A DNA stretch of 64,000 nucleotides, taken from positions 1 to 64,000 of the IMG/VR virus record IMGVR_UViG_3300027747_002969; one strand, 5' to 3'. A model generated the notes under the pieces. The model was not told the origin of the DNA. It worked only from the letters and a program-made list of their open reading frames with translations, and searched no databases. The translations under genes were made by a program, and so were the position numbers. This document shows, piece after piece, positions 1-64,000 of the stretch; the stretch's first letter is position 1, and every line of letters starts with the position of its first letter. Origin of the DNA: a virus.

Positions 1-1191
1 CAGGCCATACGATTTGATGCGGACAACATTGACACCATACGCAACCACCACAGCATTAAAAACATTAGATCGGCCATGCTCAAAGGTCAAAGGCCAACGG
101 CTTGCAATTTGTGTTGGGCCGAAGAAGATTCGGGTATTGTCAGCAAGCGTATGTCAATGAATGAAATTTATCCTGCCGATCAATATCTTGCAGCAACCAA
201 ATCTGACGGCACTATTGATATAACAGCGTCCCCATTAGCGTATCTTGATCTAAGACTGGGTAATCTCTGCAATTTGAAATGTCGCAGTTGCGGCCCAACT
301 GACAGTAGTCTCTGGGTGGAAGATCATGGGAATCTATTAACAGAACAGGACTCACCAACGTTTAACTTCTATGGTGCAAATACCTACAAAATTCAAAAAA
401 ATGGTTCATCCTGGAAAATTGACTCTGATGACTTCAACTGGCATCAAAGTGATGAATTCCATGAATGGTTAAATGGACAGATAGTGAAAAATGTTACGCG
501 CATATATTTTACAGGTGGTGAACCAACTGTAAACAAATATCATGTACAAATTCTTGAGGAAATAATAGCACTTGGAAAATCTCATTCTATAACACTTGAA
601 TACAACAGCAACATGGTAGCCATCCCCCAGTCTCTGCTGAAACTGTGGAAGAACTTTTACGCTGTCAACATAGGGGCCAGTATTGATGCTATCGGCAGTC
701 TTGCATCATATATACGTCACCCAGGAAGGTGGCCAGACGTTGAAAAGAATTGTGATTCTATAGGCTATGGACAGATTCCCCAGATAAGCTGCGGAATAGC
801 CACAACCGTCAGCGTTATGAACATACGGCATTTCATAGATTTGACAAAATGGGCTATCTCAAAGCAGTTCACAAGCATACGCAGCATTCCGTCCTGGCAT
901 GTCCTGCATGGCCCAAAATACTTTTCCATTCAAGTATTACCAAAAGAAATTAAATCTTCTATTGAACAAGAATATCACCAATTCTATAATTGGGTGTCTG
1001 AAAATTTTGGAGAAAATGACAGAAAAAACATAGAGCAATACTATTCCGGTATAATAAGATTCATGTGGCAGGAGGATCTTACCAAATATCTTCCACAGTT
1101 GAAGAAAACTCTACACAAGGTAGACAAACTAAGAGGCGAAAACTTAGCTGACCAAATACCTTGGCTAGATGAAATACTTAAAAAAGTCTAA
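1..1191 (+). CDS. Radical SAM protein (SPASM/twitch-associated), 5'-truncated by the window edge
   Basis: CxxxCxxC motif CNLKCRSC, YFTGGEP, SIDA. The frame is open from base 1. Confidence 0.85.
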   Translation, partial: QAIRFDADNIDTIRNHHSIKNIRSAMLKGQRPTACNLCWAEEDSGIVSKRMSMNEIYPADQYLAATKSDGTIDITASPLAYLDLRLGNLCNLKCRSCGPTDSSLWVEDHGNLLTEQDSPTFNFYGANTYKIQKNGSSWKIDSDDFNWHQSDEFHEWLNGQIVKNVTRIYFTGGEPTVNKYHVQILEEIIALGKSHSITLEYNSNMVAIPQSLLKLWKNFYAVNIGASIDAIGSLASYIRHPGRWPDVEKNCDSIGYGQIPQISCGIATTVSVMNIRHFIDLTKWAISKQFTSIRSIPSWHVLHGPKYFSIQVLPKEIKSSIEQEYHQFYNWVSENFGENDRKNIEQYYSGIIRFMWQEDLTKYLPQLKKTLHKVDKLRGENLADQIPWLDEILKKV

Positions 1192-1201
1192 AACAAGCAG
1201 T

Positions 1202-1861
1202 TCACCTAAGTGTAGCTATTTTTTCCTTGCCCTGCGACCAAGCAGCTACGCCCAGTATTGCCCCAAATGCCAAATGTATAATACCTCCATTTGACAGCGT
1301 TAGGCTTTGCCACGCAATATAATTAGTGACAATTCCATCTTTTTTGTAAAAAACTGGTAGAATCATGCTTAAGAATGGAAATCCTATGAAATCCATAAAA
1401 CACATCAACATATACAACCAACCCATGGCCGGACGCCAATAGGCTTTAACCCAGTGTTCTTCTTCCTTTTTTATTTGATCAGCTACAATTTCTTGATCAA
1501 TACCAGTTTGTGCCAACCCCACACTGGCCTGCGCCTGTGCAGCGGCTGTTATAGAGCTCATCTGCAGATTCTGTTGATTAATCATTGCAGAACCTATGCT
1601 GCTACAACCTGTAAAGGCCTGAGGTGATGTCTGTTGAGGCATTTGTGGCGGCATTTGTGGCGGCATTTGTGGCGGAGATAGTGGCGGTTGTTGAGGCATT
1701 TGTGGCGGCAGTGTCGGCCACGGCACTGATGTCTGTTGAGATGTTGGTATAGATGACATTGGTTGTGGTGTAATAGGTAGTGGTGTAATAGGTAGTGGTG
1801 ATCCAATTTCATCCAATGCAGCCCGACGGCGAGGCAATGGTTCGTTATCGTCGGGAAGCAT
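1202..1861 (-). CDS. Putative holin (3TM/GTA-holin-like) with Pro/Gln-rich N-terminus
   Basis: WRPAMGW motif, hydrophobic segments, GAILGVAAW...EK C-terminus; lies next to the spanin pair. Confidence 0.6.
   Translation of the reverse strand: MLPDDNEPLPRRRAALDEIGSPLPITPLPITPQPMSSIPTSQQTSVPWPTLPPQMPQQPPLSPPQMPPQMPPQMPQQTSPQAFTGCSSIGSAMINQQNLQMSSITAAAQAQASVGLAQTGIDQEIVADQIKKEEEHWVKAYWRPAMGWLYMLMCFMDFIGFPFLSMILPVFYKKDGIVTNYIAWQSLTLSNGGIIHLAFGAILGVAAWSQGKEKIATLR
1638..1706. repeat. 12-bp repeat ggcatttgtggc (MPPQ on the minus strand), three tandem copies plus one nearby
   Basis: Copies at 1638, 1650, 1662 and 1695. Confidence 0.85.
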
Positions 1862-1940
1862 GTGCGATCTCCTCCAGTAGTTTAAACTATATGTTTATTT
1901 AGATGGACAATCGCACAATAATATGGTTTGTTAATCCATC

Positions 1941-2318
1941 TCATTGAGCATCTGTATGCGTTGTGAGATTTTTATAATATACGATGACTGCCTGTTGTTC
2001 TTGAATATATCTACGAAGATCTGCTAGATTCAAACTGAGATTTTCATAATCGGTAGTGGTGATTGCAATAAACACCGGATTGATATTGCCTTGTGATTTA
2101 GATATAGATTGCAGAAAACTGTCTAAATTATCTTTGTTGACCACTTTAAAGGTTACTGTGTTGAATCTCACCGGAGCGGGGTCAATAGGTTGAGCGATCA
2201 TGATATCTATTGGTTTTGAAACAACATTTATAGTCGAAGGTGTTGAACCAAATGGCCAAACGGCGCAGGCTGATACCAACATACACATGCTGAAGATTGC
2301 AATCAGTCTATGAATCAT
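1941..2318 (-). CDS. Putative o-spanin (outer-membrane lipoprotein)
   Basis: Signal peptide with lipobox LVSA-C; overlaps the upstream TM/coiled-coil gene by 4 nt. Confidence 0.65.
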   Translation of the reverse strand: MIHRLIAIFSMCMLVSACAVWPFGSTPSTINVVSKPIDIMIAQPIDPAPVRFNTVTFKVVNKDNLDSFLQSISKSQGNINPVFIAITTTDYENLSLNLADLRRYIQEQQAVIVYYKNLTTHTDAQ

Positions 2319-2779
2319 TTTTCATGGCCTTTGGCAGTCACCGGCGGATGTGGCGGCGGTTGATAATTCAAAGGTTTACTGGGAGCAGTTGTTGATGATT
2401 GGTCAGTAGCCCTTGTTAGTTTAGAAATGTCGTCAAATGCACGAGAAGTTGCGTGATTGATGCGTTGTTCAAGATCTGCAGCATTGGCACGAGCCATGGC
2501 TGCTAGATCCTTTTGTCGTAGTAGATCCTGTAGATTTCTGCGTTGAGTTTCGGCATCAGCAACGCTCTTCTGCAGTACAGTGAATTGTTGAACCTGTGCT
2601 TTGGCTGCTGCCTGTTGTGCTTCAATTGTGCTTTTTTGTTCAGCAGCTACCAATTCTAACTTGATATTATTAGCGTTTAAAGTGTTGATAATATTTTGAT
2701 TATAATCAAAATAAAAGTAGCCACCAATTGCTCCAATTAGTAGCAAAAAAAATTCAAATACCGCGATCTTTCCAAACAT
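2315..2779 (-). CDS. Putative i-spanin
   Basis: Single N-terminal TM helix followed by a long Gln/Ala coiled coil. Confidence 0.65.
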   Translation of the reverse strand: MFGKIAVFEFFLLLIGAIGGYFYFDYNQNIINTLNANNIKLELVAAEQKSTIEAQQAAAKAQVQQFTVLQKSVADAETQRRNLQDLLRQKDLAAMARANAADLEQRINHATSRAFDDISKLTRATDQSSTTAPSKPLNYQPPPHPPVTAKGHEK

Positions 2780-2831
2780 AATATATTTATCTTAAATGTC
2801 AACGACAAATTAGGTCAATTTCAAAATATAA

Positions 2832-3653
2832 TCACTCAACAGACGTGCCGCATTTGACTTTTTTACTTTTTGTTAAAACACCAAAATCCACTGACCATTC
2901 GTGGCCAACGGCCAATTCGCTAGCATCAGATGGCAGACCAAAAACAATCCCGGTGATCTGTTGGACCTGAGCAAATGGCATGCGAAATTTGGTGAGATCA
3001 TTGCCAAGATTTGGGTAAGGGGTAATATGTGGAATAACCCAGGCTGCTATCTGTTTGGTGTTGTCGTCTATTACAATTTTGTACATGGCATGTGGGACAA
3101 CCACACCGTGTCCTATGGTCCTGTCCCCTGGCCCATATATGTTGCCCACATATATCGTGAATGTGTGCCCAGTTTCAACAGCCCAACCACGCACTGAAGT
3201 TTCTAGGAGTTTCCAAATGCCCCGGTTGAATGACGGTGCCTGTGGCGACATGTTGGTCATTAAGAAACTTTCTGTTTCAGCCTGTTGATCAAAACTCATA
3301 TCTCCGTCGCTGACATTATGTCCTTGGTCAAAACCAGATCCTGCATAGTCTTGTGGTGTAGCACTGCCAGGCATGCTTTGGTCTGCGGCAAATGCATTTG
3401 AACGAGGCAAACAGCCCAGAGCATGCTCAGGTGTTAAAGTATAAACGACCCACAGAGGTATTTTAGCTATTGGATCAACAAACACAGCATAGGCATGACG
3501 GCATAGAGTCACCCCATTGTGCGCAATCTGCGGAAAACCCCACGGAGCCTGTGACGAACAAGCAGCAATTGGCTGTGCAGGGGCTTGTTGGTTTGCCAAG
3601 GCTGGATATATGGCTAGAAACATCAACGCAGCAATGGCAAAGATTTTTTTCAT
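2832..3653 (-). CDS. Exported DNA/RNA non-specific endonuclease (NucA/Serratia type)
   Basis: Signal peptide [20 protein letters not shown]; DQGH (DRGH variant); [15 protein letters not shown]. Confidence 0.85.
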
Positions 3654-3728
3654 CAAGTGGCCTCAGTCTTTCATTTAACTATTTATCTTCGAATCATCAC
3701 TAGATATAGCAGTAATAAATACACTATA

Positions 3729-6590
3729 ATGTCAGCATTTCCCGCAAATCCATTTGATGGCCAAATCTACAGCATAGGCCCAAGATCCTGGACATGGTCG
3801 TCAATACAACAGGGTTGGTTATTGAACAACAACGCCGCAACAGGCCCAACCGGAGTAACTGGCCCGCAGGGTGTACCAGGTGTGTTGTTGACTACACTGG
3901 TCGTTAATAGTTTTATAGGTGACGGTAATACCGTTGTATACACACTGACAACCTCTCCCCAAAGTGTCTATAACACCATATTGAACGTTGACGGGTTGGT
4001 ACAGACACCAAATATCAATTATACTATTAGTGGCACAACTTTGACATTGGCGGCGCCCCCTGTAACCAATGCCACGATAGATATTACAATATTTCTAACA
4101 GGCGCGCCTGTGACAGGACCAGCGGGCGGAATAGGCCCCACTGGCTACACAGGACCAACAGGCAGTAGAGGACAAGCATCAACTATAACCGGTCCAACTG
4201 GTTGGACTGGACCATCTGGTGGCCCCACAGGCAACACAGGGCCAACTGGTCCTCTGGGCGGACCATCTGGTGCTACCGGCTCAACGGGTGCCACTGGACC
4301 ATACGGCTGCAGCGGGTACAGTGGGTTTTCAGGATTCAGTGGCTTAATCGGCTGTTCTGGTTTGAGCGGCTTCAGTGGGTTTTCAGGATTCAGTGGCCTA
4401 ATCGGCTGTTCTGGTTTGAGCGGCTTTAGTGGGTTTTCAGGATTCAGTGGCTTTGGTGGGTGTAGTGGTTACAGCGGCTACAGTGGGTGCAGTGGTTACA
4501 GTGGTTACAGCGGCTACAGCGGCTACAGTGGGTGCAGTGGTTACAGCGGCTACAGTGGGTGCAGTGGTTACAGCGGCTACAGTGGGTGCAGTGGTTACAG
4601 CGGCTTTAGTGGGCATTCGGGATACAGTGGCTATGGAGCAACTGGTGCCACCGGAGCAGCCAGTACAGTAACAGGTCCAACAGGCCCTACAGGTCCAAGC
4701 GGTACTGCTGGATCAACTGGAGCGACTGGTTCTACAGGTGCAGGTGCCACAGGCCCTACGGGACCTATACCAAATAGTCCTCCAGTGAGTGGCAGTGCTT
4801 ATCAAGCAGTCGGTACGATCTCAATACCAGGTAATACACCAGTTATAGTAGTAACGTTTACATTACCAAGTGCGGGTACCTGGGATGTGAGTTATTGGAT
4901 GCGTGCACAAAGCACAAACGCTGCATTTGCAGGTGAGTTTGCGCTGTATGATCCAACTGGTACACTTGTTCCCAACAGCGCAATACTCAGTTATTATAAC
5001 ACTACTGTGGCTTCGCAAAGCAGTACAGGCACCGGCCGCATAATACTTACTACTACCGGTAGCGCAACCTATACCATGCGAGCATTTGCAAGTACAGGCA
5101 GTTATAGCAGCTTTATTGACGCCAATGGAACTACCGGTGTCACTTGGGTTCAACTTACTGGAGGCTACGTAGGGGCCACCGGACCAACTGGCACAGGCGT
5201 TACTGGACCAACAGGGGTAAACGGTTTATCAGGTGCAACAGGATCAACTGGTCCAACTGGGCCAGCAGGCGGCGGTGGCACGGGCAACTACAGCAACACC
5301 AACGTGGCCAGCTATCTCAGCGGCCCAGTGGTCATAGGCAATCTCAGCATAACCAACACAACGCCGGCTACAAGCAGCACAAGCGGTGCGCTCACAGTAG
5401 CAGGTGGTGTGGGTATAGTTGGAAACCTCTACGTTGGCAGCAACATAGTTGTATCAGGCAACATCACAGCTGCAAACATCAACGGCAACATCAACATCAC
5501 AGGCAATGTTACAGGTACTAGTAATAATGTACAGCTAGTTGCTGGATCATACAGTTGGACGTTTGACAACACTGGCAACCTAACACTGACCAACACAGGT
5601 GTGATCGCCACTACTGGCAACACCAACATCAGTTTGGATCCAGCCGGCAGCGGACAGGTAAATGTGTTAGGTAATCTGAGTACACTTGGTTATGGACTAT
5701 TTACTGGAACATTTAATGAAACGGCCAATGTAGCCGGTGTCTACGTTGGTAATACAGGCACTGGCGGATCTCAAACTCCAAGAGTGTTGTTTGCCAATGG
5801 CAATGTCACACAAAACTGGGAAATAGATAATTCAAATGGAGTGTTCCGGTGGTATCAGCCAGGCGTGACCAAGATGACTCTGGATGGCAATGCTAACCTT
5901 GCAGTCACCGGCACTCTAGCAGTAACCGGAGCTATAACCACACCCAGCACTATAACCACTCAGAGCACCATAATAGGCAATGCTTCAGTGGCATTCACCG
6001 CAGGTTTGGCAGCAGCAGGTAACGTAGCACTGTTGATGAACAGCAACATGGCCGTGCGCGACAACAGCGTCAACTACACAACCATGTACATGGATCTAGG
6101 CACTGGTGGATCAGCAGGAGGTGCATTCCAGTTCAGAGGTACAAGCAGTTATACTCAATGGGCAGTGATAGGATCTAATGGTATTACGCTGCCAACTCGT
6201 CCAGCAGTGAGAATTACCGCCAGCACCAGCAACAATTTTACTGCTACTACAACAATAACCAACCAGTTGGTGGACTACAACCAAGGTGGATATTACAACA
6301 ACAGCACAGGAGTGTTCACTGCCCCCATTGCCGGATTGTATCAGGCGTTTATGAACCTGCGCATATCAGGTGGCTCTGGATCTGCTGCTGCTGCTATGAA
6401 GAAAAACGGAACTGGCGGCACACAGGTACTGTATTGGGAGACCAGTGCAGGCAATCTCAGCGGGCCCACGCACTGGGGGGTAAGCGGAATACTCAAACTC
6501 AATACTAATGATACCCTGCAGGTAGTTGTTACCAACGGTACTATTACCTTTGACAGCAACGACAGTTGGGGTGTTGCCTACATAGGATAA
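3729..6590 (+). CDS. Collagen-like fibre/virion structural protein with C-terminal C1q/TNF-like domain
   Basis: G-X-T and G-X-S triplet runs; [17 protein letters not shown]...LNTNDTL C1q-like signature; start placed at ATG 3729 after TAAATA. Confidence 0.75.
4305..4635 (+). repeat. 9-bp-periodic tandem repeat encoding G-(Y/F/C/L)-S triplets, including a 54-bp duplication
   Basis: agtggttac / agcggctac / agtgggtgc units; [15 protein letters not shown] occurs twice. Confidence 0.9.
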
Positions 6591-6593
6591 AAG

Positions 6594-7322
6594 ATGATAA
6601 TCAAAGGTGCAACGTTGAGAAATCTCACTGTTTATGATCAACAGTTTGTTTCAAATGGTCTACAGTTGTACTACAATCCGTCTGTCAGTTATCCAGGTTC
6701 AGGTACGTCCCTTAACGATCTGTCAAACAATGGATTCAATGGTACACTGACCAACAGTCCAACCTTCAATGCAACAGGGAATTATTTTACATATAATGGA
6801 TCTAACACCTACATTTTAACTCCCAGCATGACTAGTGCTTTTATTGGCAGCACTGCTGTCAGCATAGAAATGTGGTTGTATCCAACGGCGGCGGGTTGTG
6901 CCATGTTGGAAAATGGCAATACCATACCGGGTACAGGCTGGACTGACAACAATATAGAAATGGGCAACAGTGTTTTGCCTCGAGTGGGGTTTTGGAATGG
7001 TGCTGTGGCTGCGGTCACTGCTGGCACTACTACCACTGGTTTAAACAATTGGTATCAGATTGTATTGACCTACAACGGCAGCACCCTACAGGGCTACAAC
7101 AATGCAGTTGCTGGAACTGGTGGGGCCACAGGCAGACAAGTGCCGTGGCTGTATGGCAATCAGTATTATTTGATAATTGGAGCAGCATCAAATACTAACC
7201 TAGGCATATCTAACGCCTTTTGGTCTGGCAGAATTGGTATAGTGCGAGTGTATAATCGAGGCCTCACCGCCCAAGAGGTAGACATAAACTTTCAGACTAC
7301 GCGCAGTATCTACAAAATTTGA
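6594..7322 (+). CDS. LamG/concanavalin-A-like lectin-fold protein
   Basis: NDLSNNGFNGTLTNSPTF, WYQIVLTYNG, GRIGIVRVYNRGLTAQEV. Confidence 0.8.
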   Translation: MIIKGATLRNLTVYDQQFVSNGLQLYYNPSVSYPGSGTSLNDLSNNGFNGTLTNSPTFNATGNYFTYNGSNTYILTPSMTSAFIGSTAVSIEMWLYPTAAGCAMLENGNTIPGTGWTDNNIEMGNSVLPRVGFWNGAVAAVTAGTTTTGLNNWYQIVLTYNGSTLQGYNNAVAGTGGATGRQVPWLYGNQYYLIIGAASNTNLGISNAFWSGRIGIVRVYNRGLTAQEVDINFQTTRSIYKI

Positions 7323-7381
7323 CCTGTCAATCTAACATCCTCTGCCAATGCCGCCGGTAAATATCAGAAAGGAGCAATACC

Positions 7382-8062
7382 ATGGCCGTTACAAACAGCA
7401 CAGGCACTACGGGACCAACCGGACCAACCGGACGTGCCGGATCGCAAGGGAACATAGGCAGCACAGGACCAACTGGTACAGCTGGTCCTACAGGGCCAAC
7501 AGGTAGATCCAACACAGGACCTACTGGCGTGCAGGGATCTCAAGGATCTCAAGGCAATCAAGGTGTTACTGGCCCTACAGGCAGCATCGGCCCACAGGGT
7601 GCAACTGGTGCAACGGGTGTAGCCGGTGCGGCCGGTGCGGCTACTATGACAGGAGCAACTGGCCCTGCTGGTGCAGGCACACTGTCTGCTCGTACCACAA
7701 TCACTGCGACCACTCCAACAATGTTGGTAAACAACTCCAGTATCATTAGTACCACAGCCTATCATGGTTTCAACATCTATTCTATACAAACCAGTAGTGC
7801 TGCTTGGGTTACGGTATATAACACCAGCACTGCTGCAACAGCCGATACCGGCAGGTCAATTTCTATCGATCCTGTCCCAGGTAGCGGTGTAATTGCCGAA
7901 GCCATAACAACGGGAGCACAAACTGTCAACTTCACACCCTGTGTTGGCGGTTACCTTAATAATTCTCCGCCAAACACCACTCTTTCAATGAAGGTTGTCA
8001 ACACTGGTAATAGTGCTGCTGCAATCACAGTCACGTTGACCGTCCTACAGACTGAGGTCTAA
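7382..8062 (+). CDS. Short collagen-like structural protein
   Basis: About 30 G-X-Y triplets, then a beta-rich C-terminal domain; RBS aggag. Confidence 0.7.
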
Positions 8063-8063
8063 T

Positions 8064-9773
8064 ATGAATACCAACAAGCGAGTGCTGCTGACCAACAGCA
8101 GCAACACCGTACCAAAGGACTCTACCACTGTACCAGCAGATCTTGGCCAGATCGCCACGGCAGTTATGCTGTTGCGTCGGCAGCAGTTTGATGGCCTATC
8201 AATGCAACAGCATGCAGATGCCATCATAGCAGGTAAACGCAGTGACACACTCTCTTATTCAGAGTTTGCACAACGTTACAGCAGCAGTGCAGAAGATCTA
8301 GAACATGCTGTTGGTTTTGCTAGATATTTTGGCCTTACTGTGATTGAAAGCAGTGCCGCTGCTGCCATGGTAAAGGTCCGCGGTACGGTGAAACAATTAA
8401 ATACAGCATTTCAAACACAATTGTTGACCATAGAATCCAACGGCAAGACCTGGATGGGCTATGATGGCATCTTGACTATCCCCGAATCACTTTATCAGGT
8501 GGTTGAATATGTCATCGGACTCAACAATCCAGCAACCATGCGGCATCTCTTGACCAAACCAAAACAACCAACTGCCGCAGTGTCTGCATCTGCTGGCCTT
8601 GCAAGTTTGACTCCAATTCAAGTAGCTGCTGCATATAATTTTCCAGCCAGCAGTGGCTACGGCCAATGCATAGGTCTGATCGAATACGGTGGAGGCTATA
8701 CTGCTCAAAATATAACCAGCAGTTTTTCGGCCATAGGCCTGTCAAATCCACAGGTGGTTTCTATTCCTGTTGACACAGGCACAAATGACCCATCAGATGC
8801 TGACAGTTCTGGTGAGGTCATGCTGGATATTTTCATTGCAGGAGCAGTGGTTCCACATGCAAAGATTGCAGTGTACTTTGGTGCAGGGGCAGGTAATCCA
8901 CTGCCAGGTCCCAACTGGTATGACCCCATTAACACAGCTATACACGACCGTGTTAATGCACCCTGTGTGCTCAGCATCAGTTGGGGAGAATCAGAAGCGG
9001 CCTTTGGCCGTGTCAACATGCAGGCCATGGACATGGTGTTGTCACAGGCTGCGTTATTGGGCATTACAGTATGCGCAGCATCAGGCGACAGCGGTTCAAC
9101 ATGGGATGGTCTAGGTGTTGAAGTCCTATATCCGGCATCTAGCCCCTATGTACTGTCATGCGGTGGAACTTCATTGTTGTTGAATGGCTCGGCCATAGCC
9201 AGTGAAGTGGTTTGGAACCAATCACGCGCTCAAGCAGGTGCTACTGGTGGAGGAATCAGCATTTATGAATCCAAACCTCCATATCAAACTGGTTTGACCT
9301 ACAAACTGTATCCCAGCAATACTGTGACTAGCCTAGCAACACGCGGTGTCCCAGATGTGGCTGGTAATGCAGACCCGTTCAGCGGCTATAGTTTTTACTA
9401 CAGCAACAGAAATCTAGCAGCATCACAAGTGGGAGGTACCAGTGCTGTGGCACCATTATGGGCTGGTTTGATCGCAAGATTAGTCTGCTTAACTGGCAAA
9501 AACCTAGGACTGGTCAACACACTGCTCTACAGTTCTCCTGCGGTGTTTAACGATGTCATCAGTGGCCAAAATGTCTATACTCCCAGCAGTGTCACCACAG
9601 GTTACAGTGCCACTACTGGTTGGGATGCCTGCACCGGCCTTGGCAGTCCAAATGGCACTAAGATTCTGCTGTTGATCAGGAAAGGTCCCGTGTGGCCCAA
9701 GAACAATTATGGTTTCCGTCCCAGCAGTGGCGCAGTTTGGCCTCGTACCAACACAGGTGTTAGACAAGTCTAG
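8064..9773 (+). CDS. Sedolisin/kumamolisin (S53) serine-carboxyl peptidase with prodomain
   Basis: EVMLD (Glu/Asp), AASGDSG (oxyanion Asp), GGTSAVAP (Ser), GWDACTGLGSP calcium site. Confidence 0.92.
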   Translation: MNTNKRVLLTNSSNTVPKDSTTVPADLGQIATAVMLLRRQQFDGLSMQQHADAIIAGKRSDTLSYSEFAQRYSSSAEDLEHAVGFARYFGLTVIESSAAAAMVKVRGTVKQLNTAFQTQLLTIESNGKTWMGYDGILTIPESLYQVVEYVIGLNNPATMRHLLTKPKQPTAAVSASAGLASLTPIQVAAAYNFPASSGYGQCIGLIEYGGGYTAQNITSSFSAIGLSNPQVVSIPVDTGTNDPSDADSSGEVMLDIFIAGAVVPHAKIAVYFGAGAGNPLPGPNWYDPINTAIHDRVNAPCVLSISWGESEAAFGRVNMQAMDMVLSQAALLGITVCAASGDSGSTWDGLGVEVLYPASSPYVLSCGGTSLLLNGSAIASEVVWNQSRAQAGATGGGISIYESKPPYQTGLTYKLYPSNTVTSLATRGVPDVAGNADPFSGYSFYYSNRNLAASQVGGTSAVAPLWAGLIARLVCLTGKNLGLVNTLLYSSPAVFNDVISGQNVYTPSSVTTGYSATTGWDACTGLGSPNGTKILLLIRKGPVWPKNNYGFRPSSGAVWPRTNTGVRQV

Positions 9774-9790
9774 CAAAAGATAAATAACAC

Positions 9791-10360
9791 ATGTTCAACC
9801 ATCCCTATATCTGTCTCAGTACCAAAGACGATCTCAGCGACGACAGCATCAAATCATGGTTTAAGTCAGTGGATGAAGCTGGGCCGTCTGGTATAATCAC
9901 TGCTACAGAACTAACAGCCAACAACAAACCTCAGAGATTTTATCGTAGAAAAATCAACGGTATGAATAGATACTGCGTAGTACTCTGCAGAGATCTTGAG
10001 GGCGAAGAAGTGCGCAATATAGCATTGGCAGTTGACAGTAGCATACCCAGCGGTGATTTTGAAATCTCATGGAGCCAACACCCCCAAAGTGATGATCGCT
10101 ATGCTGTCGTTCAGGAAGATCTGTTAAAGGCCATTGCACTAGAAGCGTCTAAACGCAATCATGGAAAATGGTTAAACAAAAAAATCAACGAAGGTTGGAG
10201 ATTTGGACAGAATTTCAACAGCAGAGGCAAAGTCAGTCCCATGTGCAGAGAATGGCATGCGTTGAATGAAAGATACCAAGCAGCCGAGTACCATAGGATG
10301 ATCAGCCTCATACAGGTGTTAGAGGAAATGAATTTGAGTTTGATGGCCAAAAAATCATAA
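9791..10360 (+). CDS. Hypothetical protein with RyR-like domain
   Basis: H.KW..KK..EGWRFG......K.SP....W..L pattern. Confidence 0.55.
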   Translation: MFNHPYICLSTKDDLSDDSIKSWFKSVDEAGPSGIITATELTANNKPQRFYRRKINGMNRYCVVLCRDLEGEEVRNIALAVDSSIPSGDFEISWSQHPQSDDRYAVVQEDLLKAIALEASKRNHGKWLNKKINEGWRFGQNFNSRGKVSPMCREWHALNERYQAAEYHRMISLIQVLEEMNLSLMAKKS

Positions 10361-10369
10361 ACTTAGATC

Positions 10370-10903
10370 ATGAGCAATATCAATCAATCCGAACTTAGGC
10401 AATCTGTTCAAAAACTTCATAAACTGGCTGAAAACACACGATTCTCACAGTCCTTGATTACAGATGATGTCGATCAAGATATCTATCGCAACATGTGCTA
10501 CCAGATGTGGCTGATAACCGATGCAATTGAGCACAAAATTGACCTACCACCAGACCTAGAGCGTCGGTCAACATTTGTACAGGATATTGCAGAATCTCGC
10601 CAAGGTTTGGTAAGAATTTTGCCTGCCACACAGCAATATCTCAATCACATCAAGTGCACGGAACCTAGAAATCTAGCAGGTATAATCTACTGCTTTTATC
10701 TTGGTTGGCTATATGGTGGACAAATAATTGCAAAAAAACTGTCCTTGCCTAAAAACCACATGACCTTTAGCAATGCCCAGCGCAGTATCGACTGGATAAG
10801 ACAAACCCTACTGGTTGATCTTAACGAAACTGATATTGCCGAAGCACAGGCTGCATTTATTGTCATAATTGAGATCTATCAAGAACTTTATGAACTGCAT
10901 TGA
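10370..10903 (+). CDS. Heme oxygenase-like protein
   Basis: Proximal His in LHKLAE; distal YLGxLYGGQII; adjacent to a bilin reductase. Confidence 0.8.
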   Translation: MSNINQSELRQSVQKLHKLAENTRFSQSLITDDVDQDIYRNMCYQMWLITDAIEHKIDLPPDLERRSTFVQDIAESRQGLVRILPATQQYLNHIKCTEPRNLAGIIYCFYLGWLYGGQIIAKKLSLPKNHMTFSNAQRSIDWIRQTLLVDLNETDIAEAQAAFIVIIEIYQELYELH

Positions 10904-11522
10904 ACAGATCACAGGTATTGCACGCAGGTTGCAATATATTATAGCAGATGATTTGCTGGCCTATAGCATACCCACAGATGAATATGGCTGGGAAAATCAC
11001 AGATATGTCAGTCCAAAATTCCGTCTTGGCCATGTGGAACTGTTCCTGCAGGAAAATTTTGCTGTGGTACATGTGTGCGTTTTTCCGCATGAGACTGATC
11101 CAAGTCCCATATTTGGTTTTGATGTAATAGCAGGACGAGACAAAATCACCGGAGTATTTTTGGATCTCAGTCCTGTGCAAGAACCAGTAGTGCCTTTCAT
11201 TAAAATTGCTGTCGCCAGCAACAGAGAGCGTCCAGAATGGGGCGATATATTCAGTGACCATTGGTTAGCCTGCAGGCCCACAGCAGATGACATGACCAAA
11301 ATAGGTCTCGAGTCTGAACGGCTGTTGACTGAATATCTCAAAGCACTGGGCAAAAACGGCAATAGAGATTTGATTATTGCCAGACAGAATCGCTATTGTA
11401 CACAGCAACAGAAGAACCCACACACCAGGCGAGCTTTGGTGAAACTACTGGGAGACGCTGGGGCTGAACACTTCATGAGCACAATATTATTTCCCGAGAT
11501 ACCCACAACAGCACACAAATAA
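10890..11522 (+). CDS. Ferredoxin-dependent bilin reductase (PcyA/PcyX-like)
   Basis: PIFGFDVI, FLDLSP, RPEWGDIFS, QNRYC.QQQKNPHT. Confidence 0.85.
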   Translation: MNCIEQITGIARRLQYIIADDLLAYSIPTDEYGWENHRYVSPKFRLGHVELFLQENFAVVHVCVFPHETDPSPIFGFDVIAGRDKITGVFLDLSPVQEPVVPFIKIAVASNRERPEWGDIFSDHWLACRPTADDMTKIGLESERLLTEYLKALGKNGNRDLIIARQNRYCTQQQKNPHTRRALVKLLGDAGAEHFMSTILFPEIPTTAHK

Positions 11523-11609
11523 ACGGCACCTCACTCACATTTATTGCTCATTATATTCTCACAAAACAGCACAATCACACAAGATGACAGGATATCGCAG
11601 TATAGTGTC

Positions 11610-12060
11610 TGCGCGGGGAAGGGACGGTCGCCGTCAGGAACCCGAATAAACAGGTGCATCATCCGCCTGACCGGGAAGTATCGGCTGTCCTCGTGGTGAA
11701 AATATCTCCAGCCCGATCCCGGAATACTCAATCAAGATCAGGAATAGATTGTAAAATCATCGCCCCATGTGCTGCATGGGCTACAAATGGATCGCTCTAT
11801 CTACCATTGATAACGATCAAGAACGGCTGAGGTTGATCAGTATTCCTCTGCTGTTTTCCGCTGCTGGACTCTGTCCAGGATGTGCATGTAATGTTGGTAC
11901 CGGGCAACCGCCAACGATCGACAACGATCAAGCATGAAAACTGGTCTGTGGGGACTGCCTGTACGCAGAATTTTCTCACATACATTCTCCCTCGTTTAAA
12001 CGCGGGGGAGATATGGTCTATGGACCCAACCAACCGCAAATGTGTAGGGAAAGCAAAATT
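11610..12060 (+). ncRNA. Candidate large structured non-coding RNA of unknown class
   Basis: No convincing ORF. At least 9 helices with G-U pairs and a GNRA loop. Strand and ends are approximate. Confidence 0.5.
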
Positions 12061-12066
12061 AAGCCA

Positions 12067-12094
12067 TTGACTAGGGATAAAAACATGCTAAATT
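12067..12094 (+). promoter_or_regulatory. Sigma70-like promoter for the ligase
   Basis: TTGACT-N16-TAAATT with TGC just before the -10. Confidence 0.45.
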
Positions 12095-12120
12095 AAATGT
12101 AGTTTATAAGGACCTCTGAG

Positions 12121-13467
12121 ATGAAATCTGCAGCAGATGTTGTTATGGCCCTAGAGGCCAATAACAGCCGCATAGAAAAAGAACGCATCATCCAAACCGC
12201 TTGGGATAATCAGATATTGGAATTCTTTGAAGGGGCACAAATGGCCTATGATGCGCTGCGCACATACGGCGTTAAAAAAGTACCCCTGATAGATGCCCCT
12301 GAGGACAGCGACAATACTGATACTAGTTTTACTTGGTCACGCTTTAAATCAATCGCTGAGAAATTGGAAAATCGCACGCTCACCGGCAATCAAGCCAGAG
12401 AAGTACTGCGTGCTGCTGCTAACATTGCTCCGGTAAAAGAATGGAATTGCTTTTACCGCCGCGTGCTGTTGAAAGATCTCAAATGCGGCATTACAGAAAC
12501 CACCATCAACAAAATTTTGACCAAAAATAGTGATGCAGCAAATCGCTTTGCCATTCCGGTTTTTTCCTGCCAGTTGGCCAAGAACGGTGAAGATCATCCA
12601 AAAAAGATGAAAGGCCCAAAACTGCTGGACATCAAATTGGATGGAGTGAGGATTATTTCTGTTCTGGACAAGATCAAAAATACAGTCACCCAGTACAGCA
12701 GGGATGGACGTGTCAACGATAACTTCCCACAGATTGCAGAGTATTTGGCTAGGCTGCTGCCTGTAATCACTACCAGCATGGTGTTTGATGGTGAAATGGT
12801 CAGTAGAAATTTTCAAGCACTGATGAAACAGCTGAATCGCAAGGAAGATGTGGATACCAATGATGCCAAATTGGCACTGTTTGACTGCTTGCCTTTGACA
12901 GATTTCATCGCAGGGGAGTGCAGTTTAACGCAGACCCAACGTCATGCGGCCTTGGCTGAATTCATGCCTTGGCTGCGGGATAGTCATGGTAGTGTCTATG
13001 TAGTACCAAAACAACAGGTTGATCTCAACACTACGCAAGGGCAGGCTGAATTCCAGCAGTTCAACCGTGATGCGATTTCTGCAGGTTATGAAGGGGTTAT
13101 GATCAAGGACCCCGGTGCACCCTACAAGACCAAACGCACTGATGCATGGCTCAAGATCAAACCTTTTGTCACAGTTGATTTGGCCGTTGTTGCAGTTGAG
13201 TCCGGCAAACCAGAAAGCAAATTTGCTCATACCCTGGGAGGTTTGGTGTGTCAGGGTGAAGACCAAGGCAAGATCATCACAGTAACAGTGGGAGGCGGCT
13301 ATACAGAAGAACTGCGTGACCAAATCTGGGCTGAGAAAGACACAGTCATTGGCAGGATTGTTGAAATCAAAGGAGATGCAGTTACACAGAATCAAGATGG
13401 CACTTACAGCCTGAGATTTCCTGTATTCATGGGATTCCGCGGCACAACACCTGGAGAAAAATTATGA
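12121..13467 (+). CDS. lig: ATP-dependent DNA ligase
   Basis: KLDGVR adenylation motif, FDGEM, EGVMIK, WLKIK, SLRFPVF. Confidence 0.95.
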   Translation: MKSAADVVMALEANNSRIEKERIIQTAWDNQILEFFEGAQMAYDALRTYGVKKVPLIDAPEDSDNTDTSFTWSRFKSIAEKLENRTLTGNQAREVLRAAANIAPVKEWNCFYRRVLLKDLKCGITETTINKILTKNSDAANRFAIPVFSCQLAKNGEDHPKKMKGPKLLDIKLDGVRIISVLDKIKNTVTQYSRDGRVNDNFPQIAEYLARLLPVITTSMVFDGEMVSRNFQALMKQLNRKEDVDTNDAKLALFDCLPLTDFIAGECSLTQTQRHAALAEFMPWLRDSHGSVYVVPKQQVDLNTTQGQAEFQQFNRDAISAGYEGVMIKDPGAPYKTKRTDAWLKIKPFVTVDLAVVAVESGKPESKFAHTLGGLVCQGEDQGKIITVTVGGGYTEELRDQIWAEKDTVIGRIVEIKGDAVTQNQDGTYSLRFPVFMGFRGTTPGEKL

Positions 13468-13673
13468 GTGACACTGCTGCATGGGTCAATCAATTCACAG
13501 TTGATGAGCAAAAACTGGCGTTCACCTGCATTTATGACAGTTGTCTTGCCACCAGCAACATGGAGAATCAACTCTGTGCTGCAGCCATCTTGGATTCTAA
13601 GGTGCAGACCTATCTGCACCTTTTGGCCGAGTGTGGTTGGGATCCAGTCTGGGCTCAGTTGAAATCCGTATAA
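13464..13673 (+). CDS. Hypothetical protein
   Basis: ATGA overlap with the ligase stop; RBS ggag. Confidence 0.5.
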   Translation: MSDTAAWVNQFTVDEQKLAFTCIYDSCLATSNMENQLCAAAILDSKVQTYLHLLAECGWDPVWAQLKSV

Positions 13674-13696
13674 AGTTTTGATGTCTGATCAATTAT

Positions 13697-13969
13697 ATGA
13701 ACAGGACCAAACATAGTCTCAATGTTGCTAGATACATCATGGACTACTCTGTCGTGGTACCTGAAGAAAAACAGCAATATCTAGACAGGATGGTGTTTTG
13801 GCTTGTGGAAACCTTTGGCGAGCCTAGGCCAACTTGGGCTTTTGATGAATTTGAAACTAGATACCTAGATCATTTTGAGGGAGTGTGGGGACTATCTCAC
13901 GTACCACAACCTATATTTTGGTTTATTAAAAGACATGACTATGTTTTATTCACCTTGACATGGATGTGA
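13697..13969 (+). CDS. Hypothetical protein (C-terminal DxxxFxLxW type)
   Basis: ORF in the operon; ends DYVLFTLTW. Confidence 0.6.
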   Translation: MNRTKHSLNVARYIMDYSVVVPEEKQQYLDRMVFWLVETFGEPRPTWAFDEFETRYLDHFEGVWGLSHVPQPIFWFIKRHDYVLFTLTWM

Positions 13970-13989
13970 AACTCTGCTAGGATAAGATC

Positions 13990-14313
13990 ATGGGAAAATT
14001 TTTCTTGCTTGACAGTGACAGACTATCAGAATACGACATACCCAAGAGATTGATAAAGTATGATAGGAGATTTGGCACTCCATGGCCAAATCAACTGTTT
14101 CCATTCAGTTTGGGTTTTGACTATTGGCATTGCTTGTCAGCTGATACTGACATGCTGGTCAAATTGCGTAGATTTGTCGAACAGCGGTGTCTAGGCGATG
14201 TTGCTGTTGAAATTGTTGACCGTGGTTACGTAAACCAAACCCAGCTGTGGTTTGAACATGAAAACGACATGCTGTTGACTCAACTAACTTGGAATGAATG
14301 GATTGTGATTTGA
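13990..14313 (+). CDS. Hypothetical protein (C-terminal DxxxFxLxW type)
   Basis: Ends WFEHENDMLLTQLTW. Confidence 0.6.
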   Translation: MGKFFLLDSDRLSEYDIPKRLIKYDRRFGTPWPNQLFPFSLGFDYWHCLSADTDMLVKLRRFVEQRCLGDVAVEIVDRGYVNQTQLWFEHENDMLLTQLTWNEWIVI

Positions 14314-15344
14314 CACACAAGCGTTTGGGTTTTTGTTGCAAATGGCTGGATGATCCCAGCGAAACCATCAACATGAAGGTTAATGCGCGAAACAGGGAGT
14401 TGAACACCAGTACCACAACTGTGGCCTGGTTGAATCGACAGGTTCGTGCAGTAGCTGAACAGAGACTTTGGGATCTCATGGAACACAACATACGCTCTGC
14501 GCAGTTGTTGGTTGCTAAAGTTGGCCAACTGCCTGCAGAACAGCGCATGTGTCGATTGAGCAGTGATATTTTACCCGTTTATACTGAAGCCACCTGGAGA
14601 TATTTTTGGCAACGTGCAGATGTTCGTGATTATTGTGCACGAGAATTTGCCAAGGTTGGTGCCACTGCTCGTAATTTAGACGTGCGACTGAGCATGCATC
14701 CGGGTCAGTTTGTCTGTTTGGCTAGTGAAAATCCAGATATTGTACAGCGTTCTATAGAAGAATTTGAATATCATGTTGATATGGCTCGGTGGGCTGGTTT
14801 TGGTAAAACAAAGAATGATTTCAAAATCAACGTGCATATTGCCGGAAGGCAAGGACCGGATGGAATCCGCAAAGCACTACGGAGATTATCCCCGGAAGCA
14901 CGCAACTGCATTACTATTGAAAATGACGAAAATTCATGGGGCTTAGAAGATGTTTTGTATCTGGAAAAGGATTGTTCACTAGTATTAGATTTACATCATC
15001 ATTTTATCAAAACAGGCGAATACATCAAACCAACTGATGATAGATACCAGAGAGTAATTGCAAGTTGGCCAGGGGCGCGGCCAGTTATACATTACTCTTA
15101 TAGTCGCAACGAGCATTTACCAAGTGGTTTCTCCCACACAAGTATGCCAGACATGACAAAATTGCTCGCCGGTGGATGTAAAAAACAGAAACTCAGAGCT
15201 CACAGCGATTTTTATCCAAACCGTGTTGTGAATGAATGGGCGTTGTCTTTTCTCAAAACTGCCGATATCATGTGCGAATCTAAATCAAAGAACCTTGCCA
15301 GTTTTGCACTGGCCGAACAAGCAAAGATCCTTGGGTTAGTTTAG
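14298..15344 (+). CDS. uvsE: UV DNA damage endonuclease
   Basis: RLSSDILP, RLSMHPGQF, TIENDE, LDLHHH, RAHSD, DIMCESK. Confidence 0.92.
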   Translation: MDCDLTHKRLGFCCKWLDDPSETINMKVNARNRELNTSTTTVAWLNRQVRAVAEQRLWDLMEHNIRSAQLLVAKVGQLPAEQRMCRLSSDILPVYTEATWRYFWQRADVRDYCAREFAKVGATARNLDVRLSMHPGQFVCLASENPDIVQRSIEEFEYHVDMARWAGFGKTKNDFKINVHIAGRQGPDGIRKALRRLSPEARNCITIENDENSWGLEDVLYLEKDCSLVLDLHHHFIKTGEYIKPTDDRYQRVIASWPGARPVIHYSYSRNEHLPSGFSHTSMPDMTKLLAGGCKKQKLRAHSDFYPNRVVNEWALSFLKTADIMCESKSKNLASFALAEQAKILGLV

Positions 15345-15480
15345 GACGGTTGTAGCTAGGGATTTAACCAATGTCAGAGTGTATGCAAATGCTTGTAGAA
15401 CTGCAGGCCACTCTGTCATTCTGACTTTTTGTCAGCAGCTGCCGCAGCCGCTAAATACATGGTAGTTTACGGAGCAGGCA

Positions 15481-16428
15481 ATGAATGTCAATCATCTAAA
15501 TCCAAAAATGATAGCCATATTAACACCTAATCATGGTGTAGACATGGATGCAACAATTCAAGTTGGACCTAAGATAGCTCAGCATCTCAATGCACTGTCG
15601 CAACTTTGTTCACACATTGCCAACAGCGATAATCTTCAACATCAGATTGAGGAATTGAAAAACCTTGCAGCCACCTATGTACCTATCAACAACATGTTGG
15701 AACGCAGTCCAGTGGCGGAGGATGTTGTCTATCGCAGAGATCGTCAAGATCCCATGAACAACAGTGAGATACTGATTCTTGGGGGCGCCGAACGATACAC
15801 CATGTCTGCACTGCGTACAAAAGCAGCACGGGAATCTGCCAATCTTGCAGATATGCTGAGTAATGATCCAGTCGACTATCACAGTGCGGCTGATTCAGTC
15901 AAGCAATTGGCCAACACAGTCAATACTATGGTAGCAGCACTTAAAGAATTGTCTAGAAAGAGTCGTATTAGCCGAGCTGACCTAGATGAACAACAGGTCG
16001 AACATGAAGCGTTGAAAGCAGTTGGAGATCTACGCAGTGCACTGATAAAATATGGACGAACTGGTAAGAAGATATCAGACGAGGTTGTCAACAAAATCAT
16101 GCATGACATATTGGCCAAAACACGTCGCACTGATATGAACAGTCTTATGCAGGCATGGAAAAGCAGCCAAGGTGGTTTGACGCCGCTGCAGTGGGCACAA
16201 CAAAGCACAGATATACATGATCGCAACATTCGAAACACCGCAACAACTGCTGCGATTGATGAAAGTCTCACGGCCTTGCATGTTTTAGAGATGTACGAAA
16301 CTATGAGAGTTGGTATGGGAGATCGCTCTTGGGTGGCCATTTCCAAACGACTGCGTGCAGAAGGCTATGATCTCCAATTGATAGAAGATGTAATTGATCG
16401 TGCGATAATTCTATCACAAGATGTTTGA
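15481..16428 (+). CDS. Hypothetical helical protein (late gene, possibly virion)
   Basis: TAAATA at 15452 and RBS ggag; long ORF. Confidence 0.6.
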   Translation: MNVNHLNPKMIAILTPNHGVDMDATIQVGPKIAQHLNALSQLCSHIANSDNLQHQIEELKNLAATYVPINNMLERSPVAEDVVYRRDRQDPMNNSEILILGGAERYTMSALRTKAARESANLADMLSNDPVDYHSAADSVKQLANTVNTMVAALKELSRKSRISRADLDEQQVEHEALKAVGDLRSALIKYGRTGKKISDEVVNKIMHDILAKTRRTDMNSLMQAWKSSQGGLTPLQWAQQSTDIHDRNIRNTATTAAIDESLTALHVLEMYETMRVGMGDRSWVAISKRLRAEGYDLQLIEDVIDRAIILSQDV

Positions 16429-16498
16429 TGATCTAAATGACCACTGCAAATGGGGAATAAGATAAATAACATTTGTAATTACTGCAAAGGTTAATATC

Positions 16499-16846
16499 GT
16501 GCGAGCAAGAGAAATCTTTGAACATCGTGGTGATGCTGACGTGCCGGATACCAGTAGAGAAGCCATGCCAAATGGCACACTGGTCCCCGACCTTGACAGC
16601 GACTACGAATTCTATCGGCTGTTGACCGCTCTGGCTGGTGTTCCAGAAAATCCCAATATTCCTCTTAACAGCGTGATGAAAGACAAACCTCTGGTAGTTC
16701 CCTATACTGAGATCGAACATCAGCAGGTTTTAAAAATGCTGAAAAGAATGAAACGCAACAATGATACATTGACCAAAGCCCCTAGCGGTGAGGCAGATTG
16801 GGTACATAAAATCAGTCCAGTAAGAAAATTCAAGGATCACCACTGA
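16499..16846 (+). CDS. Hypothetical protein with capsid-targeting-like N-terminus
   Basis: Begins MRAREIFE; TAAATA at 16463. Confidence 0.6.
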   Translation: MRAREIFEHRGDADVPDTSREAMPNGTLVPDLDSDYEFYRLLTALAGVPENPNIPLNSVMKDKPLVVPYTEIEHQQVLKMLKRMKRNNDTLTKAPSGEADWVHKISPVRKFKDHH

Positions 16847-17841
16847 TGAAAATAATAGACCTATTAGAAAAAAATACCAATCCAATTGAACTGCGCAGAC
16901 TCAGAGAAGGCGGTAATGTGTTTGCTGGCCGTACTGCTGCTATCAAATTGGATGATATTACTCCTACTCTTGACGCGTATTTTGCTGAGTTACAGCGGGT
17001 ATTTCCCAACAAGGCAGATATCTTCAATGAGGAACATTTTAATCCTGTTGGTAGTGTTCGAAAAAAGCTAGAATCGGGTGACATTGACCTAGCAGTAAGT
17101 GCACTTGACATACTTGATGAAAAAATGAGCGATGCGAGTATTGCAGAGTGGGGTCTAGATCCAACAGCAGTTGCTACAGAAGCAGCAGCATTGCAAAAAC
17201 GTGCTAGAACCAGCACACCAGAACAGAGCAGGATGAAAGCTTTTCTCAAATTGCTAGCAGTTTATATCAATAGTCATGCGCCAAAACTGCATTGTGATGA
17301 GAAAAAAGTCACAGACGGCAACTTGTTTGGCCTATATCCTCAAATCAACACCGATGGTGAAGAAGTTGGCGTAGGTGTACAGATAGATTGGATGGTAGGC
17401 AACCTCAAATGGTTGAAATTTTCCTATTATTCGTCAGCGACCCCTGCTGGTTCAAACGTCAAAGGACTTCATCGTACACAATTGATGTTGGCTGCTTTTC
17501 AAGTTGCCGACCTTTCTTTCAACCATATCAATGGTGTCAAAGACAAGGCCACTGGGGAAATTATCAGCAGAGATCCAGATGAAGCATTGACTATACTAGG
17601 AGACAGACTGGGCTTCCGTATCACTCCCAGCGATGCTGAAAACTATTTTAAACTTCTCGATCTATTCAAGAACAAGATGAGGCCAGATGACTATAATCAG
17701 TTATTGGATGTTTATTTCAAGATTTTAGACAGCACGCGAGCAGATATTCCAGATAACCTTCAGGATCAATGGCGTGATCGCAGGGATAGACTAGGGCTAA
17801 CAGGCAAATTTCTGCCAGACACCTCCAAACTCAAGGACTAG
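16846..17841 (+). CDS. Pol-beta superfamily nucleotidyltransferase-like protein
   Basis: GS-x7-GDIDLAV motif and a third Asp in VQIDWM; N-terminus MKIIDLLE...LREGGNVF. Confidence 0.65.
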   Translation: MKIIDLLEKNTNPIELRRLREGGNVFAGRTAAIKLDDITPTLDAYFAELQRVFPNKADIFNEEHFNPVGSVRKKLESGDIDLAVSALDILDEKMSDASIAEWGLDPTAVATEAAALQKRARTSTPEQSRMKAFLKLLAVYINSHAPKLHCDEKKVTDGNLFGLYPQINTDGEEVGVGVQIDWMVGNLKWLKFSYYSSATPAGSNVKGLHRTQLMLAAFQVADLSFNHINGVKDKATGEIISRDPDEALTILGDRLGFRITPSDAENYFKLLDLFKNKMRPDDYNQLLDVYFKILDSTRADIPDNLQDQWRDRRDRLGLTGKFLPDTSKLKD

Positions 17842-17843
17842 TT

Positions 17844-19388
17844 ATGATAGACGAAAGCGGTGTAGCAGGTGCAGATCGCATCAAAAGTCGAGCAGATTTT
17901 GCACACTTCATGGAGGATTATCGCAAGCTGATCAGCCAATACCCTGGGTTTGTCAGCATGCAGCCCAGCGGCAGTTATAACAGCGATCCCAGCAAGCAGG
18001 ATTTTGGTGACATTGATCTCATTGTGCATATCGAATCATCCAAAACTAAACCTGAACTCAAAAAAGATCTAGTGAATTGGTTTACAAAACAGCCTGACAC
18101 AGTTATAGTACCGTTTTCAAATCCCAAATATGTTGGCAAGCGCACCTACAACAGCGGTGAGATTGTGTCTGTGCGTTATCACGATGCAGATCTCGGCTAT
18201 TCTGCACAGATCGACAACATTATAGCACTGGATTCAACTGAAGCAGAGTTCAAACAGGGCTTTCTAGATTATCCGGCAGCCACTCAAGGATTGATACTGG
18301 GTTTGGTCAAGATTGCTGCCATAGAAACTGAACCTGCAGACTTGTTTAAATCTCTAGGAATTGACATCAAACGACTTGATCCCCAAGGTCTTGGTCCAGA
18401 TCAAGAGTATGAATTCAATCTCAGCAGTAATGAATTGCAACTACGCAAGGTCACTTATCAGCCGGGTACATTTACCACTGCTGATAAGATAGTTTTGTGG
18501 AGTTCTCGCAATATAAAAGATCTCCAGACCCTGTTGTGGCAGTATGATCTTAAAGACAATTTTCCTGGACTTTTGAAACAGGCCAAAAGCAAGATACGTA
18601 ATCCTCGCAGTAATCGCAGGATGGAAGGTGTATTTTCCAGCATGGTCAGTGTGAAATCTGGTGAAGTTGGCACTGCAAAAGGTCAGCAAAAGACCTCCGC
18701 ACTTGATGCGGTAAAGTCAGCATTTGCCGAACACAAGATACCTACCCTCAAAGAATACTTTGATTTTATTACTGCGGGACAAAAACTTCTAATAGAAGCA
18801 GAACAGGGCAAGACTATAGTTATCTTTTCTGGCAGATTCCAACCTTTTCATCAGGGACATGCAGAAACCTACAGGGAACTACAGCAGAAATGGCCAGATG
18901 CCGACGTTTGGATCGCTACCACTGGCAAGACAGGTCCTGACAGCCCGTTCAATTTTGCTGAACGCAAAAGTCTTGCTGAACTGCAGGGGATTCCTGCCAA
19001 CAGAATTGCCGAAGTAAAAAGCCCATATCAGGCCACAGAAATACTAGCCCATTACGATCCCACAGTTGATCATGTGATTTATGCTGTAAGTGCCAAAGAT
19101 GCAGATAGATTAAAAGGTGGGTTGAAGAAGGACGGCACTCCTGCTTATCTACAGCCCTATCATCCGGGCGAACCAATGGCACCATTTGACTTAAAATCTG
19201 GACATGCATATGTTACCATAACACCTGTGGTGCAGTTCACTGTTGCTGGACAAGACATCATCAGTGCTACCGACATACGCAACATGCTGTCGCATAATGA
19301 CGCACAATTGCAACGTCAAGTTCTGCAGGATCTCTATGGAAAAAATGCCGCTGCTGCGGCAAAGATAGTTTTGCCACACTTCAAGTGA
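17844..19388 (+). CDS. Fusion of a pol-beta-like nucleotidyltransferase and a HIGH-family (NMNAT/cytidylyltransferase-like) domain
   Basis: GSY...GDIDLIV and QID in the N-half; GRFQPFHQGH and ISATDIR in the C-half. Confidence 0.7.
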   Translation: MIDESGVAGADRIKSRADFAHFMEDYRKLISQYPGFVSMQPSGSYNSDPSKQDFGDIDLIVHIESSKTKPELKKDLVNWFTKQPDTVIVPFSNPKYVGKRTYNSGEIVSVRYHDADLGYSAQIDNIIALDSTEAEFKQGFLDYPAATQGLILGLVKIAAIETEPADLFKSLGIDIKRLDPQGLGPDQEYEFNLSSNELQLRKVTYQPGTFTTADKIVLWSSRNIKDLQTLLWQYDLKDNFPGLLKQAKSKIRNPRSNRRMEGVFSSMVSVKSGEVGTAKGQQKTSALDAVKSAFAEHKIPTLKEYFDFITAGQKLLIEAEQGKTIVIFSGRFQPFHQGHAETYRELQQKWPDADVWIATTGKTGPDSPFNFAERKSLAELQGIPANRIAEVKSPYQATEILAHYDPTVDHVIYAVSAKDADRLKGGLKKDGTPAYLQPYHPGEPMAPFDLKSGHAYVTITPVVQFTVAGQDIISATDIRNMLSHNDAQLQRQVLQDLYGKNAAAAAKIVLPHFK

Positions 19389-19400
19389 GATTGCTGTTGC

Positions 19401-20465
19401 CTATGTTGTTTTTGGTTTTGTCTGACGCGATGTTTTTTGTAGATAATCGGCCTGCTGTTGTTGATTATCTAGCCAGGTAATATTACGTTGCGTGTTCCAA
19501 GCAGTTTCGCCGCGAGCATGCAAAATGCCACTGTCTTGGCGATCACCGATATATCTCATCAGTAGAAATGGTTCATATTCACCTTGAGGAATTTGGCCAT
19601 TTATCCATTTTTTATCAGCGTCTAAGGTATAGATATCGTTTTTTTCATGTTTGATAAACGGTATACCGTATAATATCATGTTGACATTTGAAACTCCGTA
19701 GTTTTGTCCAAAGTTTTTGCCAAACAATATCTTTTCTTTGATCTCATAGGGTACTGCTGCAGTGCTTAAACCAAACGATTGACCAGGAGACAAGGTGGGT
19801 TTACCTGTTGATGCTGAAGTTGTAACATCTTTTATCCTGTTTATCCATGCTGTTATGTCTGGGTTGCCTGATAGATGCTGCCAGCCTCCCCATTTAAAAT
19901 CTTTACCTGCTTTGAGACTGATCCAACCGACTGGCTGTTGGTACTCGTCTAAAATAGTCATATCGCTTTTCATAACTCCGGGTGTCTTTATGACCGATGC
20001 TGCGTGTACCATTACAGGATCGGCTGTGGTACCAAGATTGAGCCAAATGTAATCTCTATCATTTAACAAGGTCTTCAACTGTAATTCTACACTGGCCTTT
20101 TGCATTTGCTCTAGTTTTTCTCTGGATCCAGATTCTTCTCCGCCGAATTCGGCTGTTTTGACGATGTCACTGAGTTTAATACGAGATGGTGTAGATTGGT
20201 TATCATCTGTCTCAAGGTTGATCCAAATGGTTTTGCTGTCAGAAGGTTCATTGAATTCCTTTTCCAGCCGATCTGCTTCGTTGGGATCTATAATCACCTG
20301 TTGCTGACCTTGATGAGTCTTGATGGTAAATGGAGATCGGTTGCGAACCTTGTCCAAAAATATTGTTATTCTATCTTTGGGCGTGCCGATATATTTGCGC
20401 ATGCCCGCAATATTCATCTGTTTTTCATCGATCTTGCGATGGATTAAGATTTCACCTATTTTCAT
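19401..20465 (-). CDS. Hypothetical protein, possible PD-(D/E)xK nuclease
   Basis: KSD...ISLK spacing; begins MKIGEIL; TAAATA 5 nt before the ATG. Confidence 0.5.
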   Translation of the reverse strand: MKIGEILIHRKIDEKQMNIAGMRKYIGTPKDRITIFLDKVRNRSPFTIKTHQGQQQVIIDPNEADRLEKEFNEPSDSKTIWINLETDDNQSTPSRIKLSDIVKTAEFGGEESGSREKLEQMQKASVELQLKTLLNDRDYIWLNLGTTADPVMVHAASVIKTPGVMKSDMTILDEYQQPVGWISLKAGKDFKWGGWQHLSGNPDITAWINRIKDVTTSASTGKPTLSPGQSFGLSTAAVPYEIKEKILFGKNFGQNYGVSNVNMILYGIPFIKHEKNDIYTLDADKKWINGQIPQGEYEPFLLMRYIGDRQDSGILHARGETAWNTQRNITWLDNQQQQADYLQKTSRQTKPKTT

Positions 20466-20564
20466 ACTGTTATTTATTCTTCGTGCGGAGATGACTGCAA
20501 CAGCTTGTTCCGCGGTAGTTCACCAACACTCTGTTAAATAAGAGATAGATACAGGATCAATCAC

Positions 20565-21440
20565 ATGAAGTTTGTAGAATTTCTAGAAAAACCAAAGAAT
20601 ATGTCTGCTGCTGACGGCGGCTCACAGAGTGAATCTGTTATTAGCGAAAAAGATGACAATGAAAAAACACATGCACCCTACCCTGGGCAGAGTTCGGGCA
20701 GACTGAAAAACTACATCAAACGTAACTATGGTGGCAAAATTTCCTGTAGAAAAGCCGGTTCGGTTCTAAATGATCCCAATGCAGGCAATTTCTATAAAAA
20801 ACGAGCCAAATGGTACAAGAGCCTGCACTGTCTTGGTCGCAAACAGGTGAGAGAAGATGACGAAGGTGCTGTTTTGACCATTTTTGACATAGATGACACG
20901 CTGATGAAAACCACTGCAACTGTTTTGATCCGCAGGCCAGACGGGTCAAAACAAGAACTAACTTCTGCTGAATTCAACCATTATAAGTTAAAGCCGGGTG
21001 AAGAATTTGATTTTGGTCGGTTTAAAGATGCGGAACTTTTTCGCGCCACCAGTAGACCCATCAAAGATCTCTGGAGAACTGCACAGCAAACAGTGAATAC
21101 AGTAGGTCGTCGTCCAGGTTCGCGTGTAGTTATAGTTACAGCGCGCAGTGACCTTGACGACAAGAGCAAGTTTCTCAAAACTTTTGAAGATCATGGCCTA
21201 GATATGAGCAAGGTGCATGTGTTCCGTGCAGGCAATCTTGGTTCTGGCAGTTCGGCTGAAAACAAGAAAATTATCATAGAAAAATTACTGAGAACTGGTA
21301 GATTTACTGAAACTCGGCTATTTGATGATCATATGGCCAATCTTCAAGCATTTCTATCTTTGAAAACACAGTTTCCACATGTGGTATTCAAGGCCTATCC
21401 TGTGGTCAATGGCAAAATGGGCAGACCAATTATTGTTTAA
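20565..21440 (+). CDS. HAD-superfamily phosphatase-like protein with an N-terminal extension
   Basis: IFDIDDTL, VTAR, conserved Lys and FDD motifs; begins MKFVEFLE. Confidence 0.75.
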   Translation: MKFVEFLEKPKNMSAADGGSQSESVISEKDDNEKTHAPYPGQSSGRLKNYIKRNYGGKISCRKAGSVLNDPNAGNFYKKRAKWYKSLHCLGRKQVREDDEGAVLTIFDIDDTLMKTTATVLIRRPDGSKQELTSAEFNHYKLKPGEEFDFGRFKDAELFRATSRPIKDLWRTAQQTVNTVGRRPGSRVVIVTARSDLDDKSKFLKTFEDHGLDMSKVHVFRAGNLGSGSSAENKKIIIEKLLRTGRFTETRLFDDHMANLQAFLSLKTQFPHVVFKAYPVVNGKMGRPIIV

Positions 21441-21485
21441 GAGACGTAATCTCTGCTATGTTTATGCACAGAATTGGAGATAATC

Positions 21486-21977
21486 GTGACTGTTTTGATT
21501 GCACATCGTGGATTGACTCGGGGTCCAGACCCCCATATTGAAAATACACATTCAGCCATTACGCAGGCTAGACAACAGGGCTATGATGTTGAGATAGATG
21601 TTTGGTACTGTGATGGTTCATGGTGGTTGGGTCATGATCAGCCACAATATGCACTAGATCTTGCCTGGCTGAGAACCATGGATCGACAAGATAATCTTGA
21701 CATGCACCACGTATGGATACATGCCAAAGACATAAAAACTCTCTATCAACTGAGACTGTGTCGCTGGGGCGGCCATGTGTTTTTCCATGAAAATGATCCT
21801 GTGACTTTGACCACAAGTGGATATATTTGGACATTTCCGGGGCAGTCACTGACACCCTTGAGTGTGTGCGTTATGCCAGAATCGGCAGGCATGCTTGACA
21901 CCATAGCCCAAGTTGATGTCTGGGGAATCTGTAGTGATTATATAGACAGTATTGCTTTGCAAGTAAACCAAAAATAA
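21486..21977 (+). CDS. Glycerophosphodiester phosphodiesterase-like protein
   Basis: IAHRG...ENT...DVEIDVW...GHD...GICSD. Confidence 0.75.
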   Translation: MTVLIAHRGLTRGPDPHIENTHSAITQARQQGYDVEIDVWYCDGSWWLGHDQPQYALDLAWLRTMDRQDNLDMHHVWIHAKDIKTLYQLRLCRWGGHVFFHENDPVTLTTSGYIWTFPGQSLTPLSVCVMPESAGMLDTIAQVDVWGICSDYIDSIALQVNQK

Positions 21978-22014
21978 CCGCCGATAAATATCCTACACAG
22001 CGTTGGGAATCATC

Positions 22015-23010
22015 ATGCAGACTATTCTGGTAGCCGGAGTTTTAAATCAGCCCTATGGTAGTTGGCCAGCGGCCAGCCAAAGCGATGACGGCATAACTTG
22101 GAGCGACATCACTAGACCATTTGACGTTGGTGATTTCTGTACTGCTTTGGCCACAAATGGTGGTGTGGTCGCAGTGGCTAATCAGCGAGGTTATCTAGCC
22201 ACCACAACTGACATGGTCACATGGAGCCATACTGAGATCAATGATGGATTTGGCACAGTTGGCCTTGGTCATGCCCGGGATCACAACGGTCATGATCATT
22301 GGTTGGCTGTGGGCAGTTACAATTACATCAATGGATACGGTCCCTATCCTGCCTTTTCAGAAGTGGCACAAATATATAGATCCAACCGCGCTGATCTTGG
22401 CTGGGCTATGGTTTGGACCAGCAACAACAACAGCCTCTTGTATCAAGTGGCATATTTTAAATCCGCACCAATAAGCAACAGCGAGACTGCTGATGTCTGG
22501 GTTGCTGTGGGCAATAATGGCAGCAACCGTGGTGAAATAATCTATAGCCTCGACTATGGTCTATCATGGGCAGCAGCAGCAGTACCACAGGGTGTTGAAA
22601 TTATCTACAGCACAGCGCTGTATCAAAGAGCAGGACAACTGGTGTGGTATTGGGGTTGCAAAGGCCGCTTGTTTATTACCAATTCGCTGCATGACACGGT
22701 CTGGGAAGAAGTGAGTTTGGATGCTGAAGATACTGCTGTGTCCATCACAGTCAACAGCACCGGTGCTATGGTGGTCACTGGGGTGAATAGGCTTTATATC
22801 ACTCTAAACGGTTTGGTTTTTTCCAAATTCAGTGTATCTGGTTATGTTTTCAACGGTGTAACGGTGTTTGACTATGACAATGGTTCAAGATGGTTGGCCT
22901 GGGCACGCAGCGGGCTCAATCAATGGACCATGTGGTACACAGACAATCTCTTGTCCTGGGAACCCTGGAACAACGGTATTGAAGTACAGGGGTCAACTGT
23001 CAATGCTTGA
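22015..23010 (+). CDS. Hypothetical beta-propeller/BNR-repeat protein
   Basis: SDDGITW and SLDYGLSW Asp-box-like repeats. Confidence 0.55.
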   Translation: MQTILVAGVLNQPYGSWPAASQSDDGITWSDITRPFDVGDFCTALATNGGVVAVANQRGYLATTTDMVTWSHTEINDGFGTVGLGHARDHNGHDHWLAVGSYNYINGYGPYPAFSEVAQIYRSNRADLGWAMVWTSNNNSLLYQVAYFKSAPISNSETADVWVAVGNNGSNRGEIIYSLDYGLSWAAAAVPQGVEIIYSTALYQRAGQLVWYWGCKGRLFITNSLHDTVWEEVSLDAEDTAVSITVNSTGAMVVTGVNRLYITLNGLVFSKFSVSGYVFNGVTVFDYDNGSRWLAWARSGLNQWTMWYTDNLLSWEPWNNGIEVQGSTVNA

Positions 23011-23066
23011 TTGACCACCAGTTGCAGATAACCATATGCTTGATATACTGCAATAAGGAGTATAAA

Positions 23067-23339
23067 ATGAGTATAGGTTCACTTTCCGCTGGTGACAAGG
23101 CACGACTACAGGGTCTGATCAACGAAGGCGTGCAGGCCATGATTGATATTGCATCTATGCGAGATGGCCTCAAGGAAACCATTGAAAACATCGCAGAAGA
23201 ACTGGACATCAAAAAGACTGTGCTGAACAAGGCCATCACCATTGCCTTTAAAAACAACCAAAACAAGGACAAACTGACCGAAAGCCGTGAAGAGTTGGAC
23301 GAGGTTGAACAGGTGTTGATGGCAGCAGGTCGAGCATAA
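23067..23339 (+). CDS. Small dsDNA-binding protein (T4 DsbA/GapR-like)
   Basis: LKETIENIAEELDIK...LNKAI helical pattern; RBS aaggag. Confidence 0.55.
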   Translation: MSIGSLSAGDKARLQGLINEGVQAMIDIASMRDGLKETIENIAEELDIKKTVLNKAITIAFKNNQNKDKLTESREELDEVEQVLMAAGRA

Positions 23340-23341
23340 AA

Positions 23342-24343
23342 ATGAAAAAATGGATCTTCATCACCGGAGGATGCGGCTACATAGGCAGCCATGTAGCAGC
23401 TGAAATCAAAGACAAGACTGACTATTCGGTGCTGTTGATCGATCGACGTGCTAAAGAATTAGTACACACTACTAAATTCTGCGATATGGTAGCCGATGAG
23501 GATTTTGCCAGCAAGGTCAGCCAGGAAGCCATTCGCGAATATCGACCAGAAACTGTGATACATCTGGCTGCCAACAGCACGATTGGTTCCAGTATGACCA
23601 ATCCTGCTGGCACCTGGGAAAACAACGTGACCAAAATGCAGCAGTTGCTGTCATGCTGTGTGCAGAATCAAATTCGCAATGTAATTTTTGCCAGCAGCAG
23701 TTCGGTTTATGCAGATCAACATGTGGCCATTGATGAATCGCATGCATTGTCCCCCTACAGTCCATATGCTACTACAAAGATGGTTGGCGAAATGATGCTG
23801 AGAGATTGGTACGGGGCGCATGGTATACGCAGCCTAAGCCTGCGTTTTTTCAACGTAGCAGGAGCACATACCAAATACGATCTTGGAGAGTTGCAGGGCA
23901 GCAGCCATTTGATGGCCAAGATTATGGAAAGTGTAGTAGATGGCCGTGATTTCACTGTATGGGGCAGGGACTGGCCTACTCCGGACAAGACTGCCATACG
24001 TGACTATACGCATGTCTTAGACATTACCGATGCAGTCTTATTGGCAATAAAATGGCTGCCAAACAATCACGGCGCGCATGTGATGAATCTTGGCGGTGGC
24101 CAAGGTCGCAGTGTACAGCAAATGATCAACACTACCGAACTGTTGTTGAGCAAACAACTGCCATATCGATACGGCAATCGTTTGGATGGAGATAGTGCCA
24201 TGAGATTTTCCAACAATGCTTGTGCATTAAAACTACTGGGTTGGCAACCCAGTCGTGGATTAAATGACATCATTTTGGACAGTTTCAAATGGTACAACAG
24301 TGACATGTATCGTTCATTAACGCAAGCAAAAATTGTCTATTGA
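23342..24343 (+). CDS. galE: UDP-glucose 4-epimerase
   Basis: TGGCGYIGSH, SSSSVY, YATTK, RFFNVAGA, IRDYTHV. Confidence 0.88.
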   Translation: MKKWIFITGGCGYIGSHVAAEIKDKTDYSVLLIDRRAKELVHTTKFCDMVADEDFASKVSQEAIREYRPETVIHLAANSTIGSSMTNPAGTWENNVTKMQQLLSCCVQNQIRNVIFASSSSVYADQHVAIDESHALSPYSPYATTKMVGEMMLRDWYGAHGIRSLSLRFFNVAGAHTKYDLGELQGSSHLMAKIMESVVDGRDFTVWGRDWPTPDKTAIRDYTHVLDITDAVLLAIKWLPNNHGAHVMNLGGGQGRSVQQMINTTELLLSKQLPYRYGNRLDGDSAMRFSNNACALKLLGWQPSRGLNDIILDSFKWYNSDMYRSLTQAKIVY

Positions 24344-24387
24344 ATGTCTCTGATAGAGAGATTATAACTGAGTTAGGAGGTACAGAC

Positions 24388-26082
24388 ATGTATGTTGATG
24401 CATTCTATGAACGTGATAAAAATCAAATATTAGTAGTAGAGCGCAACCGCGCTGGCAAACGCATCTACAACCAATTTCCTACCAAATACTGTGTGTATTG
24501 GCCCAGCGCTCGTGGCAAGTTTAAGAATATCTACGGTACTGCCTGTGAAAAGTATCAAACTACTAAACTGAAAGAATTTACACGAGAAATTAATATCATT
24601 CCCAAGTTGACTCAGCATGAATCGGATATCAATCCAGTGTTCCGCTGCTTCTATGACAACTACAAGGGTGTACCGGGACCAGACCTGCATGTGGCTTTTT
24701 TTGACATTGAAACTGACTTTGATCCTTTACGTGGGTTTTCCAGCACAGATGATGCATTTTCGCCAATAACTGCCATCTCAATCTATCTCAAATGGTTGGA
24801 AAGAAACTTTACCATGGTGATCAAACCCAAAGACATGGATCAAACCACTGCTGAAGAAATTGTAGCCAAATTTGCCGATACAGTTCTGTGTGAAAGCGAA
24901 AAAGAACTGCTAGAACTGTTTCTGGGCATCATAGATGATGCTGATGTGCTGAGTGGTTGGAATTCCGAAGGCTATGATATTCCCTATATACACAATCGCA
25001 TAGTACAGGTCTTGGGCAAGGAAGAAACACGCAAGTTGTGTCTCTGGGGAAAATATCCCAAGCGGCGTGAATACGAAGCCTATGGACGTCAGACTGTGAC
25101 GTATGATCTAGTTGGTAGGATACACCTTGATTATCTACAACTGTATCGCAAAAATACCTATCATGAAATGCACAGTTATCGTTTGGACTTTGTGGGAGAA
25201 TATGAAGTTGGTGATAAGAAAACACATTACGAAGGCAGTTTAGATAGTCTCTACAACAACGATTTTGAAAGATTCATAGAATATAATCGCCAAGACGTCA
25301 TGTTGTTGGTAAAGATCGATGCTAAAAACAAGTTCATAGAACTCAGCAACAATCTAGCACATGAAAACTGTGTGCTGCTGCCAACCACTATGGGTGCAGT
25401 GGGGTTGATCGACCAGGCTATTGTTAACGAATCTTGGGATCTTGGATTTGTTGTACCAAATCGCAAGAATGATCGCGCGAAACACCGCAGTGACGACGAC
25501 GATGAGGATGACGATTCGGTCGACATATCTGGTGTGGTTGGGGCATATGTGGCTGATCCAAAACAGGGCATGCATGATTGGATTGGCGGTGTTGACATCA
25601 ACAGTCTCTATCCCAGTGCCATTCGTGCACTGAATATGAGTCCGGAGACTATCGTTGGCCATATCCGCCCAGAAAGCACCGACAAGCTCATCACCAAACG
25701 CATGAAGTCTGAAAAAAAATCATTTGCTGATGCGTGGAACAGCATGTTTGGCACATTGGAATATAACCAAGTGATTAATCAAGATCTCACACCAATAACA
25801 GTGGATTTTGAAGACGGTAACAGTCAAACTGTGTCAGCCAGTGAACTGTATGATTTGGTTTTCAAAAGTGGTAAGAATCTCATACTCAGTGCCAATGGTA
25901 CTATATTTACCGGTGACAAGCAGGGCATTATACCCGGTCTGTTGAGTCGTTGGTACAGCGAGAGAAAAGAACTGCAGGCTGAGATGCGACGATATGGGGA
26001 TCTCTGTGCCAACGGCATAGAATTGTCAGCTGATCTAGCAGATGAGGTTAGACAGATCCTTGCTGCAAACCAGACAACCTAA
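24388..26082 (+). CDS. polB: Family B DNA polymerase, N-terminal subunit (exonuclease, motif A, first fingers helix)
   Basis: FFDIETD, WNSEGYDIPY, YNRQDV, DINSLYPSAI, IIPGLLSRWYSERK; RBS aggagg. Confidence 0.93.
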   Translation: MYVDAFYERDKNQILVVERNRAGKRIYNQFPTKYCVYWPSARGKFKNIYGTACEKYQTTKLKEFTREINIIPKLTQHESDINPVFRCFYDNYKGVPGPDLHVAFFDIETDFDPLRGFSSTDDAFSPITAISIYLKWLERNFTMVIKPKDMDQTTAEEIVAKFADTVLCESEKELLELFLGIIDDADVLSGWNSEGYDIPYIHNRIVQVLGKEETRKLCLWGKYPKRREYEAYGRQTVTYDLVGRIHLDYLQLYRKNTYHEMHSYRLDFVGEYEVGDKKTHYEGSLDSLYNNDFERFIEYNRQDVMLLVKIDAKNKFIELSNNLAHENCVLLPTTMGAVGLIDQAIVNESWDLGFVVPNRKNDRAKHRSDDDDEDDDSVDISGVVGAYVADPKQGMHDWIGGVDINSLYPSAIRALNMSPETIVGHIRPESTDKLITKRMKSEKKSFADAWNSMFGTLEYNQVINQDLTPITVDFEDGNSQTVSASELYDLVFKSGKNLILSANGTIFTGDKQGIIPGLLSRWYSERKELQAEMRRYGDLCANGIELSADLADEVRQILAANQTT

Positions 26083-26112
26083 GTTTGATCATTGCATCGT
26101 TTTGGTTGGCTG

Positions 26113-26142
26113 TTGACATATCATCAACAGGTTTGGTATATT
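26113..26142 (+). promoter_or_regulatory. Internal sigma70-like promoter upstream of the second polymerase gene
   Basis: TTGACA-N18-TATATT with TG extension; ggag RBS at 26157. Confidence 0.45.
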
Positions 26143-26166
26143 ATGATGAACAATATGGAGCTCCAA

Positions 26167-26359
26167 ATGGAAACAATTGACAGCTTGGTAAAGAAACGGG
26201 ATGCTCGGGGTATAGCAGCATTTATCGAATCCAATGGATTGGCTCTAAACGAGTCCAATCGCATGACAGCCGTATCGAGTCAAGCCAAAACTCGCTGCAA
26301 GCGCCAACAAGACTTCTATGATCAGCGCCAGCTTATCAAGAAAATCTTGCTTAATTCGT
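26167..26359 (+). CDS. polB: DNA polymerase piece 2, exon 1 (second fingers helix, motif B QLIKKILLNS)
   Basis: Ends ...DQRQLIKKILLNS plus t; splicing to tg-tat-gga gives NSLYGA. Confidence 0.85.
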
Positions 26360-26613
26360 AGATCTGCGACGCTGATTGGCAACAATCAGATGACAACTGC
26401 TCTAATTGCTGGAAACTCCCTGACAGGGACAATCAGCAGCCAAGCGTTGGAAACAACGAAGGTTCAACGACTAGATCGAAAGATCGTAGATCCAAGTGGA
26501 TCGAAATGGGCAGCATCCCACGTGGATGGTGATATAGTCTCCTCTGCATGGTAACATGCAGCAGTGCTGTTAAAGCACGGGGCAGCATTAACGACGCTGT
26601 CTGAAGATCAAGG
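26360..26613 (+). mobile_element. Group I self-splicing intron (IA-like, no ORF) in polymerase motif B
   Basis: P AATTGCTGGAAA 26404, Q AATCAGCAG 26431, R GTTCAACGACTA 26462, S GATATAGTC 26531; P1 with U26359-G26366 wobble; P3 CTGCTC/GGGCAG; terminal G; removal restores the reading frame. Confidence 0.92.
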
Positions 26614-27131
26614 TGTATGGAGCTATTGGTAATCCCAGCTCAAGGTTCGCAGACAACCGAGTGGCACAGAGCACCACTTTGACTGGTCGTTGCATTGTCA
26701 AACACATGGCAGGAAAGATTAATGAAACGATTGCAGGCGATTACAATCACACAGGGGTATCAATAATTTACGGGGATACCGATTCGGTTGACGCCGAATC
26801 AATTATTAGAACCAATTTAGGTGATAAAACTGTTGAAGACTTGTTTCTGAGTGGTAGTCTTTTTTGGCAAGAGGGCAACAAGGAATATTCAAGAAACGAT
26901 GCAGTCCAAGTTGTCAGCTATCTTCCTGAAGAAAACAAGACAACTCTGTCCAAATATAATTATGTCTATCGTCATAAGGTACGGAAAAAGAAATATAGGA
27001 TTACCACGTCTAGTGGCAAATCAGTTATTGTTACTGAAGACCATTCAGTTATGGTGTTGATTGATGGACAACTGGTAGAAAAAAAGCCAACTCAGTTGAC
27101 AAAAAATGATAAGGTTATTACCTTGTCATAA
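26614..27131 (+). CDS. polB: DNA polymerase piece 2, exon 2 (LYGA...YGDTD) fused to the N-intein
   Basis: YGAIGN, TTLTGR, IIYGDTD, followed by intein sequence. Confidence 0.9.
26784..27128 (+). mobile_element. Split intein N-fragment (115 aa, Ser1, no Cys)
   Basis: Block A SVDAESII directly after YGDTD; block B VTEDHSVMV; stop codon follows. Confidence 0.9.
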
Positions 27132-27189
27132 ACAATTGTTCAACTATGCTGCGCCTGGTGTGTTGGGTTTGGTTAACGGATTCAACACA

Positions 27190-27293
27190 CTAAGATCAAG
27201 GTCGCCACAGAAAGATGCTTTTAAGTGAAATAGTTTGCTGGAGAGAATTTGAAAATTCTCAAACAAATCATAGAGGAAGGTTTTAAATGGTGA
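27190..27293 (+). pseudogene. Decayed 3' remnant of a Vsr/EDxHD-like homing endonuclease
   Basis: Broken-frame translation KIKVATERCF*VK/(I)VCWREFENS/KQIIEEGFKW resembles the C-terminus of Vsr-like HEGs. Confidence 0.4.
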
Positions 27294-27418
27294 ACCACCT
27301 AATAGAGACGATTGAATCAATTGAAGAATTGGGAGAATTTGAAGATGAGTATGTCTATGACATAGGTATTGATCCAACTCACCCCTACTTCTTTGCAAAT
27401 GATGTTTTGGTTCACAAC
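27287..27418 (+). mobile_element. Split intein C-fragment (44 aa, ends His-Asn, +1 Ser)
   Basis: Block F YVYDIG, block G FFANDVLVHN/S. Confidence 0.92.
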
Positions 27419-28270
27419 TCCGCTTATTTCTCGGCCTATCCGGTGATGAAAGATTCACCAGATTTCCAAGACTTTGAATGGACCAAGGAAGCAGTGGTAG
27501 AACTCTATGACAAGATTGGAGACATAACCAATGCCAGTTTTCCTGATTTTATGCGTGCAGCTTTCAATTGTCAGCCCAGCAGTGGAGCCATTATACGTGC
27601 AGCGCGAGAACTCTGCGCACTGAAAGGTCTATTCATTACTAAAAAACGCTATGCTGTTTTGATCTATGACAAAGAAGGCAAGAGGAAAGATTCCAATGGC
27701 AAGCCAGGTGAGATCAAAGCCATGGGTCTTGATCTCAAACGCAGCGATACTCCCAAGATCGTGCAGGATTTTCTCAGTGACATCTTGGTTGATGTATTAA
27801 CTGGCAGTACAGAACGGGACATTCAACAGAAAATTCTAGAATTCCGCAAGGAATTTCGCAGTTGGCCTGGTTGGCTCAAGGGTTCTCCCAAGCGTGCCAA
27901 CAAGATTACACACTATCAAAACATCATCAACAGTCAGGGTCCGCGAGGTACCATTCCCGGACATGTGCTGGCCAGCATCAACTGGAATCGATTGAAAAAG
28001 ATCTATGGCGATCATTATAGCCAGTCAATACAAGATGGTGCCAAAGTCATAGTGTGTAAATTGCGATCCAATCCCAGTGGCTTAACATCCGTAGCATATC
28101 CTGTTGATGAATTGACACTGCCGCAATGGTTCAAAGATCTACCATTTGATGAAGAAGCAATGGAGTCAGCATTGATTGACAAGAAGTGTCAAAACCTTCT
28201 GGGAGTGCTGTCATGGGACCTCGAGTCAAATCGCGAGAACAGCAGTTTCAGCGATCTATTCAGTTTTTAA
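27287..28270 (+). CDS. polB: DNA polymerase piece 3: C-intein plus palm remainder and thumb
   Basis: HN|SAYF junction; KKRYA, KAMGLDLKRSDTP, PGHV; RBS gaggaagg. Confidence 0.92.
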   Translation: MVNHLIETIESIEELGEFEDEYVYDIGIDPTHPYFFANDVLVHNSAYFSAYPVMKDSPDFQDFEWTKEAVVELYDKIGDITNASFPDFMRAAFNCQPSSGAIIRAARELCALKGLFITKKRYAVLIYDKEGKRKDSNGKPGEIKAMGLDLKRSDTPKIVQDFLSDILVDVLTGSTERDIQQKILEFRKEFRSWPGWLKGSPKRANKITHYQNIINSQGPRGTIPGHVLASINWNRLKKIYGDHYSQSIQDGAKVIVCKLRSNPSGLTSVAYPVDELTLPQWFKDLPFDEEAMESALIDKKCQNLLGVLSWDLESNRENSSFSDLFSF

Positions 28271-28288
28271 AACAAGGAACAGCAAATA

Positions 28289-28492
28289 ATGGCCACTAAA
28301 CCCACTACGATATACTCTCCAACTGATCTCAAAACACTTGTTGACGCACTCAATGGAGCGCCATCATACTTGTCAAAGCGATTCATACTGAAGTGGCTCT
28401 GCGGTTGGACAGACGAAATGATCGAAACCAACATGCGTATGAAACAGGAAGAAGACTATCAACACAAGACTGGAGAAAAGACATGGCGTTAA
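28289..28492 (+). CDS. Hypothetical protein
   Basis: RBS aagga; fills the gap between polymerase and clamp. Confidence 0.55.
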   Translation: MATKPTTIYSPTDLKTLVDALNGAPSYLSKRFILKWLCGWTDEMIETNMRMKQEEDYQHKTGEKTWR

Positions 28493-29226
28493 AAGACTAT
28501 ATCAAAGACCTTACCACCTACGTGACTCCCACGGGGTTTTTTGACAAGATCAAGGTAGCGGCTACTACCAAAGAAATCACAGTTGAAGCCATGGAAAAGG
28601 AAAAGGAAGTGATTCTCAAGGGTCGCTTTACCAAACCTTTGAGCGACCTTACTGGCGAGTTTGGGCTCAGTAATCTTTCACTGCTGCAGACTATCACCGG
28701 CGATCAGCAATTTCCTCATGCCGAAAGCACACTTGCCATCACCTATGAGTCCAAAGCAGCAGAAAAGATCCCAACTGAACTGGCCTATCAAAACAAAAGC
28801 AAAAGCCATATCAACTATCGATTCATGGCCAAACAACTGCTGCCAGACCAGCCCAAGTTTATGGAGCCCAAGTGGGATGTCACAGTAACACCCAGCAAGG
28901 CCAACATACAGCAGTTGACCTGGGCAGCCAATGGTCTTGGTACCTATGAGCAGTATTTCATTCCCAAGATTGTGGATGGAGACCTCATGTTTTTCATCGG
29001 TGAAGACAATGCAGCAACACAGCGCGGTGGGGTAGTATTTGCCAGCGAACGCAGTGAAACATTTGTCAGCGATCACAAATGGAAGATTGCGCAGATACTG
29101 TCGGTTTTGAAATTGGCAGACACCTGTGATTGCGAAATGTCTTTTTCTATCAAAGGTGCTATTCAAATCACCCTCAATACTGGTGTAGGAACCTATCGTT
29201 ATATTTTCCCTGCAAAAGTGCGTTGA
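28483..29226 (+). CDS. Putative sliding clamp (gp45-like)
   Basis: About 247 aa beta-rich protein near the polymerase; GEFGLSNL, INYRFM, YRYIFPA. Confidence 0.65.
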   Translation: MALKDYIKDLTTYVTPTGFFDKIKVAATTKEITVEAMEKEKEVILKGRFTKPLSDLTGEFGLSNLSLLQTITGDQQFPHAESTLAITYESKAAEKIPTELAYQNKSKSHINYRFMAKQLLPDQPKFMEPKWDVTVTPSKANIQQLTWAANGLGTYEQYFIPKIVDGDLMFFIGEDNAATQRGGVVFASERSETFVSDHKWKIAQILSVLKLADTCDCEMSFSIKGAIQITLNTGVGTYRYIFPAKVR

Positions 29227-29233
29227 ACATCTT

Positions 29234-29258
29234 GGAGATCACTGTGACAGTGATCTCC
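29234..29258. terminator. Perfect 11-bp inverted repeat after the clamp gene
   Basis: ggagatcactg-tga-cagtgatctcc; no clear U-tract. Confidence 0.45.
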
Positions 29259-29267
29259 TATAGATTT

Positions 29268-29275
29268 TATAAATA
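29268..29275 (+). promoter_or_regulatory. T4-type late promoter TATAAATA
   Basis: Exact consensus 6 nt before ATG 29282. The TAAATA core recurs at 3716, 7358, 9781, 15452, 16463, 20535, 21985, 45229, 54459, 55075 (+) and 1896, 2784, 3680, 20471, 52370, 59315 (-). Confidence 0.7.
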
Positions 29276-29281
29276 ACCAAG

Positions 29282-30040
29282 ATGAGATATCAAAAGCACT
29301 TCCGCACTATCGTAATCAGCGATTTGCATATGGGCAGCGCTGGTTGCAAAGCAAAATTACTTAATGATTTCCTCAAACATCATTCATCGGATTGGCTCTA
29401 TCTCAACGGCGACATATTTGACTGTTGGAAAATAGAACAAAACAAGTGGAATTTTACCAAAACACAGGGCAAGGTCCTGCGACGCCTGCTGAAGATCAGT
29501 CTCGGCAACACCAAAGTAGTATATGTGCTGGGCAATCATGATGATTTTTTCCGCAATTTCATACCATATAAGATTAACCTTGGCAAAATACGAGTGGTAA
29601 ACGAATGCTGTCATGTTGGTCTTGATGGTCGCAGATATTTGGTAACGCATGGTGATCTCTTTGACACAGTCAGCAATCTGCATCGCTGGGTCAGCATGTG
29701 CGGAGACAGCGCCTATACATGGCTGCTGCGCATGAATGGAGCGGTGAATTGGCTGCGCGGCCTTTTTGGTCTGAGATACTGGAGCCTCAGCCACTATCTC
29801 AAAACCAAGGTCAAACGTGCTGTGGATTTTATCTATCGGTTCGAAGAAACTCTAGCCAACTATGCACAGCACAAAAACTATGATGGGGTTATTGTTGGAC
29901 ACATACATGTCCCCGAAATCAAACTCATCAATGATATTGTCTACATGAATTCCGGCGACTGGGTTGAAACCTGCAGCGCATTGGTAGAAGACGAAGAGGG
30001 CAATTGGATGGTGTTGTATTGGTGCTCAGTGGAAGATTGA
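29282..30040 (+). CDS. Calcineurin-like metallophosphoesterase (LpxH-like)
   Basis: SDLH, GDIFD, GNHD, HGD, GHIH, NSGDW. Confidence 0.88.
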   Translation: MRYQKHFRTIVISDLHMGSAGCKAKLLNDFLKHHSSDWLYLNGDIFDCWKIEQNKWNFTKTQGKVLRRLLKISLGNTKVVYVLGNHDDFFRNFIPYKINLGKIRVVNECCHVGLDGRRYLVTHGDLFDTVSNLHRWVSMCGDSAYTWLLRMNGAVNWLRGLFGLRYWSLSHYLKTKVKRAVDFIYRFEETLANYAQHKNYDGVIVGHIHVPEIKLINDIVYMNSGDWVETCSALVEDEEGNWMVLYWCSVED

Positions 30041-30203
30041 TGTTCATTGGTTGATCTTATCGTTTAACTAGACTATCATCAGCTGAAAACAAGAGGTGAT
30101 GTATGGCAATTGAACCAACCACAACGATCTATTCAACTAACAATGACAAAGTCATCTGCAAATATGCCGCTGCACTGAATGATATCTTGTTTGGAGGTCG
30201 GTG

Positions 30204-30581
30204 ATGAATAAAAAGACATTTGTCTATTGTACCTTTCAAAAGGAAGGATACCATTTCTTTCCCGGAGCCGACACTGATCCTCAATATGCCACAGGTGATG
30301 TATACGATGTCAGTGCACTGGGATTTAGGCACATGCACTACTTCAACTTCAAAGTCTGGGTTGAGGTGACTCATGCAAACCGTCAAATTGAGTTTATACA
30401 GCTGCGTAGATGGATTGAGCGTTTATATTCAACTGGTGCTCTCGAACTTGACAATCAAAGTTGCGAAATGATGAGTGACGCATTGTATGAAAAAATCTCC
30501 GCTAGATATCCCGGAATGGAGATCAGGATAGATATCAGCGAAGAAGGTATCAACGGTTCTTACACTGAATATCAACCGTGA
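30204..30581 (+). CDS. QueD-paralog T-fold protein (DpdL-like)
   Basis: LGFRHMHYF (LxxxHxHxF), IEFIQL, SCEMM, ISEEG.NG. Confidence 0.55.
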   Translation: MNKKTFVYCTFQKEGYHFFPGADTDPQYATGDVYDVSALGFRHMHYFNFKVWVEVTHANRQIEFIQLRRWIERLYSTGALELDNQSCEMMSDALYEKISARYPGMEIRIDISEEGINGSYTEYQP

Positions 30582-30798
30582 TATTCAGTGTGAAAGACAA
30601 TCTCGCGCGAAAGCCCGCGAGAGTTTGCTGCGCGGTAGTTCACCATGTCCGACATACAACTGCTGTCACAATATGACCAAACTGTTGTCATCCTGATAGC
30701 AGCTGATATAATACAACAACGATTATCCGGCGAGTATTTCTTGCACAGACGCTGTGAAACGTTGGTGAGTTGAGATTACAAATCACAAGAGAAATAAA

Positions 30799-31914
30799 AT
30801 GACAACAATCTACATCGTGCCAATTGAACCCGTAACCACGCGCTATACAAAACAATGGTATGACCATATTCCAATTCTGTTAGACCGTGCAGGTGCAGAA
30901 CATGTGGTGATCGTAGACGGCGAAGCAGTGTCAGATACGCCAACTCCTGGGGCGTTTTTAGATTTTGCCGCAACAAATCAATGGAAAAGTAGCCAATTGA
31001 TGATCATTGCACAGTTGTTCCGCGAGCAAAAGATACAAGATGGCGACAAGTTCCTCTATACAGACGCATGGAACCCAACATGTATACAACTGCGCTACAT
31101 GGCAGAATTGTTTGGCAAAAAGATTGAAATACATGGTCTTTGGCATGCTGGTAGCTACGATTCGCAAGATTTTCTAGGGAGATTGATCGGTGACAAGCCC
31201 TGGATACGCAATGCCGAGACCAGCATGTTCTACACCTATGACACCAATTGGTTTGCTACGAGATTTCACAGTAATCTTTTTCTGCGTGAAATGTTTGATG
31301 TTGAGATTTTTTTCCGCAAGGATGAAACTGACGAATGGGTTCATCATGCCATAGGGGCTGAACGCCGTAGAATCAAGATCACAGGTTGGCCCATGGATTA
31401 TCTCGTTGATGCACTGAAACCCTACAGCAATCTACAAAAGAAGCAGCAGATCTGTTTCCCACATCGTATTGCACCAGAAAAGCAGTTGGAAATTTTCAAA
31501 GACCTGTCGTTGGTCATGCCCGAGTACAACTGGGTAGTTTGCCAGAATACACCATTGACCAAACATGAATACCATACCATACTTGGTGAGAGCAAGGTTG
31601 TATTTTCAGCCGGTCTACAAGAAACCCTAGGTATTTCTGCATGCGCTGAGGCATCACTGTGTAATGCTATACCATATTGTCCAGACAGACTCAGCTACAG
31701 TGAGATATTCTCAAATCATAAAGAGTTTTTATATCCATCAGAATGGACTGAAAACTGGGAAGGTTATCTTCGACACAGATCAAAGTTGGTAGATCAAATT
31801 AGATCTATCATGAATGGATATGATCAGATGTTGCCAATTATAAAAGATTATAATCAACATACAGTTTCTAAATACTTTAGTGCAGATCCGTTGGTCACTG
31901 CATTGATAGGGTAA
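30799..31914 (+). CDS. GT-B fold glycosyltransferase
   Basis: FPHRIAPEKQ, QETLGISACEA, PDRLSYSE (GT4-like ExxG..xxEA). Confidence 0.75.
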   Translation: MTTIYIVPIEPVTTRYTKQWYDHIPILLDRAGAEHVVIVDGEAVSDTPTPGAFLDFAATNQWKSSQLMIIAQLFREQKIQDGDKFLYTDAWNPTCIQLRYMAELFGKKIEIHGLWHAGSYDSQDFLGRLIGDKPWIRNAETSMFYTYDTNWFATRFHSNLFLREMFDVEIFFRKDETDEWVHHAIGAERRRIKITGWPMDYLVDALKPYSNLQKKQQICFPHRIAPEKQLEIFKDLSLVMPEYNWVVCQNTPLTKHEYHTILGESKVVFSAGLQETLGISACAEASLCNAIPYCPDRLSYSEIFSNHKEFLYPSEWTENWEGYLRHRSKLVDQIRSIMNGYDQMLPIIKDYNQHTVSKYFSADPLVTALIG

Positions 31915-32205
31915 TAGGTGATAACCTCAAGCGAATAAGACAACTTTTGGATTATGACCAAAATCCTGCATGGAAAGCCGTGGGTAGATTTGATTTGCCA
32001 AAGGCATGTCTAGCGATTTGGTGATCAACCTGCCCTAGCAGTAGATTCGTCACAGCTTTTTAATTGTAGAAACCACAGTGCAGCAGCGGAACATTTGCAA
32101 CGCAGTGGATACCATTTGCTCACCCAATATCGCAGCAACGTGGTGTTTGCGCCAAAGACTGTCTAATAGAAAATTGCAGAACCTGTTGTTCTGCAACTAA
32201 ACTGT

Positions 32206-32850
32206 ATGATAGGAGAACTCTCGCACATGTTACCTGCTGTATTCAAAGACCTAGACCGCGGTCTGTTGTGGAAATTGGTCATAATCCAATCACTGCTGAT
32301 CACCATCAGCAACTATTTGGTACACTATAAATTCGCCATACTGGGATGGCCCTTGGCCTGGAGCATATGGTGCACACCACTGTTCATGGTGATCACTGAT
32401 CTGGTCACACGCCTAGTGGGCAAACCACTTGCACGAGCTGTGCTGCTGGCCACTCTGGTGCCGGGCATGCTGGGCACTGCGGTTGGTGCTTGGCTCTATG
32501 GCAGCGGCCTAGTTGATGGCACTCGCCTCACGGTAGCCAGTGGCATCTGTTATCTGCTGCCCATGCTGTTGGATGTCTGGATCTTTGCCTGGCTGCGCCA
32601 TCGTATATCTGCGTGGTATGTAGCACCTGCTGTCAGCGGTGTTGTGACCACCATATTCATGACATATCTGTTTTGGGGTGTGGCATTTGCAGGCGGCAGC
32701 GATCCCTATCTCAGCAGTCATTGGTATGTGTTGGCCACCAGTCAGCTGATCATCAAGAACCTGCTGAATCTCCTGCTGCTGCTGCCGCTGTATGGTGCAC
32801 TGCTGACTTGGCTCACACGCAAATCAGGTGCTAGACATGCAGGAGTATAA
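32206..32850 (+). CDS. yhhQ: YhhQ/VUT-family queuosine-precursor (preQ0/preQ1) transporter-like protein
   Basis: ISNYLV, TDLVTRLVGKPLAR, R..VAS..CY, LDVWIFAWLR..WYVAPAVS; multiple TM helices. Confidence 0.7.
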   Translation: MIGELSHMLPAVFKDLDRGLLWKLVIIQSLLITISNYLVHYKFAILGWPLAWSIWCTPLFMVITDLVTRLVGKPLARAVLLATLVPGMLGTAVGAWLYGSGLVDGTRLTVASGICYLLPMLLDVWIFAWLRHRISAWYVAPAVSGVVTTIFMTYLFWGVAFAGGSDPYLSSHWYVLATSQLIIKNLLNLLLLLPLYGALLTWLTRKSGARHAGV

Positions 32851-33628
32851 TCGATTGTGGGATACCTACAGCAAAAACTGGGATCTGCTGAAAGCACCCA
32901 TGCGGCCCACCACTGCTGTGATCCGTGTGCTGCAGCAGCAGATAGGCGAAGGTCATGTGCTGCAGTTGGGCTGCACTCCTGAGATACATGCGGCGTTTGA
33001 TCACATCACTGCTGTGGACAGAGATCCCAACATGATTGCCACTGTGTGGCCAGGCAACACTGCCACCAAACAGGTGATCAATCAAGACTGGATGCACATG
33101 ATTTGGCCCCACAACACATTTACAGGCATAGTCAGTGACTGTGGTGTGGTCATGCTTGGTACCTTGCAACGACAACAAGAGTTTCTGTCTCGCTGCTGGG
33201 ATTGGCTTGCACCTGGGGGTACCTATGCGCAACGCTACTTTGAGCGCCCCATGGTCAACATCACCTTGGAAGAACTACTGGCTGACATCAGCGGACCAGC
33301 CAAGATCAACTTTCATGCTTTCAAATGGAAGATGGGCATGTATCTGGCAGGTCAACACGGTGCGGCCACTGCCAGTGTGCAGATATTAGATCTGTGGCGT
33401 GAGATCAGCGGCGATCGAGAGGCAGTGTTGGATCGCACAGGTTGGTCTGCTGAAGCGGTGCAGACAGTGGATTTTTATCAGACCAGTGGGCAGGTAGTGA
33501 CATTTGCCAATCGTGAGGAATATGCCAGCACTATACCTGCAGGTGCAGTTGATGTGGAATGGCTCTATACAACAGATTATGATTTTGCAGAACACTGTCC
33601 TATCATGCGCTGGAGAAAGCCGCTGTGA
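32828..33628 (+). CDS. Class I SAM-dependent methyltransferase-like protein
   Basis: VLQLGCTPE, AVDRDPNM, DW, LAPGGT. Confidence 0.7.
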   Translation: MLDMQEYNRLWDTYSKNWDLLKAPMRPTTAVIRVLQQQIGEGHVLQLGCTPEIHAAFDHITAVDRDPNMIATVWPGNTATKQVINQDWMHMIWPHNTFTGIVSDCGVVMLGTLQRQQEFLSRCWDWLAPGGTYAQRYFERPMVNITLEELLADISGPAKINFHAFKWKMGMYLAGQHGAATASVQILDLWREISGDREAVLDRTGWSAEAVQTVDFYQTSGQVVTFANREEYASTIPAGAVDVEWLYTTDYDFAEHCPIMRWRKPL

Positions 33629-34965
33629 ACCTAGAAGGTGTGACATGGCCCAAGATGTATACTGGGCCTAACCTAGTGCTTATGGCGCTGCTGGCCGAGT
33701 TGGACCGCACAATGTGGTTAGATCCTGAAGTCATAGCTGCTGAGCAGTTCAAACAACTGCGTTTGATAATTGCTCATCACACGGCATACAGCCCGCAGTT
33801 TGCTGCTAGAATGCTGGCAGCTGGATTGACAGCTGCTGACATCACTGACGCGGCCAGCCTTCGCCGCCTGCCGCCCTTGCGACGCCTAGACATACAGCGT
33901 GCAGGCGATGGTTTTTACAGTAAACACATACCGCAGAGCCATGGACAACCGGGTGAGACTCGCACCAGTGGTAGCACAGGTGAACCTGTGAAGATACGCA
34001 AGACACAGATTGATGCACTGTTTTGGACTGCACATGCTATAAGAGATCATCTCTGGGCCCGTCGCGATTTTCGCCACCGGTTGCTGAGCATACGTGCTGA
34101 CATCTGGAAGTACGGCGAGTCGCCCAACTGGGGACAGCCCATAGCAGACATCTGGCAGACTGGTCGCAGTATAGGCATGCCGGCTACCTATGATGTACGA
34201 GAACAGTTGCGGATCATCAAAGAATTCCAGCCTGGCATACTGCTGATCTATCCCAACAATCTCAGCATTATCTTGGACGAAATGGCAGCAGATGGCAGCG
34301 ACTTTGGATTTATCAAGCATGTCAAGACCATCGGTGAGACTGTGCACCAGTGGCAGCGTGACAAGACTCGTGCTGTTCTTGGAGTAAAGATAGAAGACAA
34401 CTACAGCAGCAATGAAATGGGCTGCATGGCCATGCAGTGTCCAGACACCGACAACTACCATGTCATGACAGAAACTGTGATAGTAGAGATCATCAATGAT
34501 CAGGATCAGCCCTGTGTACCAGGTGAAGTGGGACGTTTGGTGGTCACTGACCTACACAACCATGCCAGCCCATTGATACGCTATGACATAGGCGACTGGG
34601 CAGAAGCGGGTGAACCCTGCAGATGTGGACGAGGGTTGCCAACTATCAAGCGATTTGTTGGCAGAGAACACAGCATACTTTCACGGCCCGACGGCACTCG
34701 CATCTGGCCCATATTCTATGGCGCCAAAATGAATGACATTGCACCGGTGAGACAGTACCAATTCATACAGCACACACTGACCGGCATGGAATTTCGCTGC
34801 TTTACAGAACAGCCGCTGACTGCAGCGCAGCGTGAAGGACTCATAGCATTAGTACAAGAGGCTCTGGGGTGGCCCTATGATTTAGATCTCATAGAATATC
34901 GCCAGCCTCTGCCAACCACAGCTCGTGGAAAATTTCAAGAATATATCAACCGAATGGCAACATGA
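33625..34965 (+). CDS. Phenylacetate-CoA ligase family (PaaK/CapK-like) adenylate-forming enzyme
   Basis: TSGSTGEP, YSSNE, GRLVVTDL, PLIRYDIGD, CRCGR, GR, GKF. Confidence 0.88.
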   Translation: MNLEGVTWPKMYTGPNLVLMALLAELDRTMWLDPEVIAAEQFKQLRLIIAHHTAYSPQFAARMLAAGLTAADITDAASLRRLPPLRRLDIQRAGDGFYSKHIPQSHGQPGETRTSGSTGEPVKIRKTQIDALFWTAHAIRDHLWARRDFRHRLLSIRADIWKYGESPNWGQPIADIWQTGRSIGMPATYDVREQLRIIKEFQPGILLIYPNNLSIILDEMAADGSDFGFIKHVKTIGETVHQWQRDKTRAVLGVKIEDNYSSNEMGCMAMQCPDTDNYHVMTETVIVEIINDQDQPCVPGEVGRLVVTDLHNHASPLIRYDIGDWAEAGEPCRCGRGLPTIKRFVGREHSILSRPDGTRIWPIFYGAKMNDIAPVRQYQFIQHTLTGMEFRCFTEQPLTAAQREGLIALVQEALGWPYDLDLIEYRQPLPTTARGKFQEYINRMAT

Positions 34966-35140
34966 AAGTGATTTCCTGCATAACAGTTTGGCCATCGCCC
35001 AGTTGCGTAGTTGGACCAAAATAACCTCTGTTATGTGAAAATCTGACATCCTTGTTGTGATGCGTCTGCATCTAACGCGGACATAACTTGATCTTTCAAT
35101 GATCCAGCATCATACTGATGCTAGATAGGAATTATCAACT

Positions 35141-36775
35141 ATGAATCCATTTGAAAACCAGCGCGGTTTAAACAAACAAGCAGTAAACCTTGCAAAATCG
35201 CAAAAAGACTATGCAGTATTTCTACCGTCAATTTCGGCGATCTATGCCAAGATCGTCAGTATGCCGGAATACAAGATACGTGAAAGGCTGCCCGATGGAC
35301 TCAATAATGATAGATTAGACTTAAATTTCCTCAACAAAGACAATAGTTTATTCTACTATCCTGCTGCACTTTATAGTGCAGGCCATGCATATCTAGACGT
35401 TAATGAAAGCAATGTTTACGAAAGCATGGTGCAAAAGCGAGATCGTTCAAGAACGGTGATAATAGGTGACAGTGGCGGATTCCAGATTGCCACAGGCGTA
35501 TTGAAATGGCCATGGACACCAAAGAAAAATCAAGATGATTTAGAATGGGCACGTGACAAGGACAAACTGCGCATGTCGATTTTAAGATGGTTAGAAGCCA
35601 CTGCAGATTATTCGTCTGTGCTCGACGTGCCAACTTACGGTCTTGTTAAATTTGGATTTGATCCTGTCACAGGAGAAAGTCTGCATCCCGGAATGAAGAC
35701 CTTTCGCGACTGTCTCAATGTCAGCCTTGAAAATTATGATTTCTTTATACGAAACAGGGTTGAAGGTGCTACCAAGTTTCTAAACGTGTTGCAGGGTCGC
35801 AACCAAGAAGAAGGCGATGTTTGGTGGGATGCTGTGAAAGACCTGCCGTTTGAAACCTGGGCTTTTTCTAACGTTCAGGCATCAAACTTTTCCATCAACC
35901 TGCGGCGTTTGATCATCATGCGTGATGGCAAGTATTTAGATGGACGCGATTGGCTACACTATCTCGGCAATGGTAAGATCAAAGCCGGTTGTGCATTGAC
36001 CACGCTGCAGCGTGCCATTAGACAGCATATCAATTCCAACATTACACTGAGTTTTGATGCAGCATCGCCGTTTGTGATGGTGGCTAAAGGACAGATGTAT
36101 CATGGGTATGAACTCAGCCACAACAGCATGCGATTCAAAGGTGGCAGCATAGTCGATGACAAACTTTTAAAAAACAGTCAACTGCTGTTGAACGACTGGA
36201 TTTCTGCTAATGATCACAAGGGTTTTATAATTCCCAGTGCCATTGGTTCTCGCTGCACTGTTGGAGATATTTGTGTGCGAGGCTACGAGGATCTTGCCTA
36301 TAAGAAGGTAGCATGGACCAAAAAGGAATTGCAAACTGATGCATATCTCAACAGTCAAGAAGGTCGTGCCGGAGACAAGTTCAAATGGAGTAATGATTAC
36401 AAAGAGTATCTATCACATAGTCGGGATCACGGCGGGCTGTTTGATTTCAGCAGCAGCAAATTTGAACTAGATCATGAGAAATATCAAGTGAAATGGCCCA
36501 GCAGCATGGATGGTTTTTCCTATATCATTGCTATGAACCACAATGTTGAGTTGCATATACGTGCAATTCAAGAAGCCTGTGCAGCACAGGATCTACCTCT
36601 GGCAGCAGCAACAGCACGAGTCACTCCAGATCTGCTGGAATTTAAAGATCTCTGCGGCGAAATATTGACCAGCCAACGACCTATGGATATTATCAACAAG
36701 CATGAGAAACTGCTGCGCAACATTACTGGCATGGATGCGGATAACCAAGTCAACATGGAAGTTGGAGACTTTTGA
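35141..36775 (+). CDS. TGT-fold deazaguanine transglycosylase (DpdA-like)
   Basis: GDSGGFQI, VLDVP, LNVLQG, HYLG, SFDAASP; clustered with folE/queD/queE. Confidence 0.7.
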   Translation: MNPFENQRGLNKQAVNLAKSQKDYAVFLPSISAIYAKIVSMPEYKIRERLPDGLNNDRLDLNFLNKDNSLFYYPAALYSAGHAYLDVNESNVYESMVQKRDRSRTVIIGDSGGFQIATGVLKWPWTPKKNQDDLEWARDKDKLRMSILRWLEATADYSSVLDVPTYGLVKFGFDPVTGESLHPGMKTFRDCLNVSLENYDFFIRNRVEGATKFLNVLQGRNQEEGDVWWDAVKDLPFETWAFSNVQASNFSINLRRLIIMRDGKYLDGRDWLHYLGNGKIKAGCALTTLQRAIRQHINSNITLSFDAASPFVMVAKGQMYHGYELSHNSMRFKGGSIVDDKLLKNSQLLLNDWISANDHKGFIIPSAIGSRCTVGDICVRGYEDLAYKKVAWTKKELQTDAYLNSQEGRAGDKFKWSNDYKEYLSHSRDHGGLFDFSSSKFELDHEKYQVKWPSSMDGFSYIIAMNHNVELHIRAIQEACAAQDLPLAAATARVTPDLLEFKDLCGEILTSQRPMDIINKHEKLLRNITGMDADNQVNMEVGDF

Positions 36776-37302
36776 TGAAACGTGACTATAAAGATGGCAT
36801 CAAGAATGATGTGGTGTTTTTTACCGGAACAGAAGTGGAGCACACGCCTGCATGGGGTCTCAAAACACTGTTTGTAGTTGGTGTTCAACCCATTGAACGT
36901 GTTGCTGCACTGTTTGATCAGCACCGGTGTGAACACATCTATCTTGGTGCCAATCAAAGTTTTGACACAGAAGGTTGGCTAGGTAACATCACTAACAGTG
37001 ATGCCTGGGATAATATGATCAACAGCGTGTTGACAATTGGTTGTTTGACCACGTTGGATTTTGATCTACGGTACGTGGACTGGGTCTGCGAAGGTGGGTA
37101 TGCTGACAATGACCTCTTTATTCCGCAGATATCAGTCAAAATACCTTATCTAAACCAACTGGGTTATAATGCCACGTTGAAAATAGATGATCGTGGTTTT
37201 CGTGCAACCAACCCCGGCGTGTGGTGCCATAGCCTTCATGATCTCACTTCTCGCAGGGAGTTTACAGCTTGGAACCAATACAGTAAGGATCAACCAATAT
37301 GA
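36775..37302 (+). CDS. Hypothetical protein coupled to the DpdA-like gene
   Basis: TGATG stop/start overlap; GTEVEHTP, HIYLGANQSF, NPGVWCH. Confidence 0.65.
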   Translation: MKRDYKDGIKNDVVFFTGTEVEHTPAWGLKTLFVVGVQPIERVAALFDQHRCEHIYLGANQSFDTEGWLGNITNSDAWDNMINSVLTIGCLTTLDFDLRYVDWVCEGGYADNDLFIPQISVKIPYLNQLGYNATLKIDDRGFRATNPGVWCHSLHDLTSRREFTAWNQYSKDQPI

Positions 37303-37733
37303 ATCAACAGACCATAGACTATTTGCAGGATTACAGAAAAAAGACCGCAGATTTAGCCCTGCTAAAATCACAAATACATGTTTTAGAACAGGACCTGATG
37401 AACAAAAATCATCAGGTACAGGATATGTTATATGAAATCGACAGCATGCGCAAGATCATTACTTTGATGATAGACAATGACTGGGATCCAGTAGAGACCA
37501 AACTGCGCAGCGAACCGTCTGAGAGACAAAAAAATCACTGGGGATATGCCAGCGACTACAGTGAACTTTCTCATCTTGCTCATAAGAGCATTAACAACAA
37601 AAATATATACTACAATCATCAAGGGTGTCACTACAGTGGTGCAACCGGGGCAATCGGAGCGCTGGGGTCTAGCAGTGTGCCCAATCCCAGTTATCAAAGT
37701 ACAACCATTATTGCAAAACAAATTACACCTTAA
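37299..37733 (+). CDS. Hypothetical coiled-coil protein
   Basis: ATGA overlap with the upstream gene. Confidence 0.55.
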   Translation: MNQQTIDYLQDYRKKTADLALLKSQIHVLEQDLMNKNHQVQDMLYEIDSMRKIITLMIDNDWDPVETKLRSEPSERQKNHWGYASDYSELSHLAHKSINNKNIYYNHQGCHYSGATGAIGALGSSSVPNPSYQSTTIIAKQITP

Positions 37734-37788
37734 TTGTGTTGTTAAAAACTCCCAGTCTAAACTCTAGTGCAATTGCAAGGACAATATC

Positions 37789-38460
37789 ATGACTGCTACC
37801 AGCATTAAAATACGCAATCGAATTCAAACCAATGGGGGTAAGTTTTTCTGCAACGACAATATCTCTGAATACATGGAACCCGGAGAATTTGACCTGTTGA
37901 TGACAGAAGTCGAGTCTAAGATGCAGGGTGTGTTGGAAAGCCTGGTAATTGACACTGAGAACGATCACAACACACGAGAAACTGCACACAGAGTAGCCAA
38001 GATGTTTTGTACGGAGGTGTTTTCTGGCAGATATCTTCCTCAACCCAAGATCACAGCATTTCCCAACGCCACAGCATATGATGAAGTCTATGTGACTGGA
38101 CCAATTTCTGTAAGATCGACATGTGCTCACCACCTACAGAGCATCAAGGGCCAGTGTTATATTGGTGTGTTCCCAGGCAAGAACGTTATTGGTCTTAGCA
38201 AGTTTAATCGCATGGTAGATTGGATTGCCAGCCGTCCACAGATTCAGGAAGAAATGACCATACAGATTGCCGATCTTGTGGAACGTGAAACTGAAGCCAA
38301 AGGTGTTGCTGTGCTGCTGCAGGCAGAGCACGGATGCATGACCATGCGAGGAGTTAAAGAGCATGATTCTGACATGACCACCAGTGTGATGCGCGGAGTG
38401 TTTCGAGATACTCCGCACATCAAAAAGGAGTTTTTTGACATACTTGCTAGGATGAAATAG
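37789..38460 (+). CDS. folE: GTP cyclohydrolase I
   Basis: TAHRVAKM, STCAHH, GLSKFNR, RPQIQE, HGCMTMRGV. Confidence 0.95.
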   Translation: MTATSIKIRNRIQTNGGKFFCNDNISEYMEPGEFDLLMTEVESKMQGVLESLVIDTENDHNTRETAHRVAKMFCTEVFSGRYLPQPKITAFPNATAYDEVYVTGPISVRSTCAHHLQSIKGQCYIGVFPGKNVIGLSKFNRMVDWIASRPQIQEEMTIQIADLVERETEAKGVAVLLQAEHGCMTMRGVKEHDSDMTTSVMRGVFRDTPHIKKEFFDILARMK

Positions 38461-38511
38461 TGAACTGGCATGAAATGGGTATCACATGTGACAATAGGAA
38501 AGGTAATATAA

Positions 38512-39033
38512 ATGGTTAATCAACCAATCAGTTATAAATTTGTGAGCACCAAAGAATACATAGATGAATTTCCATGTGCCTATCGACAGTATTTGGCAGA
38601 TGACAAACCGGGGAATATTCCTGGTTGTAATAAGATACATGGTTACAGTTTCAGTATAAAATTTTATTTTGGTACCAATTCACTAGATGCACGAAATTGG
38701 GTAGCTGATTATGGGGCACTGCGACCTCTCAAAGATTTTCTGAAAGATCTGTTTGATCATACCTTGTTGGTCAGTGAAACAGACCCTCATTTGGATTGGT
38801 ATCAAGAAGCCATGCGCAGAGGAATCGCTAAACTTACCATTCTCCCCAAATTGGGATGTGAAGGACTGGCAGATATGCTTTACAAATATGTCAACGCTGT
38901 GTTCATACCCGAGCAATGGGGAAGTAACGAATCTGAAAGGATTTGGTGTTACAAAGTGTCTGTTCGAGAAACTCAATCAAACCTAGCATTTCGTGTTGGT
39001 CATAGAGAATGGGACGACGATTTATTTTCTTGA
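38512..39033 (+). CDS. queD: 6-carboxytetrahydropterin synthase
   Basis: CNKIHGY, WVADYG, FDHTLL, GCEGLA, VRET. Confidence 0.85.
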   Translation: MVNQPISYKFVSTKEYIDEFPCAYRQYLADDKPGNIPGCNKIHGYSFSIKFYFGTNSLDARNWVADYGALRPLKDFLKDLFDHTLLVSETDPHLDWYQEAMRRGIAKLTILPKLGCEGLADMLYKYVNAVFIPEQWGSNESERIWCYKVSVRETQSNLAFRVGHREWDDDLFS

Positions 39034-39152
39034 ACATGTTTCACGGTGTTGACGTTTGTAGTTTCCAAACAAGTTGACCACAGTGAACGATGTAGAATTT
39101 CATTGATAGCTGCGGTCGAAAATACAGTTAACCAACATAGGAAAAATGAAAA

Positions 39153-39344
39153 ATGTCTGATAGCAAGTTAGTAGAATCTGATCAAATGGCCACCGTTTAC
39201 CAAGGTCGAGTGGCCAAAGAAGACGGCGAACTGGTGTTGGTATTTCCAGCCAGCATGCTGTTGGACCTTGGTTGGCAAGAAGGTGACAGTGTTGTCTGGG
39301 ATATTCGACCAGACGCAGTGGTAGTCAAAAAGGTCAATGACTGA
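39153..39344 (+). CDS. AbrB/MazE-like small DNA-binding protein
   Basis: LVLVFP..ML..LGWQEGD.VVW. Confidence 0.65.
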   Translation: MSDSKLVESDQMATVYQGRVAKEDGELVLVFPASMLLDLGWQEGDSVVWDIRPDAVVVKKVND

Positions 39345-39388
39345 ATAGGCCAAAATCGATATCTAATGTAGTGTGAATCAGCAACAGG

Positions 39389-39922
39389 ATGAGACATACC
39401 ATGTCAGTAACCAGCAATCCGTATATTACATTCAACATATCATCTGCCAACACTGGCTCATTTACAGTAAATGGAGGTTGGAGTCATAACACATCTATTG
39501 CTGGTCACAGTGGCCCCATAGTGAATCCCGGTGCAATAACTGTGGCAGGTGCAATGACCAGCGGTTTGAACAGTTCTATGCTGGGCAGTTATAATGTCAA
39601 CAGCTGTCAGAACGGTTTAAGTATACCAATCGGCAACAACGTCAGATTAACCATTAGTCCAGACGGCCAAATAGAATGGTCTGGACCTGCAAGCAAGGCT
39701 GCAGAGCATTTTTTAACGTCTCTTGGACATGTGATCGATTGCAGCACGTCTGGCAAGCGTGCACTGGCCAAAAGTTATCGCCTTGCAATTGAACGCTGTT
39801 TGCGCCAGGCCAAACGCATGAGCCATGAAGACTTCATAGTCATGCTGGAGAAAGAAGTTGCCACAAGGCAGAGCAAGGCTGTGTGGATGACCCTGTGTGA
39901 GGACGAGGCTGTAGATGAATAA
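39389..39922 (+). CDS. Hypothetical protein
   Basis: ORF in the operon. Confidence 0.55.
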   Translation: MRHTMSVTSNPYITFNISSANTGSFTVNGGWSHNTSIAGHSGPIVNPGAITVAGAMTSGLNSSMLGSYNVNSCQNGLSIPIGNNVRLTISPDGQIEWSGPASKAAEHFLTSLGHVIDCSTSGKRALAKSYRLAIERCLRQAKRMSHEDFIVMLEKEVATRQSKAVWMTLCEDEAVDE

Positions 39923-40172
39923 TGACAGCAAACCATTTCTACTGCTATGGGATCATCTCAGCAGTGAAGACATGCAAGAACGAATAGACTGGTTGAGGAA
40001 AAATCTCACAGCAGGAATTGATTGGGGATTTTGTGCGAATCCCAAGATTTGCGTTCTGAAGACCAGTAATGCTAACCTGCTCTATCGCCTGCGTTGGTTT
40101 GAACCCGGACAACAGAAAGAAATTGATTGGCATCCTACATTTGAAAATAGTGACATTAATCGAAATGAGTGA
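39915..40172 (+). CDS. Hypothetical protein
   Basis: Overlaps the upstream stop; NANLLYRLRW motif. Confidence 0.55.
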   Translation: MNNDSKPFLLLWDHLSSEDMQERIDWLRKNLTAGIDWGFCANPKICVLKTSNANLLYRLRWFEPGQQKEIDWHPTFENSDINRNE

Positions 40173-40277
40173 ACTACCGCGCAAAAACTTAATTCCTGCT
40201 GTGTGGTACAGGAATTTTCTAGTTTGACAATCTAGATGAACCGCAACACACTTAAAAAGTAGATTGAAAGAAATGAC

Positions 40278-41159
40278 ATGTTTGGACATAATTCTATAGT
40301 TGGGCAGTCTTATTTTAAAGACGCTGGAGATAACCTATTCGTAACAAGTATATTTGGAGTGACTCTGCAAGGCGAAGGTCCGTACCGAGGCGAGCCAGCA
40401 GTTTTTGTTAGACTGGCCAAATGTCAATTGGCCTGCAGTTTCTGTGATACCTTTTTTGATGACGGCGATTGGATGACAGTAGATCAAATTGATCAACGCA
40501 TACAAACTGTGATTGAACAGTATTTTAATGGATCAATTCCACTATGGGCCAGTGAACTACCCAGTTCAGAGTTTCAGGCTGCTAAACCAAGAGATATGGT
40601 GTTGGTAGTCACAGGCGGCGAACCCATGCTGCAGAAAAACATCGGTCCATTTCTCAAGCATATGAGCAAGAAGTTTGTCAAGACTCAGATCGAAAGCAAC
40701 GGATTGCTGGTTCAAGACATTCCGGAATCCACAACGCTGGTGGTAAGTCCAAAGTGCAATGAAAAGAACGGACAACCAACACAGTATCTTACACCAAATC
40801 CCAAGATGCTTGAACGTGCAAATTGTTTGAAGTTTGTAATGAATGCTGATCTCAATTCACCTTATGGGTCTGTTCCAATCTGGGCGCATGAGTGGCGCGA
40901 CAAAACAGGTAACCCTGTGTTTGTCAGTCCAATGAATATCTACAATGAAGAACCGCAGAAAAGCAAGCGTCTGCGCGCTGAAAAGAATCAGATCTCACTT
41001 GAAGAACGCAGTACTGTAGATGAAGTGATTTCTTGGTGGACACCCGGACTGTTAAACATGGCAGAAAACCAACGCAATCACGAGTATGCTGCTAGATACG
41101 CTGTCAGCAATGGGTTTGTATTCAATATGCAACTGCATTTATTTGGTAATCTAGCCTAA
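40278..41159 (+). CDS. queE: 7-carboxy-7-deazaguanine synthase (radical SAM)
   Basis: TLQGEG, FVRLAKCQLACSFCDT, TGGEP, IESNG, VVSPK, QLH. Confidence 0.9.
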   Translation: MFGHNSIVGQSYFKDAGDNLFVTSIFGVTLQGEGPYRGEPAVFVRLAKCQLACSFCDTFFDDGDWMTVDQIDQRIQTVIEQYFNGSIPLWASELPSSEFQAAKPRDMVLVVTGGEPMLQKNIGPFLKHMSKKFVKTQIESNGLLVQDIPESTTLVVSPKCNEKNGQPTQYLTPNPKMLERANCLKFVMNADLNSPYGSVPIWAHEWRDKTGNPVFVSPMNIYNEEPQKSKRLRAEKNQISLEERSTVDEVISWWTPGLLNMAENQRNHEYAARYAVSNGFVFNMQLHLFGNLA

Positions 41160-41872
41160 TGACATACTCGCTGTATCTTATATCAAACAAACCTCAATAT
41201 CACAATGTCATACAATCAGGACTTGGCAGCCAACATCTGGAATATTTTGATGGTAGCAATGTGGCAAATTTCAGCCAATTGGTCAACACCTGTGTTGAAT
41301 ATGCCAACACAGAAACAGTAATTCTGATGAGTGACAAGGTGCGTCCAACACAAGAGCATGTGGATAAAACACTGAGCCTGCTGGAACAAGGCTATGCGTT
41401 TGTTGGTCTACAACTTTTTAGATTTTTTGCGTTTAAAAAACAGTTGTTCAGACAAATTGGCTGTATGGACGAAAGATATGTTGGTACTGGTCATGAGGAC
41501 TATGACCTATATGTGCGTTTGATCGAACACAATCTACCATTTTGGATAGAAGAATCTGTACCCTGGGATCATAGACCTTCTTCTTGGGCTGACAGTCAGG
41601 GAGTTTATCGGGGTTATACACATTGGTGTACCAAATGGCTACACCACTGGGTTGAAGGTCAACCATTGCCTGTATGTCTCGAACGGACTATGGCTGAGGA
41701 ATCATATGGCTATGATTTTGGCCCAGAGCAGCCGGTAAGTTTTTTATCGGGACGAGACTGTTTCTATACTACCAACTGGCCGCATGTTGGGGCTTTTCTA
41801 GCTATGGATATAGTATCTGGCACTAACCTACGCTATAATAGGATCCAACCCAGTCTGCAGATTGGAAAATAA
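41159..41872 (+). CDS. GT-A fold glycosyltransferase-like protein
   Basis: F..IGCMDERY.G.GHED.D. Confidence 0.6.
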   Translation: MTYSLYLISNKPQYHNVIQSGLGSQHLEYFDGSNVANFSQLVNTCVEYANTETVILMSDKVRPTQEHVDKTLSLLEQGYAFVGLQLFRFFAFKKQLFRQIGCMDERYVGTGHEDYDLYVRLIEHNLPFWIEESVPWDHRPSSWADSQGVYRGYTHWCTKWLHHWVEGQPLPVCLERTMAEESYGYDFGPEQPVSFLSGRDCFYTTNWPHVGAFLAMDIVSGTNLRYNRIQPSLQIGK

Positions 41873-41873
41873 A

Positions 41874-42458
41874 ATGAGAAAACCACTAATACCATTTTGG
41901 ATGATGCCCGGCTCATGGGGTCTCAGGGGCAAGACTCGTGAGATAGCACAGGCGGAATATGAACTAAGGCAAGGCGATCTAGAGAAAAAACTGCTGGAGA
42001 TAAACTATCGAGATGATCCTAAAGAATTGGCTCGCAGACAGTTGGAACTCAGTCGCAAACTCCGTGAAATATCTGATATAGTCTATGATCAACACAAATT
42101 ACGTTTGGAAATAGATGACCAAACCACATTGGAATTGGCCGAACTTGACCTGCTGCTGAAGCATGAAAAATTAACCAAATTGGAATATGATCGCAAGCGT
42201 GCAGATATTCTCAAGGAACCCTGGGTCAGTATGCCTGTGATCAATTGGGATCCATTGACCAGTAGTCGAACTTATTTTCAATTGGAATATAACGAGTATT
42301 TCTATCCGCATCTTTTGGCCAACGGCTATGAAGGCGAAGAAGATACAGTGATCAACAACTGGTTGAATGACATCTGCATCAGCATTACCGAAGAGATTAA
42401 TGGCATGGAAGCAGATCTCATCACTCCCACAAGGCGTGCAGATCCCCTAGACAATTGA
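41874..42458 (+). CDS. Hypothetical protein
   Basis: Long ORF in the operon. Confidence 0.6.
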   Translation: MRKPLIPFWMMPGSWGLRGKTREIAQAEYELRQGDLEKKLLEINYRDDPKELARRQLELSRKLREISDIVYDQHKLRLEIDDQTTLELAELDLLLKHEKLTKLEYDRKRADILKEPWVSMPVINWDPLTSSRTYFQLEYNEYFYPHLLANGYEGEEDTVINNWLNDICISITEEINGMEADLITPTRRADPLDN

Positions 42459-42462
42459 CATC

Positions 42463-42490
42463 TTGACAGTCATCCTGGTTGCCGTATAAT
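42463..42490 (+). promoter_or_regulatory. Consensus sigma70 promoter
   Basis: TTGACA-N16-TATAAT. Confidence 0.75.
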
Positions 42491-42519
42491 AAAACTGCAG
42501 CAACCTAAACGGATTAAAA

Positions 42520-43521
42520 ATGTCACAGACCTACATTGTCATCGACACTCAAAATTTATTTCTCAGGGTTCGACATGGAGTCCGTGCTCCTGATGCTGAA
42601 CAGCAGTTGGCTCTGGCACTGCATATCATATTCAACAGCATTAAAAAAGTTTGGAATCAATTTGATGCTGCACACACGGTGTTTTGTTTAGAAGGTCGCA
42701 GTTGGCGCAAGGATATTTATGCACCATACAAGGCCAATCGCAAGGCAGCAGCAATCAAACGTACTCCTCGTGAGGTTGAAGAAGACACGATATTTTTTGA
42801 AGTGATGGACGAATTCATCAATTTCATTAAGAATCAAACCAACTGCACAGTACTGCGCCATGCTGAAGCAGAAGCAGATGACATGATTGCACGTTGGATT
42901 GGTCTACATCCGCAGGACTCGCACATCATTATCAGCAGTGACAGTGATTTCCAACAGTTAGTGGCCGACAATGTGATGATCTTCAACGGTATATCCGGCT
43001 TGCTCTATACCAAACTTGGCATCTATGACAAGGACGGCAAGATTGCTAAAAACAAGCATGGAGAAGAATTGCCAGTGCCTAACCCCGAATGGCTGCTGTT
43101 TGAAAAATGCATGCGCGGTGATGACAGTGACAATGTCATGAGCGCTTTCCCAGGTGTACGCAGCAAGAAACTCCAGGAGGCTTATGAGGATCGCAACAAC
43201 AGGGGCTTTGCTTGGAATAATCTCATGCTCAGCAAATGGAGTGATCATGAAGGTGTTGAACATCGTGTGAGAGATGATTTCGAACGCAATAAACTGCTGA
43301 TTGATCTCAGCATGCAGCCAGCAGATCTTGTGGAAAAGTTTGATGAGACCATACGTGCTAGCATTGTTACTGAAATACGCAAGCAGGTTGGATTGTCTTT
43401 GATCAAATTCTGCAACAGACATGGTCTAATAAAGATAGAAAAAAACAGCGGAGAATACAGCAGTTGTTTCAGTGCGGTCTATACTGGTAATCTCCTGCAG
43501 ACCCAAGATCAAGGAGAATAG
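42520..43521 (+). CDS. T4 RNase H-like 5'-3' exonuclease/flap endonuclease
   Basis: SWRK...YKANR, EADD, SSDSDF.QL, GDDSDNV. Confidence 0.9.
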   Translation: MSQTYIVIDTQNLFLRVRHGVRAPDAEQQLALALHIIFNSIKKVWNQFDAAHTVFCLEGRSWRKDIYAPYKANRKAAAIKRTPREVEEDTIFFEVMDEFINFIKNQTNCTVLRHAEAEADDMIARWIGLHPQDSHIIISSDSDFQQLVADNVMIFNGISGLLYTKLGIYDKDGKIAKNKHGEELPVPNPEWLLFEKCMRGDDSDNVMSAFPGVRSKKLQEAYEDRNNRGFAWNNLMLSKWSDHEGVEHRVRDDFERNKLLIDLSMQPADLVEKFDETIRASIVTEIRKQVGLSLIKFCNRHGLIKIEKNSGEYSSCFSAVYTGNLLQTQDQGE

Positions 43522-43525
43522 CAGC

Positions 43526-44005
43526 ATGGCGGTTAGATACAGTTTAAAACCTCTAGGCGATCAGTGTTGGCTATTGACTGGTGATGGGGATCGTATTGGC
43601 CTTGTGAATAAGATCAACGGCGAAATAAACGTAATAGGTCGATTAGAACCCAAGCACTATGCAGATCTTGCTGCATTGGAAACTAGACTGGGGGGTAGGT
43701 TAGAAATAGAAGCCATGACAGTGAACATACGTGAACCCGAGTTGGGCAACATTGATGGATATCCTGTTAAGCACAACACATTTTTTGATTCCAGTATGGA
43801 TCCTGTACCAAACTACGCTAGAACTGCCAAGGGTCGGGATAGATATGCAGCGGGTTATTATGCATTGCGTTTCCCGCAGGGATGGACACACAGTTTCTGT
43901 CCAAGGTTAAACACACTAGGCGATTATGAACATGCTGGTCCTTTCAAAAACAAATTGGAGATGCAGCATTATATCACAACCAAAAACAAGGAAAAGACAA
44001 TATGA
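43526..44005 (+). CDS. Hypothetical protein
   Basis: RBS aaggag; YAAGYY, FCPRL, GPFK. Confidence 0.6.
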   Translation: MAVRYSLKPLGDQCWLLTGDGDRIGLVNKINGEINVIGRLEPKHYADLAALETRLGGRLEIEAMTVNIREPELGNIDGYPVKHNTFFDSSMDPVPNYARTAKGRDRYAAGYYALRFPQGWTHSFCPRLNTLGDYEHAGPFKNKLEMQHYITTKNKEKTI

Positions 44006-44226
44006 GTACATCGGCATTGGAGGTATTTGTCAAAAAGTATCAAACTGCAAGATCCTACAACAGCAAGGAGATACGTCTCAGCATACAAGATGCTGAAGAA
44101 CTGGCCACGTCAATTGCGTTGGTGTTGTCTAGTGTCAATTCACTCAGTGCCAAAGTCATTCAACTGCAGGATAAACTATTGGCAGACAAGAATGAGATTG
44201 ATCTATCGGGTGGCAGTTTCACCTAG
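44002..44226 (+). CDS. Hypothetical protein
   Basis: ATGA overlap; ends DLSGGSF. Confidence 0.6.
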   Translation: MSTSALEVFVKKYQTARSYNSKEIRLSIQDAEELATSIALVLSSVNSLSAKVIQLQDKLLADKNEIDLSGGSFT

Positions 44227-44248
44227 GAATCAACACAGGGGGCATGTC

Positions 44249-44863
44249 ATGACAGATTTGTACAAGTCTATCCGCGACCCGCTGCTGTCTATGGTGATAG
44301 ACACAGTTGGCCATTTTGATCTATCACGAGGTCCTTGGATAGCAGGAGGCTGTCCTCGTAGACTATGGCAGGGTATGTCGTGGATCAATAATGATGTAGA
44401 TTGTTTCTTCAGCAACCAGCAAGACCTTGCTGAGGCACAGACACGACTGCAGGCCGTTTATCAACAGCAATATGATGAATGGACCAACAAACTGGTTAGC
44501 TTGGAGATTTCCAGTTGGCAGACCAGAAATGCCTGGACCTATAAGATATACATAGCAGGAGAATTGATACAAATACAATTGGTCAAATCGTTGAACCCCA
44601 GTCTAGTAGATTTATGGAATAGTTTTGATTTCACTGTGTGTAAATTTGCCACAGATGGCCATACAGTGGTGGCCGATGCTACAGCCGTGACAGATGTTGA
44701 CAGCCGTAGGCTGCGAAAGAACTTTGGTTATGGAAAAATCAAATTTAATCGAGTAATCAAATACGGTTTTTATGGGTTTGATTCTGATGCTGATATTTTA
44801 GCCGAGTTGCTGCAGCAGTACCAACACCAAACAATTGACAAGACTGATGATATCTATGTATAA
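44249..44863 (+). CDS. Nucleotidyltransferase (CCA/poly(A) polymerase head-like)
   Basis: IAGGCPR, DVDCF, FDFTVC. Confidence 0.65.
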   Translation: MTDLYKSIRDPLLSMVIDTVGHFDLSRGPWIAGGCPRRLWQGMSWINNDVDCFFSNQQDLAEAQTRLQAVYQQQYDEWTNKLVSLEISSWQTRNAWTYKIYIAGELIQIQLVKSLNPSLVDLWNSFDFTVCKFATDGHTVVADATAVTDVDSRRLRKNFGYGKIKFNRVIKYGFYGFDSDADILAELLQQYQHQTIDKTDDIYV

Positions 44864-45212
44864 ATTTCTAGAAGAAACACGAGTTTTTAGCCAACTGACC
44901 GGTGGTTGTTATTATGCAGATGTTGGCCGGGAGAAATACGTCTGCATAGGTGGTATTGTCCTGCCCTACCGTATAGGAGTCAACATGATGATCTGGGTCA
45001 TGGCTAAGTCTACATCATACCATCATCTGTTAGATGTTGCTGATATACAGCAGATTATCACAATGAATCCGGAGAGTTTTAGTAGGCCAAATTACGGAAA
45101 CAAACCACAAGACCGTGCGTTCACGTGCTGGGATATTTTCAATAAAATAGAGACCATTATGCGCAATTGGAGCATGGAAGAATTCGACAAGTTTGTGCCC
45201 TGCACTGAGTGA
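44856..45212 (+). CDS. Hypothetical protein
   Basis: Overlaps the upstream stop. Confidence 0.5.
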   Translation: MYKFLEETRVFSQLTGGCYYADVGREKYVCIGGIVLPYRIGVNMMIWVMAKSTSYHHLLDVADIQQIITMNPESFSRPNYGNKPQDRAFTCWDIFNKIETIMRNWSMEEFDKFVPCTE

Positions 45213-45251
45213 TAATTGGCTCATGCCATAAATATGAGCGGAGAACAATGC

Positions 45252-45548
45252 ATGAGCCGACCAAAACCCGCAATACTCTTGGATTATACAGACAGCAGTA
45301 CCTATAAGAGCGAACAGGTTCTGCAGGCGGTTGGTATTTATGCAGTATTTTACCATAATCAACCAATCAACCTACGCAGCCTTAACAAATTACTGGATTA
45401 TCCTGGACCAAAATACCGCAAGGTAAGTTTTGCCAACCCAGGACATGCATTCAATCTAGCCGAAAAACTCAACAAACTTTTTAAAACAGACGGTTTCAAA
45501 GTGTACCTGTTAACAAATGGCGAGATTATCACTGAAAAAACCAAATGA
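45252..45548 (+). CDS. Hypothetical protein
   Basis: Begins MSRPKP; TAAATA at 45229 and RBS ggag. Confidence 0.65.
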   Translation: MSRPKPAILLDYTDSSTYKSEQVLQAVGIYAVFYHNQPINLRSLNKLLDYPGPKYRKVSFANPGHAFNLAEKLNKLFKTDGFKVYLLTNGEIITEKTK

Positions 45549-45945
45549 TCTCATAGAGTTGCCGCAAGGCTACCAAAATCAAAAAGATCTTGTGGCACTG
45601 TTGTTATCAAACCCTGTAGTGGTCAAAACATGGCAAGGGCAGTATGGCAGCACACTGCCTGATGACGCAGCAGGTTTTGTAAAGATATTTTTTATGAAAA
45701 ACAGCTGGCAACTCTCTTTTGTTGGAGTCATGGCCTTTTCACAGATCTTTACCTACTGGAGTGTGCAGCATCCGGACAATGTGGCTCTAACTGGTCGTGT
45801 ATTGGTCAATATGAGCAAGATCACCAATGGCCCGTGGTACAGTCAAGGTCGTCATATCTGTGTATGGAGCCAAAACACGCATTTCGAACTGCTGATGTTT
45901 GACGGCAGCATCAAAAGGTTTGTGGAATTTTATATGGTGAAATAA
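45517..45945 (+). CDS. Hypothetical protein
   Basis: ORF in the operon. Confidence 0.5.
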   Translation: MARLSLKKPNDLIELPQGYQNQKDLVALLLSNPVVVKTWQGQYGSTLPDDAAGFVKIFFMKNSWQLSFVGVMAFSQIFTYWSVQHPDNVALTGRVLVNMSKITNGPWYSQGRHICVWSQNTHFELLMFDGSIKRFVEFYMVK

Positions 45946-46067
45946 CCATTGGCAACCGTCGAACCATGTGATTTTTCAACGGCATCTTGTGAAAAATTTC
46001 TGTTGACATGCATGTTGCCATATGCTATTTTCCTATTATAACTTAACCAAACAAAGGACTAAATGAT

Positions 46068-47270
46068 ATGGCTTCTGCAACACGTAATAAAATGCTGGAA
46101 ATCAGCACCATTAACCCCAGTCGGTTGAAGTTGGCAATTCAACATAGTATTGCCCGAAAGCGTCCGCTATTTATCTGGGGTCAGCCTGGCATCGGCAAGA
46201 GTGAACTGGTAGCCGAAGTGGCACGCTCACAAAACCGTCCGTTGATTGACATCCGTTTGCCTCTGATGGAACCCACTGACATTCGAGGTATTCCCTATCT
46301 CGCTGAAGTTAAAGTTTATGACAGCAGTGGCAAAATTGTGCGCGATGAGCACAACGTTCCTATCATGGACAAGGAATTCCGTTGGAGCACTCCCAGTGAC
46401 TTGCCAACTGACGAAGCCAGCCGTGCACTGGTGTTTTTTGATGAGATGAGCGCAGCACCTCCCAGTGTGCAGGCAGCCACATATCAGATCATTCTCAATC
46501 GTCGCATCGGCAACTATGAACTGCCGCAAGATGTGGTGATCGTTGCCGCTGGCAACCGTGTAAAGGACAAGGGTGTAGCCTACAACATGCCCATGCCGTT
46601 GGCCAACCGTTTTACACATCTCACTTTGGAAGTTGATGCTGAAGATTGGCACGAATGGGCTACACTGAATCGTGTGCACAAGGATGTCGTCGGTTACATC
46701 AAATTTCAACCTGGTGATTTGAACAGTTTCAATCCCAGTGTGGACGGATATGCTTTTGCTACACCGCGCAGTTGGTATTTTACCAGTGAACTGCTGCAGG
46801 AAACTGATGATACTGGGGCTATGGTGGACACAGCACTGCCTGCAGATGTGCTGGGCGACATGATCAAAGGCACTATCGGTGAAGGCATTGGTATCAAGTT
46901 CCTCAGTTATCGCAAACAGGCTGTAAACCTCCCGCATGCCAAAGACGTGCTGAGCGGCAAGGTCAAAAAGTTGAATACCAAACAGATTGACGTGATGTAT
47001 GCGCTGACCACTGCATTGTGCTATGAACTGCGAGATGCCAGTGAGCGCGCTGAGAAAGCCAGTCGCAGTGGCGATCAAACAGCAACAGTGGAGTTTCACA
47101 AGCAAGTTGACACGTTCTTCCGGTTTATCATGGACAATTTTGAAGATGAGTTGGCAGTAATGGCCAGCAAAACCATTCTTGGTACCTACAAGTTGCCCAT
47201 CAAAGCACCATTGTTGAGCAATTGGACCGAATTTGTAAAGGCCTACGGCGATCTACTGCCCAACGCCTAA
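46068..47270 (+). CDS. MoxR-like AAA+ ATPase
   Basis: Walker A GQPGIGKS, Walker B FFDE, AAGN, LANRF, TPRSW. Confidence 0.9.
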   Translation: MASATRNKMLEISTINPSRLKLAIQHSIARKRPLFIWGQPGIGKSELVAEVARSQNRPLIDIRLPLMEPTDIRGIPYLAEVKVYDSSGKIVRDEHNVPIMDKEFRWSTPSDLPTDEASRALVFFDEMSAAPPSVQAATYQIILNRRIGNYELPQDVVIVAAGNRVKDKGVAYNMPMPLANRFTHLTLEVDAEDWHEWATLNRVHKDVVGYIKFQPGDLNSFNPSVDGYAFATPRSWYFTSELLQETDDTGAMVDTALPADVLGDMIKGTIGEGIGIKFLSYRKQAVNLPHAKDVLSGKVKKLNTKQIDVMYALTTALCYELRDASERAEKASRSGDQTATVEFHKQVDTFFRFIMDNFEDELAVMASKTILGTYKLPIKAPLLSNWTEFVKAYGDLLPNA

Positions 47271-47290
47271 GTGCAGCAGAGGCCAACTTC

Positions 47291-47320
47291 AGCAGCGGGA
47301 TTCAACTCCCGCTGCTTTTC
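47291..47320 (+). terminator. Rho-independent terminator
   Basis: agcagcggga-ttcaac-tcccgctgct, then a T-tract. Confidence 0.75.
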
Positions 47321-47431
47321 TATCGGTGTCAACTGTGTAATGTGGGATAATGGTCTTTGACTAGACATCTAAAACGTTGACTGTTGAGTTTTTCATGCTA
47401 CAATCCAGTTATAAACTTTTTTGAGGAAATC

Positions 47432-48727
47432 ATGGCACAAGTCCCGTTAGCAACCAAACGCAGTCCTGTTGAGACCAAACTGAAACAGGCCAAACTCAAA
47501 CTGCTGTTTAATCAGCCTTTTTTTGGCACGTTGATCATGCACCTGCCATTGGTTGATGTTACCGATGCAGGATGGTGTCCCACTGCCGCAGTAGATGGAC
47601 GTTATATCTACTACAATCGAGATTTTTTTGAAAAATTGAATGTGGATGAGATTCAATTTGTGTTGTGTCATGAACTGTTGCATGTGGCGTTTGATCATCT
47701 AGGGCGTCGAAGCCACAGAGACGCCAAGTGGTGGAACATGGCCAATGACTATGTGATCAATGCTGCATTGATTCGTGATAGAATTGGCAAAATGCCCACC
47801 GAACGTGTCAAGGTAGAAGACATTGACGACAGCGGTAAGAAAACCACTTCGCAGCGTATTGGATTGTATGATGAAAAATATCTTGGTTGGACATCAGAAG
47901 CAGTTTATGACGATCTAGAAAAGCGCAAGGTGAAAAAAGAGTTGACCTTGGATGTGCATCTCGAGTTGGGCAAAGATGGCAAAGGTGGCAAAGATCAAGG
48001 TCAGGGCACTGATGATAAATTTAAGATACCGGGGCTAACAGAAGAAGAAATGAAAGCAGTGCGTGAAGAAATCAAAAGCAAGATTCTTCAAGCGGCTAAT
48101 GCAGCAGCTGGCAGGATGCCCGTTGGGCTACAACGTCTGATCGACGAATTGGTAGAAAGCCGCGTGAATTGGCGAGACCTCCTGCAGCAGAGCATTCAAA
48201 GTTGTTTGGTAGACGATTTTACTTTTGCCAAACCCAATCGACGTCACATGTATGGTGGCATTTTCATGCCCACGCTCAAAAAAGACGAGACGATCGATAT
48301 CCAGATTGCCATCGACATGAGCGGTTCGATCTCAAATGACATGGCCAATGATTTTCTCAGCGAAGTCTATGGCATCATGCAACTCTATAATGAATTCAAC
48401 ATTGGTGTGCTTTGCTTTGACACCAAAGTCTACAACTATAGAACCTTTACCAAAGATACCGAAGACGAACTGTTGAAATATGAATGCAAGGGCGGTGGCG
48501 GGACCAACTTTGAAGCATTCTGGAACCACTGGAAAGATCATCATATTGAACCAAAACTAGCGGTGGTTTTCACCGATGGCTATCCATCAGGCACATGGGG
48601 TCCCAGCAATTTTTGCGATACTTTATGGGTGATCACAGAAGGCTTCAAGACTCGTGTAAAACCGCCGTTTGGCAGATGGGCGTATTATGAACACGGCAAG
48701 GGTGTTGAAGAACAGGGACAGGCATAG
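47432..48727 (+). CDS. HExxH metallopeptidase-like plus VWA domain protein (MoxR partner)
   Basis: TAAVDG, HELLH, WNMANDY.IN, DMSGS (MIDAS), GGGGTNF, FTDG. Confidence 0.85.
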   Translation: MAQVPLATKRSPVETKLKQAKLKLLFNQPFFGTLIMHLPLVDVTDAGWCPTAAVDGRYIYYNRDFFEKLNVDEIQFVLCHELLHVAFDHLGRRSHRDAKWWNMANDYVINAALIRDRIGKMPTERVKVEDIDDSGKKTTSQRIGLYDEKYLGWTSEAVYDDLEKRKVKKELTLDVHLELGKDGKGGKDQGQGTDDKFKIPGLTEEEMKAVREEIKSKILQAANAAAGRMPVGLQRLIDELVESRVNWRDLLQQSIQSCLVDDFTFAKPNRRHMYGGIFMPTLKKDETIDIQIAIDMSGSISNDMANDFLSEVYGIMQLYNEFNIGVLCFDTKVYNYRTFTKDTEDELLKYECKGGGGTNFEAFWNHWKDHHIEPKLAVVFTDGYPSGTWGPSNFCDTLWVITEGFKTRVKPPFGRWAYYEHGKGVEEQGQA

Positions 48728-48782
48728 CTAGCCGTCACAGGCTGCACAGAAGTTGACATGCACATAAACGACTCTTAATAAT

Positions 48783-49064
48783 GTGTGCATGTCAACACCT
48801 GGTGATTTCAACTCGCAATTGGCCGACCTTGCTGTGCTATTGGCTGGCAAGGTAGCTGAACGACTGGCTTTTTGGTCCAAAGACATGGAGCCCACTGAAC
48901 GTCGACGCATCTTAGACATGATAGAGGGTCAACTGCCTGATATCATTAGCAACAGCATTGCCAAAGCACCCAGCCTACACAGTGCCAGCGGCGTTGACTA
49001 TTTTCAACAACATCTTGAAGATTATGCAGATGCATATGCAAAAAAATTCATTGGTCGGGTGTAG
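48783..49064 (+). CDS. Hypothetical protein
   Basis: ORF. Confidence 0.5.
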   Translation: MCMSTPGDFNSQLADLAVLLAGKVAERLAFWSKDMEPTERRRILDMIEGQLPDIISNSIAKAPSLHSASGVDYFQQHLEDYADAYAKKFIGRV

Positions 49065-49070
49065 AGTCAA

Positions 49071-49310
49071 TTGAACGATGATGCTGCGCTGAGAATTGTG
49101 AAACTGTCCTTTCCGAGAAGCCGACTGTTTACCACACCAAAGACCAATGTCGATACATGGATTACCATGCTGGAACAACTGTTATCATGCAACTATGATA
49201 ACTATACAGTGACAGTCAAAAAAGACCATTTCAAAAGCAGCACTGATGTTGAGATTGAATTTGCCAGTCAAGACGATGCTGTATGGTTTAGGTTGTCACA
49301 GAGAGATTAG
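49071..49310 (+). CDS. Hypothetical protein (DxxxFxL type)
   Basis: Ends EFASQDDAVWFRL. Confidence 0.55.
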   Translation: MNDDAALRIVKLSFPRSRLFTTPKTNVDTWITMLEQLLSCNYDNYTVTVKKDHFKSSTDVEIEFASQDDAVWFRLSQRD

Positions 49311-49320
49311 GAGACCTGTA

Positions 49321-49440
49321 ATGCCAAAAGAATGGTGGGAAGACGATCATGCTGAAGAGCATGACAGTGATCAGTCAACTGCTCAATCGAGCAGCCATGA
49401 CCATGCTGATGATGTCTATGATCAACACGGTGACGATTAA
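49321..49440 (+). CDS. 39-aa Asp/Glu/His-rich peptide
   Basis: RBS aggag; MPKEWWEDDHAEEHDSD...HDHADDVYDQHGDD. Confidence 0.45.
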   Translation: MPKEWWEDDHAEEHDSDQSTAQSSSHDHADDVYDQHGDD

Positions 49441-49580
49441 CTGAGGATTAATCATGTGCCAGTTGCATAGGTCCAAATAAACTATGCAACTGGCACATAC
49501 CACTACCAGTTTATCTGTTGTTGTGATCATCCATAATTTTCTGTAAATATTGTGCAACGCAATAATTCACAGGAGTTGTT

Positions 49581-49754
49581 ATGATAGAAATGCTGGCCAA
49601 TATGATGGCATCGATAAACAAAGTGCTATGGTCCTTGCGTTGGGCAACCTCGCAGGATGATGTCATATCCTTTTTTGAAACTGAATACAAAAAGGATGCA
49701 CAGTGCGCTTATGAACACTGGCTATCCACACAGAGAGTGGATTTTAAATCTTGA
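49581..49754 (+). CDS. Small hypothetical protein (57 aa, not in the ORF track)
   Basis: RBS aggag at 49571; MIEMLANMM...VDFKS. Confidence 0.5.
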   Translation: MIEMLANMMASINKVLWSLRWATSQDDVISFFETEYKKDAQCAYEHWLSTQRVDFKS

Positions 49755-49828
49755 TCTAGTGGCCATGGTGATAGATTGACGCCGGATTTGGTCCACCTTA
49801 TTATTTGATATGAATATAAGGATTGAAC

Positions 49829-50275
49829 ATGACCGTAGACCTCAACAGATACACAGAATTTGTCGCTGAGATTACCAGTACCGAAAGTCAGGACCTTACT
49901 GCGTTTATGAACCGTTTGGATCGTGTAGATGGCAATTTTGAAGCCTATGGTACTGCGGGGGAGATGCAGCACGGACCGGATGTCAACGTACCACTGTTGT
50001 TGACTGCTGCACTGGGCATGGCAGCGGAAACTGGCGAATTCTGTGAGATTCCCAAGAAAGTCTTTTTCCAAGGCAAGAATCTAGATGATGCGGCATTATT
50101 CCACATGAAGAGAGAACTTGGTGATGTTGCATTCTATTGGATCAATGCGTGTCGTGCCATTGGGGTCAACCCCAACGATGTAATTGAAGAGAACATTCGA
50201 AAATTGGAAGCTCGCTATCCAGGCGGTAAATTTACAGTCGAGCGTTCTGAAAATAGAGTTGAGGGAGATATATAA
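49829..50275 (+). CDS. mazG: MazG-like NTP pyrophosphohydrolase
   Basis: GMAAETGEFCE..KK, ELGDV, NI.KL.ARYP. Confidence 0.88.
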   Translation: MTVDLNRYTEFVAEITSTESQDLTAFMNRLDRVDGNFEAYGTAGEMQHGPDVNVPLLLTAALGMAAETGEFCEIPKKVFFQGKNLDDAALFHMKRELGDVAFYWINACRAIGVNPNDVIEENIRKLEARYPGGKFTVERSENRVEGDI

Positions 50276-50445
50276 TGACTATTGAACTTTATAAGGAAAA
50301 TAGAAAAATTATCACTGAAAAACACGGAGAGGGTGAAGTTGATCTCACCGTTGGCAAGTGCGCAACTGCTATTAATCTTGGTCATCAGGTGTCTAAAAAA
50401 AGCATAGATCTGTCAACATCGGTGAAGCCACAGATCAAAGGTTAA
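50275..50445 (+). CDS. Small hypothetical protein (56 aa, not in the ORF track)
   Basis: TAATG overlap with mazG; RBS ggag. Confidence 0.45.
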   Translation: MTIELYKENRKIITEKHGEGEVDLTVGKCATAINLGHQVSKKSIDLSTSVKPQIKG

Positions 50446-50465
50446 ACCTGGTGATCTCAAAGCAG

Positions 50466-50493
50466 TTGACAATCTCCTGCTGTGTGTTATAAT
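50466..50493 (+). promoter_or_regulatory. Consensus sigma70 promoter with extended -10
   Basis: TTGACA-N16-TATAAT, with TG before the -10. Confidence 0.8.
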
Positions 50494-50522
50494 GACATAC
50501 ATGATGTCTAGGAGCGACTGCA

Positions 50523-51569
50523 ATGGATAACACCATAGCCAATCTTGATCACTCTGTGCCGGGATTTGACGGGCTTTACATGCAGGTTCTCAACTTCCTT
50601 CATTATGAAGTAGATACTGCTGCTCTCAAACGTGAATTAGTTGCCTATGCAGATGTAGTTGGGATGACAGATATTGCAGAACAGATTCCTGCAGCACAGA
50701 TCTCAGCAGAAGGAAAAATAGCCTATTGCATGAATCGAGGTGCTAGACTGCGGCCCAGCAGCATTGACAAGGTGCGGAGGACTCTAGAAGATTGGAAAGT
50801 TCGCAGTCTTGGTGAAGTGGATTTTGATTGGGACGCAATTGCCACTTCATCTCAGGGCAAGAAAGTTCAACACTATGTTGACTGCTACAGTCAAATTGAC
50901 AATGCCAAAGCCAAAGTTCTCTCTGGAAAAATCAGCACACGAGAGTTGGCCGCACTGGTACGAAAGATAGTGGCTGCTAGAGACGGCGGCAAACCCTGGG
51001 TTACCAAACAACTGCTGGAGCACTACAGGACTGCACTGCAGGAAGCCAAGCAGGATGCTGCAGTTGCTCATTGGGTAAAACCTCTGTCAACCATAGCCGA
51101 TACTCTTGGTCTGTTGGTCAACAATCGCGCTGGTATCAAAACCAGTGCTAAAAATGCCCGTGTACGCAAGTTGACCAATACTCTAGAACAAAGCGATCGC
51201 AACGGGGAAAAAGCCGCTGCCAAGGTTACCTACAAGGATCAAGACACTGCGCTGGGCATCAACAGTGTGGATCCTACCAATCTCGTTGGCGCAGCAGCAG
51301 CAGTGATCTACAACACCAAAACGCGACATTGTGAGGTATATTTTGCAGAACCTGGCAAACGACTCAGTGTTCAAGGTTCTCGCATAACCAATTACGACAA
51401 TGCCAAGAGCCTTGGTAAAATTCTGCGCAATCCAGATACTGATTTGCCCCACTGGAATCGCGCTGCTAACATTCGTAGGTTGGAAGTATTGTTGGCCAAT
51501 ACCAACGGCAAAAATTGGGCACTGCTGGGCAAGTTCAACCGCAACACTATGGTACTTAAAGTCCTATGA
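50523..51569 (+). CDS. Hypothetical early protein
   Basis: Strong promoter and RBS aggag; long ORF. Confidence 0.65.
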   Translation: MDNTIANLDHSVPGFDGLYMQVLNFLHYEVDTAALKRELVAYADVVGMTDIAEQIPAAQISAEGKIAYCMNRGARLRPSSIDKVRRTLEDWKVRSLGEVDFDWDAIATSSQGKKVQHYVDCYSQIDNAKAKVLSGKISTRELAALVRKIVAARDGGKPWVTKQLLEHYRTALQEAKQDAAVAHWVKPLSTIADTLGLLVNNRAGIKTSAKNARVRKLTNTLEQSDRNGEKAAAKVTYKDQDTALGINSVDPTNLVGAAAAVIYNTKTRHCEVYFAEPGKRLSVQGSRITNYDNAKSLGKILRNPDTDLPHWNRAANIRRLEVLLANTNGKNWALLGKFNRNTMVLKVL

Positions 51570-51570
51570 C

Positions 51571-52365
51571 CTAGTCCTTGACCACACCGACTAGTATCTT
51601 ACTGCCCGGCGGATTTATGGCTTTGTTTCGAAAGTCCAATACATTATGCAAGTTGCGTATCAATACCAATTTTTTGAGTGGTTCCATCATAAGTTGTTCA
51701 GTAGTTTGATCGTCTATGTCAGCTGTCGAAGATCGCAATGTGGTCAACTGCGGGTTGTCCACCCAGGTTTTAGCCAGTAAGGGCATTAGTTCTTCTGGAG
51801 TTTTGGCTGTGGCTAGAATATAGTTAGCTATGTCAAGACGTGCTAGGCTGCTGAGTCTAAACATGGCCATCAGGTTATTGTCACTGTTGGATGAATACCC
51901 AGCACTGGGTATCCAAATACCGTGGTTGGTACGTGCCACATAGTCTGTGGTGATTTTTCTAATGACCTGTTGATCGGAATAGTTTTTCATGCCTTCGATC
52001 AACCATAGGCTATTTTGATCAAAAACCATTACACAGCCTGTGACTTTGAGGTCGCGCAGCACAGATACTGCAGCTGCAACGTTGGGCTGTGACAGAGCTG
52101 CTTTCAATCTTTGGCCATTTTTGCTTTGATGCTCTGAGACAGTTGGATGACCCGTGGTCATTGGAGTAAGGCTGCTGCTGATGATGCTGACTCCGTGAGA
52201 ATTCATTCCTTCAGTCCAGCCAGTTTGTTCATCCATCAAGGTCACACATTCAATACCATTTGTCTGCAGACGAACTAGTTGAGTTTTGGTATCTACAGGT
52301 CGATCACGGTTTTTCACACCAACCCAACCAATTTTAGGAAATTTTTTTGCTATAATGGTGCACAT
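51571..52365 (-). CDS. Ntn-hydrolase-like protein (N-terminal Cys nucleophile)
   Basis: M-CTII start, KNRDR, EGMNSHGV, RTNHG. Confidence 0.7.
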   Translation of the reverse strand: MCTIIAKKFPKIGWVGVKNRDRPVDTKTQLVRLQTNGIECVTLMDEQTGWTEGMNSHGVSIISSSLTPMTTGHPTVSEHQSKNGQRLKAALSQPNVAAAVSVLRDLKVTGCVMVFDQNSLWLIEGMKNYSDQQVIRKITTDYVARTNHGIWIPSAGYSSNSDNNLMAMFRLSSLARLDIANYILATAKTPEELMPLLAKTWVDNPQLTTLRSSTADIDDQTTEQLMMEPLKKLVLIRNLHNVLDFRNKAINPPGSKILVGVVKD

Positions 52366-52461
52366 GCGATATTTATTATTTTTTTCACGGTTTGTGACCA
52401 TCAAAAACTTTTGACATTGTCAATGTCCTGTGTTACAAACAACCAACAACAGGGCAGTGTC

Positions 52462-53649
52462 ATGCATTATTCATCTCATATCCAGCAATATCTAGATGCT
52501 ATTAAAGGCTGTGATGCATTCTTTGTAGCCGAAAGAGAACACTTTAAGATCATCAACTACATTAGTATGGGCAACGATGTATTCCCAAACCCTGCTTCTG
52601 CACCAGATGCTGAGACTGCTGCCCACTGGCATCTTCGTCGTCAGTGTCGTGGTTTGATTTTTGACCACCATGGCAATGTGATCTCTCTTCCGATACATAA
52701 ATTTTTCAATGCCATGGAAAGAGATGAAACGCAGATTCATTGCATTGATCTAAATGAACCACATGTTATTCTTGATAAGTGTGATGGATCGATGGTTCGT
52801 CCGATTCCCATTGGCGACGACTATCGCCTTGGTACCAAGATGGGCATGACAGAAGTTGCTATGCAGGCTGAGGTCTGGGTGGCTCAGCGGCCCAACTATG
52901 ACGAATTTATACGCCTGCATCTTGAGCGTGGACAAACGCCTATATTTGAATGGTGCAGCCGCAAGCAGCGCATAGTCATTGATTATCCTGTGGATCGCTT
53001 GGTGCTGATTGCCATTCGTGATTTGGCCACTGGCCAATATAAGAGTTATCAGCAGATGCTGACCTATGGTGCTGCCTACGACGTAGAAGTGGTACGTGCT
53101 TACGATGGCACGGCTGAAAACATGCGGGCATTGGTTGAAGAGACTCGTGTGCTGCAAAACCAGGAGGGTTGGATCATACGCTTTGATGATGGTAGAATGA
53201 TCAAGATCAAAGCGGAGGACTATTGTATAAGGCATTCTGCCAAAGACAGCATCATGATGGAAAAGAATACGATTGGTTTGATGTTGACTGAAAAACTAGA
53301 TGACATAAAACCTGTGCTGGACAATGACACTCGCAGTCAACTGGAAAAGTATGAAACAGCGTTCTGGAAGGGCATTTCAGACTCTGAAAAGATCTGGAGC
53401 ACTGTGAACAATAGCTGTCGTGGGATTTACGGCACTGATCGCAAGGCGTTTGCACTATCAGACATGGCTAAAGTCATGGACGGTAATCTAAAATCGGCAA
53501 TTTTCCGGGCCTGGGATGTTGAGAATTTTGATTGGCGTCAAGCGGTGCTGGATGTGGTTGCCAAACACATCGGTAGCCAAAACAGAGTCGATGCCGTTCG
53601 TGCTCTGTGGGGTGGTGCTCATTTCTCACTCAATCAACCAGATGAGTAG
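52462..53649 (+). CDS. RNA ligase 1 (T4 Rnl1-like)
   Basis: CRGLIF, HKFFN, KCDGSM, FEW, EGWII, KIK. Confidence 0.88.
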   Translation: MHYSSHIQQYLDAIKGCDAFFVAEREHFKIINYISMGNDVFPNPASAPDAETAAHWHLRRQCRGLIFDHHGNVISLPIHKFFNAMERDETQIHCIDLNEPHVILDKCDGSMVRPIPIGDDYRLGTKMGMTEVAMQAEVWVAQRPNYDEFIRLHLERGQTPIFEWCSRKQRIVIDYPVDRLVLIAIRDLATGQYKSYQQMLTYGAAYDVEVVRAYDGTAENMRALVEETRVLQNQEGWIIRFDDGRMIKIKAEDYCIRHSAKDSIMMEKNTIGLMLTEKLDDIKPVLDNDTRSQLEKYETAFWKGISDSEKIWSTVNNSCRGIYGTDRKAFALSDMAKVMDGNLKSAIFRAWDVENFDWRQAVLDVVAKHIGSQNRVDAVRALWGGAHFSLNQPDE

Positions 53650-53723
53650 TGTGATCAATCTTCCATATCCACGGTTGACAGTCAATTCGCAGATGTTATT
53701 TTGTAGTTTCACAGGATTATCAA

Positions 53724-54110
53724 ATGAAAATCAAAACTCAGTATGATGTTGGACATGTATTTTACCTTCCTAGGGTGGTTACACGGTATGAAAAAGACAT
53801 CATTCAGCACCCAGATGCCGATGGCAACACAGTTAACTATTATCGAGATGTGGCAACACTAGAACCAACTATAAGACATAAAATTGTAACGCGCATTGAG
53901 ATCACTGTTACAGCTGACAGGGTTGACATCAACTACTGGGCCAAAAATGCCAATGAAGATTCCAGTCTTATAGATCAGAACTACCAAGAGGATGAATTGG
54001 ACATTACCGATTCCAAAATTGCCTGGGAATTCGCTAGACGTTGGTGTCGCGAGGAGAAGTGTGTGTATTTTGGGAGACAAGAATACGATGACCCTGCACA
54101 TGTCTCATAA
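53724..54110 (+). CDS. Hypothetical protein
   Basis: Promoter TTGACA at 53675; RBS agga. Confidence 0.6.
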   Translation: MKIKTQYDVGHVFYLPRVVTRYEKDIIQHPDADGNTVNYYRDVATLEPTIRHKIVTRIEITVTADRVDINYWAKNANEDSSLIDQNYQEDELDITDSKIAWEFARRWCREEKCVYFGRQEYDDPAHVS

Positions 54111-54387
54111 GATGTTCAGCATGCTTTTTTGGATAAGAACCTGGATCAAGAGTTTTGTTGTACCATGTAGGTTGACCTGGCACGACACCGATCCAGAAAT
54201 AGCTCGGCAGTTGTCTCGCAGAGTCAAAATGAAACTCATAGCAGATCAACTAACAGAGCCTGAATCACTGCTGTTTCATACATTACTCCTCACAGATGAT
54301 TGGTGTGGTCCCTCCGTTTTTGTCTGGGGACAACTGGGATCTGACGCTTTTCATTGTGAATATTGTGAGATCACTGCATGGACTTAG
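54100..54387 (+). CDS. Hypothetical protein
   Basis: Overlaps the upstream stop; start uncertain. Confidence 0.4.
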   Translation: MSHKMFSMLFWIRTWIKSFVVPCRLTWHDTDPEIARQLSRRVKMKLIADQLTEPESLLFHTLLLTDDWCGPSVFVWGQLGSDAFHCEYCEITAWT

Positions 54388-54469
54388 TAGTCGTTGAGAA
54401 TTATCACTGCAAGTGAACCCTGTTTTCCTTTAGGTTAACAGACTTCCGCTTGAAAGATTAAATAACATT

Positions 54470-55045
54470 ATGACAAAGAGAATCTTTGAATCTAGCCCCG
54501 ATACCCTGATAGGAAGTTTTACACCAGATTTAGTGCTGAGCAAATTGTGGTTGATACGAGAAGTCAGTCGAATTAATCGCAGTTTTGCAACCATTTATAT
54601 ACTGGGATCATGGTACGGTAATCTCAGCATACTGCTTCTGCAACAGCATGATATCACATTCGATCGGATCGCCAATGTTGATACTAATGTTTATAAACTG
54701 GACACCGGATATCGTCTAGCCCAGCGTTTAGATATTGACCACAAGATCATTCCTGTAGCCAAAGATGCCAATACTCTTACCTACAGCATGATGAAAAGCC
54801 CTGGGTTAGTCATCAACACCAGTGCAGGCAATATGCAAAACTCCGGATGGTTTGCCAATATTCCTCCTGGAACACTGGTGGCCATACAGGGTCGCGATCC
54901 AGATCCCGGTGCTGTTTATCAATTCAACAGCACGGATGAATTGGAAGATGCTTTTTTTATGGACAGGATATTATATCGAGGACAGTTATCACTGACAGAC
55001 CCTGAAACTGCCTACACAAGACACATGCTGATTGGCATCAGATAG
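54470..55045 (+). CDS. Class I SAM methyltransferase-like protein
   Basis: YILGSWYG, NVD, DAN, VINTS, R.MLIG. Confidence 0.65.
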   Translation: MTKRIFESSPDTLIGSFTPDLVLSKLWLIREVSRINRSFATIYILGSWYGNLSILLLQQHDITFDRIANVDTNVYKLDTGYRLAQRLDIDHKIIPVAKDANTLTYSMMKSPGLVINTSAGNMQNSGWFANIPPGTLVAIQGRDPDPGAVYQFNSTDELEDAFFMDRILYRGQLSLTDPETAYTRHMLIGIR

Positions 55046-55116
55046 ATGAGACCTTTTTTTTTTTAGATTGGTGATAAATAACGTTAGGAACACAACGGCT
55101 GTCAGGGGTGATTAAC

Positions 55117-55299
55117 ATGTCCAAGCTGCTCAAGAAGCTATGTTTTTCGTTTGCTGTATTTGTTGCCTTTTATGTCTCTGGACATTTTGCCATGTATCTA
55201 GAAAGTTTTAATGAAAATGTCTTGGCAAGTTCGGCCTTGTTTGGAGCAAGTTTTGCCAGTTTGGTAGGTGGCGGATTTAAATTATGGCATGATTTATGA
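55117..55299 (+). CDS. Small two-TM membrane protein
   Basis: Two hydrophobic segments; TAAATA at 55075. Confidence 0.45.
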   Translation: MSKLLKKLCFSFAVFVAFYVSGHFAMYLESFNENVLASSALFGASFASLVGGGFKLWHDL

Positions 55300-55354
55300 A
55301 TCCTGCGCCTGGTAAAAATTGATGCTGTGGTTTTAATTTTGGAGATTTCGTGTT

Positions 55355-55921
55355 TTGGGATCGACACTTGTGTTGAATGCGGATTACACTCCATTGAGCA
55401 TTATTCCTATATCATCAATTTCTTGGAAAGATGCTATTAAAATATCATTTTTAGGACATGCAACTGCAATAGAATACTATACAGACTGGAAAATACGCAG
55501 TCCCAGTACTACCATTGATGTTCCTGCAGTTATGGTATCAAACACCTATATTAAGAAAAAACATGGGGTAAGGTTTTCAAGATATAATCTGTTGCTGCGT
55601 GACGGATTTACCTGCCAGTATTGTAGCAAGAAACTCAACACATTTGACCTTACAGTTGATCATGTGATTCCTCGTGCCAGGGGTGGCACCACCCGTTGGG
55701 AAAATATTGTGTGCTGCTGCTATGTGTGCAACAGTATCAAGGGGCACAAAACACACATGCGTCCAAATAACAAACCAATAAAACCGGACTATTATCAACT
55801 GTTGGATTATGCTCGACGTACTCCAATTAAGATTCCTAGTGAAACATGGATAAAATATCTCAACTGGGATGAATCTGTGATCACAGTGGTCAAAACCGAG
55901 CAATCTAAAATTGACATCTAG
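55355..55921 (+). CDS. HNH endonuclease (McrA-like)
   Basis: LVLNADY, RDGFTCQYC, DHVIP..GG...WEN, C..CN..K. Confidence 0.9.
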   Translation: MGSTLVLNADYTPLSIIPISSISWKDAIKISFLGHATAIEYYTDWKIRSPSTTIDVPAVMVSNTYIKKKHGVRFSRYNLLLRDGFTCQYCSKKLNTFDLTVDHVIPRARGGTTRWENIVCCCYVCNSIKGHKTHMRPNNKPIKPDYYQLLDYARRTPIKIPSETWIKYLNWDESVITVVKTEQSKIDI

Positions 55922-55967
55922 ATCTGCGATCTACAACAATAGTGTAGAATAATAGGAGAATTTTTCT

Positions 55968-56429
55968 ATGAGCAGCACAGTAACATCTGAATCGCCATCT
56001 TCACCACCAAATGTGTCCCTGCAGGATCTGCAGAATCTATTGATTGTGATTGATTTGGCAACTAGCCGGGGTGCATTTCGCGGTAACGAAATTAGCCAGA
56101 TTGGTGCATTGTTTGATAAGTTGTCGCTTTTCCTAGAAAGCGTTGCACCTAAACCAGCTGAAAACAACACGCAGCCTGGGGCTCAACCAGCGCAGCAGAT
56201 GCCACCACAGGTACAGCAGATGCCACCACAGGTACAGCAGATGCCACCACAGGTACAGCAGATGCCACCACAGGTACAGCAGATGCCACCACAGGTACAG
56301 CAGATGCCACCACAGGTACAGCAGATGCCACCACAGGTACAGCAGATGCCACCACAGGTACAGCAGATGCCACACCCAAACCCAGTTATGCCTATGACTC
56401 CACCATTTGCTCCAAAGATAGGTATTTGA
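55968..56429 (+). CDS. Hypothetical protein with (QQMPPQV)8 repeat
   Basis: RBS aggag; IDLATSRGAF core. Confidence 0.7.
   Translation: MSSTVTSESPSSPPNVSLQDLQNLLIVIDLATSRGAFRGNEISQIGALFDKLSLFLESVAPKPAENNTQPGAQPAQQMPPQVQQMPPQVQQMPPQVQQMPPQVQQMPPQVQQMPPQVQQMPPQVQQMPPQVQQMPHPNPVMPMTPPFAPKIGI
56193..56373. repeat. Perfect 21-bp tandem repeat, 8.6 copies
   Basis: Identical cagcagatgccaccacaggta units. Confidence 0.95.
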
Positions 56430-56430
56430 A

Positions 56431-57153
56431 ATGAGCGACATGACAGGAATGGTCAAGCATGTTGGTATGCTAAACAACACTGGCAAAAATGTTGTAGTAG
56501 TATACATGCAACTGCCTGGCGATCCAAACCATGCATTGGTCGTTGATACAGATGCTCTGCCTGACAACTACAATGACAGCCTGCGTCGTGTAGTTGAAAG
56601 CACAGAGGGTCAACAAAGCCAAAACCTTGCAGATGTGTTAGCACGCCGTATGAGCCCAGACGGCAGTAATACTACACTGTTGAACAAGTTCCATTCGGCT
56701 GGGCGTCTGCAGAAAGTGCCAACTAGTTTGGTCACTATGACACCCCGCAAGGGTCTACGGTGGCCTTTGTCAGAGGTCATCAATGCTATGGATAAAATGA
56801 ATGAAAACACTCCGGTTGGTTTTGATGATTTAGATCCGGAAACTCGCGCAAGTTTGGCTGCAGATCTCAAGAAGTTTAACGTACATGCCAACAACATGGA
56901 CGGTGAATCTCGTGCTGATCGCAAGGATGAGGCTGTGGGTCTCATCCGGCAGGCAGAGTTGTTGGAATCTGATGCACAAAAGATGCGCGAGCGTGCTTAT
57001 CGTATGGATCCGGCACTGATGAAAAAACAAAGCAAGTCTAAATCTACAGCAACAGAAGATTTGTTGGTGGGGTTAGACAAGGAAAAGGCAGCAGAATCTA
57101 ACCAACCTGCAGTCAAAAAGCCAAGATCTCCTAGGAAACCCAAGGCATCTTGA
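56431..57153 (+). CDS. Hypothetical protein
   Basis: Long ORF with a basic C-terminal tail. Confidence 0.65.
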   Translation: MSDMTGMVKHVGMLNNTGKNVVVVYMQLPGDPNHALVVDTDALPDNYNDSLRRVVESTEGQQSQNLADVLARRMSPDGSNTTLLNKFHSAGRLQKVPTSLVTMTPRKGLRWPLSEVINAMDKMNENTPVGFDDLDPETRASLAADLKKFNVHANNMDGESRADRKDEAVGLIRQAELLESDAQKMRERAYRMDPALMKKQSKSKSTATEDLLVGLDKEKAAESNQPAVKKPRSPRKPKAS

Positions 57154-57158
57154 TATCT

Positions 57159-57425
57159 ATGACACCTACTAGACAGATCATATTGGATGAAATTGCGGCC
57201 GAACGTAGACGTCAATATGATCTGCCTGGTAGTGAATTTGATCAAAAACACACAATCAATGACTGGATTGCAATATCTAGCCAATATCTCACTAGATGTG
57301 TTGCACGAAAGCATATGAAATTAGATTATCAAGAGCAGAGACAATCGCTTATAAAGGCCGCAGCAGTAATACTTGCTTCTATCGAACACCTAGATAGAAA
57401 AACGTTCACCTCTGAACAATCATAG
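57159..57425 (+). CDS. Hypothetical protein
   Basis: EI.AER.RQ...DW...LIKAAAV.LA.IE pattern. Confidence 0.55.
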   Translation: MTPTRQIILDEIAAERRRQYDLPGSEFDQKHTINDWIAISSQYLTRCVARKHMKLDYQEQRQSLIKAAAVILASIEHLDRKTFTSEQS

Positions 57426-57493
57426 ATTGTCAACTATCAAAAGTTAGCTGTGAATCAGGTTGACTAGCCTCGCTGTTGCAGACATAATATGGT

Positions 57494-58147
57494 ATGAAAA
57501 ACTGTCGTCTCATAGCCATTACCAAACCTACGATTACAGAATGCACCACAGCTGAAGAGCTGGTAGCATATTGTGCAAGGGTATCAAATCCCACCAACCA
57601 GCAGAATCACAGCACCAGTGCCAAACTGATACGTTATCTTATAAGCCACGCACACTGGTCGCCATTAGAAATGGTTCAATTGGTCATTGAGATCAACACC
57701 ACTCGTGACATTGCTCGCCAGATTCTGCGTCATAAGAGTTTTAGTTTCCAGGAGTTCAGCCAACGCTATGCTGATCCTACAGGTAATTTAGGGTTTAGCA
57801 ACCGCGAAGCTAGACTGCAGGATACCAAGAACCGTCAGAACAGCATTGAGATCACAGATCAGGAGCTGGAAATTGCCTGGGCAGATCAACAGGCGCAGCT
57901 GATCCAGCAGGCCATGGATGTCTACAAATGGGCAATTGATCACAACATTGCCAAGGAACAGGCCAGAGCAGTGTTGCCCGAGGGTCTAACCAATAGCAGA
58001 CTATATATGGCCGGTACTCTGCGCAGTTGGGTACACTACTGCGACCTACGCCGCGGCAACGGCACACAGAAAGAACACCGTGAGATTGCAGAGTCCTGTT
58101 GGCAGATCATTTTGAGCCAATTTCCCATGCTGGCAGAAGACTTGTGA
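57494..58147 (+). CDS. thyX: Flavin-dependent thymidylate synthase
   Basis: HWSPLE, RQILRH.SFSFQEFSQRY, EQARAVLP, TQKEH. Confidence 0.95.
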   Translation: MKNCRLIAITKPTITECTTAEELVAYCARVSNPTNQQNHSTSAKLIRYLISHAHWSPLEMVQLVIEINTTRDIARQILRHKSFSFQEFSQRYADPTGNLGFSNREARLQDTKNRQNSIEITDQELEIAWADQQAQLIQQAMDVYKWAIDHNIAKEQARAVLPEGLTNSRLYMAGTLRSWVHYCDLRRGNGTQKEHREIAESCWQIILSQFPMLAEDL

Positions 58148-58177
58148 CGAAGCCGATCAACCAAAAGGAAACCACTC

Positions 58178-58531
58178 ATGACCAGCGATGCCAACAAGCA
58201 GTTTACAGATACTTTGGTTGAGTTTGGCGAAGCCTATCGCTCTCGAGCCAAAGAATATGCAACCGAGTGTGACCTCTATTGGAATAGTCTCACCACTGAC
58301 AAACAACTGATGGCCTTTTACAGTGTGGTACAACGCATCTGCAAAGGTGAACTGAAAGACCAAGGCAGTTATCGTCATGTGTTGTATCGAGTGTTTGGGT
58401 TTGACATGGACAGTTATGGCATTGGCATGGAATGCGGATATATGGAGCTGCACAACAGCATAGTGAGAAACCGTCCCCCGCTAGACAGATTTGATCATCA
58501 AGAGAGGATCGACAATGAAGATAGGACTTAG
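58178..58531 (+). CDS. Hypothetical protein
   Basis: RBS aagga; GSYRHVLY.VFGF. Confidence 0.6.
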   Translation: MTSDANKQFTDTLVEFGEAYRSRAKEYATECDLYWNSLTTDKQLMAFYSVVQRICKGELKDQGSYRHVLYRVFGFDMDSYGIGMECGYMELHNSIVRNRPPLDRFDHQERIDNEDRT

Positions 58532-58925
58532 CTTCAGCCGATGCCTAAGTGATATTGTAGATGGCAAGGTAGATATAGATGATGTGCTGGTCATTATTGC
58601 GGGCACAGACTTTGACCCCAGACAAGATGACCAGTGGTGGGATATTTGGAATGGTTATTTTCATGGGGGTGCAGGGCATTCACCTTGGTCAAAACACTCG
58701 CCAGATGACAGAGAAAAATTTCGCAGCGTCGCTGTTGATCTTTGGAATCGGGGCAAATTGCATCAGCCTCGCAAGTTTGGTGCAGTCCACCGTCATCGCA
58801 GAGAGCACTGGTTAGAAACCATACTGCTCGACACTGATCTAGAACAAAATCCCATGGCCAAAGAAGCCTGGGACCATTTCAAAATAGTCGCTGTGCTCAG
58901 CGATGTGAAAATTAACCAACGGTAG
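58515..58925 (+). CDS. Hypothetical protein
   Basis: MKIGLSFSRC, GKLHQPRKFG; RBS gagg. Confidence 0.6.
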   Translation: MKIGLSFSRCLSDIVDGKVDIDDVLVIIAGTDFDPRQDDQWWDIWNGYFHGGAGHSPWSKHSPDDREKFRSVAVDLWNRGKLHQPRKFGAVHRHRREHWLETILLDTDLEQNPMAKEAWDHFKIVAVLSDVKINQR

Positions 58926-58934
58926 TTCACTCAA

Positions 58935-59285
58935 TTATTTGAATTTAGGTTGTTTTTTTGGAAGATTCTCCTCGTTTTCAACCATTTTTGCCGCTTCAAT
59001 TTCAATGTCTTCTATGAACTTGTTGGCCCATCTAGTTACATCACGTTTGATGCGGGTAAAATCAATGTTTAAACTGCAGGCATAGATGTCGCTGTCTTCA
59101 AATTTTATGTATTTCTGCTGTTCAATCATAGCTACAAAATCCTCCGCGCTAATACGGAATTTGGCACCATTTTTGGTAACAATTACAGCATCTTTTATGT
59201 ACTTGGTAGGGGGCGGATCACTTTCTAATATTAGATTATCAAATATCGTATTCCACCAATCCATACTTGATTTTGACCTACTCAT
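58935..59285 (-). CDS. Hypothetical protein
   Basis: TAAATA at 59315 (minus strand). Confidence 0.55.
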   Translation of the reverse strand: MSRSKSSMDWWNTIFDNLILESDPPPTKYIKDAVIVTKNGAKFRISAEDFVAMIEQQKYIKFEDSDIYACSLNIDFTRIKRDVTRWANKFIEDIEIEAAKMVENEENLPKKQPKFK

Positions 59286-59428
59286 GTTGACCAACCTTTC
59301 AGTTCTCTTGCATATATTTACCTGTTCCCAACCAGTTGAGTTTTTTTTTGGTCATAGTATTAGACTCACCTCATAAAAATTCATACATATTTTCATAAAA
59401 AAACCATTGATTCACAAGAGTTTAAAGT

Positions 59429-60478
59429 TTATTTTTCTAGTTCATTAAACATGATACTTAAAAAGTCAAAATCATTTATTTTAGAGAAATTACCATGATT
59501 GTTCAAGTACCAATCAACCGAATCCCTGCTGCCTCGACGGCACCAATCTGCATGTTGCGCGTTTGACTCCGTATTGGTCCAAGAGTTCAAACGATTTTGT
59601 GATTCCATATCATCTGGATTTATTTCTAAATTTCGCAACAATTTTACACATTCTCGAAATGCACTTTTCCATGTTTCAAATGGTGACGAATTAAAATGTG
59701 TGGTGGCTATGGTTTGATCTAAAATTTTGATTTGTCCGACGCTGGTTGTAAAGTCCAACCATCGGCCATTATAGGCCAGAACCTTGGCAGCAGGCCATAA
59801 TTTAACAGCACCATAACCATATTCAAGACTGTTGATGGGATTCCTGCTGTGCCAAATATGTATATAATTACGATCATACCTACTGGGTACATGGTCAAAA
59901 TGCCAGGTTTCATCTATGGTTGTATCCCCATCTACAGTCCAAAACATGCTAGTGGTTGACTGTTCTGCACAGGTACGATGTGCAAGGTCAATGCCTTTGA
60001 TTCCGTGTACTCGTTTGGCCATGGGAAATCTGGCCTGTAATCTTTTGAAGTTTTCGTCTGCATTTGGTTCGAGGTATGAAACAAAAAAGATATCAAACTG
60101 GTCAGCATAGGTAGAAGTTTGCTCATCGTGTGTTTTGATATTGGCTGGCAAACTGGTTAAATCAAAATTCATTGTGGTTTTGGCTAATTTGCGTGGCCAT
60201 AACTGTATACAACCATCTACTGCATCTGCTGTTCGTGGATGTCTAGCGCTCCATAGATGCAGATAATTTTGTTCATCACCTTCGGGCATAAATGAAAAAT
60301 TCCAGGAATTGTCAAAACTCAACTGCTCAGGCACTATCCACAGCATGCGCGTAAAGGCAGCACTGGCACAGCGTGATATATAATCATCTGACTTTGGCAT
60401 GCGTTTGGCATGTGGGAAGCAGGACTTTACTGAATGCCAATAGGTCTGATTGTCTGTAATGAAAAACAAATCATACAT
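59429..60478 (-). CDS. Glycosyltransferase-like protein (internally duplicated GT-A-like unit)
   Basis: FFVSY.EPNA, RVHGIKG...AH, WTVDGD (DxD), YGYGAVKL. Confidence 0.55.
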   Translation of the reverse strand: MYDLFFITDNQTYWHSVKSCFPHAKRMPKSDDYISRCASAAFTRMLWIVPEQLSFDNSWNFSFMPEGDEQNYLHLWSARHPRTADAVDGCIQLWPRKLAKTTMNFDLTSLPANIKTHDEQTSTYADQFDIFFVSYLEPNADENFKRLQARFPMAKRVHGIKGIDLAHRTCAEQSTTSMFWTVDGDTTIDETWHFDHVPSRYDRNYIHIWHSRNPINSLEYGYGAVKLWPAAKVLAYNGRWLDFTTSVGQIKILDQTIATTHFNSSPFETWKSAFRECVKLLRNLEINPDDMESQNRLNSWTNTESNAQHADWCRRGSRDSVDWYLNNHGNFSKINDFDFLSIMFNELEK

Positions 60479-61385
60479 TACGGGTGGCCATATAATGCGC
60501 TATCTCTTCGTTAGGCATCCAGGGCCTTGGTGGATTCATGTAAACACGTTTGAAAAACTTAGAATTTTCCGTCTGCATGGTTGTAATATCTAGACCTAAC
60601 TTGTATTTGAGATCTGACTCCAGACTTTGGCAACCTTGATGCGGATCGGTATCTTTGATATCCAACCAAAGTGCCTGCATTTGGTTATAGTTGCTGATAA
60701 TGGTATGATCCTCGTCACTGAACATGGCAAGACTAGACCCCATTCGTGCCCCATACATGGCCCAAATACCATGTTCAACGTCTTGGCCCACACTGGCCCA
60801 AATGCACAGGCGGTTAATGTTACCGTACCAAATTTTTTTATGGAAATCTCTCACAGCTACCTTTTGGCCGCGATCTAAACACATCTTCACACCTTCGCGA
60901 AAGCCACTGCGCCAGGCCTGCTGTGCACTGCCATTCACATGGCTGGTGCTGTAACAGCCACGTTGATCATGATAGCGAGAATCCCAGCAAAATTCCACAG
61001 CCTTTCTTGGATCTTCAGCATTCTCGTGGCTTTTCATCTGTCGCACAAATGCCTTGCTCCATAATTTCAATCCACCATTACCATATACCAGACCATTGAT
61101 ACTGTTGCGTCCTGCCCAGGTCCAAGCATGGTCTTTCTGATGATCCTCAATATCGATTTCAAGATTGAGAAATTCGGCATAAATCTCATTGTCGCCGTCG
61201 ACAGTTATAAAAAAATCCGTATCACTTGCATCGGCACAGGCTAGATGCGCTGTGTCAAAACCGCAAACGCCATGCACACGTTTTGCCCAAGGCACCCTAG
61301 CGAGCAAGTTGGCCCAGAGTAATTCTGCATTTGGTTCATCAAAACTGAGAAAAACAAAATCAAACGAATCCATTCTGTGTTTCAT
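60471..61385 (-). CDS. Glycosyltransferase-like protein, paralog of the 59429-60478 gene
   Basis: FLSFDEPNA, RVHGV.G...AH, TVDGD, YGNGGLK, AWRSGFREGVK. Confidence 0.55.
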   Translation of the reverse strand: MKHRMDSFDFVFLSFDEPNAELLWANLLARVPWAKRVHGVCGFDTAHLACADASDTDFFITVDGDNEIYAEFLNLEIDIEDHQKDHAWTWAGRNSINGLVYGNGGLKLWSKAFVRQMKSHENAEDPRKAVEFCWDSRYHDQRGCYSTSHVNGSAQQAWRSGFREGVKMCLDRGQKVAVRDFHKKIWYGNINRLCIWASVGQDVEHGIWAMYGARMGSSLAMFSDEDHTIISNYNQMQALWLDIKDTDPHQGCQSLESDLKYKLGLDITTMQTENSKFFKRVYMNPPRPWMPNEEIAHYMATRNV

Positions 61386-61388
61386 AGG

Positions 61389-61841
61389 TCATCCTAGATA
61401 AAAACTATAGAGGTGGTGATTTTCTACTGCTAATGATATTTTATTGTGGTGTGCAGCACAATCCGATAGATCCCAACTGGCAATTAACCAACTGGGATCA
61501 TTCTGTTTGGTCATATAGAGCATTTTTTTTCTAGTTTGGTCATCGTGAGTAATACAGACCAAATTCTTTTGCAGAGATATTGGGTCATTTATGTATTCAT
61601 CACAAGGATCTATTAGGCTACAAAATGACTCTAGTTTGGTAGTTGCTATTTTTGGACGAATGGCCAGAGTTGGATTTGACGGTATATTTGTTACAAACCA
61701 GTCCTGTAGTCTAACTCTGCCGTTCATAAAATCTTCTGCTAGTGAAATGTCAATTGCAATGCTTTGGCCAATGATTTCACGCCAGGAAACTTTTTTGATG
61801 TCGCCTGTCTGCTGATCATAGATTAACCATGCTACGATCAT
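61389..61841 (-). CDS. Hypothetical protein
   Basis: ORF in the minus-strand operon. Confidence 0.55.
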   Translation of the reverse strand: MIVAWLIYDQQTGDIKKVSWREIIGQSIAIDISLAEDFMNGRVRLQDWFVTNIPSNPTLAIRPKIATTKLESFCSLIDPCDEYINDPISLQKNLVCITHDDQTRKKMLYMTKQNDPSWLIASWDLSDCAAHHNKISLAVENHHLYSFYLG

Positions 61842-62710
61842 GCCAGTAGTCCTTCGTAGGTTTTCAGCATGGCATCAGTTAAAAAGTCTTTGACATGATA
61901 GTGTAGAGGGTAAAACTGCGCATGGTTGCCAATTTTGAGATTGGCGTTGGCATTGAGAAATACTTTTATGTGTTTTCTCCAGTCTTCTGAAATGTTGTCA
62001 ATGTTCCAACCCTGTAGTTGGCTTTTCATGTGTACGAATGTTGGAGTAGCATTTGGTGTTGTGTTGGTTTGATCTAGATCTAATATTTTCATTGCCAGTG
62101 CAAAAGCTACATCTGTACTAAAATGTGTTGGCCGCGTATTTGGTTCAAGAAAGTTTTCAAAGAACCTTTCCCAGTTCCATGTAATCATCTTGGTCAAATT
62201 GAAAAACTCATAGGCTTCTGACGTTTTTCTAAAATATGTAAATGCTGTGTAGATGTTGGGCAATCGGTTTGCTGTGAACACCTTGCGATAGTAGTCGTCG
62301 GTAATGGGATTGCTGCGCCAGTCCAGCACTGTGTTGACAAATGACACAGACTGCTGGCGTTGGCCAAGTTGTTGCCAAACTGCATCAATGTCTGAAAAAA
62401 ACAACATGTCACTGTCGAGTTTTATGGTTTCATCGTATGGTGTCATCCAAATTGATTTCCATTCGTTTTGCAATTTCCAGTCGCTTTGTTCTGAATCATC
62501 GCCCCAGGGGATTTCAACTATTTCATCAAATGCCCATTTATAACGATCTTCAACTTGGGTACCAGGTGTGATGCCGATGCTGAGTCTGCTGATATTACTT
62601 TGGCTGTATTTTAGGCTCAAGGCAAGACCATATGCCAATCTTACATAGTCAACTGAGTTGGTATTTTGTGCGATAGTAAAAAATCCGCGCGATATTTCAG
62701 TTGGTGGCAT
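61838..62710 (-). CDS. GT-A (GT8-like) glycosyltransferase-like protein
   Basis: TPYDETIKLDSD (DxD), HMK, HYH. Confidence 0.6.
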   Translation of the reverse strand: MPPTEISRGFFTIAQNTNSVDYVRLAYGLALSLKYSQSNISRLSIGITPGTQVEDRYKWAFDEIVEIPWGDDSEQSDWKLQNEWKSIWMTPYDETIKLDSDMLFFSDIDAVWQQLGQRQQSVSFVNTVLDWRSNPITDDYYRKVFTANRLPNIYTAFTYFRKTSEAYEFFNLTKMITWNWERFFENFLEPNTRPTHFSTDVAFALAMKILDLDQTNTTPNATPTFVHMKSQLQGWNIDNISEDWRKHIKVFLNANANLKIGNHAQFYPLHYHVKDFLTDAMLKTYEGLLA

Positions 62711-63575
62711 AATTTATGATCCTTTCTGCAACACGTCCTATGCTCCATTTATTCATGACATGCACATTGGTGTTGACCTTGTGTAGTTTGAACTCGCCTT
62801 GTCGTGCTTCGCTGGTAAAAAATACCGTGCCTTGATCAAAAGCTGCTATATCATCGTTTTCGGTGGCAAACATCAATTGCTTGTTGGGTAGGTTTTTAAC
62901 AGTGTCGCCTTCAAACTGTGCATTCATCATGTGGATGGCAATACTCAGAGCGTAGTCATTGCGGAAATAATCGCCCGGTGGGACTTTGTAGAGACTTTGA
63001 TAGTATCGATAGTTGTGTTTGATAAATTTGATCAAATCAAATAGACATTTGGTCTTGTCTGTCTTTTTGAAATACATGACTGTGGCCCAATACAACGGTA
63101 TGCTCATGTTATTGAACCGTTTGTCAAATCCGCCTAAATCTTCTATATGATTGAGATCACAAACTGATTTATTGACCAAAATTTCTTCAGTTGATCCCCA
63201 GACCGCATCTAGGCTGTTGTCTAATACCAAAAAATCTGCATCGATCAACAGAGTTTCATCAAATGGACTCAATACAAAACTATCAGATCTATTGGTATTA
63301 TAATAAGGTGCTGTTTTTTTAGTATACCTAGTGTCGTGAAAACTGCGGTTTGGCACATTTCGATCAATGTCTGTAATAATTATGTGGTCAAAAACATGAT
63401 TGACTAGATCTTCACCATGTGTTTTGATCATCCAAAATAAGGTATCTTGTGATGTGGCCACGGCAGTAGATTGTTCTTTAAGATGCTTTTTAATCAATAG
63501 ACTGGAGCAAATGGCCATGGTACCATAGTCTATTTCTAAATTATTGTAGGCATGTATCAAATATCCGCGGCTCAT
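62697..63575 (-). CDS. GT-A (GT8-like) glycosyltransferase-like protein
   Basis: SPFDETLLIDAD (DxD), FRNDYA, HVMNK. Confidence 0.6.
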   Translation of the reverse strand: MSRGYLIHAYNNLEIDYGTMAICSSLLIKKHLKEQSTAVATSQDTLFWMIKTHGEDLVNHVFDHIIITDIDRNVPNRSFHDTRYTKKTAPYYNTNRSDSFVLSPFDETLLIDADFLVLDNSLDAVWGSTEEILVNKSVCDLNHIEDLGGFDKRFNNMSIPLYWATVMYFKKTDKTKCLFDLIKFIKHNYRYYQSLYKVPPGDYFRNDYALSIAIHMMNAQFEGDTVKNLPNKQLMFATENDDIAAFDQGTVFFTSEARQGEFKLHKVNTNVHVMNKWSIGRVAERIINYATN

Positions 63576-63940
63576 TAATTATTGCCTTTGACTATTTCTG
63601 AAAATTGTTCAGCAGTTGATCTAGCCTTGCGCAGGTTATTGTATTCTAGATTATAATAGTTAGTGGCATTAAAATAGCGATCCAGTAGTTCATCGCGGAA
63701 TGTTTCAAGATCAGTAATTTCAATAGGATTACCGTTTTCATCTATCAATACTACTGATTGCCAACCTCTATCTATGATCATCTGCATGAAAGTTATCAAT
63801 TCACGAGATGCTTTGAACAGCCCGCCATTGATGGCCATGGTGATCATGGTGTCAACTTTTATTTTGAGATTTTCTTTGATATTAATGAGATTCAAACGTA
63901 GGTTTGATGCATCTAATGCCTTCTGCAGTCGCTCGTCCAT
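63575..63940 (-). CDS. Hypothetical protein
   Basis: RBS aaggagg; MDERLQKALD, LIDENGNP. Confidence 0.65.
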   Translation of the reverse strand: MDERLQKALDASNLRLNLINIKENLKIKVDTMITMAINGGLFKASRELITFMQMIIDRGWQSVVLIDENGNPIEITDLETFRDELLDRYFNATNYYNLEYNNLRKARSTAEQFSEIVKGNN

Positions 63941-64000
63941 AAAATACCTCCTTGATTATTGTTAATAATTTTGACAATAATAGCAAGTTTTATAGCCGGC

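Follow-up and report, generated by a model that had tools for sequence, protein, structure and literature searches.

The window analyzed here comprises 64,000 nucleotides of the IMG/VR record IMGVR_UViG_3300027747_002969 and derives from an uncultured freshwater jumbo phage, whose kin are Agrobacterium phage Atu_ph07, Sinorhizobium phage Phosso and Pseudomonas phage PA5oct. Between positions 24388 and 28270 its plus strand carries a family B DNA polymerase gene (polB) in three pieces. Gene A (24388–26082, 564 aa) encodes the N-terminal domain and the 3'-5' exonuclease, followed by motif A (DINSLYPS), the first of the fingers helices and some 29 aa of a fingers-tip insert, and ends with a TAA stop codon at 26080. 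Gene B (26167–27131) follows after an intercistronic spacer of 84 nt (26083–26166). Its first exon (26167–26359) contributes 64 aa, namely the remaining fingers-tip insert and the second fingers helix up to KKILLNS, together with the first base of a leucine codon. An ORF-less group I intron of 254 nt (26360–26613) then interrupts motif B between NS and LYG. The polymerase part of exon 2 (26614–26783) supplies the remainder of motif B through YGDTD (motif C) and runs directly into an N-intein of 115 aa plus stop codon (26784–27131), with Ser1, Arg-His in the NX motif, TEDH in block B and no cysteine. A spacer of 155 nt (27132–27286), bearing GAGGAAGG ahead of the ATG of gene C, separates the two intein halves. 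Gene C (open reading frame at 27287–28270) opens with a C-intein of 44 aa (27287–27418) that contains blocks F and G, ends in His-Asn and likewise has no cysteine; the polymerase part (27419–28270, 283 aa plus stop codon) starts at the +1 Ser of YGDTD-S and holds KKRY and the remaining palm and thumb.

Pfam matches follow this layout. Gene A matched PF03104 (E = 1.3e-19) and profile positions 19–143 of PF00136, the ORF at 26613–27131 matched PF00136 positions 164–232 and then Intein_splicing, and gene C matched Intein_splicing positions 121–155 and then PF00136 positions 276–343. The ORFs and Pfam matches thus bear out the sequence-only reading, which had placed three genes at these coordinates and had assigned the exonuclease and motif A to a gene A ending in the fingers. 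Exo I, motifs A, B and C and KKRY are all present, as in family B polymerases, and the pieces line up collinearly with an unbroken representative of the family. When compared by blastp with the unbroken single-ORF polymerase of phage Phosso (1012 aa), residues 2–557 of gene A aligned to 3–581, residues 3–122 of spliced gene B to 597–714 and residues 44–327 of gene C to 713–1012. No polymerase residue is missing at the intron and intein junctions relative to Phosso, and in this alignment no frameshift or stop was found inside any polymerase piece. Strain differences among the run contigs were synonymous in 23 of the 27 affected codons of the polymerase-coding parts (4 non-synonymous), including all seven variable codons of gene B exon 1; purifying selection acts on these parts. 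With the motifs in place and the same layout recurring in relatives, the gene is intact and very probably not a pseudogene, in agreement with the sequence-only reading.

The break between genes A and B lies inside the fingers-tip insert, which is about 70 aa long and peculiar to this polymerase group. Both genes share a reading frame. The 84-nt spacer contains a second in-frame stop (TGA, 26086–26088) after the TAA and a 7-bp hairpin (26110–26130), and GGAG precedes gene B's own ATG. A promoter-like TTGACA-18-TATATT was seen in the spacer at 26113–26142 (11 of 12 positions matching), though such sites are not in excess in the region (7 found, 9.3 expected from shuffles). Among IMG/VR relatives, the tail of A and the head of B are conserved at seven split loci, each B having its own ATG and ribosome-binding site. 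The fused 1012-aa polymerase of locus L040 carries the same insert, and the break of the window maps to its linker. In the relatives the A/B gap is occupied by an insert of 1.0–1.4 kb with an ORF, which in L032 and L033 is encoded on the opposite strand, so that one continuous A–B translation is ruled out there. A fingers break and a downstream cistron with its own start and ribosome-binding site, kept in relatives, correspond to a two-cistron PolB of the gp43A/gp43B type.

An Rfam scan of positions 24000–29000 returned a single match at E ≤ 1, Intron_gpI (RF00028) at 26350–26561, with 83 bits against a cut-off of 50 (E = 1e-20, full model 1–253). The upstream ORF ends in KKILLNS-TAG at 26361, an in-frame stop within the intron. 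Exon 1 ends at U26359, which can form a U.G pair in a P1 of 4 bp (UCGU with GCGA), and the intron ends at G26613; T26359 joined to TG at 26614–26615 yields the Leu codon of NS-L-YGA. The covariance score, the exon U paired with a P1 G, the intron-final G and the restoration of frame and motif on removal are all those of a group I intron; P1 has 4 pairs only, and a clear P10 was not found in the sequence. Rfam detected introns at all seven map-predicted loci of the relatives and at none of five other loci scanned. Six of them (L010, L015, L017, L032, L033 and L053) share the insertion site and the restoration of NS-L-YGA, while in the seventh (L061) the insertion lies 3 nt downstream. Compensatory changes were seen in 26 of 81 predicted intron pairs when six sequences were folded and compared (the window and five loci, L017 left out), and in L053 a changed exon codon (TCG>TCC) is matched in P1 by the guide (GCGA>GGGA). 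In the window's relatives the intron occurs only together with the cistron split (nine of nine loci read as intron-bearing, seven of them by Rfam). The earlier proposal that motif B is broken by a group I intron whose excision rebuilds KKILLNS-LYGA is thus confirmed by the Rfam score, the exact junction and the homologous introns.

On the called ORF at 26613–27131 the Intein_splicing profile scored 35.4 bits, just below its cut-off of 35.8, and 37.2 bits when read through the stops. The best PDB match of both intein halves was 9HTH (E = 1.5e-11 for the N-intein and 1.7e-5 for the C-intein), the Aes123 PolB1 intein, which is described as naturally split (120+39 aa), cysteine-less and able to trans-splice in vitro (PMC11923092, PMC13014065). 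The last 60 aa of the N-intein carry a net charge of +8 and the C-intein one of −11, the same charge pattern as in Aes123. Ser1, Arg-His in the NX motif (as defined in PMC10189870), T-x-x-H, blocks F and G, His-Asn and the +1 Ser are the features of a class 1 Ser1/Ser+1 split intein, and the homology of both halves, the shared DTD|S site, the division into two ORFs at the endonuclease position and the opposite charges are those of the Aes123 type. Across the distinct inteins of the relatives, which are about 40–75% identical to that of the window, Ser1, Arg-His, T-x-x-H, blocks F and G, His-Asn and a +1 Ser or Thr are kept, except for Lys-Asn in L033. Gene B had been read as ending in an N-intein after YGDTD and gene C as opening with a C-intein whose removal gives YGDTD-SAYF; the motifs, the 9HTH matches and the collinearity agree with this.

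We put a probability of roughly 85% on the reading that the locus encodes the replicative family B DNA polymerase of a jumbo phage, its gene broken at three points by mobile-element traces, and that the enzyme needs subunit association, RNA self-splicing and protein trans-splicing. The cistron break would yield a subunit A, with gene B being translated on its own. From the transcript of gene B the intron is predicted to self-splice, deleting the in-frame TAG and restoring NS-L-YGA. The Ser1/Ser+1 mini-intein, divided into 115 + 44 aa where an endonuclease normally sits, would dock through its oppositely charged halves, and by analogy with Aes123 the products of genes B and C may then be trans-spliced into a single chain of 404 aa. 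The mature enzyme would consist of two subunits, A and the ligated B–C, which probably associate non-covalently, in the way reported for the Aeromonas phage proteins gp43A and gp43B. As to the assembly by three mechanisms proposed earlier, the three joining points and the defining features of intron and intein hold up; the joining steps themselves we infer.

Genes A and B might alternatively be joined by stop-codon readthrough, by ribosomal bypass or by a further intron or intein hidden in the 84-nt gap. The common reading frame and the gap hairpin would fit such a route, but two different in-frame stops would have to be passed, gene B has a start and a GGAG of its own, and the ORF-bearing inserts of the relatives, with the ORF in reverse orientation in L032 and L033, speak against it. 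Rfam gave no match in the A/B spacer at E ≤ 1, intein motifs are absent from the ends of A and B, and Atu_ph07 and the Aeromonas phages are annotated with two genes; we regard such a joining as hardly credible. Somewhat more thought is due to the idea that the intein halves dock without splicing, leaving an enzyme of three non-covalent chains A + B + C. The Aes123 intein is reported to reach only about 30% efficiency in vitro from purified precursors (PMC11923092), and in the intein halves strain differences affected 1 codon synonymously and 3 non-synonymously, numbers that are few, come from low-depth contigs and at this scale reveal no selection on the intein itself. Nevertheless, the catalytic Ser1, Arg-His, TEDH, His-Asn and +1 Ser are intact and conserved in the diverged inteins of the relatives, and the insertion falls between the catalytic Asp residues of motif C and the Ser, where an unremoved domain of 159 aa would occupy the active site. 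Mere docking is therefore unlikely, and trans-splicing to a B–C chain remains the preferred reading.

The breaks could also be artefacts of assembly or sequencing, the contig being chimeric or the stops false; the sequence was assembled from a metagenome, and no single contig among the runs covers the whole stretch. Against this, run X4, which belongs to another study and another year, provides overlapping contigs over 24300–28300: a contig of 10,220 nt crosses the stop at 26080 and one of 4,688 nt the stop at 27129, both unchanged, and a G>A variant at 26361 still gives a stop codon. None of the contigs joins across a removed intron or intein. Runs X5 and X7 agree with the window where they cover it, and the same breaks recur in independent IMG/VR contigs. 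The stops at 26080, around 26359 and at 27129, which the sequence-only reading had assumed, are therefore very probably real, and the probability of an artefact is practically negligible. A related doubt is that these pieces are a decaying, silent polB and that another polymerase, encoded in the unseen 80% of the genome, replicates the phage. The 84-kb record represents only about 20% of the genome (CheckV), so a second polymerase elsewhere is conceivable, and some jumbo phages do carry further polymerase-like genes, such as a PolA-like gene nearby in SCTP-2. Yet the pieces are free of internal frameshifts and stops with all motifs intact, synonymous codons outnumber non-synonymous ones 23 to 4, and the layout is preserved in diverged relatives. 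No other PolB match and no PolA were found in the record, and the relative G001, rated 100% complete (452,799 bp), has a split-intein polB and no other PolB. We consider decay very improbable and retain the working three-piece polymerase.

In the relatives, which show about 60–80% protein identity, every combination of presence and absence of the breaks was found. All three occur together in 4 of the 80 IMG/VR relatives, subsets in others, and at least one such interruption in 30 of the 80 relatives examined. Free-standing homing endonuclease genes occupy both gaps in relatives, and the window has neither. Because its 155-nt intein spacer is free of ORFs, it lacks the free-standing homing endonuclease gene by which Dassa et al. 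(2009) define a fractured gene. A search of this spacer for endonuclease remnants gave a best protein match of 18.9 bits, a score equalled by 12 of 300 shuffles, and DNA alignment of the spacer revealed nothing convincing. Between their intein halves, relatives carry ORFs homologous to the Vsr-like endonuclease that Aes123 encodes; E lies between 1e-37 and 1e-43 for the five full-length ORFs and is 1e-19 for the truncated ORF of L021. Like the window, the fractured genes of Dassa et al. (PMC2677866) and the PolB of Nanoarchaeum equitans have a replication gene with an intein that is split where the endonuclease would lie. With its Vsr-like free-standing endonuclease genes between the intein halves, the relatives' arrangement resembles the fractured genes, whereas the window corresponds to step III of that scheme (endonuclease loss), its halves still being adjacent.

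The statement that no case with all three interruptions in one enzyme had been described is not correct, since the GenBank records of the Aeromonas phages Aes508, Aes516 and Aes517 annotate the same three-way break. For Aes508 (JN377894.1, NC_019543.1; complete genome), JN377894.1 lists 'gp43A', an 'N-terminal fragment including group I intron and N-intein' and a 'C-terminal fragment including C-intein'. Aes508 and Aes517 (JN377904.1) have endonuclease genes in the gaps, while Aes516 (JN377905.1; gp43A, gp43B1 and gp43B2) has none in either; the introns of Aes516 and Aes517 were confirmed by Rfam (78 and 70.7 bits). Like Aes516, the window combines three genes, a fingers-tip cistron break with a short hairpin-bearing spacer, a motif B intron in the middle gene and a split Ser1 intein at DTD|S with homologous halves (IntN, E = 1.4e-14), both gaps being without an endonuclease gene. 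The two differ in lineage (T4-like gp43 against jumbo-phage PolB, with about 30% polymerase identity) and in detail: the Aeromonas intron follows YGA, 12 nt downstream of the NS^L site of the window, and the fingers-tip insert is missing from Aeromonas gp43.

Partial precedents are known as well. In the Aeromonas phages 44RR and 25, an untranslated spacer separates the 43A and 43B parts of gene 43 (Petrov, Ratnayaka and Karam 2010, J Mol Biol 395:457, via PMC2988022 and PMC2677866). A seg-like endonuclease gene and also a group I intron are reported for phage 25, and its gp43A and gp43B co-purify and are polymerase-active (PMC2988022, citing Petrov 2010). Phage 25 thus shares with the window the cistron split and an intron in the downstream cistron, but 44RR and 25 belong to another polymerase lineage and are without an intein. 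The PolB of PA5oct and MIJ3 (PMC6892783) is of the window's polymerase group, with 46% identity to gene A, and has a homologous split intein at YGDTD|S (IntN 41% identity, E = 5.6e-27); there A and B are fused, the intron is absent and the intein halves are separated by an endonuclease gene of 560 aa. Salicola phage SCTP-2 has a contiguous mini-intein. The Atu_ph07 polymerase (two genes, 565 and 417 aa; 48.5% identity over gene A) is broken at the homologous position within the fingers-tip insert, with a gap of 18 nt and neither intron nor intein.

The sequence-only reading had proposed that the splicing steps act as environmental gates; nothing in the window bears on this, and the idea finds no support here. 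That relatives show all break combinations and harbor homing endonuclease genes in their gaps suggests selfish mobile elements, not a device for regulation. There seem to be two cassettes that travel between polymerases, even between lineages only about 30% identical such as those of the Aeromonas T4-like and the freshwater jumbo phages. One comprises the fingers break, its endonuclease gene and the intron in motif B, the other the intein and the Vsr-like endonuclease gene. As both endonuclease genes are gone from the window, intron and intein could be more than passengers, retained as a timer or host-state gate that ties polymerase output to splicing and to the concentration at which the halves meet. 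Replication would then start only after the intron has folded and spliced and the intein halves have reached that concentration. We hold such a gate to be unlikely; the movement of cassettes is better supported.

A PolB broken in three ways is already known from the Aeromonas T4-like annotations and opens no new kind of mechanism. Here it is found in a distant jumbo-phage lineage, with both endonuclease genes absent, and such breaks are common in freshwater metagenomes. The window also adds a naturally split intein that has no cysteine and belongs to the Aes123 PolB1 type, a class wanted for protein ligation under oxidizing conditions. The relatives form a natural series of unbroken, split-only, split-plus-intron, intein-only and three-way broken genes, each with or without endonuclease genes, that can be used to study how mobile elements build up in one essential gene and how their endonuclease genes are lost.

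One family B DNA polymerase (PolB) is spread over three genes on the plus strand of the window. Gene A occupies 24388-26082 (564 aa) and is followed by a gap of 84 nt, after which gene B starts at ATG 26167. The first open frame of gene B runs to a TAG at 26361 and ends in KKILLNS; its second (26613-27131) reads from YGAIGN through IIYGDTD and then continues for 115 further residues. A gap of 155 nt separates the two intein halves, and gene C lies at 27287-28270. The layout claimed by the sequence-only reading was thus borne out by the ORF list and the sequence. Pfam assigned an exonuclease domain and positions 19-143 of the PF00136 profile to gene A, positions 164-232 together with an intein N-part to the second open frame of gene B, and an intein C-part with positions 276-343 to gene C. 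The pieces were collinear with the single 1012-aa ORF of Sinorhizobium phage Phosso, mapping to residues 3-581, 597-714 and 713-1012, and Exo I, motifs A, B and C, and KKRY were all intact, as had been claimed. The polymerase gene is very likely functional. By analogy with laboratory-tested homologues, the enzyme would be made from two translated subunits, with RNA spliced once and protein trans-spliced once. No near-identical DNA was found in named phages by megablast of 24300-28300.

The window belongs to an IMG/VR virus record of 84,333 bp with an estimated completeness of about 20% (CheckV), and its DNA is carried by 14 freshwater metagenome runs from 10 studies, none of them listed as RNA. 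Misassembly as a source of the interruptions was opposed by the contigs of one such run from a different study and year (X4), which together cover 24300-28300, retain both stops (26080 and 27129) and carry at 26361 a variant that is still a stop; no contigs lacking the intron or the intein were found. In assembled contigs, some with a depth below 5 and possible errors, the polymerase-coding parts differed between strains at 23 synonymous versus 4 non-synonymous codons; within the final 100 nt of exon 1, all seven codons with differences were synonymous. The intein halves showed one synonymous and three non-synonymous codon differences, and six changes were non-coding. An intact second polymerase, beside which the pieces could be silent, was not present within the 84-kb record (about 20% of the genome): PF00136 matched the three pieces only, PF03104 matched once, and no PolA was detected. 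In a relative with a completeness rating of 100% (452,799 bp; gene C 78% identical), the sole polB found is the split-intein one.

Genes A and B share a reading frame, and joining of the two by readthrough or bypass was rejected on account of the two different stops after gene A, TAA and then TGA, and of the GGAG and ATG that gene B has of its own. A hidden intron or intein joining them was likewise rejected, as the gap gave no Rfam match at E<=1 and intein motifs are missing at either end. Agrobacterium phage Atu_ph07 has two annotated polymerase genes with the break at the homologous point, and in seven IMG/VR loci with the break the tail of A and the head of B are conserved, each locus with a start codon and a ribosome-binding site. 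The fused 1012-aa forms (Phosso and the relatives L039 and L040) share a fingers-tip insert of about 70 aa, and the break falls in the linker of this insert; shorter unbroken relatives (about 890-950 aa) are without it. A promoter-like TTGACA-18-TATATT in the gap matched at 11 of 12 positions; such sites showed no excess in the region (7 versus 9.3 in shuffles).

The interruption of gene B was identified by Rfam as a group I intron (Intron_gpI, 26350-26561; 83 bits, cut-off 50), with no further Rfam matches in 24000-29000 at E<=1 or in the whole window at gathering level. U26359 is the last base of exon 1 and can form a pair with G in a short P1 (UCGU with GCGA); the last base of the intron is G26613, and joining the two parts of the Leu codon, T|TG, restores NS-L-YGA. 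Homologous introns were found by Rfam in all seven IMG/VR loci with a predicted intron and in none of five other loci scanned. The insertion site and the restored motif are common to the window and six of these seven introns; that of L061 lies 3 nt downstream. In L053 the last exon codon is changed synonymously from TCG to TCC and the guide from GCGA to GGGA to match, so that P1 is kept, and compensatory changes occur in 26 of 81 pairs (RNAalifold, six sequences). What these data show is a folded RNA, conserved and at a defined site, whose splicing is predicted. Among the best 80 of 397 relatives, the intron always occurred with the A|B break (9/9 intron-bearing loci, seven checked by Rfam and two, L028 and L062, assigned from near-identical maps).

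Strain differences were clustered tightly beside the 5' splice site (26334-26364). Nine bases differ, in seven codons and always synonymously, over the 26 nt at the end of exon 1, and the P1 loop has changes and a 1-nt insertion too, in contigs from three runs. The cluster looks like a co-conversion tract, or like the result of intron variants having been exchanged.

In the split intein, the 115-aa N-part begins after YGDTD with Ser and contains TEDH and an Arg-His motif. Blocks F and G are found in the 44-aa C-part, whose last two residues, His-Asn, precede a Ser. Cysteine is absent from both halves. The charge is +8 over the final 60 aa of the N-part and -11 for the C-part, a pattern shared with the intein of Aes123, an Aeromonas T4-like phage. 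The best PDB match of each half was 9HTH, described in passages of two reports as the naturally split, cysteine-less Aes123 PolB1 intein (120+39 aa), derived from PolB genes of T4-like Aeromonas salmonicida phages and capable of trans-splicing in vitro (PMC11923092, PMC13014065). The intein blocks published for the Pseudomonas phage MIJ3, a relative of PA5oct, are also close to those of the window (PMC6892783, in part). Using tblastn, 23 phage records matched the N-part, 11 of Pseudomonas and 10 of Aeromonas phages together with Salicola phage SCTP-2 and Lak-C1; no other inteins were found elsewhere in the 84-kb record.

A second intein type, about 40% identical to the N-intein of the window, was observed in L010, L014, L033, L035 and L037. 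It is inserted at YGD|TDS with Thr at +1, two residues upstream of the site in the window, and in L033 its penultimate residue is Lys, not His. L052 (5617-6597) contains two tandem mini-inteins in one ORF, at YGD|TDS and then YGDTD|S, with only two polymerase residues (Thr-Asp) between them.

States of the polymerase gene were read by mapping the window pieces and open frames on the best 80 of 397 IMG/VR relatives of gene C, a choice that favours C-intein loci. All three breaks were present in four of these 80 (L010, L032, L061, L062), break and intron without an intein in four (L015, L017, L028, L053), and break and intron with a contiguous mini-intein in L033. Ten had A and B fused and a split intein only (L008, L009, L011, L012, L016, L021, L024, L035, L036, L038), and two that are cut by the contig end still show the split intein (L013, L014). 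L037 has a contiguous mini-intein in one ORF, and L052 the break with its two tandem inteins; 50 have one open frame, some cut by contig ends. The remaining seven (L056, L065, L066, L069, L070, L073, L074) have a different break near residue 112 in gene A numbering together with an HNH gene; the gap holds a 246-aa HNH-like ORF, and in L056 (3643-4369) no intron was found by Rfam at gathering level. In L038, extra short fragments that resemble the C-terminal end of the polymerase occur in two frames some 900 nt beyond the 3' end of the gene (7892-8213).

L032 has a fingers insert, a cistron break and an intron, none of which occurs in L008. In DNA these two relatives share 83% identity from the intein through gene C and only 71% in gene A, which indicates that their polymerase gene has had a mosaic history.

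Triple-broken relatives among the best 80 of 397 have inserts of 1.0-1.2 kb with ORFs in both gaps. The ORFs between the intein halves of relatives are mutually homologous and match the Aes123 'putative VSR endonuclease' at E 1e-37 to 1e-43 (1e-19 for a truncated ORF in L021), and those in the A|B gap are of at least three unrelated kinds. Examined for a fossil endonuclease gene, the 155-nt spacer of the window gave weak, collinear tblastn matches to the Vsr-like ORFs (E about 0.03-0.05, for a very small search space); the best score for the strict spacer, 18.9 bits, was equalled by 12 of 300 dinucleotide shuffles. Local DNA alignment with the gaps of five relatives gave short matches only, the best of which, to L021 and L008, were equalled by 4/200 and 6/200 shuffles and lay off the expected ends of the endonuclease gene.

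In L021 a 397-aa gene like TnpB/IS605 OrfB (4286-5479; PF01385 E 8e-21, PF07282, PF12323) lies between the split-intein genes and adjoins the truncated Vsr-like ORF (5483-6019). The A|B gap of L033 holds a 425-aa ORF on the opposite strand (3591-4868) with DUF723 repeats, related at E 2e-19 to the 560-aa 'Hef-like homing endonuclease' of Pseudomonas phage PA5oct (L003:6405-8087). The PA5oct gene lies between intein halves, and one endonuclease kind therefore occurs at two different polymerase breaks.

The claim that no case with all three breaks had been described did not hold, since three Aeromonas T4-like phages are annotated with the same three-way break in gp43, their DNA polymerase. The complete genome of Aes508 (JN377894.1 = NC_019543.1) lists five genes in order: gp43A, a Seg-like GIY-YIG gene, 'gp34B-1 [sic]; N-terminal fragment including group I intron and N-intein', a Vsr-like ORF and 'gp43B-2; C-terminal fragment including C-intein'. 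The annotation of Aes517 (JN377904.1) is similar, and Aes516 (JN377905.1) has Gp43A, Gp43B1 ('contains putative intron and N-intein') and Gp43B2. Rfam confirmed the introns of Aes516 and Aes517 (78 and 70.7 bits) and found none in Aes123, which is annotated without one. An endonuclease gene is absent from both gaps of Aes516, which is the architecture of the window, and the intein site DTD|S is the same in both. However, the Aes516 intron follows YGA, 12 nt downstream of the intron site in the window, and the two polymerases share only about 30% identity. The A|B gap of Aes516 is 53 nt long and contains a hairpin.

Petrov et al. 2010 reportedly analysed the split and the intron in phages 44RR and 25. 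According to passages in two papers, 43A and 43B purify together, with polymerase activity (PMC2988022, PMC2677866), and fractured genes with Vsr-like endonucleases were defined in the work of Dassa et al. 2009 (PMC2677866, in part). Polymerase genes dense in introns and inteins have been described from crAss-like and Jug phages as well. No discussion of the triple break as such was found in the main texts of the publications searched, and the words 'intein' and 'intron' are absent from two papers on Aeromonas phages. Its record is therefore GenBank annotation; the supplements of the MIJ3 or Jug-phage papers (table S11, split polymerases) may contain similar cases. The proposal that splicing acts as an environmental gate found no support.

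The new element is modest, namely the occurrence of this triple break in a distant jumbo-phage polymerase lineage, in an endonuclease-free state and as part of a rich natural series of intermediate states. Over the relatives, the pattern is one of mobile elements coming and going.

Follow-up and report, generated by a model that had tools for sequence, protein, structure and literature searches.

In the accessible parts of two reports, queuosine precursors are the only substrates characterised for permeases of the YhhQ/QPTR family (PMC11130926, PMC6884629); specificity is described as varying among family members (PMC11130926), and phage-encoded YhhQ homologues have already been reported (PMC6884629). 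In phages, genes for the 7-deazaguanine tailoring enzymes DpdM (a preQ1 methyltransferase), DpdN and DpdL, of which one has a methyltransferase fold, adjoin a DpdA-type gene together with FolE, QueD and QueE, and DpdM of phiSM is noted in the available portion of that study to carry a CxxxCxxCC metal motif that some homologues lack (Nucleic Acids Res 2023, PMC10516641). A further point of comparison is provided by the auxiliary-gene cassettes that large T4-like and jumbo phages exchange, which are discrete multi-gene blocks of foreign GC content with no integrase and with sharp boundaries at intergenic hairpins.

The window analysed here, a stretch of 64,000 nucleotides from an IMG/VR virus record, contains three overlapping genes on the + strand (32206-34965, 2,760 bp, from the list of open reading frames), namely those of a YhhQ/QPTR-family (COG1738) membrane permease (32206-32850, 214 aa), a class-I methyltransferase-fold protein (32828-33628, 266 aa) and a CapK/PaaK-type adenylate-forming (ANL) ligase (33625-34965, 446 aa). 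The overlaps, which had been claimed in the initial annotation and were borne out, are of 23 nt between the first two genes (14 nt with the ATG at 32837, a likelier start of the methyltransferase-fold gene than 32828) and of 4 nt between the last two. The trio resembles the genes of DpdM, DpdN and DpdL in adjoining a DpdA-type gene with FolE, QueD and QueE and in including a methyltransferase fold, but differs from them in not travelling with the cluster; the metal motif by which DpdM is described was also not visible in the alignment of the trio methyltransferase, where a single nearly invariant Cys was found. It shares the block structure, foreign GC, lack of an integrase and hairpin boundary of the auxiliary-gene cassettes, and tRNAs, peroxiredoxin, nitroreductase and ClpX were found beside it in other carriers; where it differs is in its content (permease, methyltransferase fold, CapK-like ligase), for which no published description was found. 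The trio is a mobile cassette that was recently inserted in the deazaguanine cluster of a giant phage, and with moderate confidence we read it as a self-contained import-and-tailor unit that probably does not belong to that pathway.

Limits and origin of the cassette

The GC content of the trio, previously noted as higher by eye, was confirmed with a GC profile to be 51.85%, against a mean of 44.0% (sd 2.0, maximum 50.9%; z ~4) for 1,521 non-overlapping windows of trio size from the 84,333-bp record. By gene it was 52.7% (permease), 51.6% (methyltransferase) and 51.5% (ligase), compared to 42-46% in the 18 listed neighbours. The non-coding gaps reported on either side were also found, measuring 291 bp (31915-32205) and 175 bp (34966-35140).

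DNA homology to L083, a GC-richer metagenomic phage contig whose related carrier contigs have 50-53% GC, sets the limits of the transferred cassette at 32198-34974 (+ strand, 2,777 bp). This segment aligns with positions 2242-5018 of L083 at 92.6% nucleotide identity with no gaps, its homology ending no more than 9 bp from the gene ends and its flanks being unrelated. The left non-coding spacer (31915-32197) ends in a hairpin of 11 pairs (32172-32198) that sits on the junction, with the homology to L083 starting at the hairpin end (32198), while the right spacer (34975-35140) is defined by the measured gap and the end of this homology. No repeat was found to be common to the two spacers when they were compared. 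Against L083, dN/dS was 0.18 for the permease, 0.10 for the methyltransferase and 0.09 for the ligase gene; the trio is a compact operon of three genes that is kept under purifying selection.

None of 80 IMG/VR phage loci with the DpdA-like, FolE, QueD and QueE cluster possessed the YhhQ, methyltransferase or ligase gene, and no ligase relative was found in 16 large related records, three of which were CheckV-complete (364-519 kb). Every relative examined has the conserved 7-deazaguanine cluster but not the trio. In one of these, L126, the locus is collinear with the window and the genes corresponding to the trio's two neighbours lie ~70 bp apart. In relatives, the landing site is this spacer of ~70 bp, with the GT-like gene on one side and the DpdA-like gene on the other, and the trio came into this phage recently, from a phage lineage of higher GC. 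The suggestion made earlier that the trio is an unrelated acquired module is therefore supported by its exact boundaries, its identity to another phage lineage and its lack in all 80 related clusters, as well as by its presence in other phages with no que genes.

Discordant GC, sharp boundaries and 92.6% identity to another contig are also what would be expected of a chimeric assembly in which a GC-rich fragment of another phage had been joined to the contig. This explanation is effectively rejected, as both junctions were seen in contigs of other studies. The left junction is crossed by records 2, 7 and 16 and the right by records 6, 14 and 22, with 0-4 differing letters; these independent contigs belong to runs X3, X4 and X5 (studies P3 and P4), none of them flagged as a possible source. 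The ligase-to-DpdA-like junction is also present in L002, a second record of IMG/VR.

The resident deazaguanine cluster

Both genes that flank the cassette belong to the ancestral cluster. The upstream one (30799-31914, + strand, 371 aa) was found in 66 of the 80 related loci and directly abuts the DpdA-like gene in the 30 closest, yet gave no Pfam match and no PDB sequence match. The downstream one (35141-36775, + strand, 544 aa) also had no Pfam match, and no match to PF01702 was obtained anywhere in the record at E <= 10; a profile built from 24 homologues matched no PDB sequence at E <= 1. Its predicted structure (pLDDT 90.6), however, gave tRNA-guanine transglycosylases (TGT) as all of its best 50 Foldseek matches in the PDB (E ~1e-6, probability 1.00), with a target-normalised TM of 0.43-0.51. 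DSGGFQ is the TGT motif that contains the catalytic Asp, and GDSGGFQ was found to be invariant in this family (D110, S111, G112, G113, Q115). As it combines the TGT fold with this motif, the label 'DpdA-like' is a fair one. The trio had been placed between a glycosyltransferase and a DpdA-like gene, of which the second identification stands, while the first is based on depositors' labels of homologues in 2 of the 12 phage records listed.

The 84-kb record, which is ~20% complete, has FolE, QueD and a QueE-like radical SAM gene. QueC was not found in it, and a divergent QueC-like ORF was identified in complete relatives that lack the trio, ~80-100 kb away from the cluster. By comparison, the conserved pathway consists of the T-fold, GT-like, DpdA-like, FolE, QueD and QueE genes and runs with no trio. 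PA5oct, for instance, carries the cluster and not the trio, and is described in the available part of the report on it as resisting G-dependent restriction enzymes (PMC12191111). The incompleteness of the record, the QueC-like ORF of complete relatives and the case of PA5oct all weaken the proposal that salvage through the trio replaces a missing QueC. The 544-aa TGT-fold family, which is invisible to Pfam, has at least 583 relatives in IMG/VR and occurs in phages available in culture, among them PA5oct, which is already suspected of having a modified G; this phage would offer a tractable route to identifying the base.

Products of the trio

The permease belongs to the YhhQ family by its scores against PF02592 (48.2 bits, cut-off 27.2, E 2e-12) and TIGR00697, the queuosine precursor transporter family (69.5 bits, cut-off 50.95), and was assigned to phrog_4899. 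In these families and in its similar length it is like E. coli YhhQ/QPTR. It differs from this protein in scoring below the cut-off of the E. coli-type preQ0/preQ1 transporter equivalog NF008406 (117.5 bits against 252) and in being translationally coupled to two enzymes, an arrangement for which literature searches found no published description.

The methyltransferase-fold protein matched Methyltransf_11 (23.8 bits, cut-off 21.2, E 7e-5). Its AlphaFold model (pLDDT 94.5) has a Rossmann-like fold, and the top Foldseek matches in the PDB were all SAM-dependent small-molecule methyltransferases with bound SAM or SAH (E 1e-10 to 1e-8, probability 1.00). Motif I of class-I methyltransferases is usually of the GxGxG type. 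This glycine-rich motif is missing here, being replaced by LQLGCTPE in the window and by LLLGVTPE in the consensus of 25 sequences, and the binding of SAM is for this reason not certain.

For the ligase, the best PDB sequence matches were PaaK and PaaK-like phenylacetate-CoA ligases (E 4e-16 to 2.5e-11), with PaaK, PaaK-like and CapK-like entries 2y27, 4r1l and 9s3l, NatL2 (6siw) and AjiA1 (6wuq) among them. NCBIfam matches to the DVU_1553, FlxY and PaaK families were all far under their cut-offs, including those to the PaaK equivalogs TIGR02155 (48.4 against 646.3) and NF041878 (49.6 against 700), and the gathering score of Pfam AMP-binding PF00501 was not reached (22.9 against 29.9). The protein is thus best described as PaaK-like and not as PaaK. 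ANL enzymes have a phosphate-binding loop, a YSSxE-type motif and a C-terminal catalytic Lys. The trio ligase shares this core with PaaK/CapK-type enzymes, its invariant columns being TSGSTGEP, YSSxE, CxCGR and a C-terminal GK (T114, S115, G116, G119, E120, P121, Y260, S261, S262, E264, G435 and K436 in 17 sequences). It differs from them in forming a separate family, which counts 449 relatives in species genomes and is usually paired with a methyltransferase-fold gene.

The CapK_C domain (PF27533) is precomputed on many homologues of the ligase and occurs on 44-59% of the members of the nearest Atlas clusters. Together with several genes of the window, namely two for GT-like proteins (30799-31914, 41159-41872), one for an NAD-dependent epimerase (23342-24343) and one with a weak cytidylyltransferase-like match (17844-19388), and with a GT4 gene located 6 kb downstream of the trio in phage locus L097, this would be consistent with a ligase that amidates the carboxyl of a uronic acid and a methyltransferase that decorates the sugar, with the neighbouring glycosyltransferases as partners and a glycosylated DNA base or a surface glycan as the target. 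Such a role is given very little probability, as the glycosyltransferases belong to the ancestral cluster and are present where the trio is not, a permease is ill suited to an intracellular sugar-nucleotide route, and sampling of the neighbour families did not place the bacterial counterparts of the two enzymes in polysaccharide loci.

The import-and-tailor cassette that we favour would work as follows. The permease would import a small molecule, the ligase would adenylate a carboxyl group and transfer the acyl moiety to an acceptor thiol or amine, and the methyltransferase-fold partner would methylate either the imported metabolite or the ligase product. The substrate need not be a 7-deazaguanine.

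The trio and its enzyme pair in bacteria and other phages

A homologue of the methyltransferase gene was found in 55 of 80 bacterial ligase loci, and in 51 it immediately precedes the ligase gene in the same orientation. Contig truncation explains only 3 of the 25 loci with no such homologue, on account of which the pair is considered frequent but not obligatory. The gene neighbourhood of the bacterial ligases is otherwise variable. YhhQ was present in none of the 80 loci, also when searched for with a profile from six phage YhhQs, and neither were FolE, QueD or QueE (blastp). In 50 pair-bearing bacterial genomes, no YhhQ is more than 32% identical to the trio permease. The trio enzymes appear to have their origin in a two-gene operon, widespread and mostly alphaproteobacterial, that is unlinked to deazaguanine genes, and a transport component is joined to the pair only in phages. 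The phage ligases form one supported clade nested among the bacterial ones in a quick tree with a midpoint root, by which the direction of transfer is not proved.

Among the 50 pair-bearing genomes, true QueC was detected in 27-29, QueD in 26 and Vut_1 in 24. As 24 of them lack QueD and 21-23 lack true QueC, many pair-bearing bacteria make no CDG. These gaps include G008-G013, the bacteria closest to the phage ligase, and some pair-bearing genomes, such as the MAGs G015, G037, G048, G049 and G051, yielded no QueC, QueD or Vut_1.

These counts weaken the proposal that the ligase activates CDG by adenylating its carboxyl, giving an amide or ester, either as a bypass of QueC or as a route to a new hypermodified guanine, for which the methyltransferase could make a methyl ester. 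Aromatic carboxylates are the substrates of PaaK-like ligases, some of which yield esters or amides with no use of CoA, and matches to the NatL2-type 'PaaK-like ligase' and to AjiA1 agree with such a step, as does a record with FolE, QueD and QueE-like genes in which QueC was not found. QueC itself, which converts CDG to preQ0, depends on ATP and could in principle activate a carboxylate; it has a PP-loop fold, unrelated to the ANL fold of the trio ligase, and does not co-vary with the bacterial pair, which occurs both with and without it. Activation of CDG is regarded as distinctly unlikely, since the trio occurs in phage records with no que genes, none of the 80 bacterial loci places the pair next to que genes, and QueC is lacking from 21-23 of 50 pair-bearing genomes; the lack of the ligase from the 80 related phage clusters, the ~20% completeness of the record and the QueC-like ORF of complete relatives count against it too.

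In other phages the order and overlaps of the trio are kept at deep divergence. Identities to the window were 73% (YhhQ), 44% (methyltransferase) and 84% (ligase) for L001, and 34-37%, 37% and 42-44%, respectively, for L097 and L098. The records that hold L001, L097 and L098 (G001-G003; 158, 116 and 91 kb) gave no FolE, QueD or DpdA-like match, and that of L001 no match to the TGT family PF01702; all the phage records with no que genes are fragments with a CheckV completeness of 27-55%. Homologous trios were largely located away from que and dpd genes, which is the genomic half of what the initial annotation had named as refuting its proposal, and the co-occurrence looked for was seen neither in the 80 DpdA-like loci, nor for the ligase in the 16 large records, nor in the 80 bacterial loci. 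The exception is a closely related carrier lineage. Of its 10 metagenome loci that extend far enough, 9 have a QueD-like T-fold gene ~1 kb downstream of the trio. T-fold or que genes near the trio in 2 of four or five phage contexts may not be due to chance. Sequence comparison shows horizontal transfer of the trio among large freshwater phages.

It is also conceivable, if unlikely, that YhhQ imports preQ0, preQ1 or queuine and that the two enzymes N-methylate, N-acylate or otherwise derivatise it, with the product passing to the DpdA-like transglycosylase or altering host tRNA. This is a wider form of the salvage followed by methylation or acylation that the initial annotation had put forward. 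The score against TIGR00697, the position of the insertion directly upstream of the DpdA-like gene, the QueD-like gene of the related lineage and the translational coupling of the trio in every phage version observed all favour it, and phage-specific joining to this transporter points to deazapurines because queuosine precursors are the family's only characterised substrates. Phage DNA is moreover described, in the accessible part of PMC10516641, as containing preQ1 bases that other enzymes methylate or formylate. Set against this are the 80 related clusters, none of which needs the trio, the three trio-bearing records of 91-158 kb with no match to FolE, QueD or the DpdA-like gene, the bacterial MAGs with the pair and no detected QueC, QueD or Vut_1, the NF008406 score, and the lack of a preQ1 riboswitch or any other Rfam element at the trio. 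The trio is probably not part of the guanine-modification pathway, and its adjacency to dpdA and que genes would most simply be an accident of where non-essential DNA can insert. For the deazaguanine field this is mainly a cautionary result, as the presence of a gene beside dpdA in one phage does not amount to evidence that it belongs to the pathway.

A bolder version, to which we attach only a small probability, is that the trio is a portable 'deazapurine tailoring kit' in which imported preQ1, preQ0 or CDG becomes an N-acyl, N-methyl, amide or ester derivative that a resident transglycosylase, in this phage the DpdA-like protein just downstream, installs in DNA. If this were so, the imported queuosine precursor would be one released by other microbes, any phage acquiring the cassette would gain a new hypermodified guanine, and the bacterial pairs would produce this modified base too, either for tRNA or as a metabolite in free form. 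With the import-and-tailor cassette as the preferred reading, the trio is a conserved and selected operon that joins the queuosine-precursor transporter family to an uncharacterised enzyme pair, and its substrate, once found, would annotate the ~450 relatives that the pair has in bacterial species genomes. In one further phage locus (L099), the pair is followed by a TctC carboxylate-binding receptor in place of YhhQ.

The cassette and its insertion

The full viral record was found to be 84,333 bp in length with a GC content of 44.2%, the window being its first 64 kb. Its completeness was estimated with CheckV at about 20% of a genome, which marks the record as one part of a giant-phage genome. 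Three mutually overlapping ORFs were identified on the plus strand at positions 32206-32850 (214 aa), 32828-33628 (266 aa, where an in-frame ATG lies at 32837) and 33625-34965 (446 aa), with a gap of 291 bp before the block and one of 175 bp after it. GC content was 51.5-52.7% for each of these genes versus 42-46% in adjoining genes, and that of the whole block (51.85%, z about 4) exceeded that of each of 1,521 non-overlapping windows matched to it in length (mean 44.0%, sd 2.0, maximum 50.9%). The initial annotation, which described three overlapping GC-richer genes between non-coding gaps, was thus confirmed. A second GC-rich stretch (positions 3000-8500, up to 53% in 1.5-kb windows) spans a 977-aa ORF together with two genes, at 7382-8062 and 8064-9773; the homologues of these two genes in another phage lineage encode a collagen-repeat and a pro-kumamolisin-domain protein.

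The first gene of the trio encodes a predicted permease of the YhhQ/QPTR family, its product scoring over the cut-offs of PF02592 (48.2 bits) and TIGR00697 (69.5 bits), with the score against the E. coli-type equivalog (117.5) not reaching the cut-off of 252. A class-I methyltransferase fold was predicted with confidence for the second product (model pLDDT 94.5), the top PDB fold matches being small-molecule SAM methyltransferases. Among 25 aligned homologues of this protein, LLLGVTPE stands in place of the usual glycine-rich motif I, and the family-specific WPG, D in GDGS, PDR and D..Y are invariant. A defence-system role for the trio was considered and dropped, as PADLOC gave, for the nine proteins searched, only a generic methyltransferase-domain match of this protein to mad2 (1.9e-07). 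The third product is a putative adenylate-forming ligase of the PaaK/CapK branch, matched by PaaK and PaaK-like ligases of the PDB (E 4e-16 to 2.5e-11), with CapK_C present on the Atlas clusters nearest to it and with invariant TSGSTGEP, YSSxE, CxCGR and C-terminal GK columns. It scored far under the cut-offs of PaaK and all other named NCBIfam equivalogs, and is therefore described as PaaK-like rather than as PaaK.

A scan of metagenome contigs identified 11 loci with close relatives of the ligase. The closest, on a metagenomic phage contig (L083) with a GC content of 53.3%, shares 92.6% nucleotide identity with positions 32198-34974 over 2,777 ungapped bases. This match begins 8 bp ahead of the first start codon (ATG) and stops 9 bp past the last stop codon, with unlike flanks on either side; the remaining loci show 75-80% identity over the same span. 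Since the split from L083, all three genes have been under purifying selection (dN/dS of 0.18 for the permease, 0.10 for the methyltransferase-fold protein and 0.09 for the ligase). Contigs of three further runs, from two other studies, cross both junctions, thereby excluding a chimeric assembly.

No homologue of any of the three proteins was found in the best 80 of at least 583 IMG/VR loci encoding relatives of the DpdA-like protein downstream of the trio, nor was a ligase relative found in 16 large related records, including three complete ones (364, 453 and 519 kb). The cultured Pseudomonas phage PA5oct likewise possesses the DpdA-like, GT-like and QueE cluster and is free of the trio. The trio is thus a recent insertion into a conserved cluster. 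Neither an integrase nor flanking direct repeats were found around it. A hairpin is present at the left junction, and its pattern was not seen elsewhere in the window, an observation of little weight as the search pattern had the wrong loop length. Searches of Rfam with positions 29000-43000 (E <= 1) and, by blastn, of 50,697 phage records with positions 30000-37500 gave no match, and promoter-like sites occurred at chance level (5 seen, 5.2 expected).

The interrupted deazaguanine cluster

Downstream of the trio lie a 544-aa gene (35141-36775) and genes for FolE (37789-38460), QueD (38512-39033) and a QueE-like radical SAM protein (40278-41159). The 544-aa product has no Pfam match, and a profile of its family found nothing among PDB sequences; the answer came instead from a fold search, in which the best 50 PDB matches of its model (pLDDT 90.6) were all tRNA-guanine transglycosylases (TGT). 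A GDSGGFQ motif is invariant across 24 homologues. Given this motif and these fold matches, the earlier designation as DpdA-like appears reasonable as a fold-level name. The glycosyltransferase label given to the upstream 371-aa gene (30799-31914) comes only from the depositors of two related phage records, and a phmmer search of its product against the PDB returned nothing usable; it is here termed GT-like. A weak cytidylyltransferase-like domain (6e-4, 17844-19388) and a clear NAD-dependent sugar epimerase/dehydratase (2e-47, 23342-24343) were also identified upstream of the split DNA polymerase, and together with two GT-like genes these may serve sugar-nucleotide supply.

The cluster (positions 30201-42458) was found to keep its order in all 80 of the best DpdA-like loci: small T-fold, GT-like, 544-aa TGT-fold, 176-aa, FolE, QueD, QueE-like, 198-aa and 5'-3' exonuclease genes. 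Individual members were identified to differing extents across these loci (small T-fold in 72, GT-like in 66, 176-aa in 63, FolE in 57, QueE in 21 and QueD in 13), with the GT-like gene directly abutting the DpdA-like gene in the 30 closest. Carriers include complete phages of 364-519 kb and PA5oct-like Pseudomonas phages in culture. In this phage family the deazaguanine cluster is therefore complete without the trio. It also appears to be active in PA5oct, a trio-free member: the DNA of this phage withstands several restriction enzymes, and the pattern of resistance is attributed to modified G in the published account (PMC12191111). This conserved TGT-fold cluster is the more interesting object of the region.

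In the initial annotation, it was proposed that salvage of preQ0 or preQ1 by the trio could replace a missing QueC. Profiles of QueC and of the TGT family indeed gave no matches across the 84-kb record. However, a divergent QueC-like ORF of 219-240 aa was identified about 80-100 kb from the cluster in two complete relatives, G056 and G057 (L205 1036-1695 and L206 959-1681, both on the minus strand). Its match to Pfam QueC (24-25 bits) is confined to the C-terminal part; the ORF also has a weak N-terminal match to Asn_synthase and, in G057, adjoins a radical SAM gene. The phage family may therefore possess QueC-type chemistry, and since the record represents only a fifth of a genome, the absence of QueC is an unsafe premise.

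Occurrence of the trio in other phages

The order of permease, methyltransferase-fold and ligase genes is kept in all eight metagenome loci that reach upstream, and the carriers represent a single phage lineage of high GC content (50-53%). Here the trio is preceded by nitroreductase, 91-aa and 432-aa genes and followed by 216-aa, QueD-like, 414-aa, 611-aa and ClpX genes, with peroxiredoxin and AhpD-like genes further upstream and a second YhhQ paralogue in two loci. The QueD-like T-fold gene lies approximately 1 kb downstream of the trio in nine of the ten loci extending that far, and gave the only match when neighbours of unknown function were compared by phmmer with the proteins of the window. 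Nothing usable was obtained from phmmer searches of three neighbours of unknown function against the PDB. A tRNA whose CTA anticodon reads TAG, and which may be an amber suppressor, was also identified in this lineage (L084 2567-2639, L086 1590-1661 and L090 1367-1438); labelled tRNA-Pyl by ARAGORN, it adjoins a tRNA-Met and, in L090, also a tRNA-Ile(TAT).

Further trios were identified in a 158-kb phage record (L001; identities of 73% for the permease, 44% for the methyltransferase-fold protein and 84% for the ligase) and in two related jumbo-phage fragments (L097 and L098; 34-37%, 37% and 42-44%, respectively). No match to FolE, QueD or the DpdA-like protein was found in these records (158, 116 and 91 kb, each 27-32% complete), nor a TGT-family match in that of L001. 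The L001 trio is surrounded by tRNA genes, HNH endonucleases and a GOLLD RNA. The latter lies upstream (1-409, 163.6 bits, 5' end cut) and a skipping-rope RNA immediately downstream (9797-9913, 49.8 bits), with five tRNA and two HNH endonuclease genes between the two RNAs. These and tRNAs were the only RNA matches to Rfam in eight trio-bearing loci, with no riboswitch found. A link to tRNA queuosine found no support, as the tRNAs near the trio in other phages lie outside the GUN (queuosine) set.

In L097 and L098 the trio adjoins another methyltransferase and a curli gene set. The genes directly after it (L097 11389-17050, syntenic in L098) encode CsgF, CsgG, two curlin-repeat proteins, a FecR-domain protein and a CHASE2 nucleotide cyclase, and look like a phage-borne curli secretion set. 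At a further locus, L099 (9246-12198), the methyltransferase-ligase pair is followed, with overlap, by a gene for a TctC-family periplasmic receptor, a carboxylate-binding type, in place of a permease gene; this contig also encodes an Mtd-type tropism determinant. Distant ligase relatives (26-32% identity, mostly about 350 aa) were identified at 18 IMG/VR loci on phage contigs of 11-476 kb (L100-L117), where neither the methyltransferase nor YhhQ has a homologue within 10 kb, and tblastn against the 50,697 phage records identified four unannotated gut phage records (25-28% identity).

The bacterial enzyme pair and the putative role of the cassette

When prokaryotic species were scanned with one genome each, 449 ligase relatives were identified, the best 80 of which (39-48% identity) derive mostly from Alphaproteobacteria. 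The methyltransferase-fold protein has a homologue at 55 of these 80 loci, encoded directly upstream on the same strand at 51; a contig end truncates just three of the 25 loci lacking it. The neighbourhood of this two-gene core is variable, with genes for glutathione peroxidase, porin, Crp, SDR, aldo-keto reductase, alcohol dehydrogenase, glyoxalase II and NUDIX. No YhhQ was found within 7 kb at any of the 80 loci (blastp and a profile of six phage YhhQs), nor any homologue of the phage FolE, QueD or QueE. Considered with the trio-free DpdA-like loci and the lack of FolE, QueD and DpdA-like matches in L001, L097 and L098, this speaks against the association of the trio with dpdA and que genes envisaged at the outset.

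Whole-genome searches were performed for 50 of the 80 loci, picked for longer contigs. Full-length QueC was identified in 27 genomes, or in 29 when two copies that are fragmentary or broken are included; 26 genomes encode QueD and 24 a Vut_1 member. The genomes nearest to the phage ligase (G008-G013) have neither QueC nor QueD. The initial annotation had also raised activation of CDG by the ligase; as the enzyme pair thrives in bacteria unable to make CDG, this appears very improbable. The phage permease shares at most 32% identity with any YhhQ of the 50 genomes, indicating that permease and enzyme pair were separately derived. In a quick maximum-likelihood tree (SH-aLRT, 33 of the 80 bacterial loci), all trio-type phage ligases formed one well-supported clade nested among bacterial ligases. 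Transfer from bacteria to phage is thus likely, a grading that reflects the midpoint root and the quick search.

A looser link of the trio to queuosine precursors is improbable, though it retains some weight. The only known substrates of the YhhQ/QPTR transporter family are all such precursors, according to two reports (PMC11130926, PMC6884629); the fusion of YhhQ to the enzyme pair is old, conserved and phage-specific; and a T-fold gene or que cluster lies close by in two phage contexts. The best reading is the third one of the initial annotation, an unrelated acquired module, in keeping with the exact boundaries, the recent transfer and the trio-free relatives. The trio is probably a self-contained mobile import-and-tailor operon, the enzymes of which would act on a carboxylate brought in by import, and the insertion site would be a permissive spacer hit by chance. 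We infer that a single metabolite is handled by all three proteins, and likewise the order of their reactions and their independence of deazaguanine.

All three proteins fall within known superfamilies, and the exchange of cassettes between large phages is ordinary. The trio can be regarded as a phage auxiliary cassette of a known kind, with the gene combination being the new part as far as the literature searched shows. Both the combination and the methyltransferase-CapK-like pair itself appear to be uncharacterised, no published account of either having been found among titles and abstracts of the 7-deazaguanine, phage and YhhQ and the COG1738 and phenylacetate literature.
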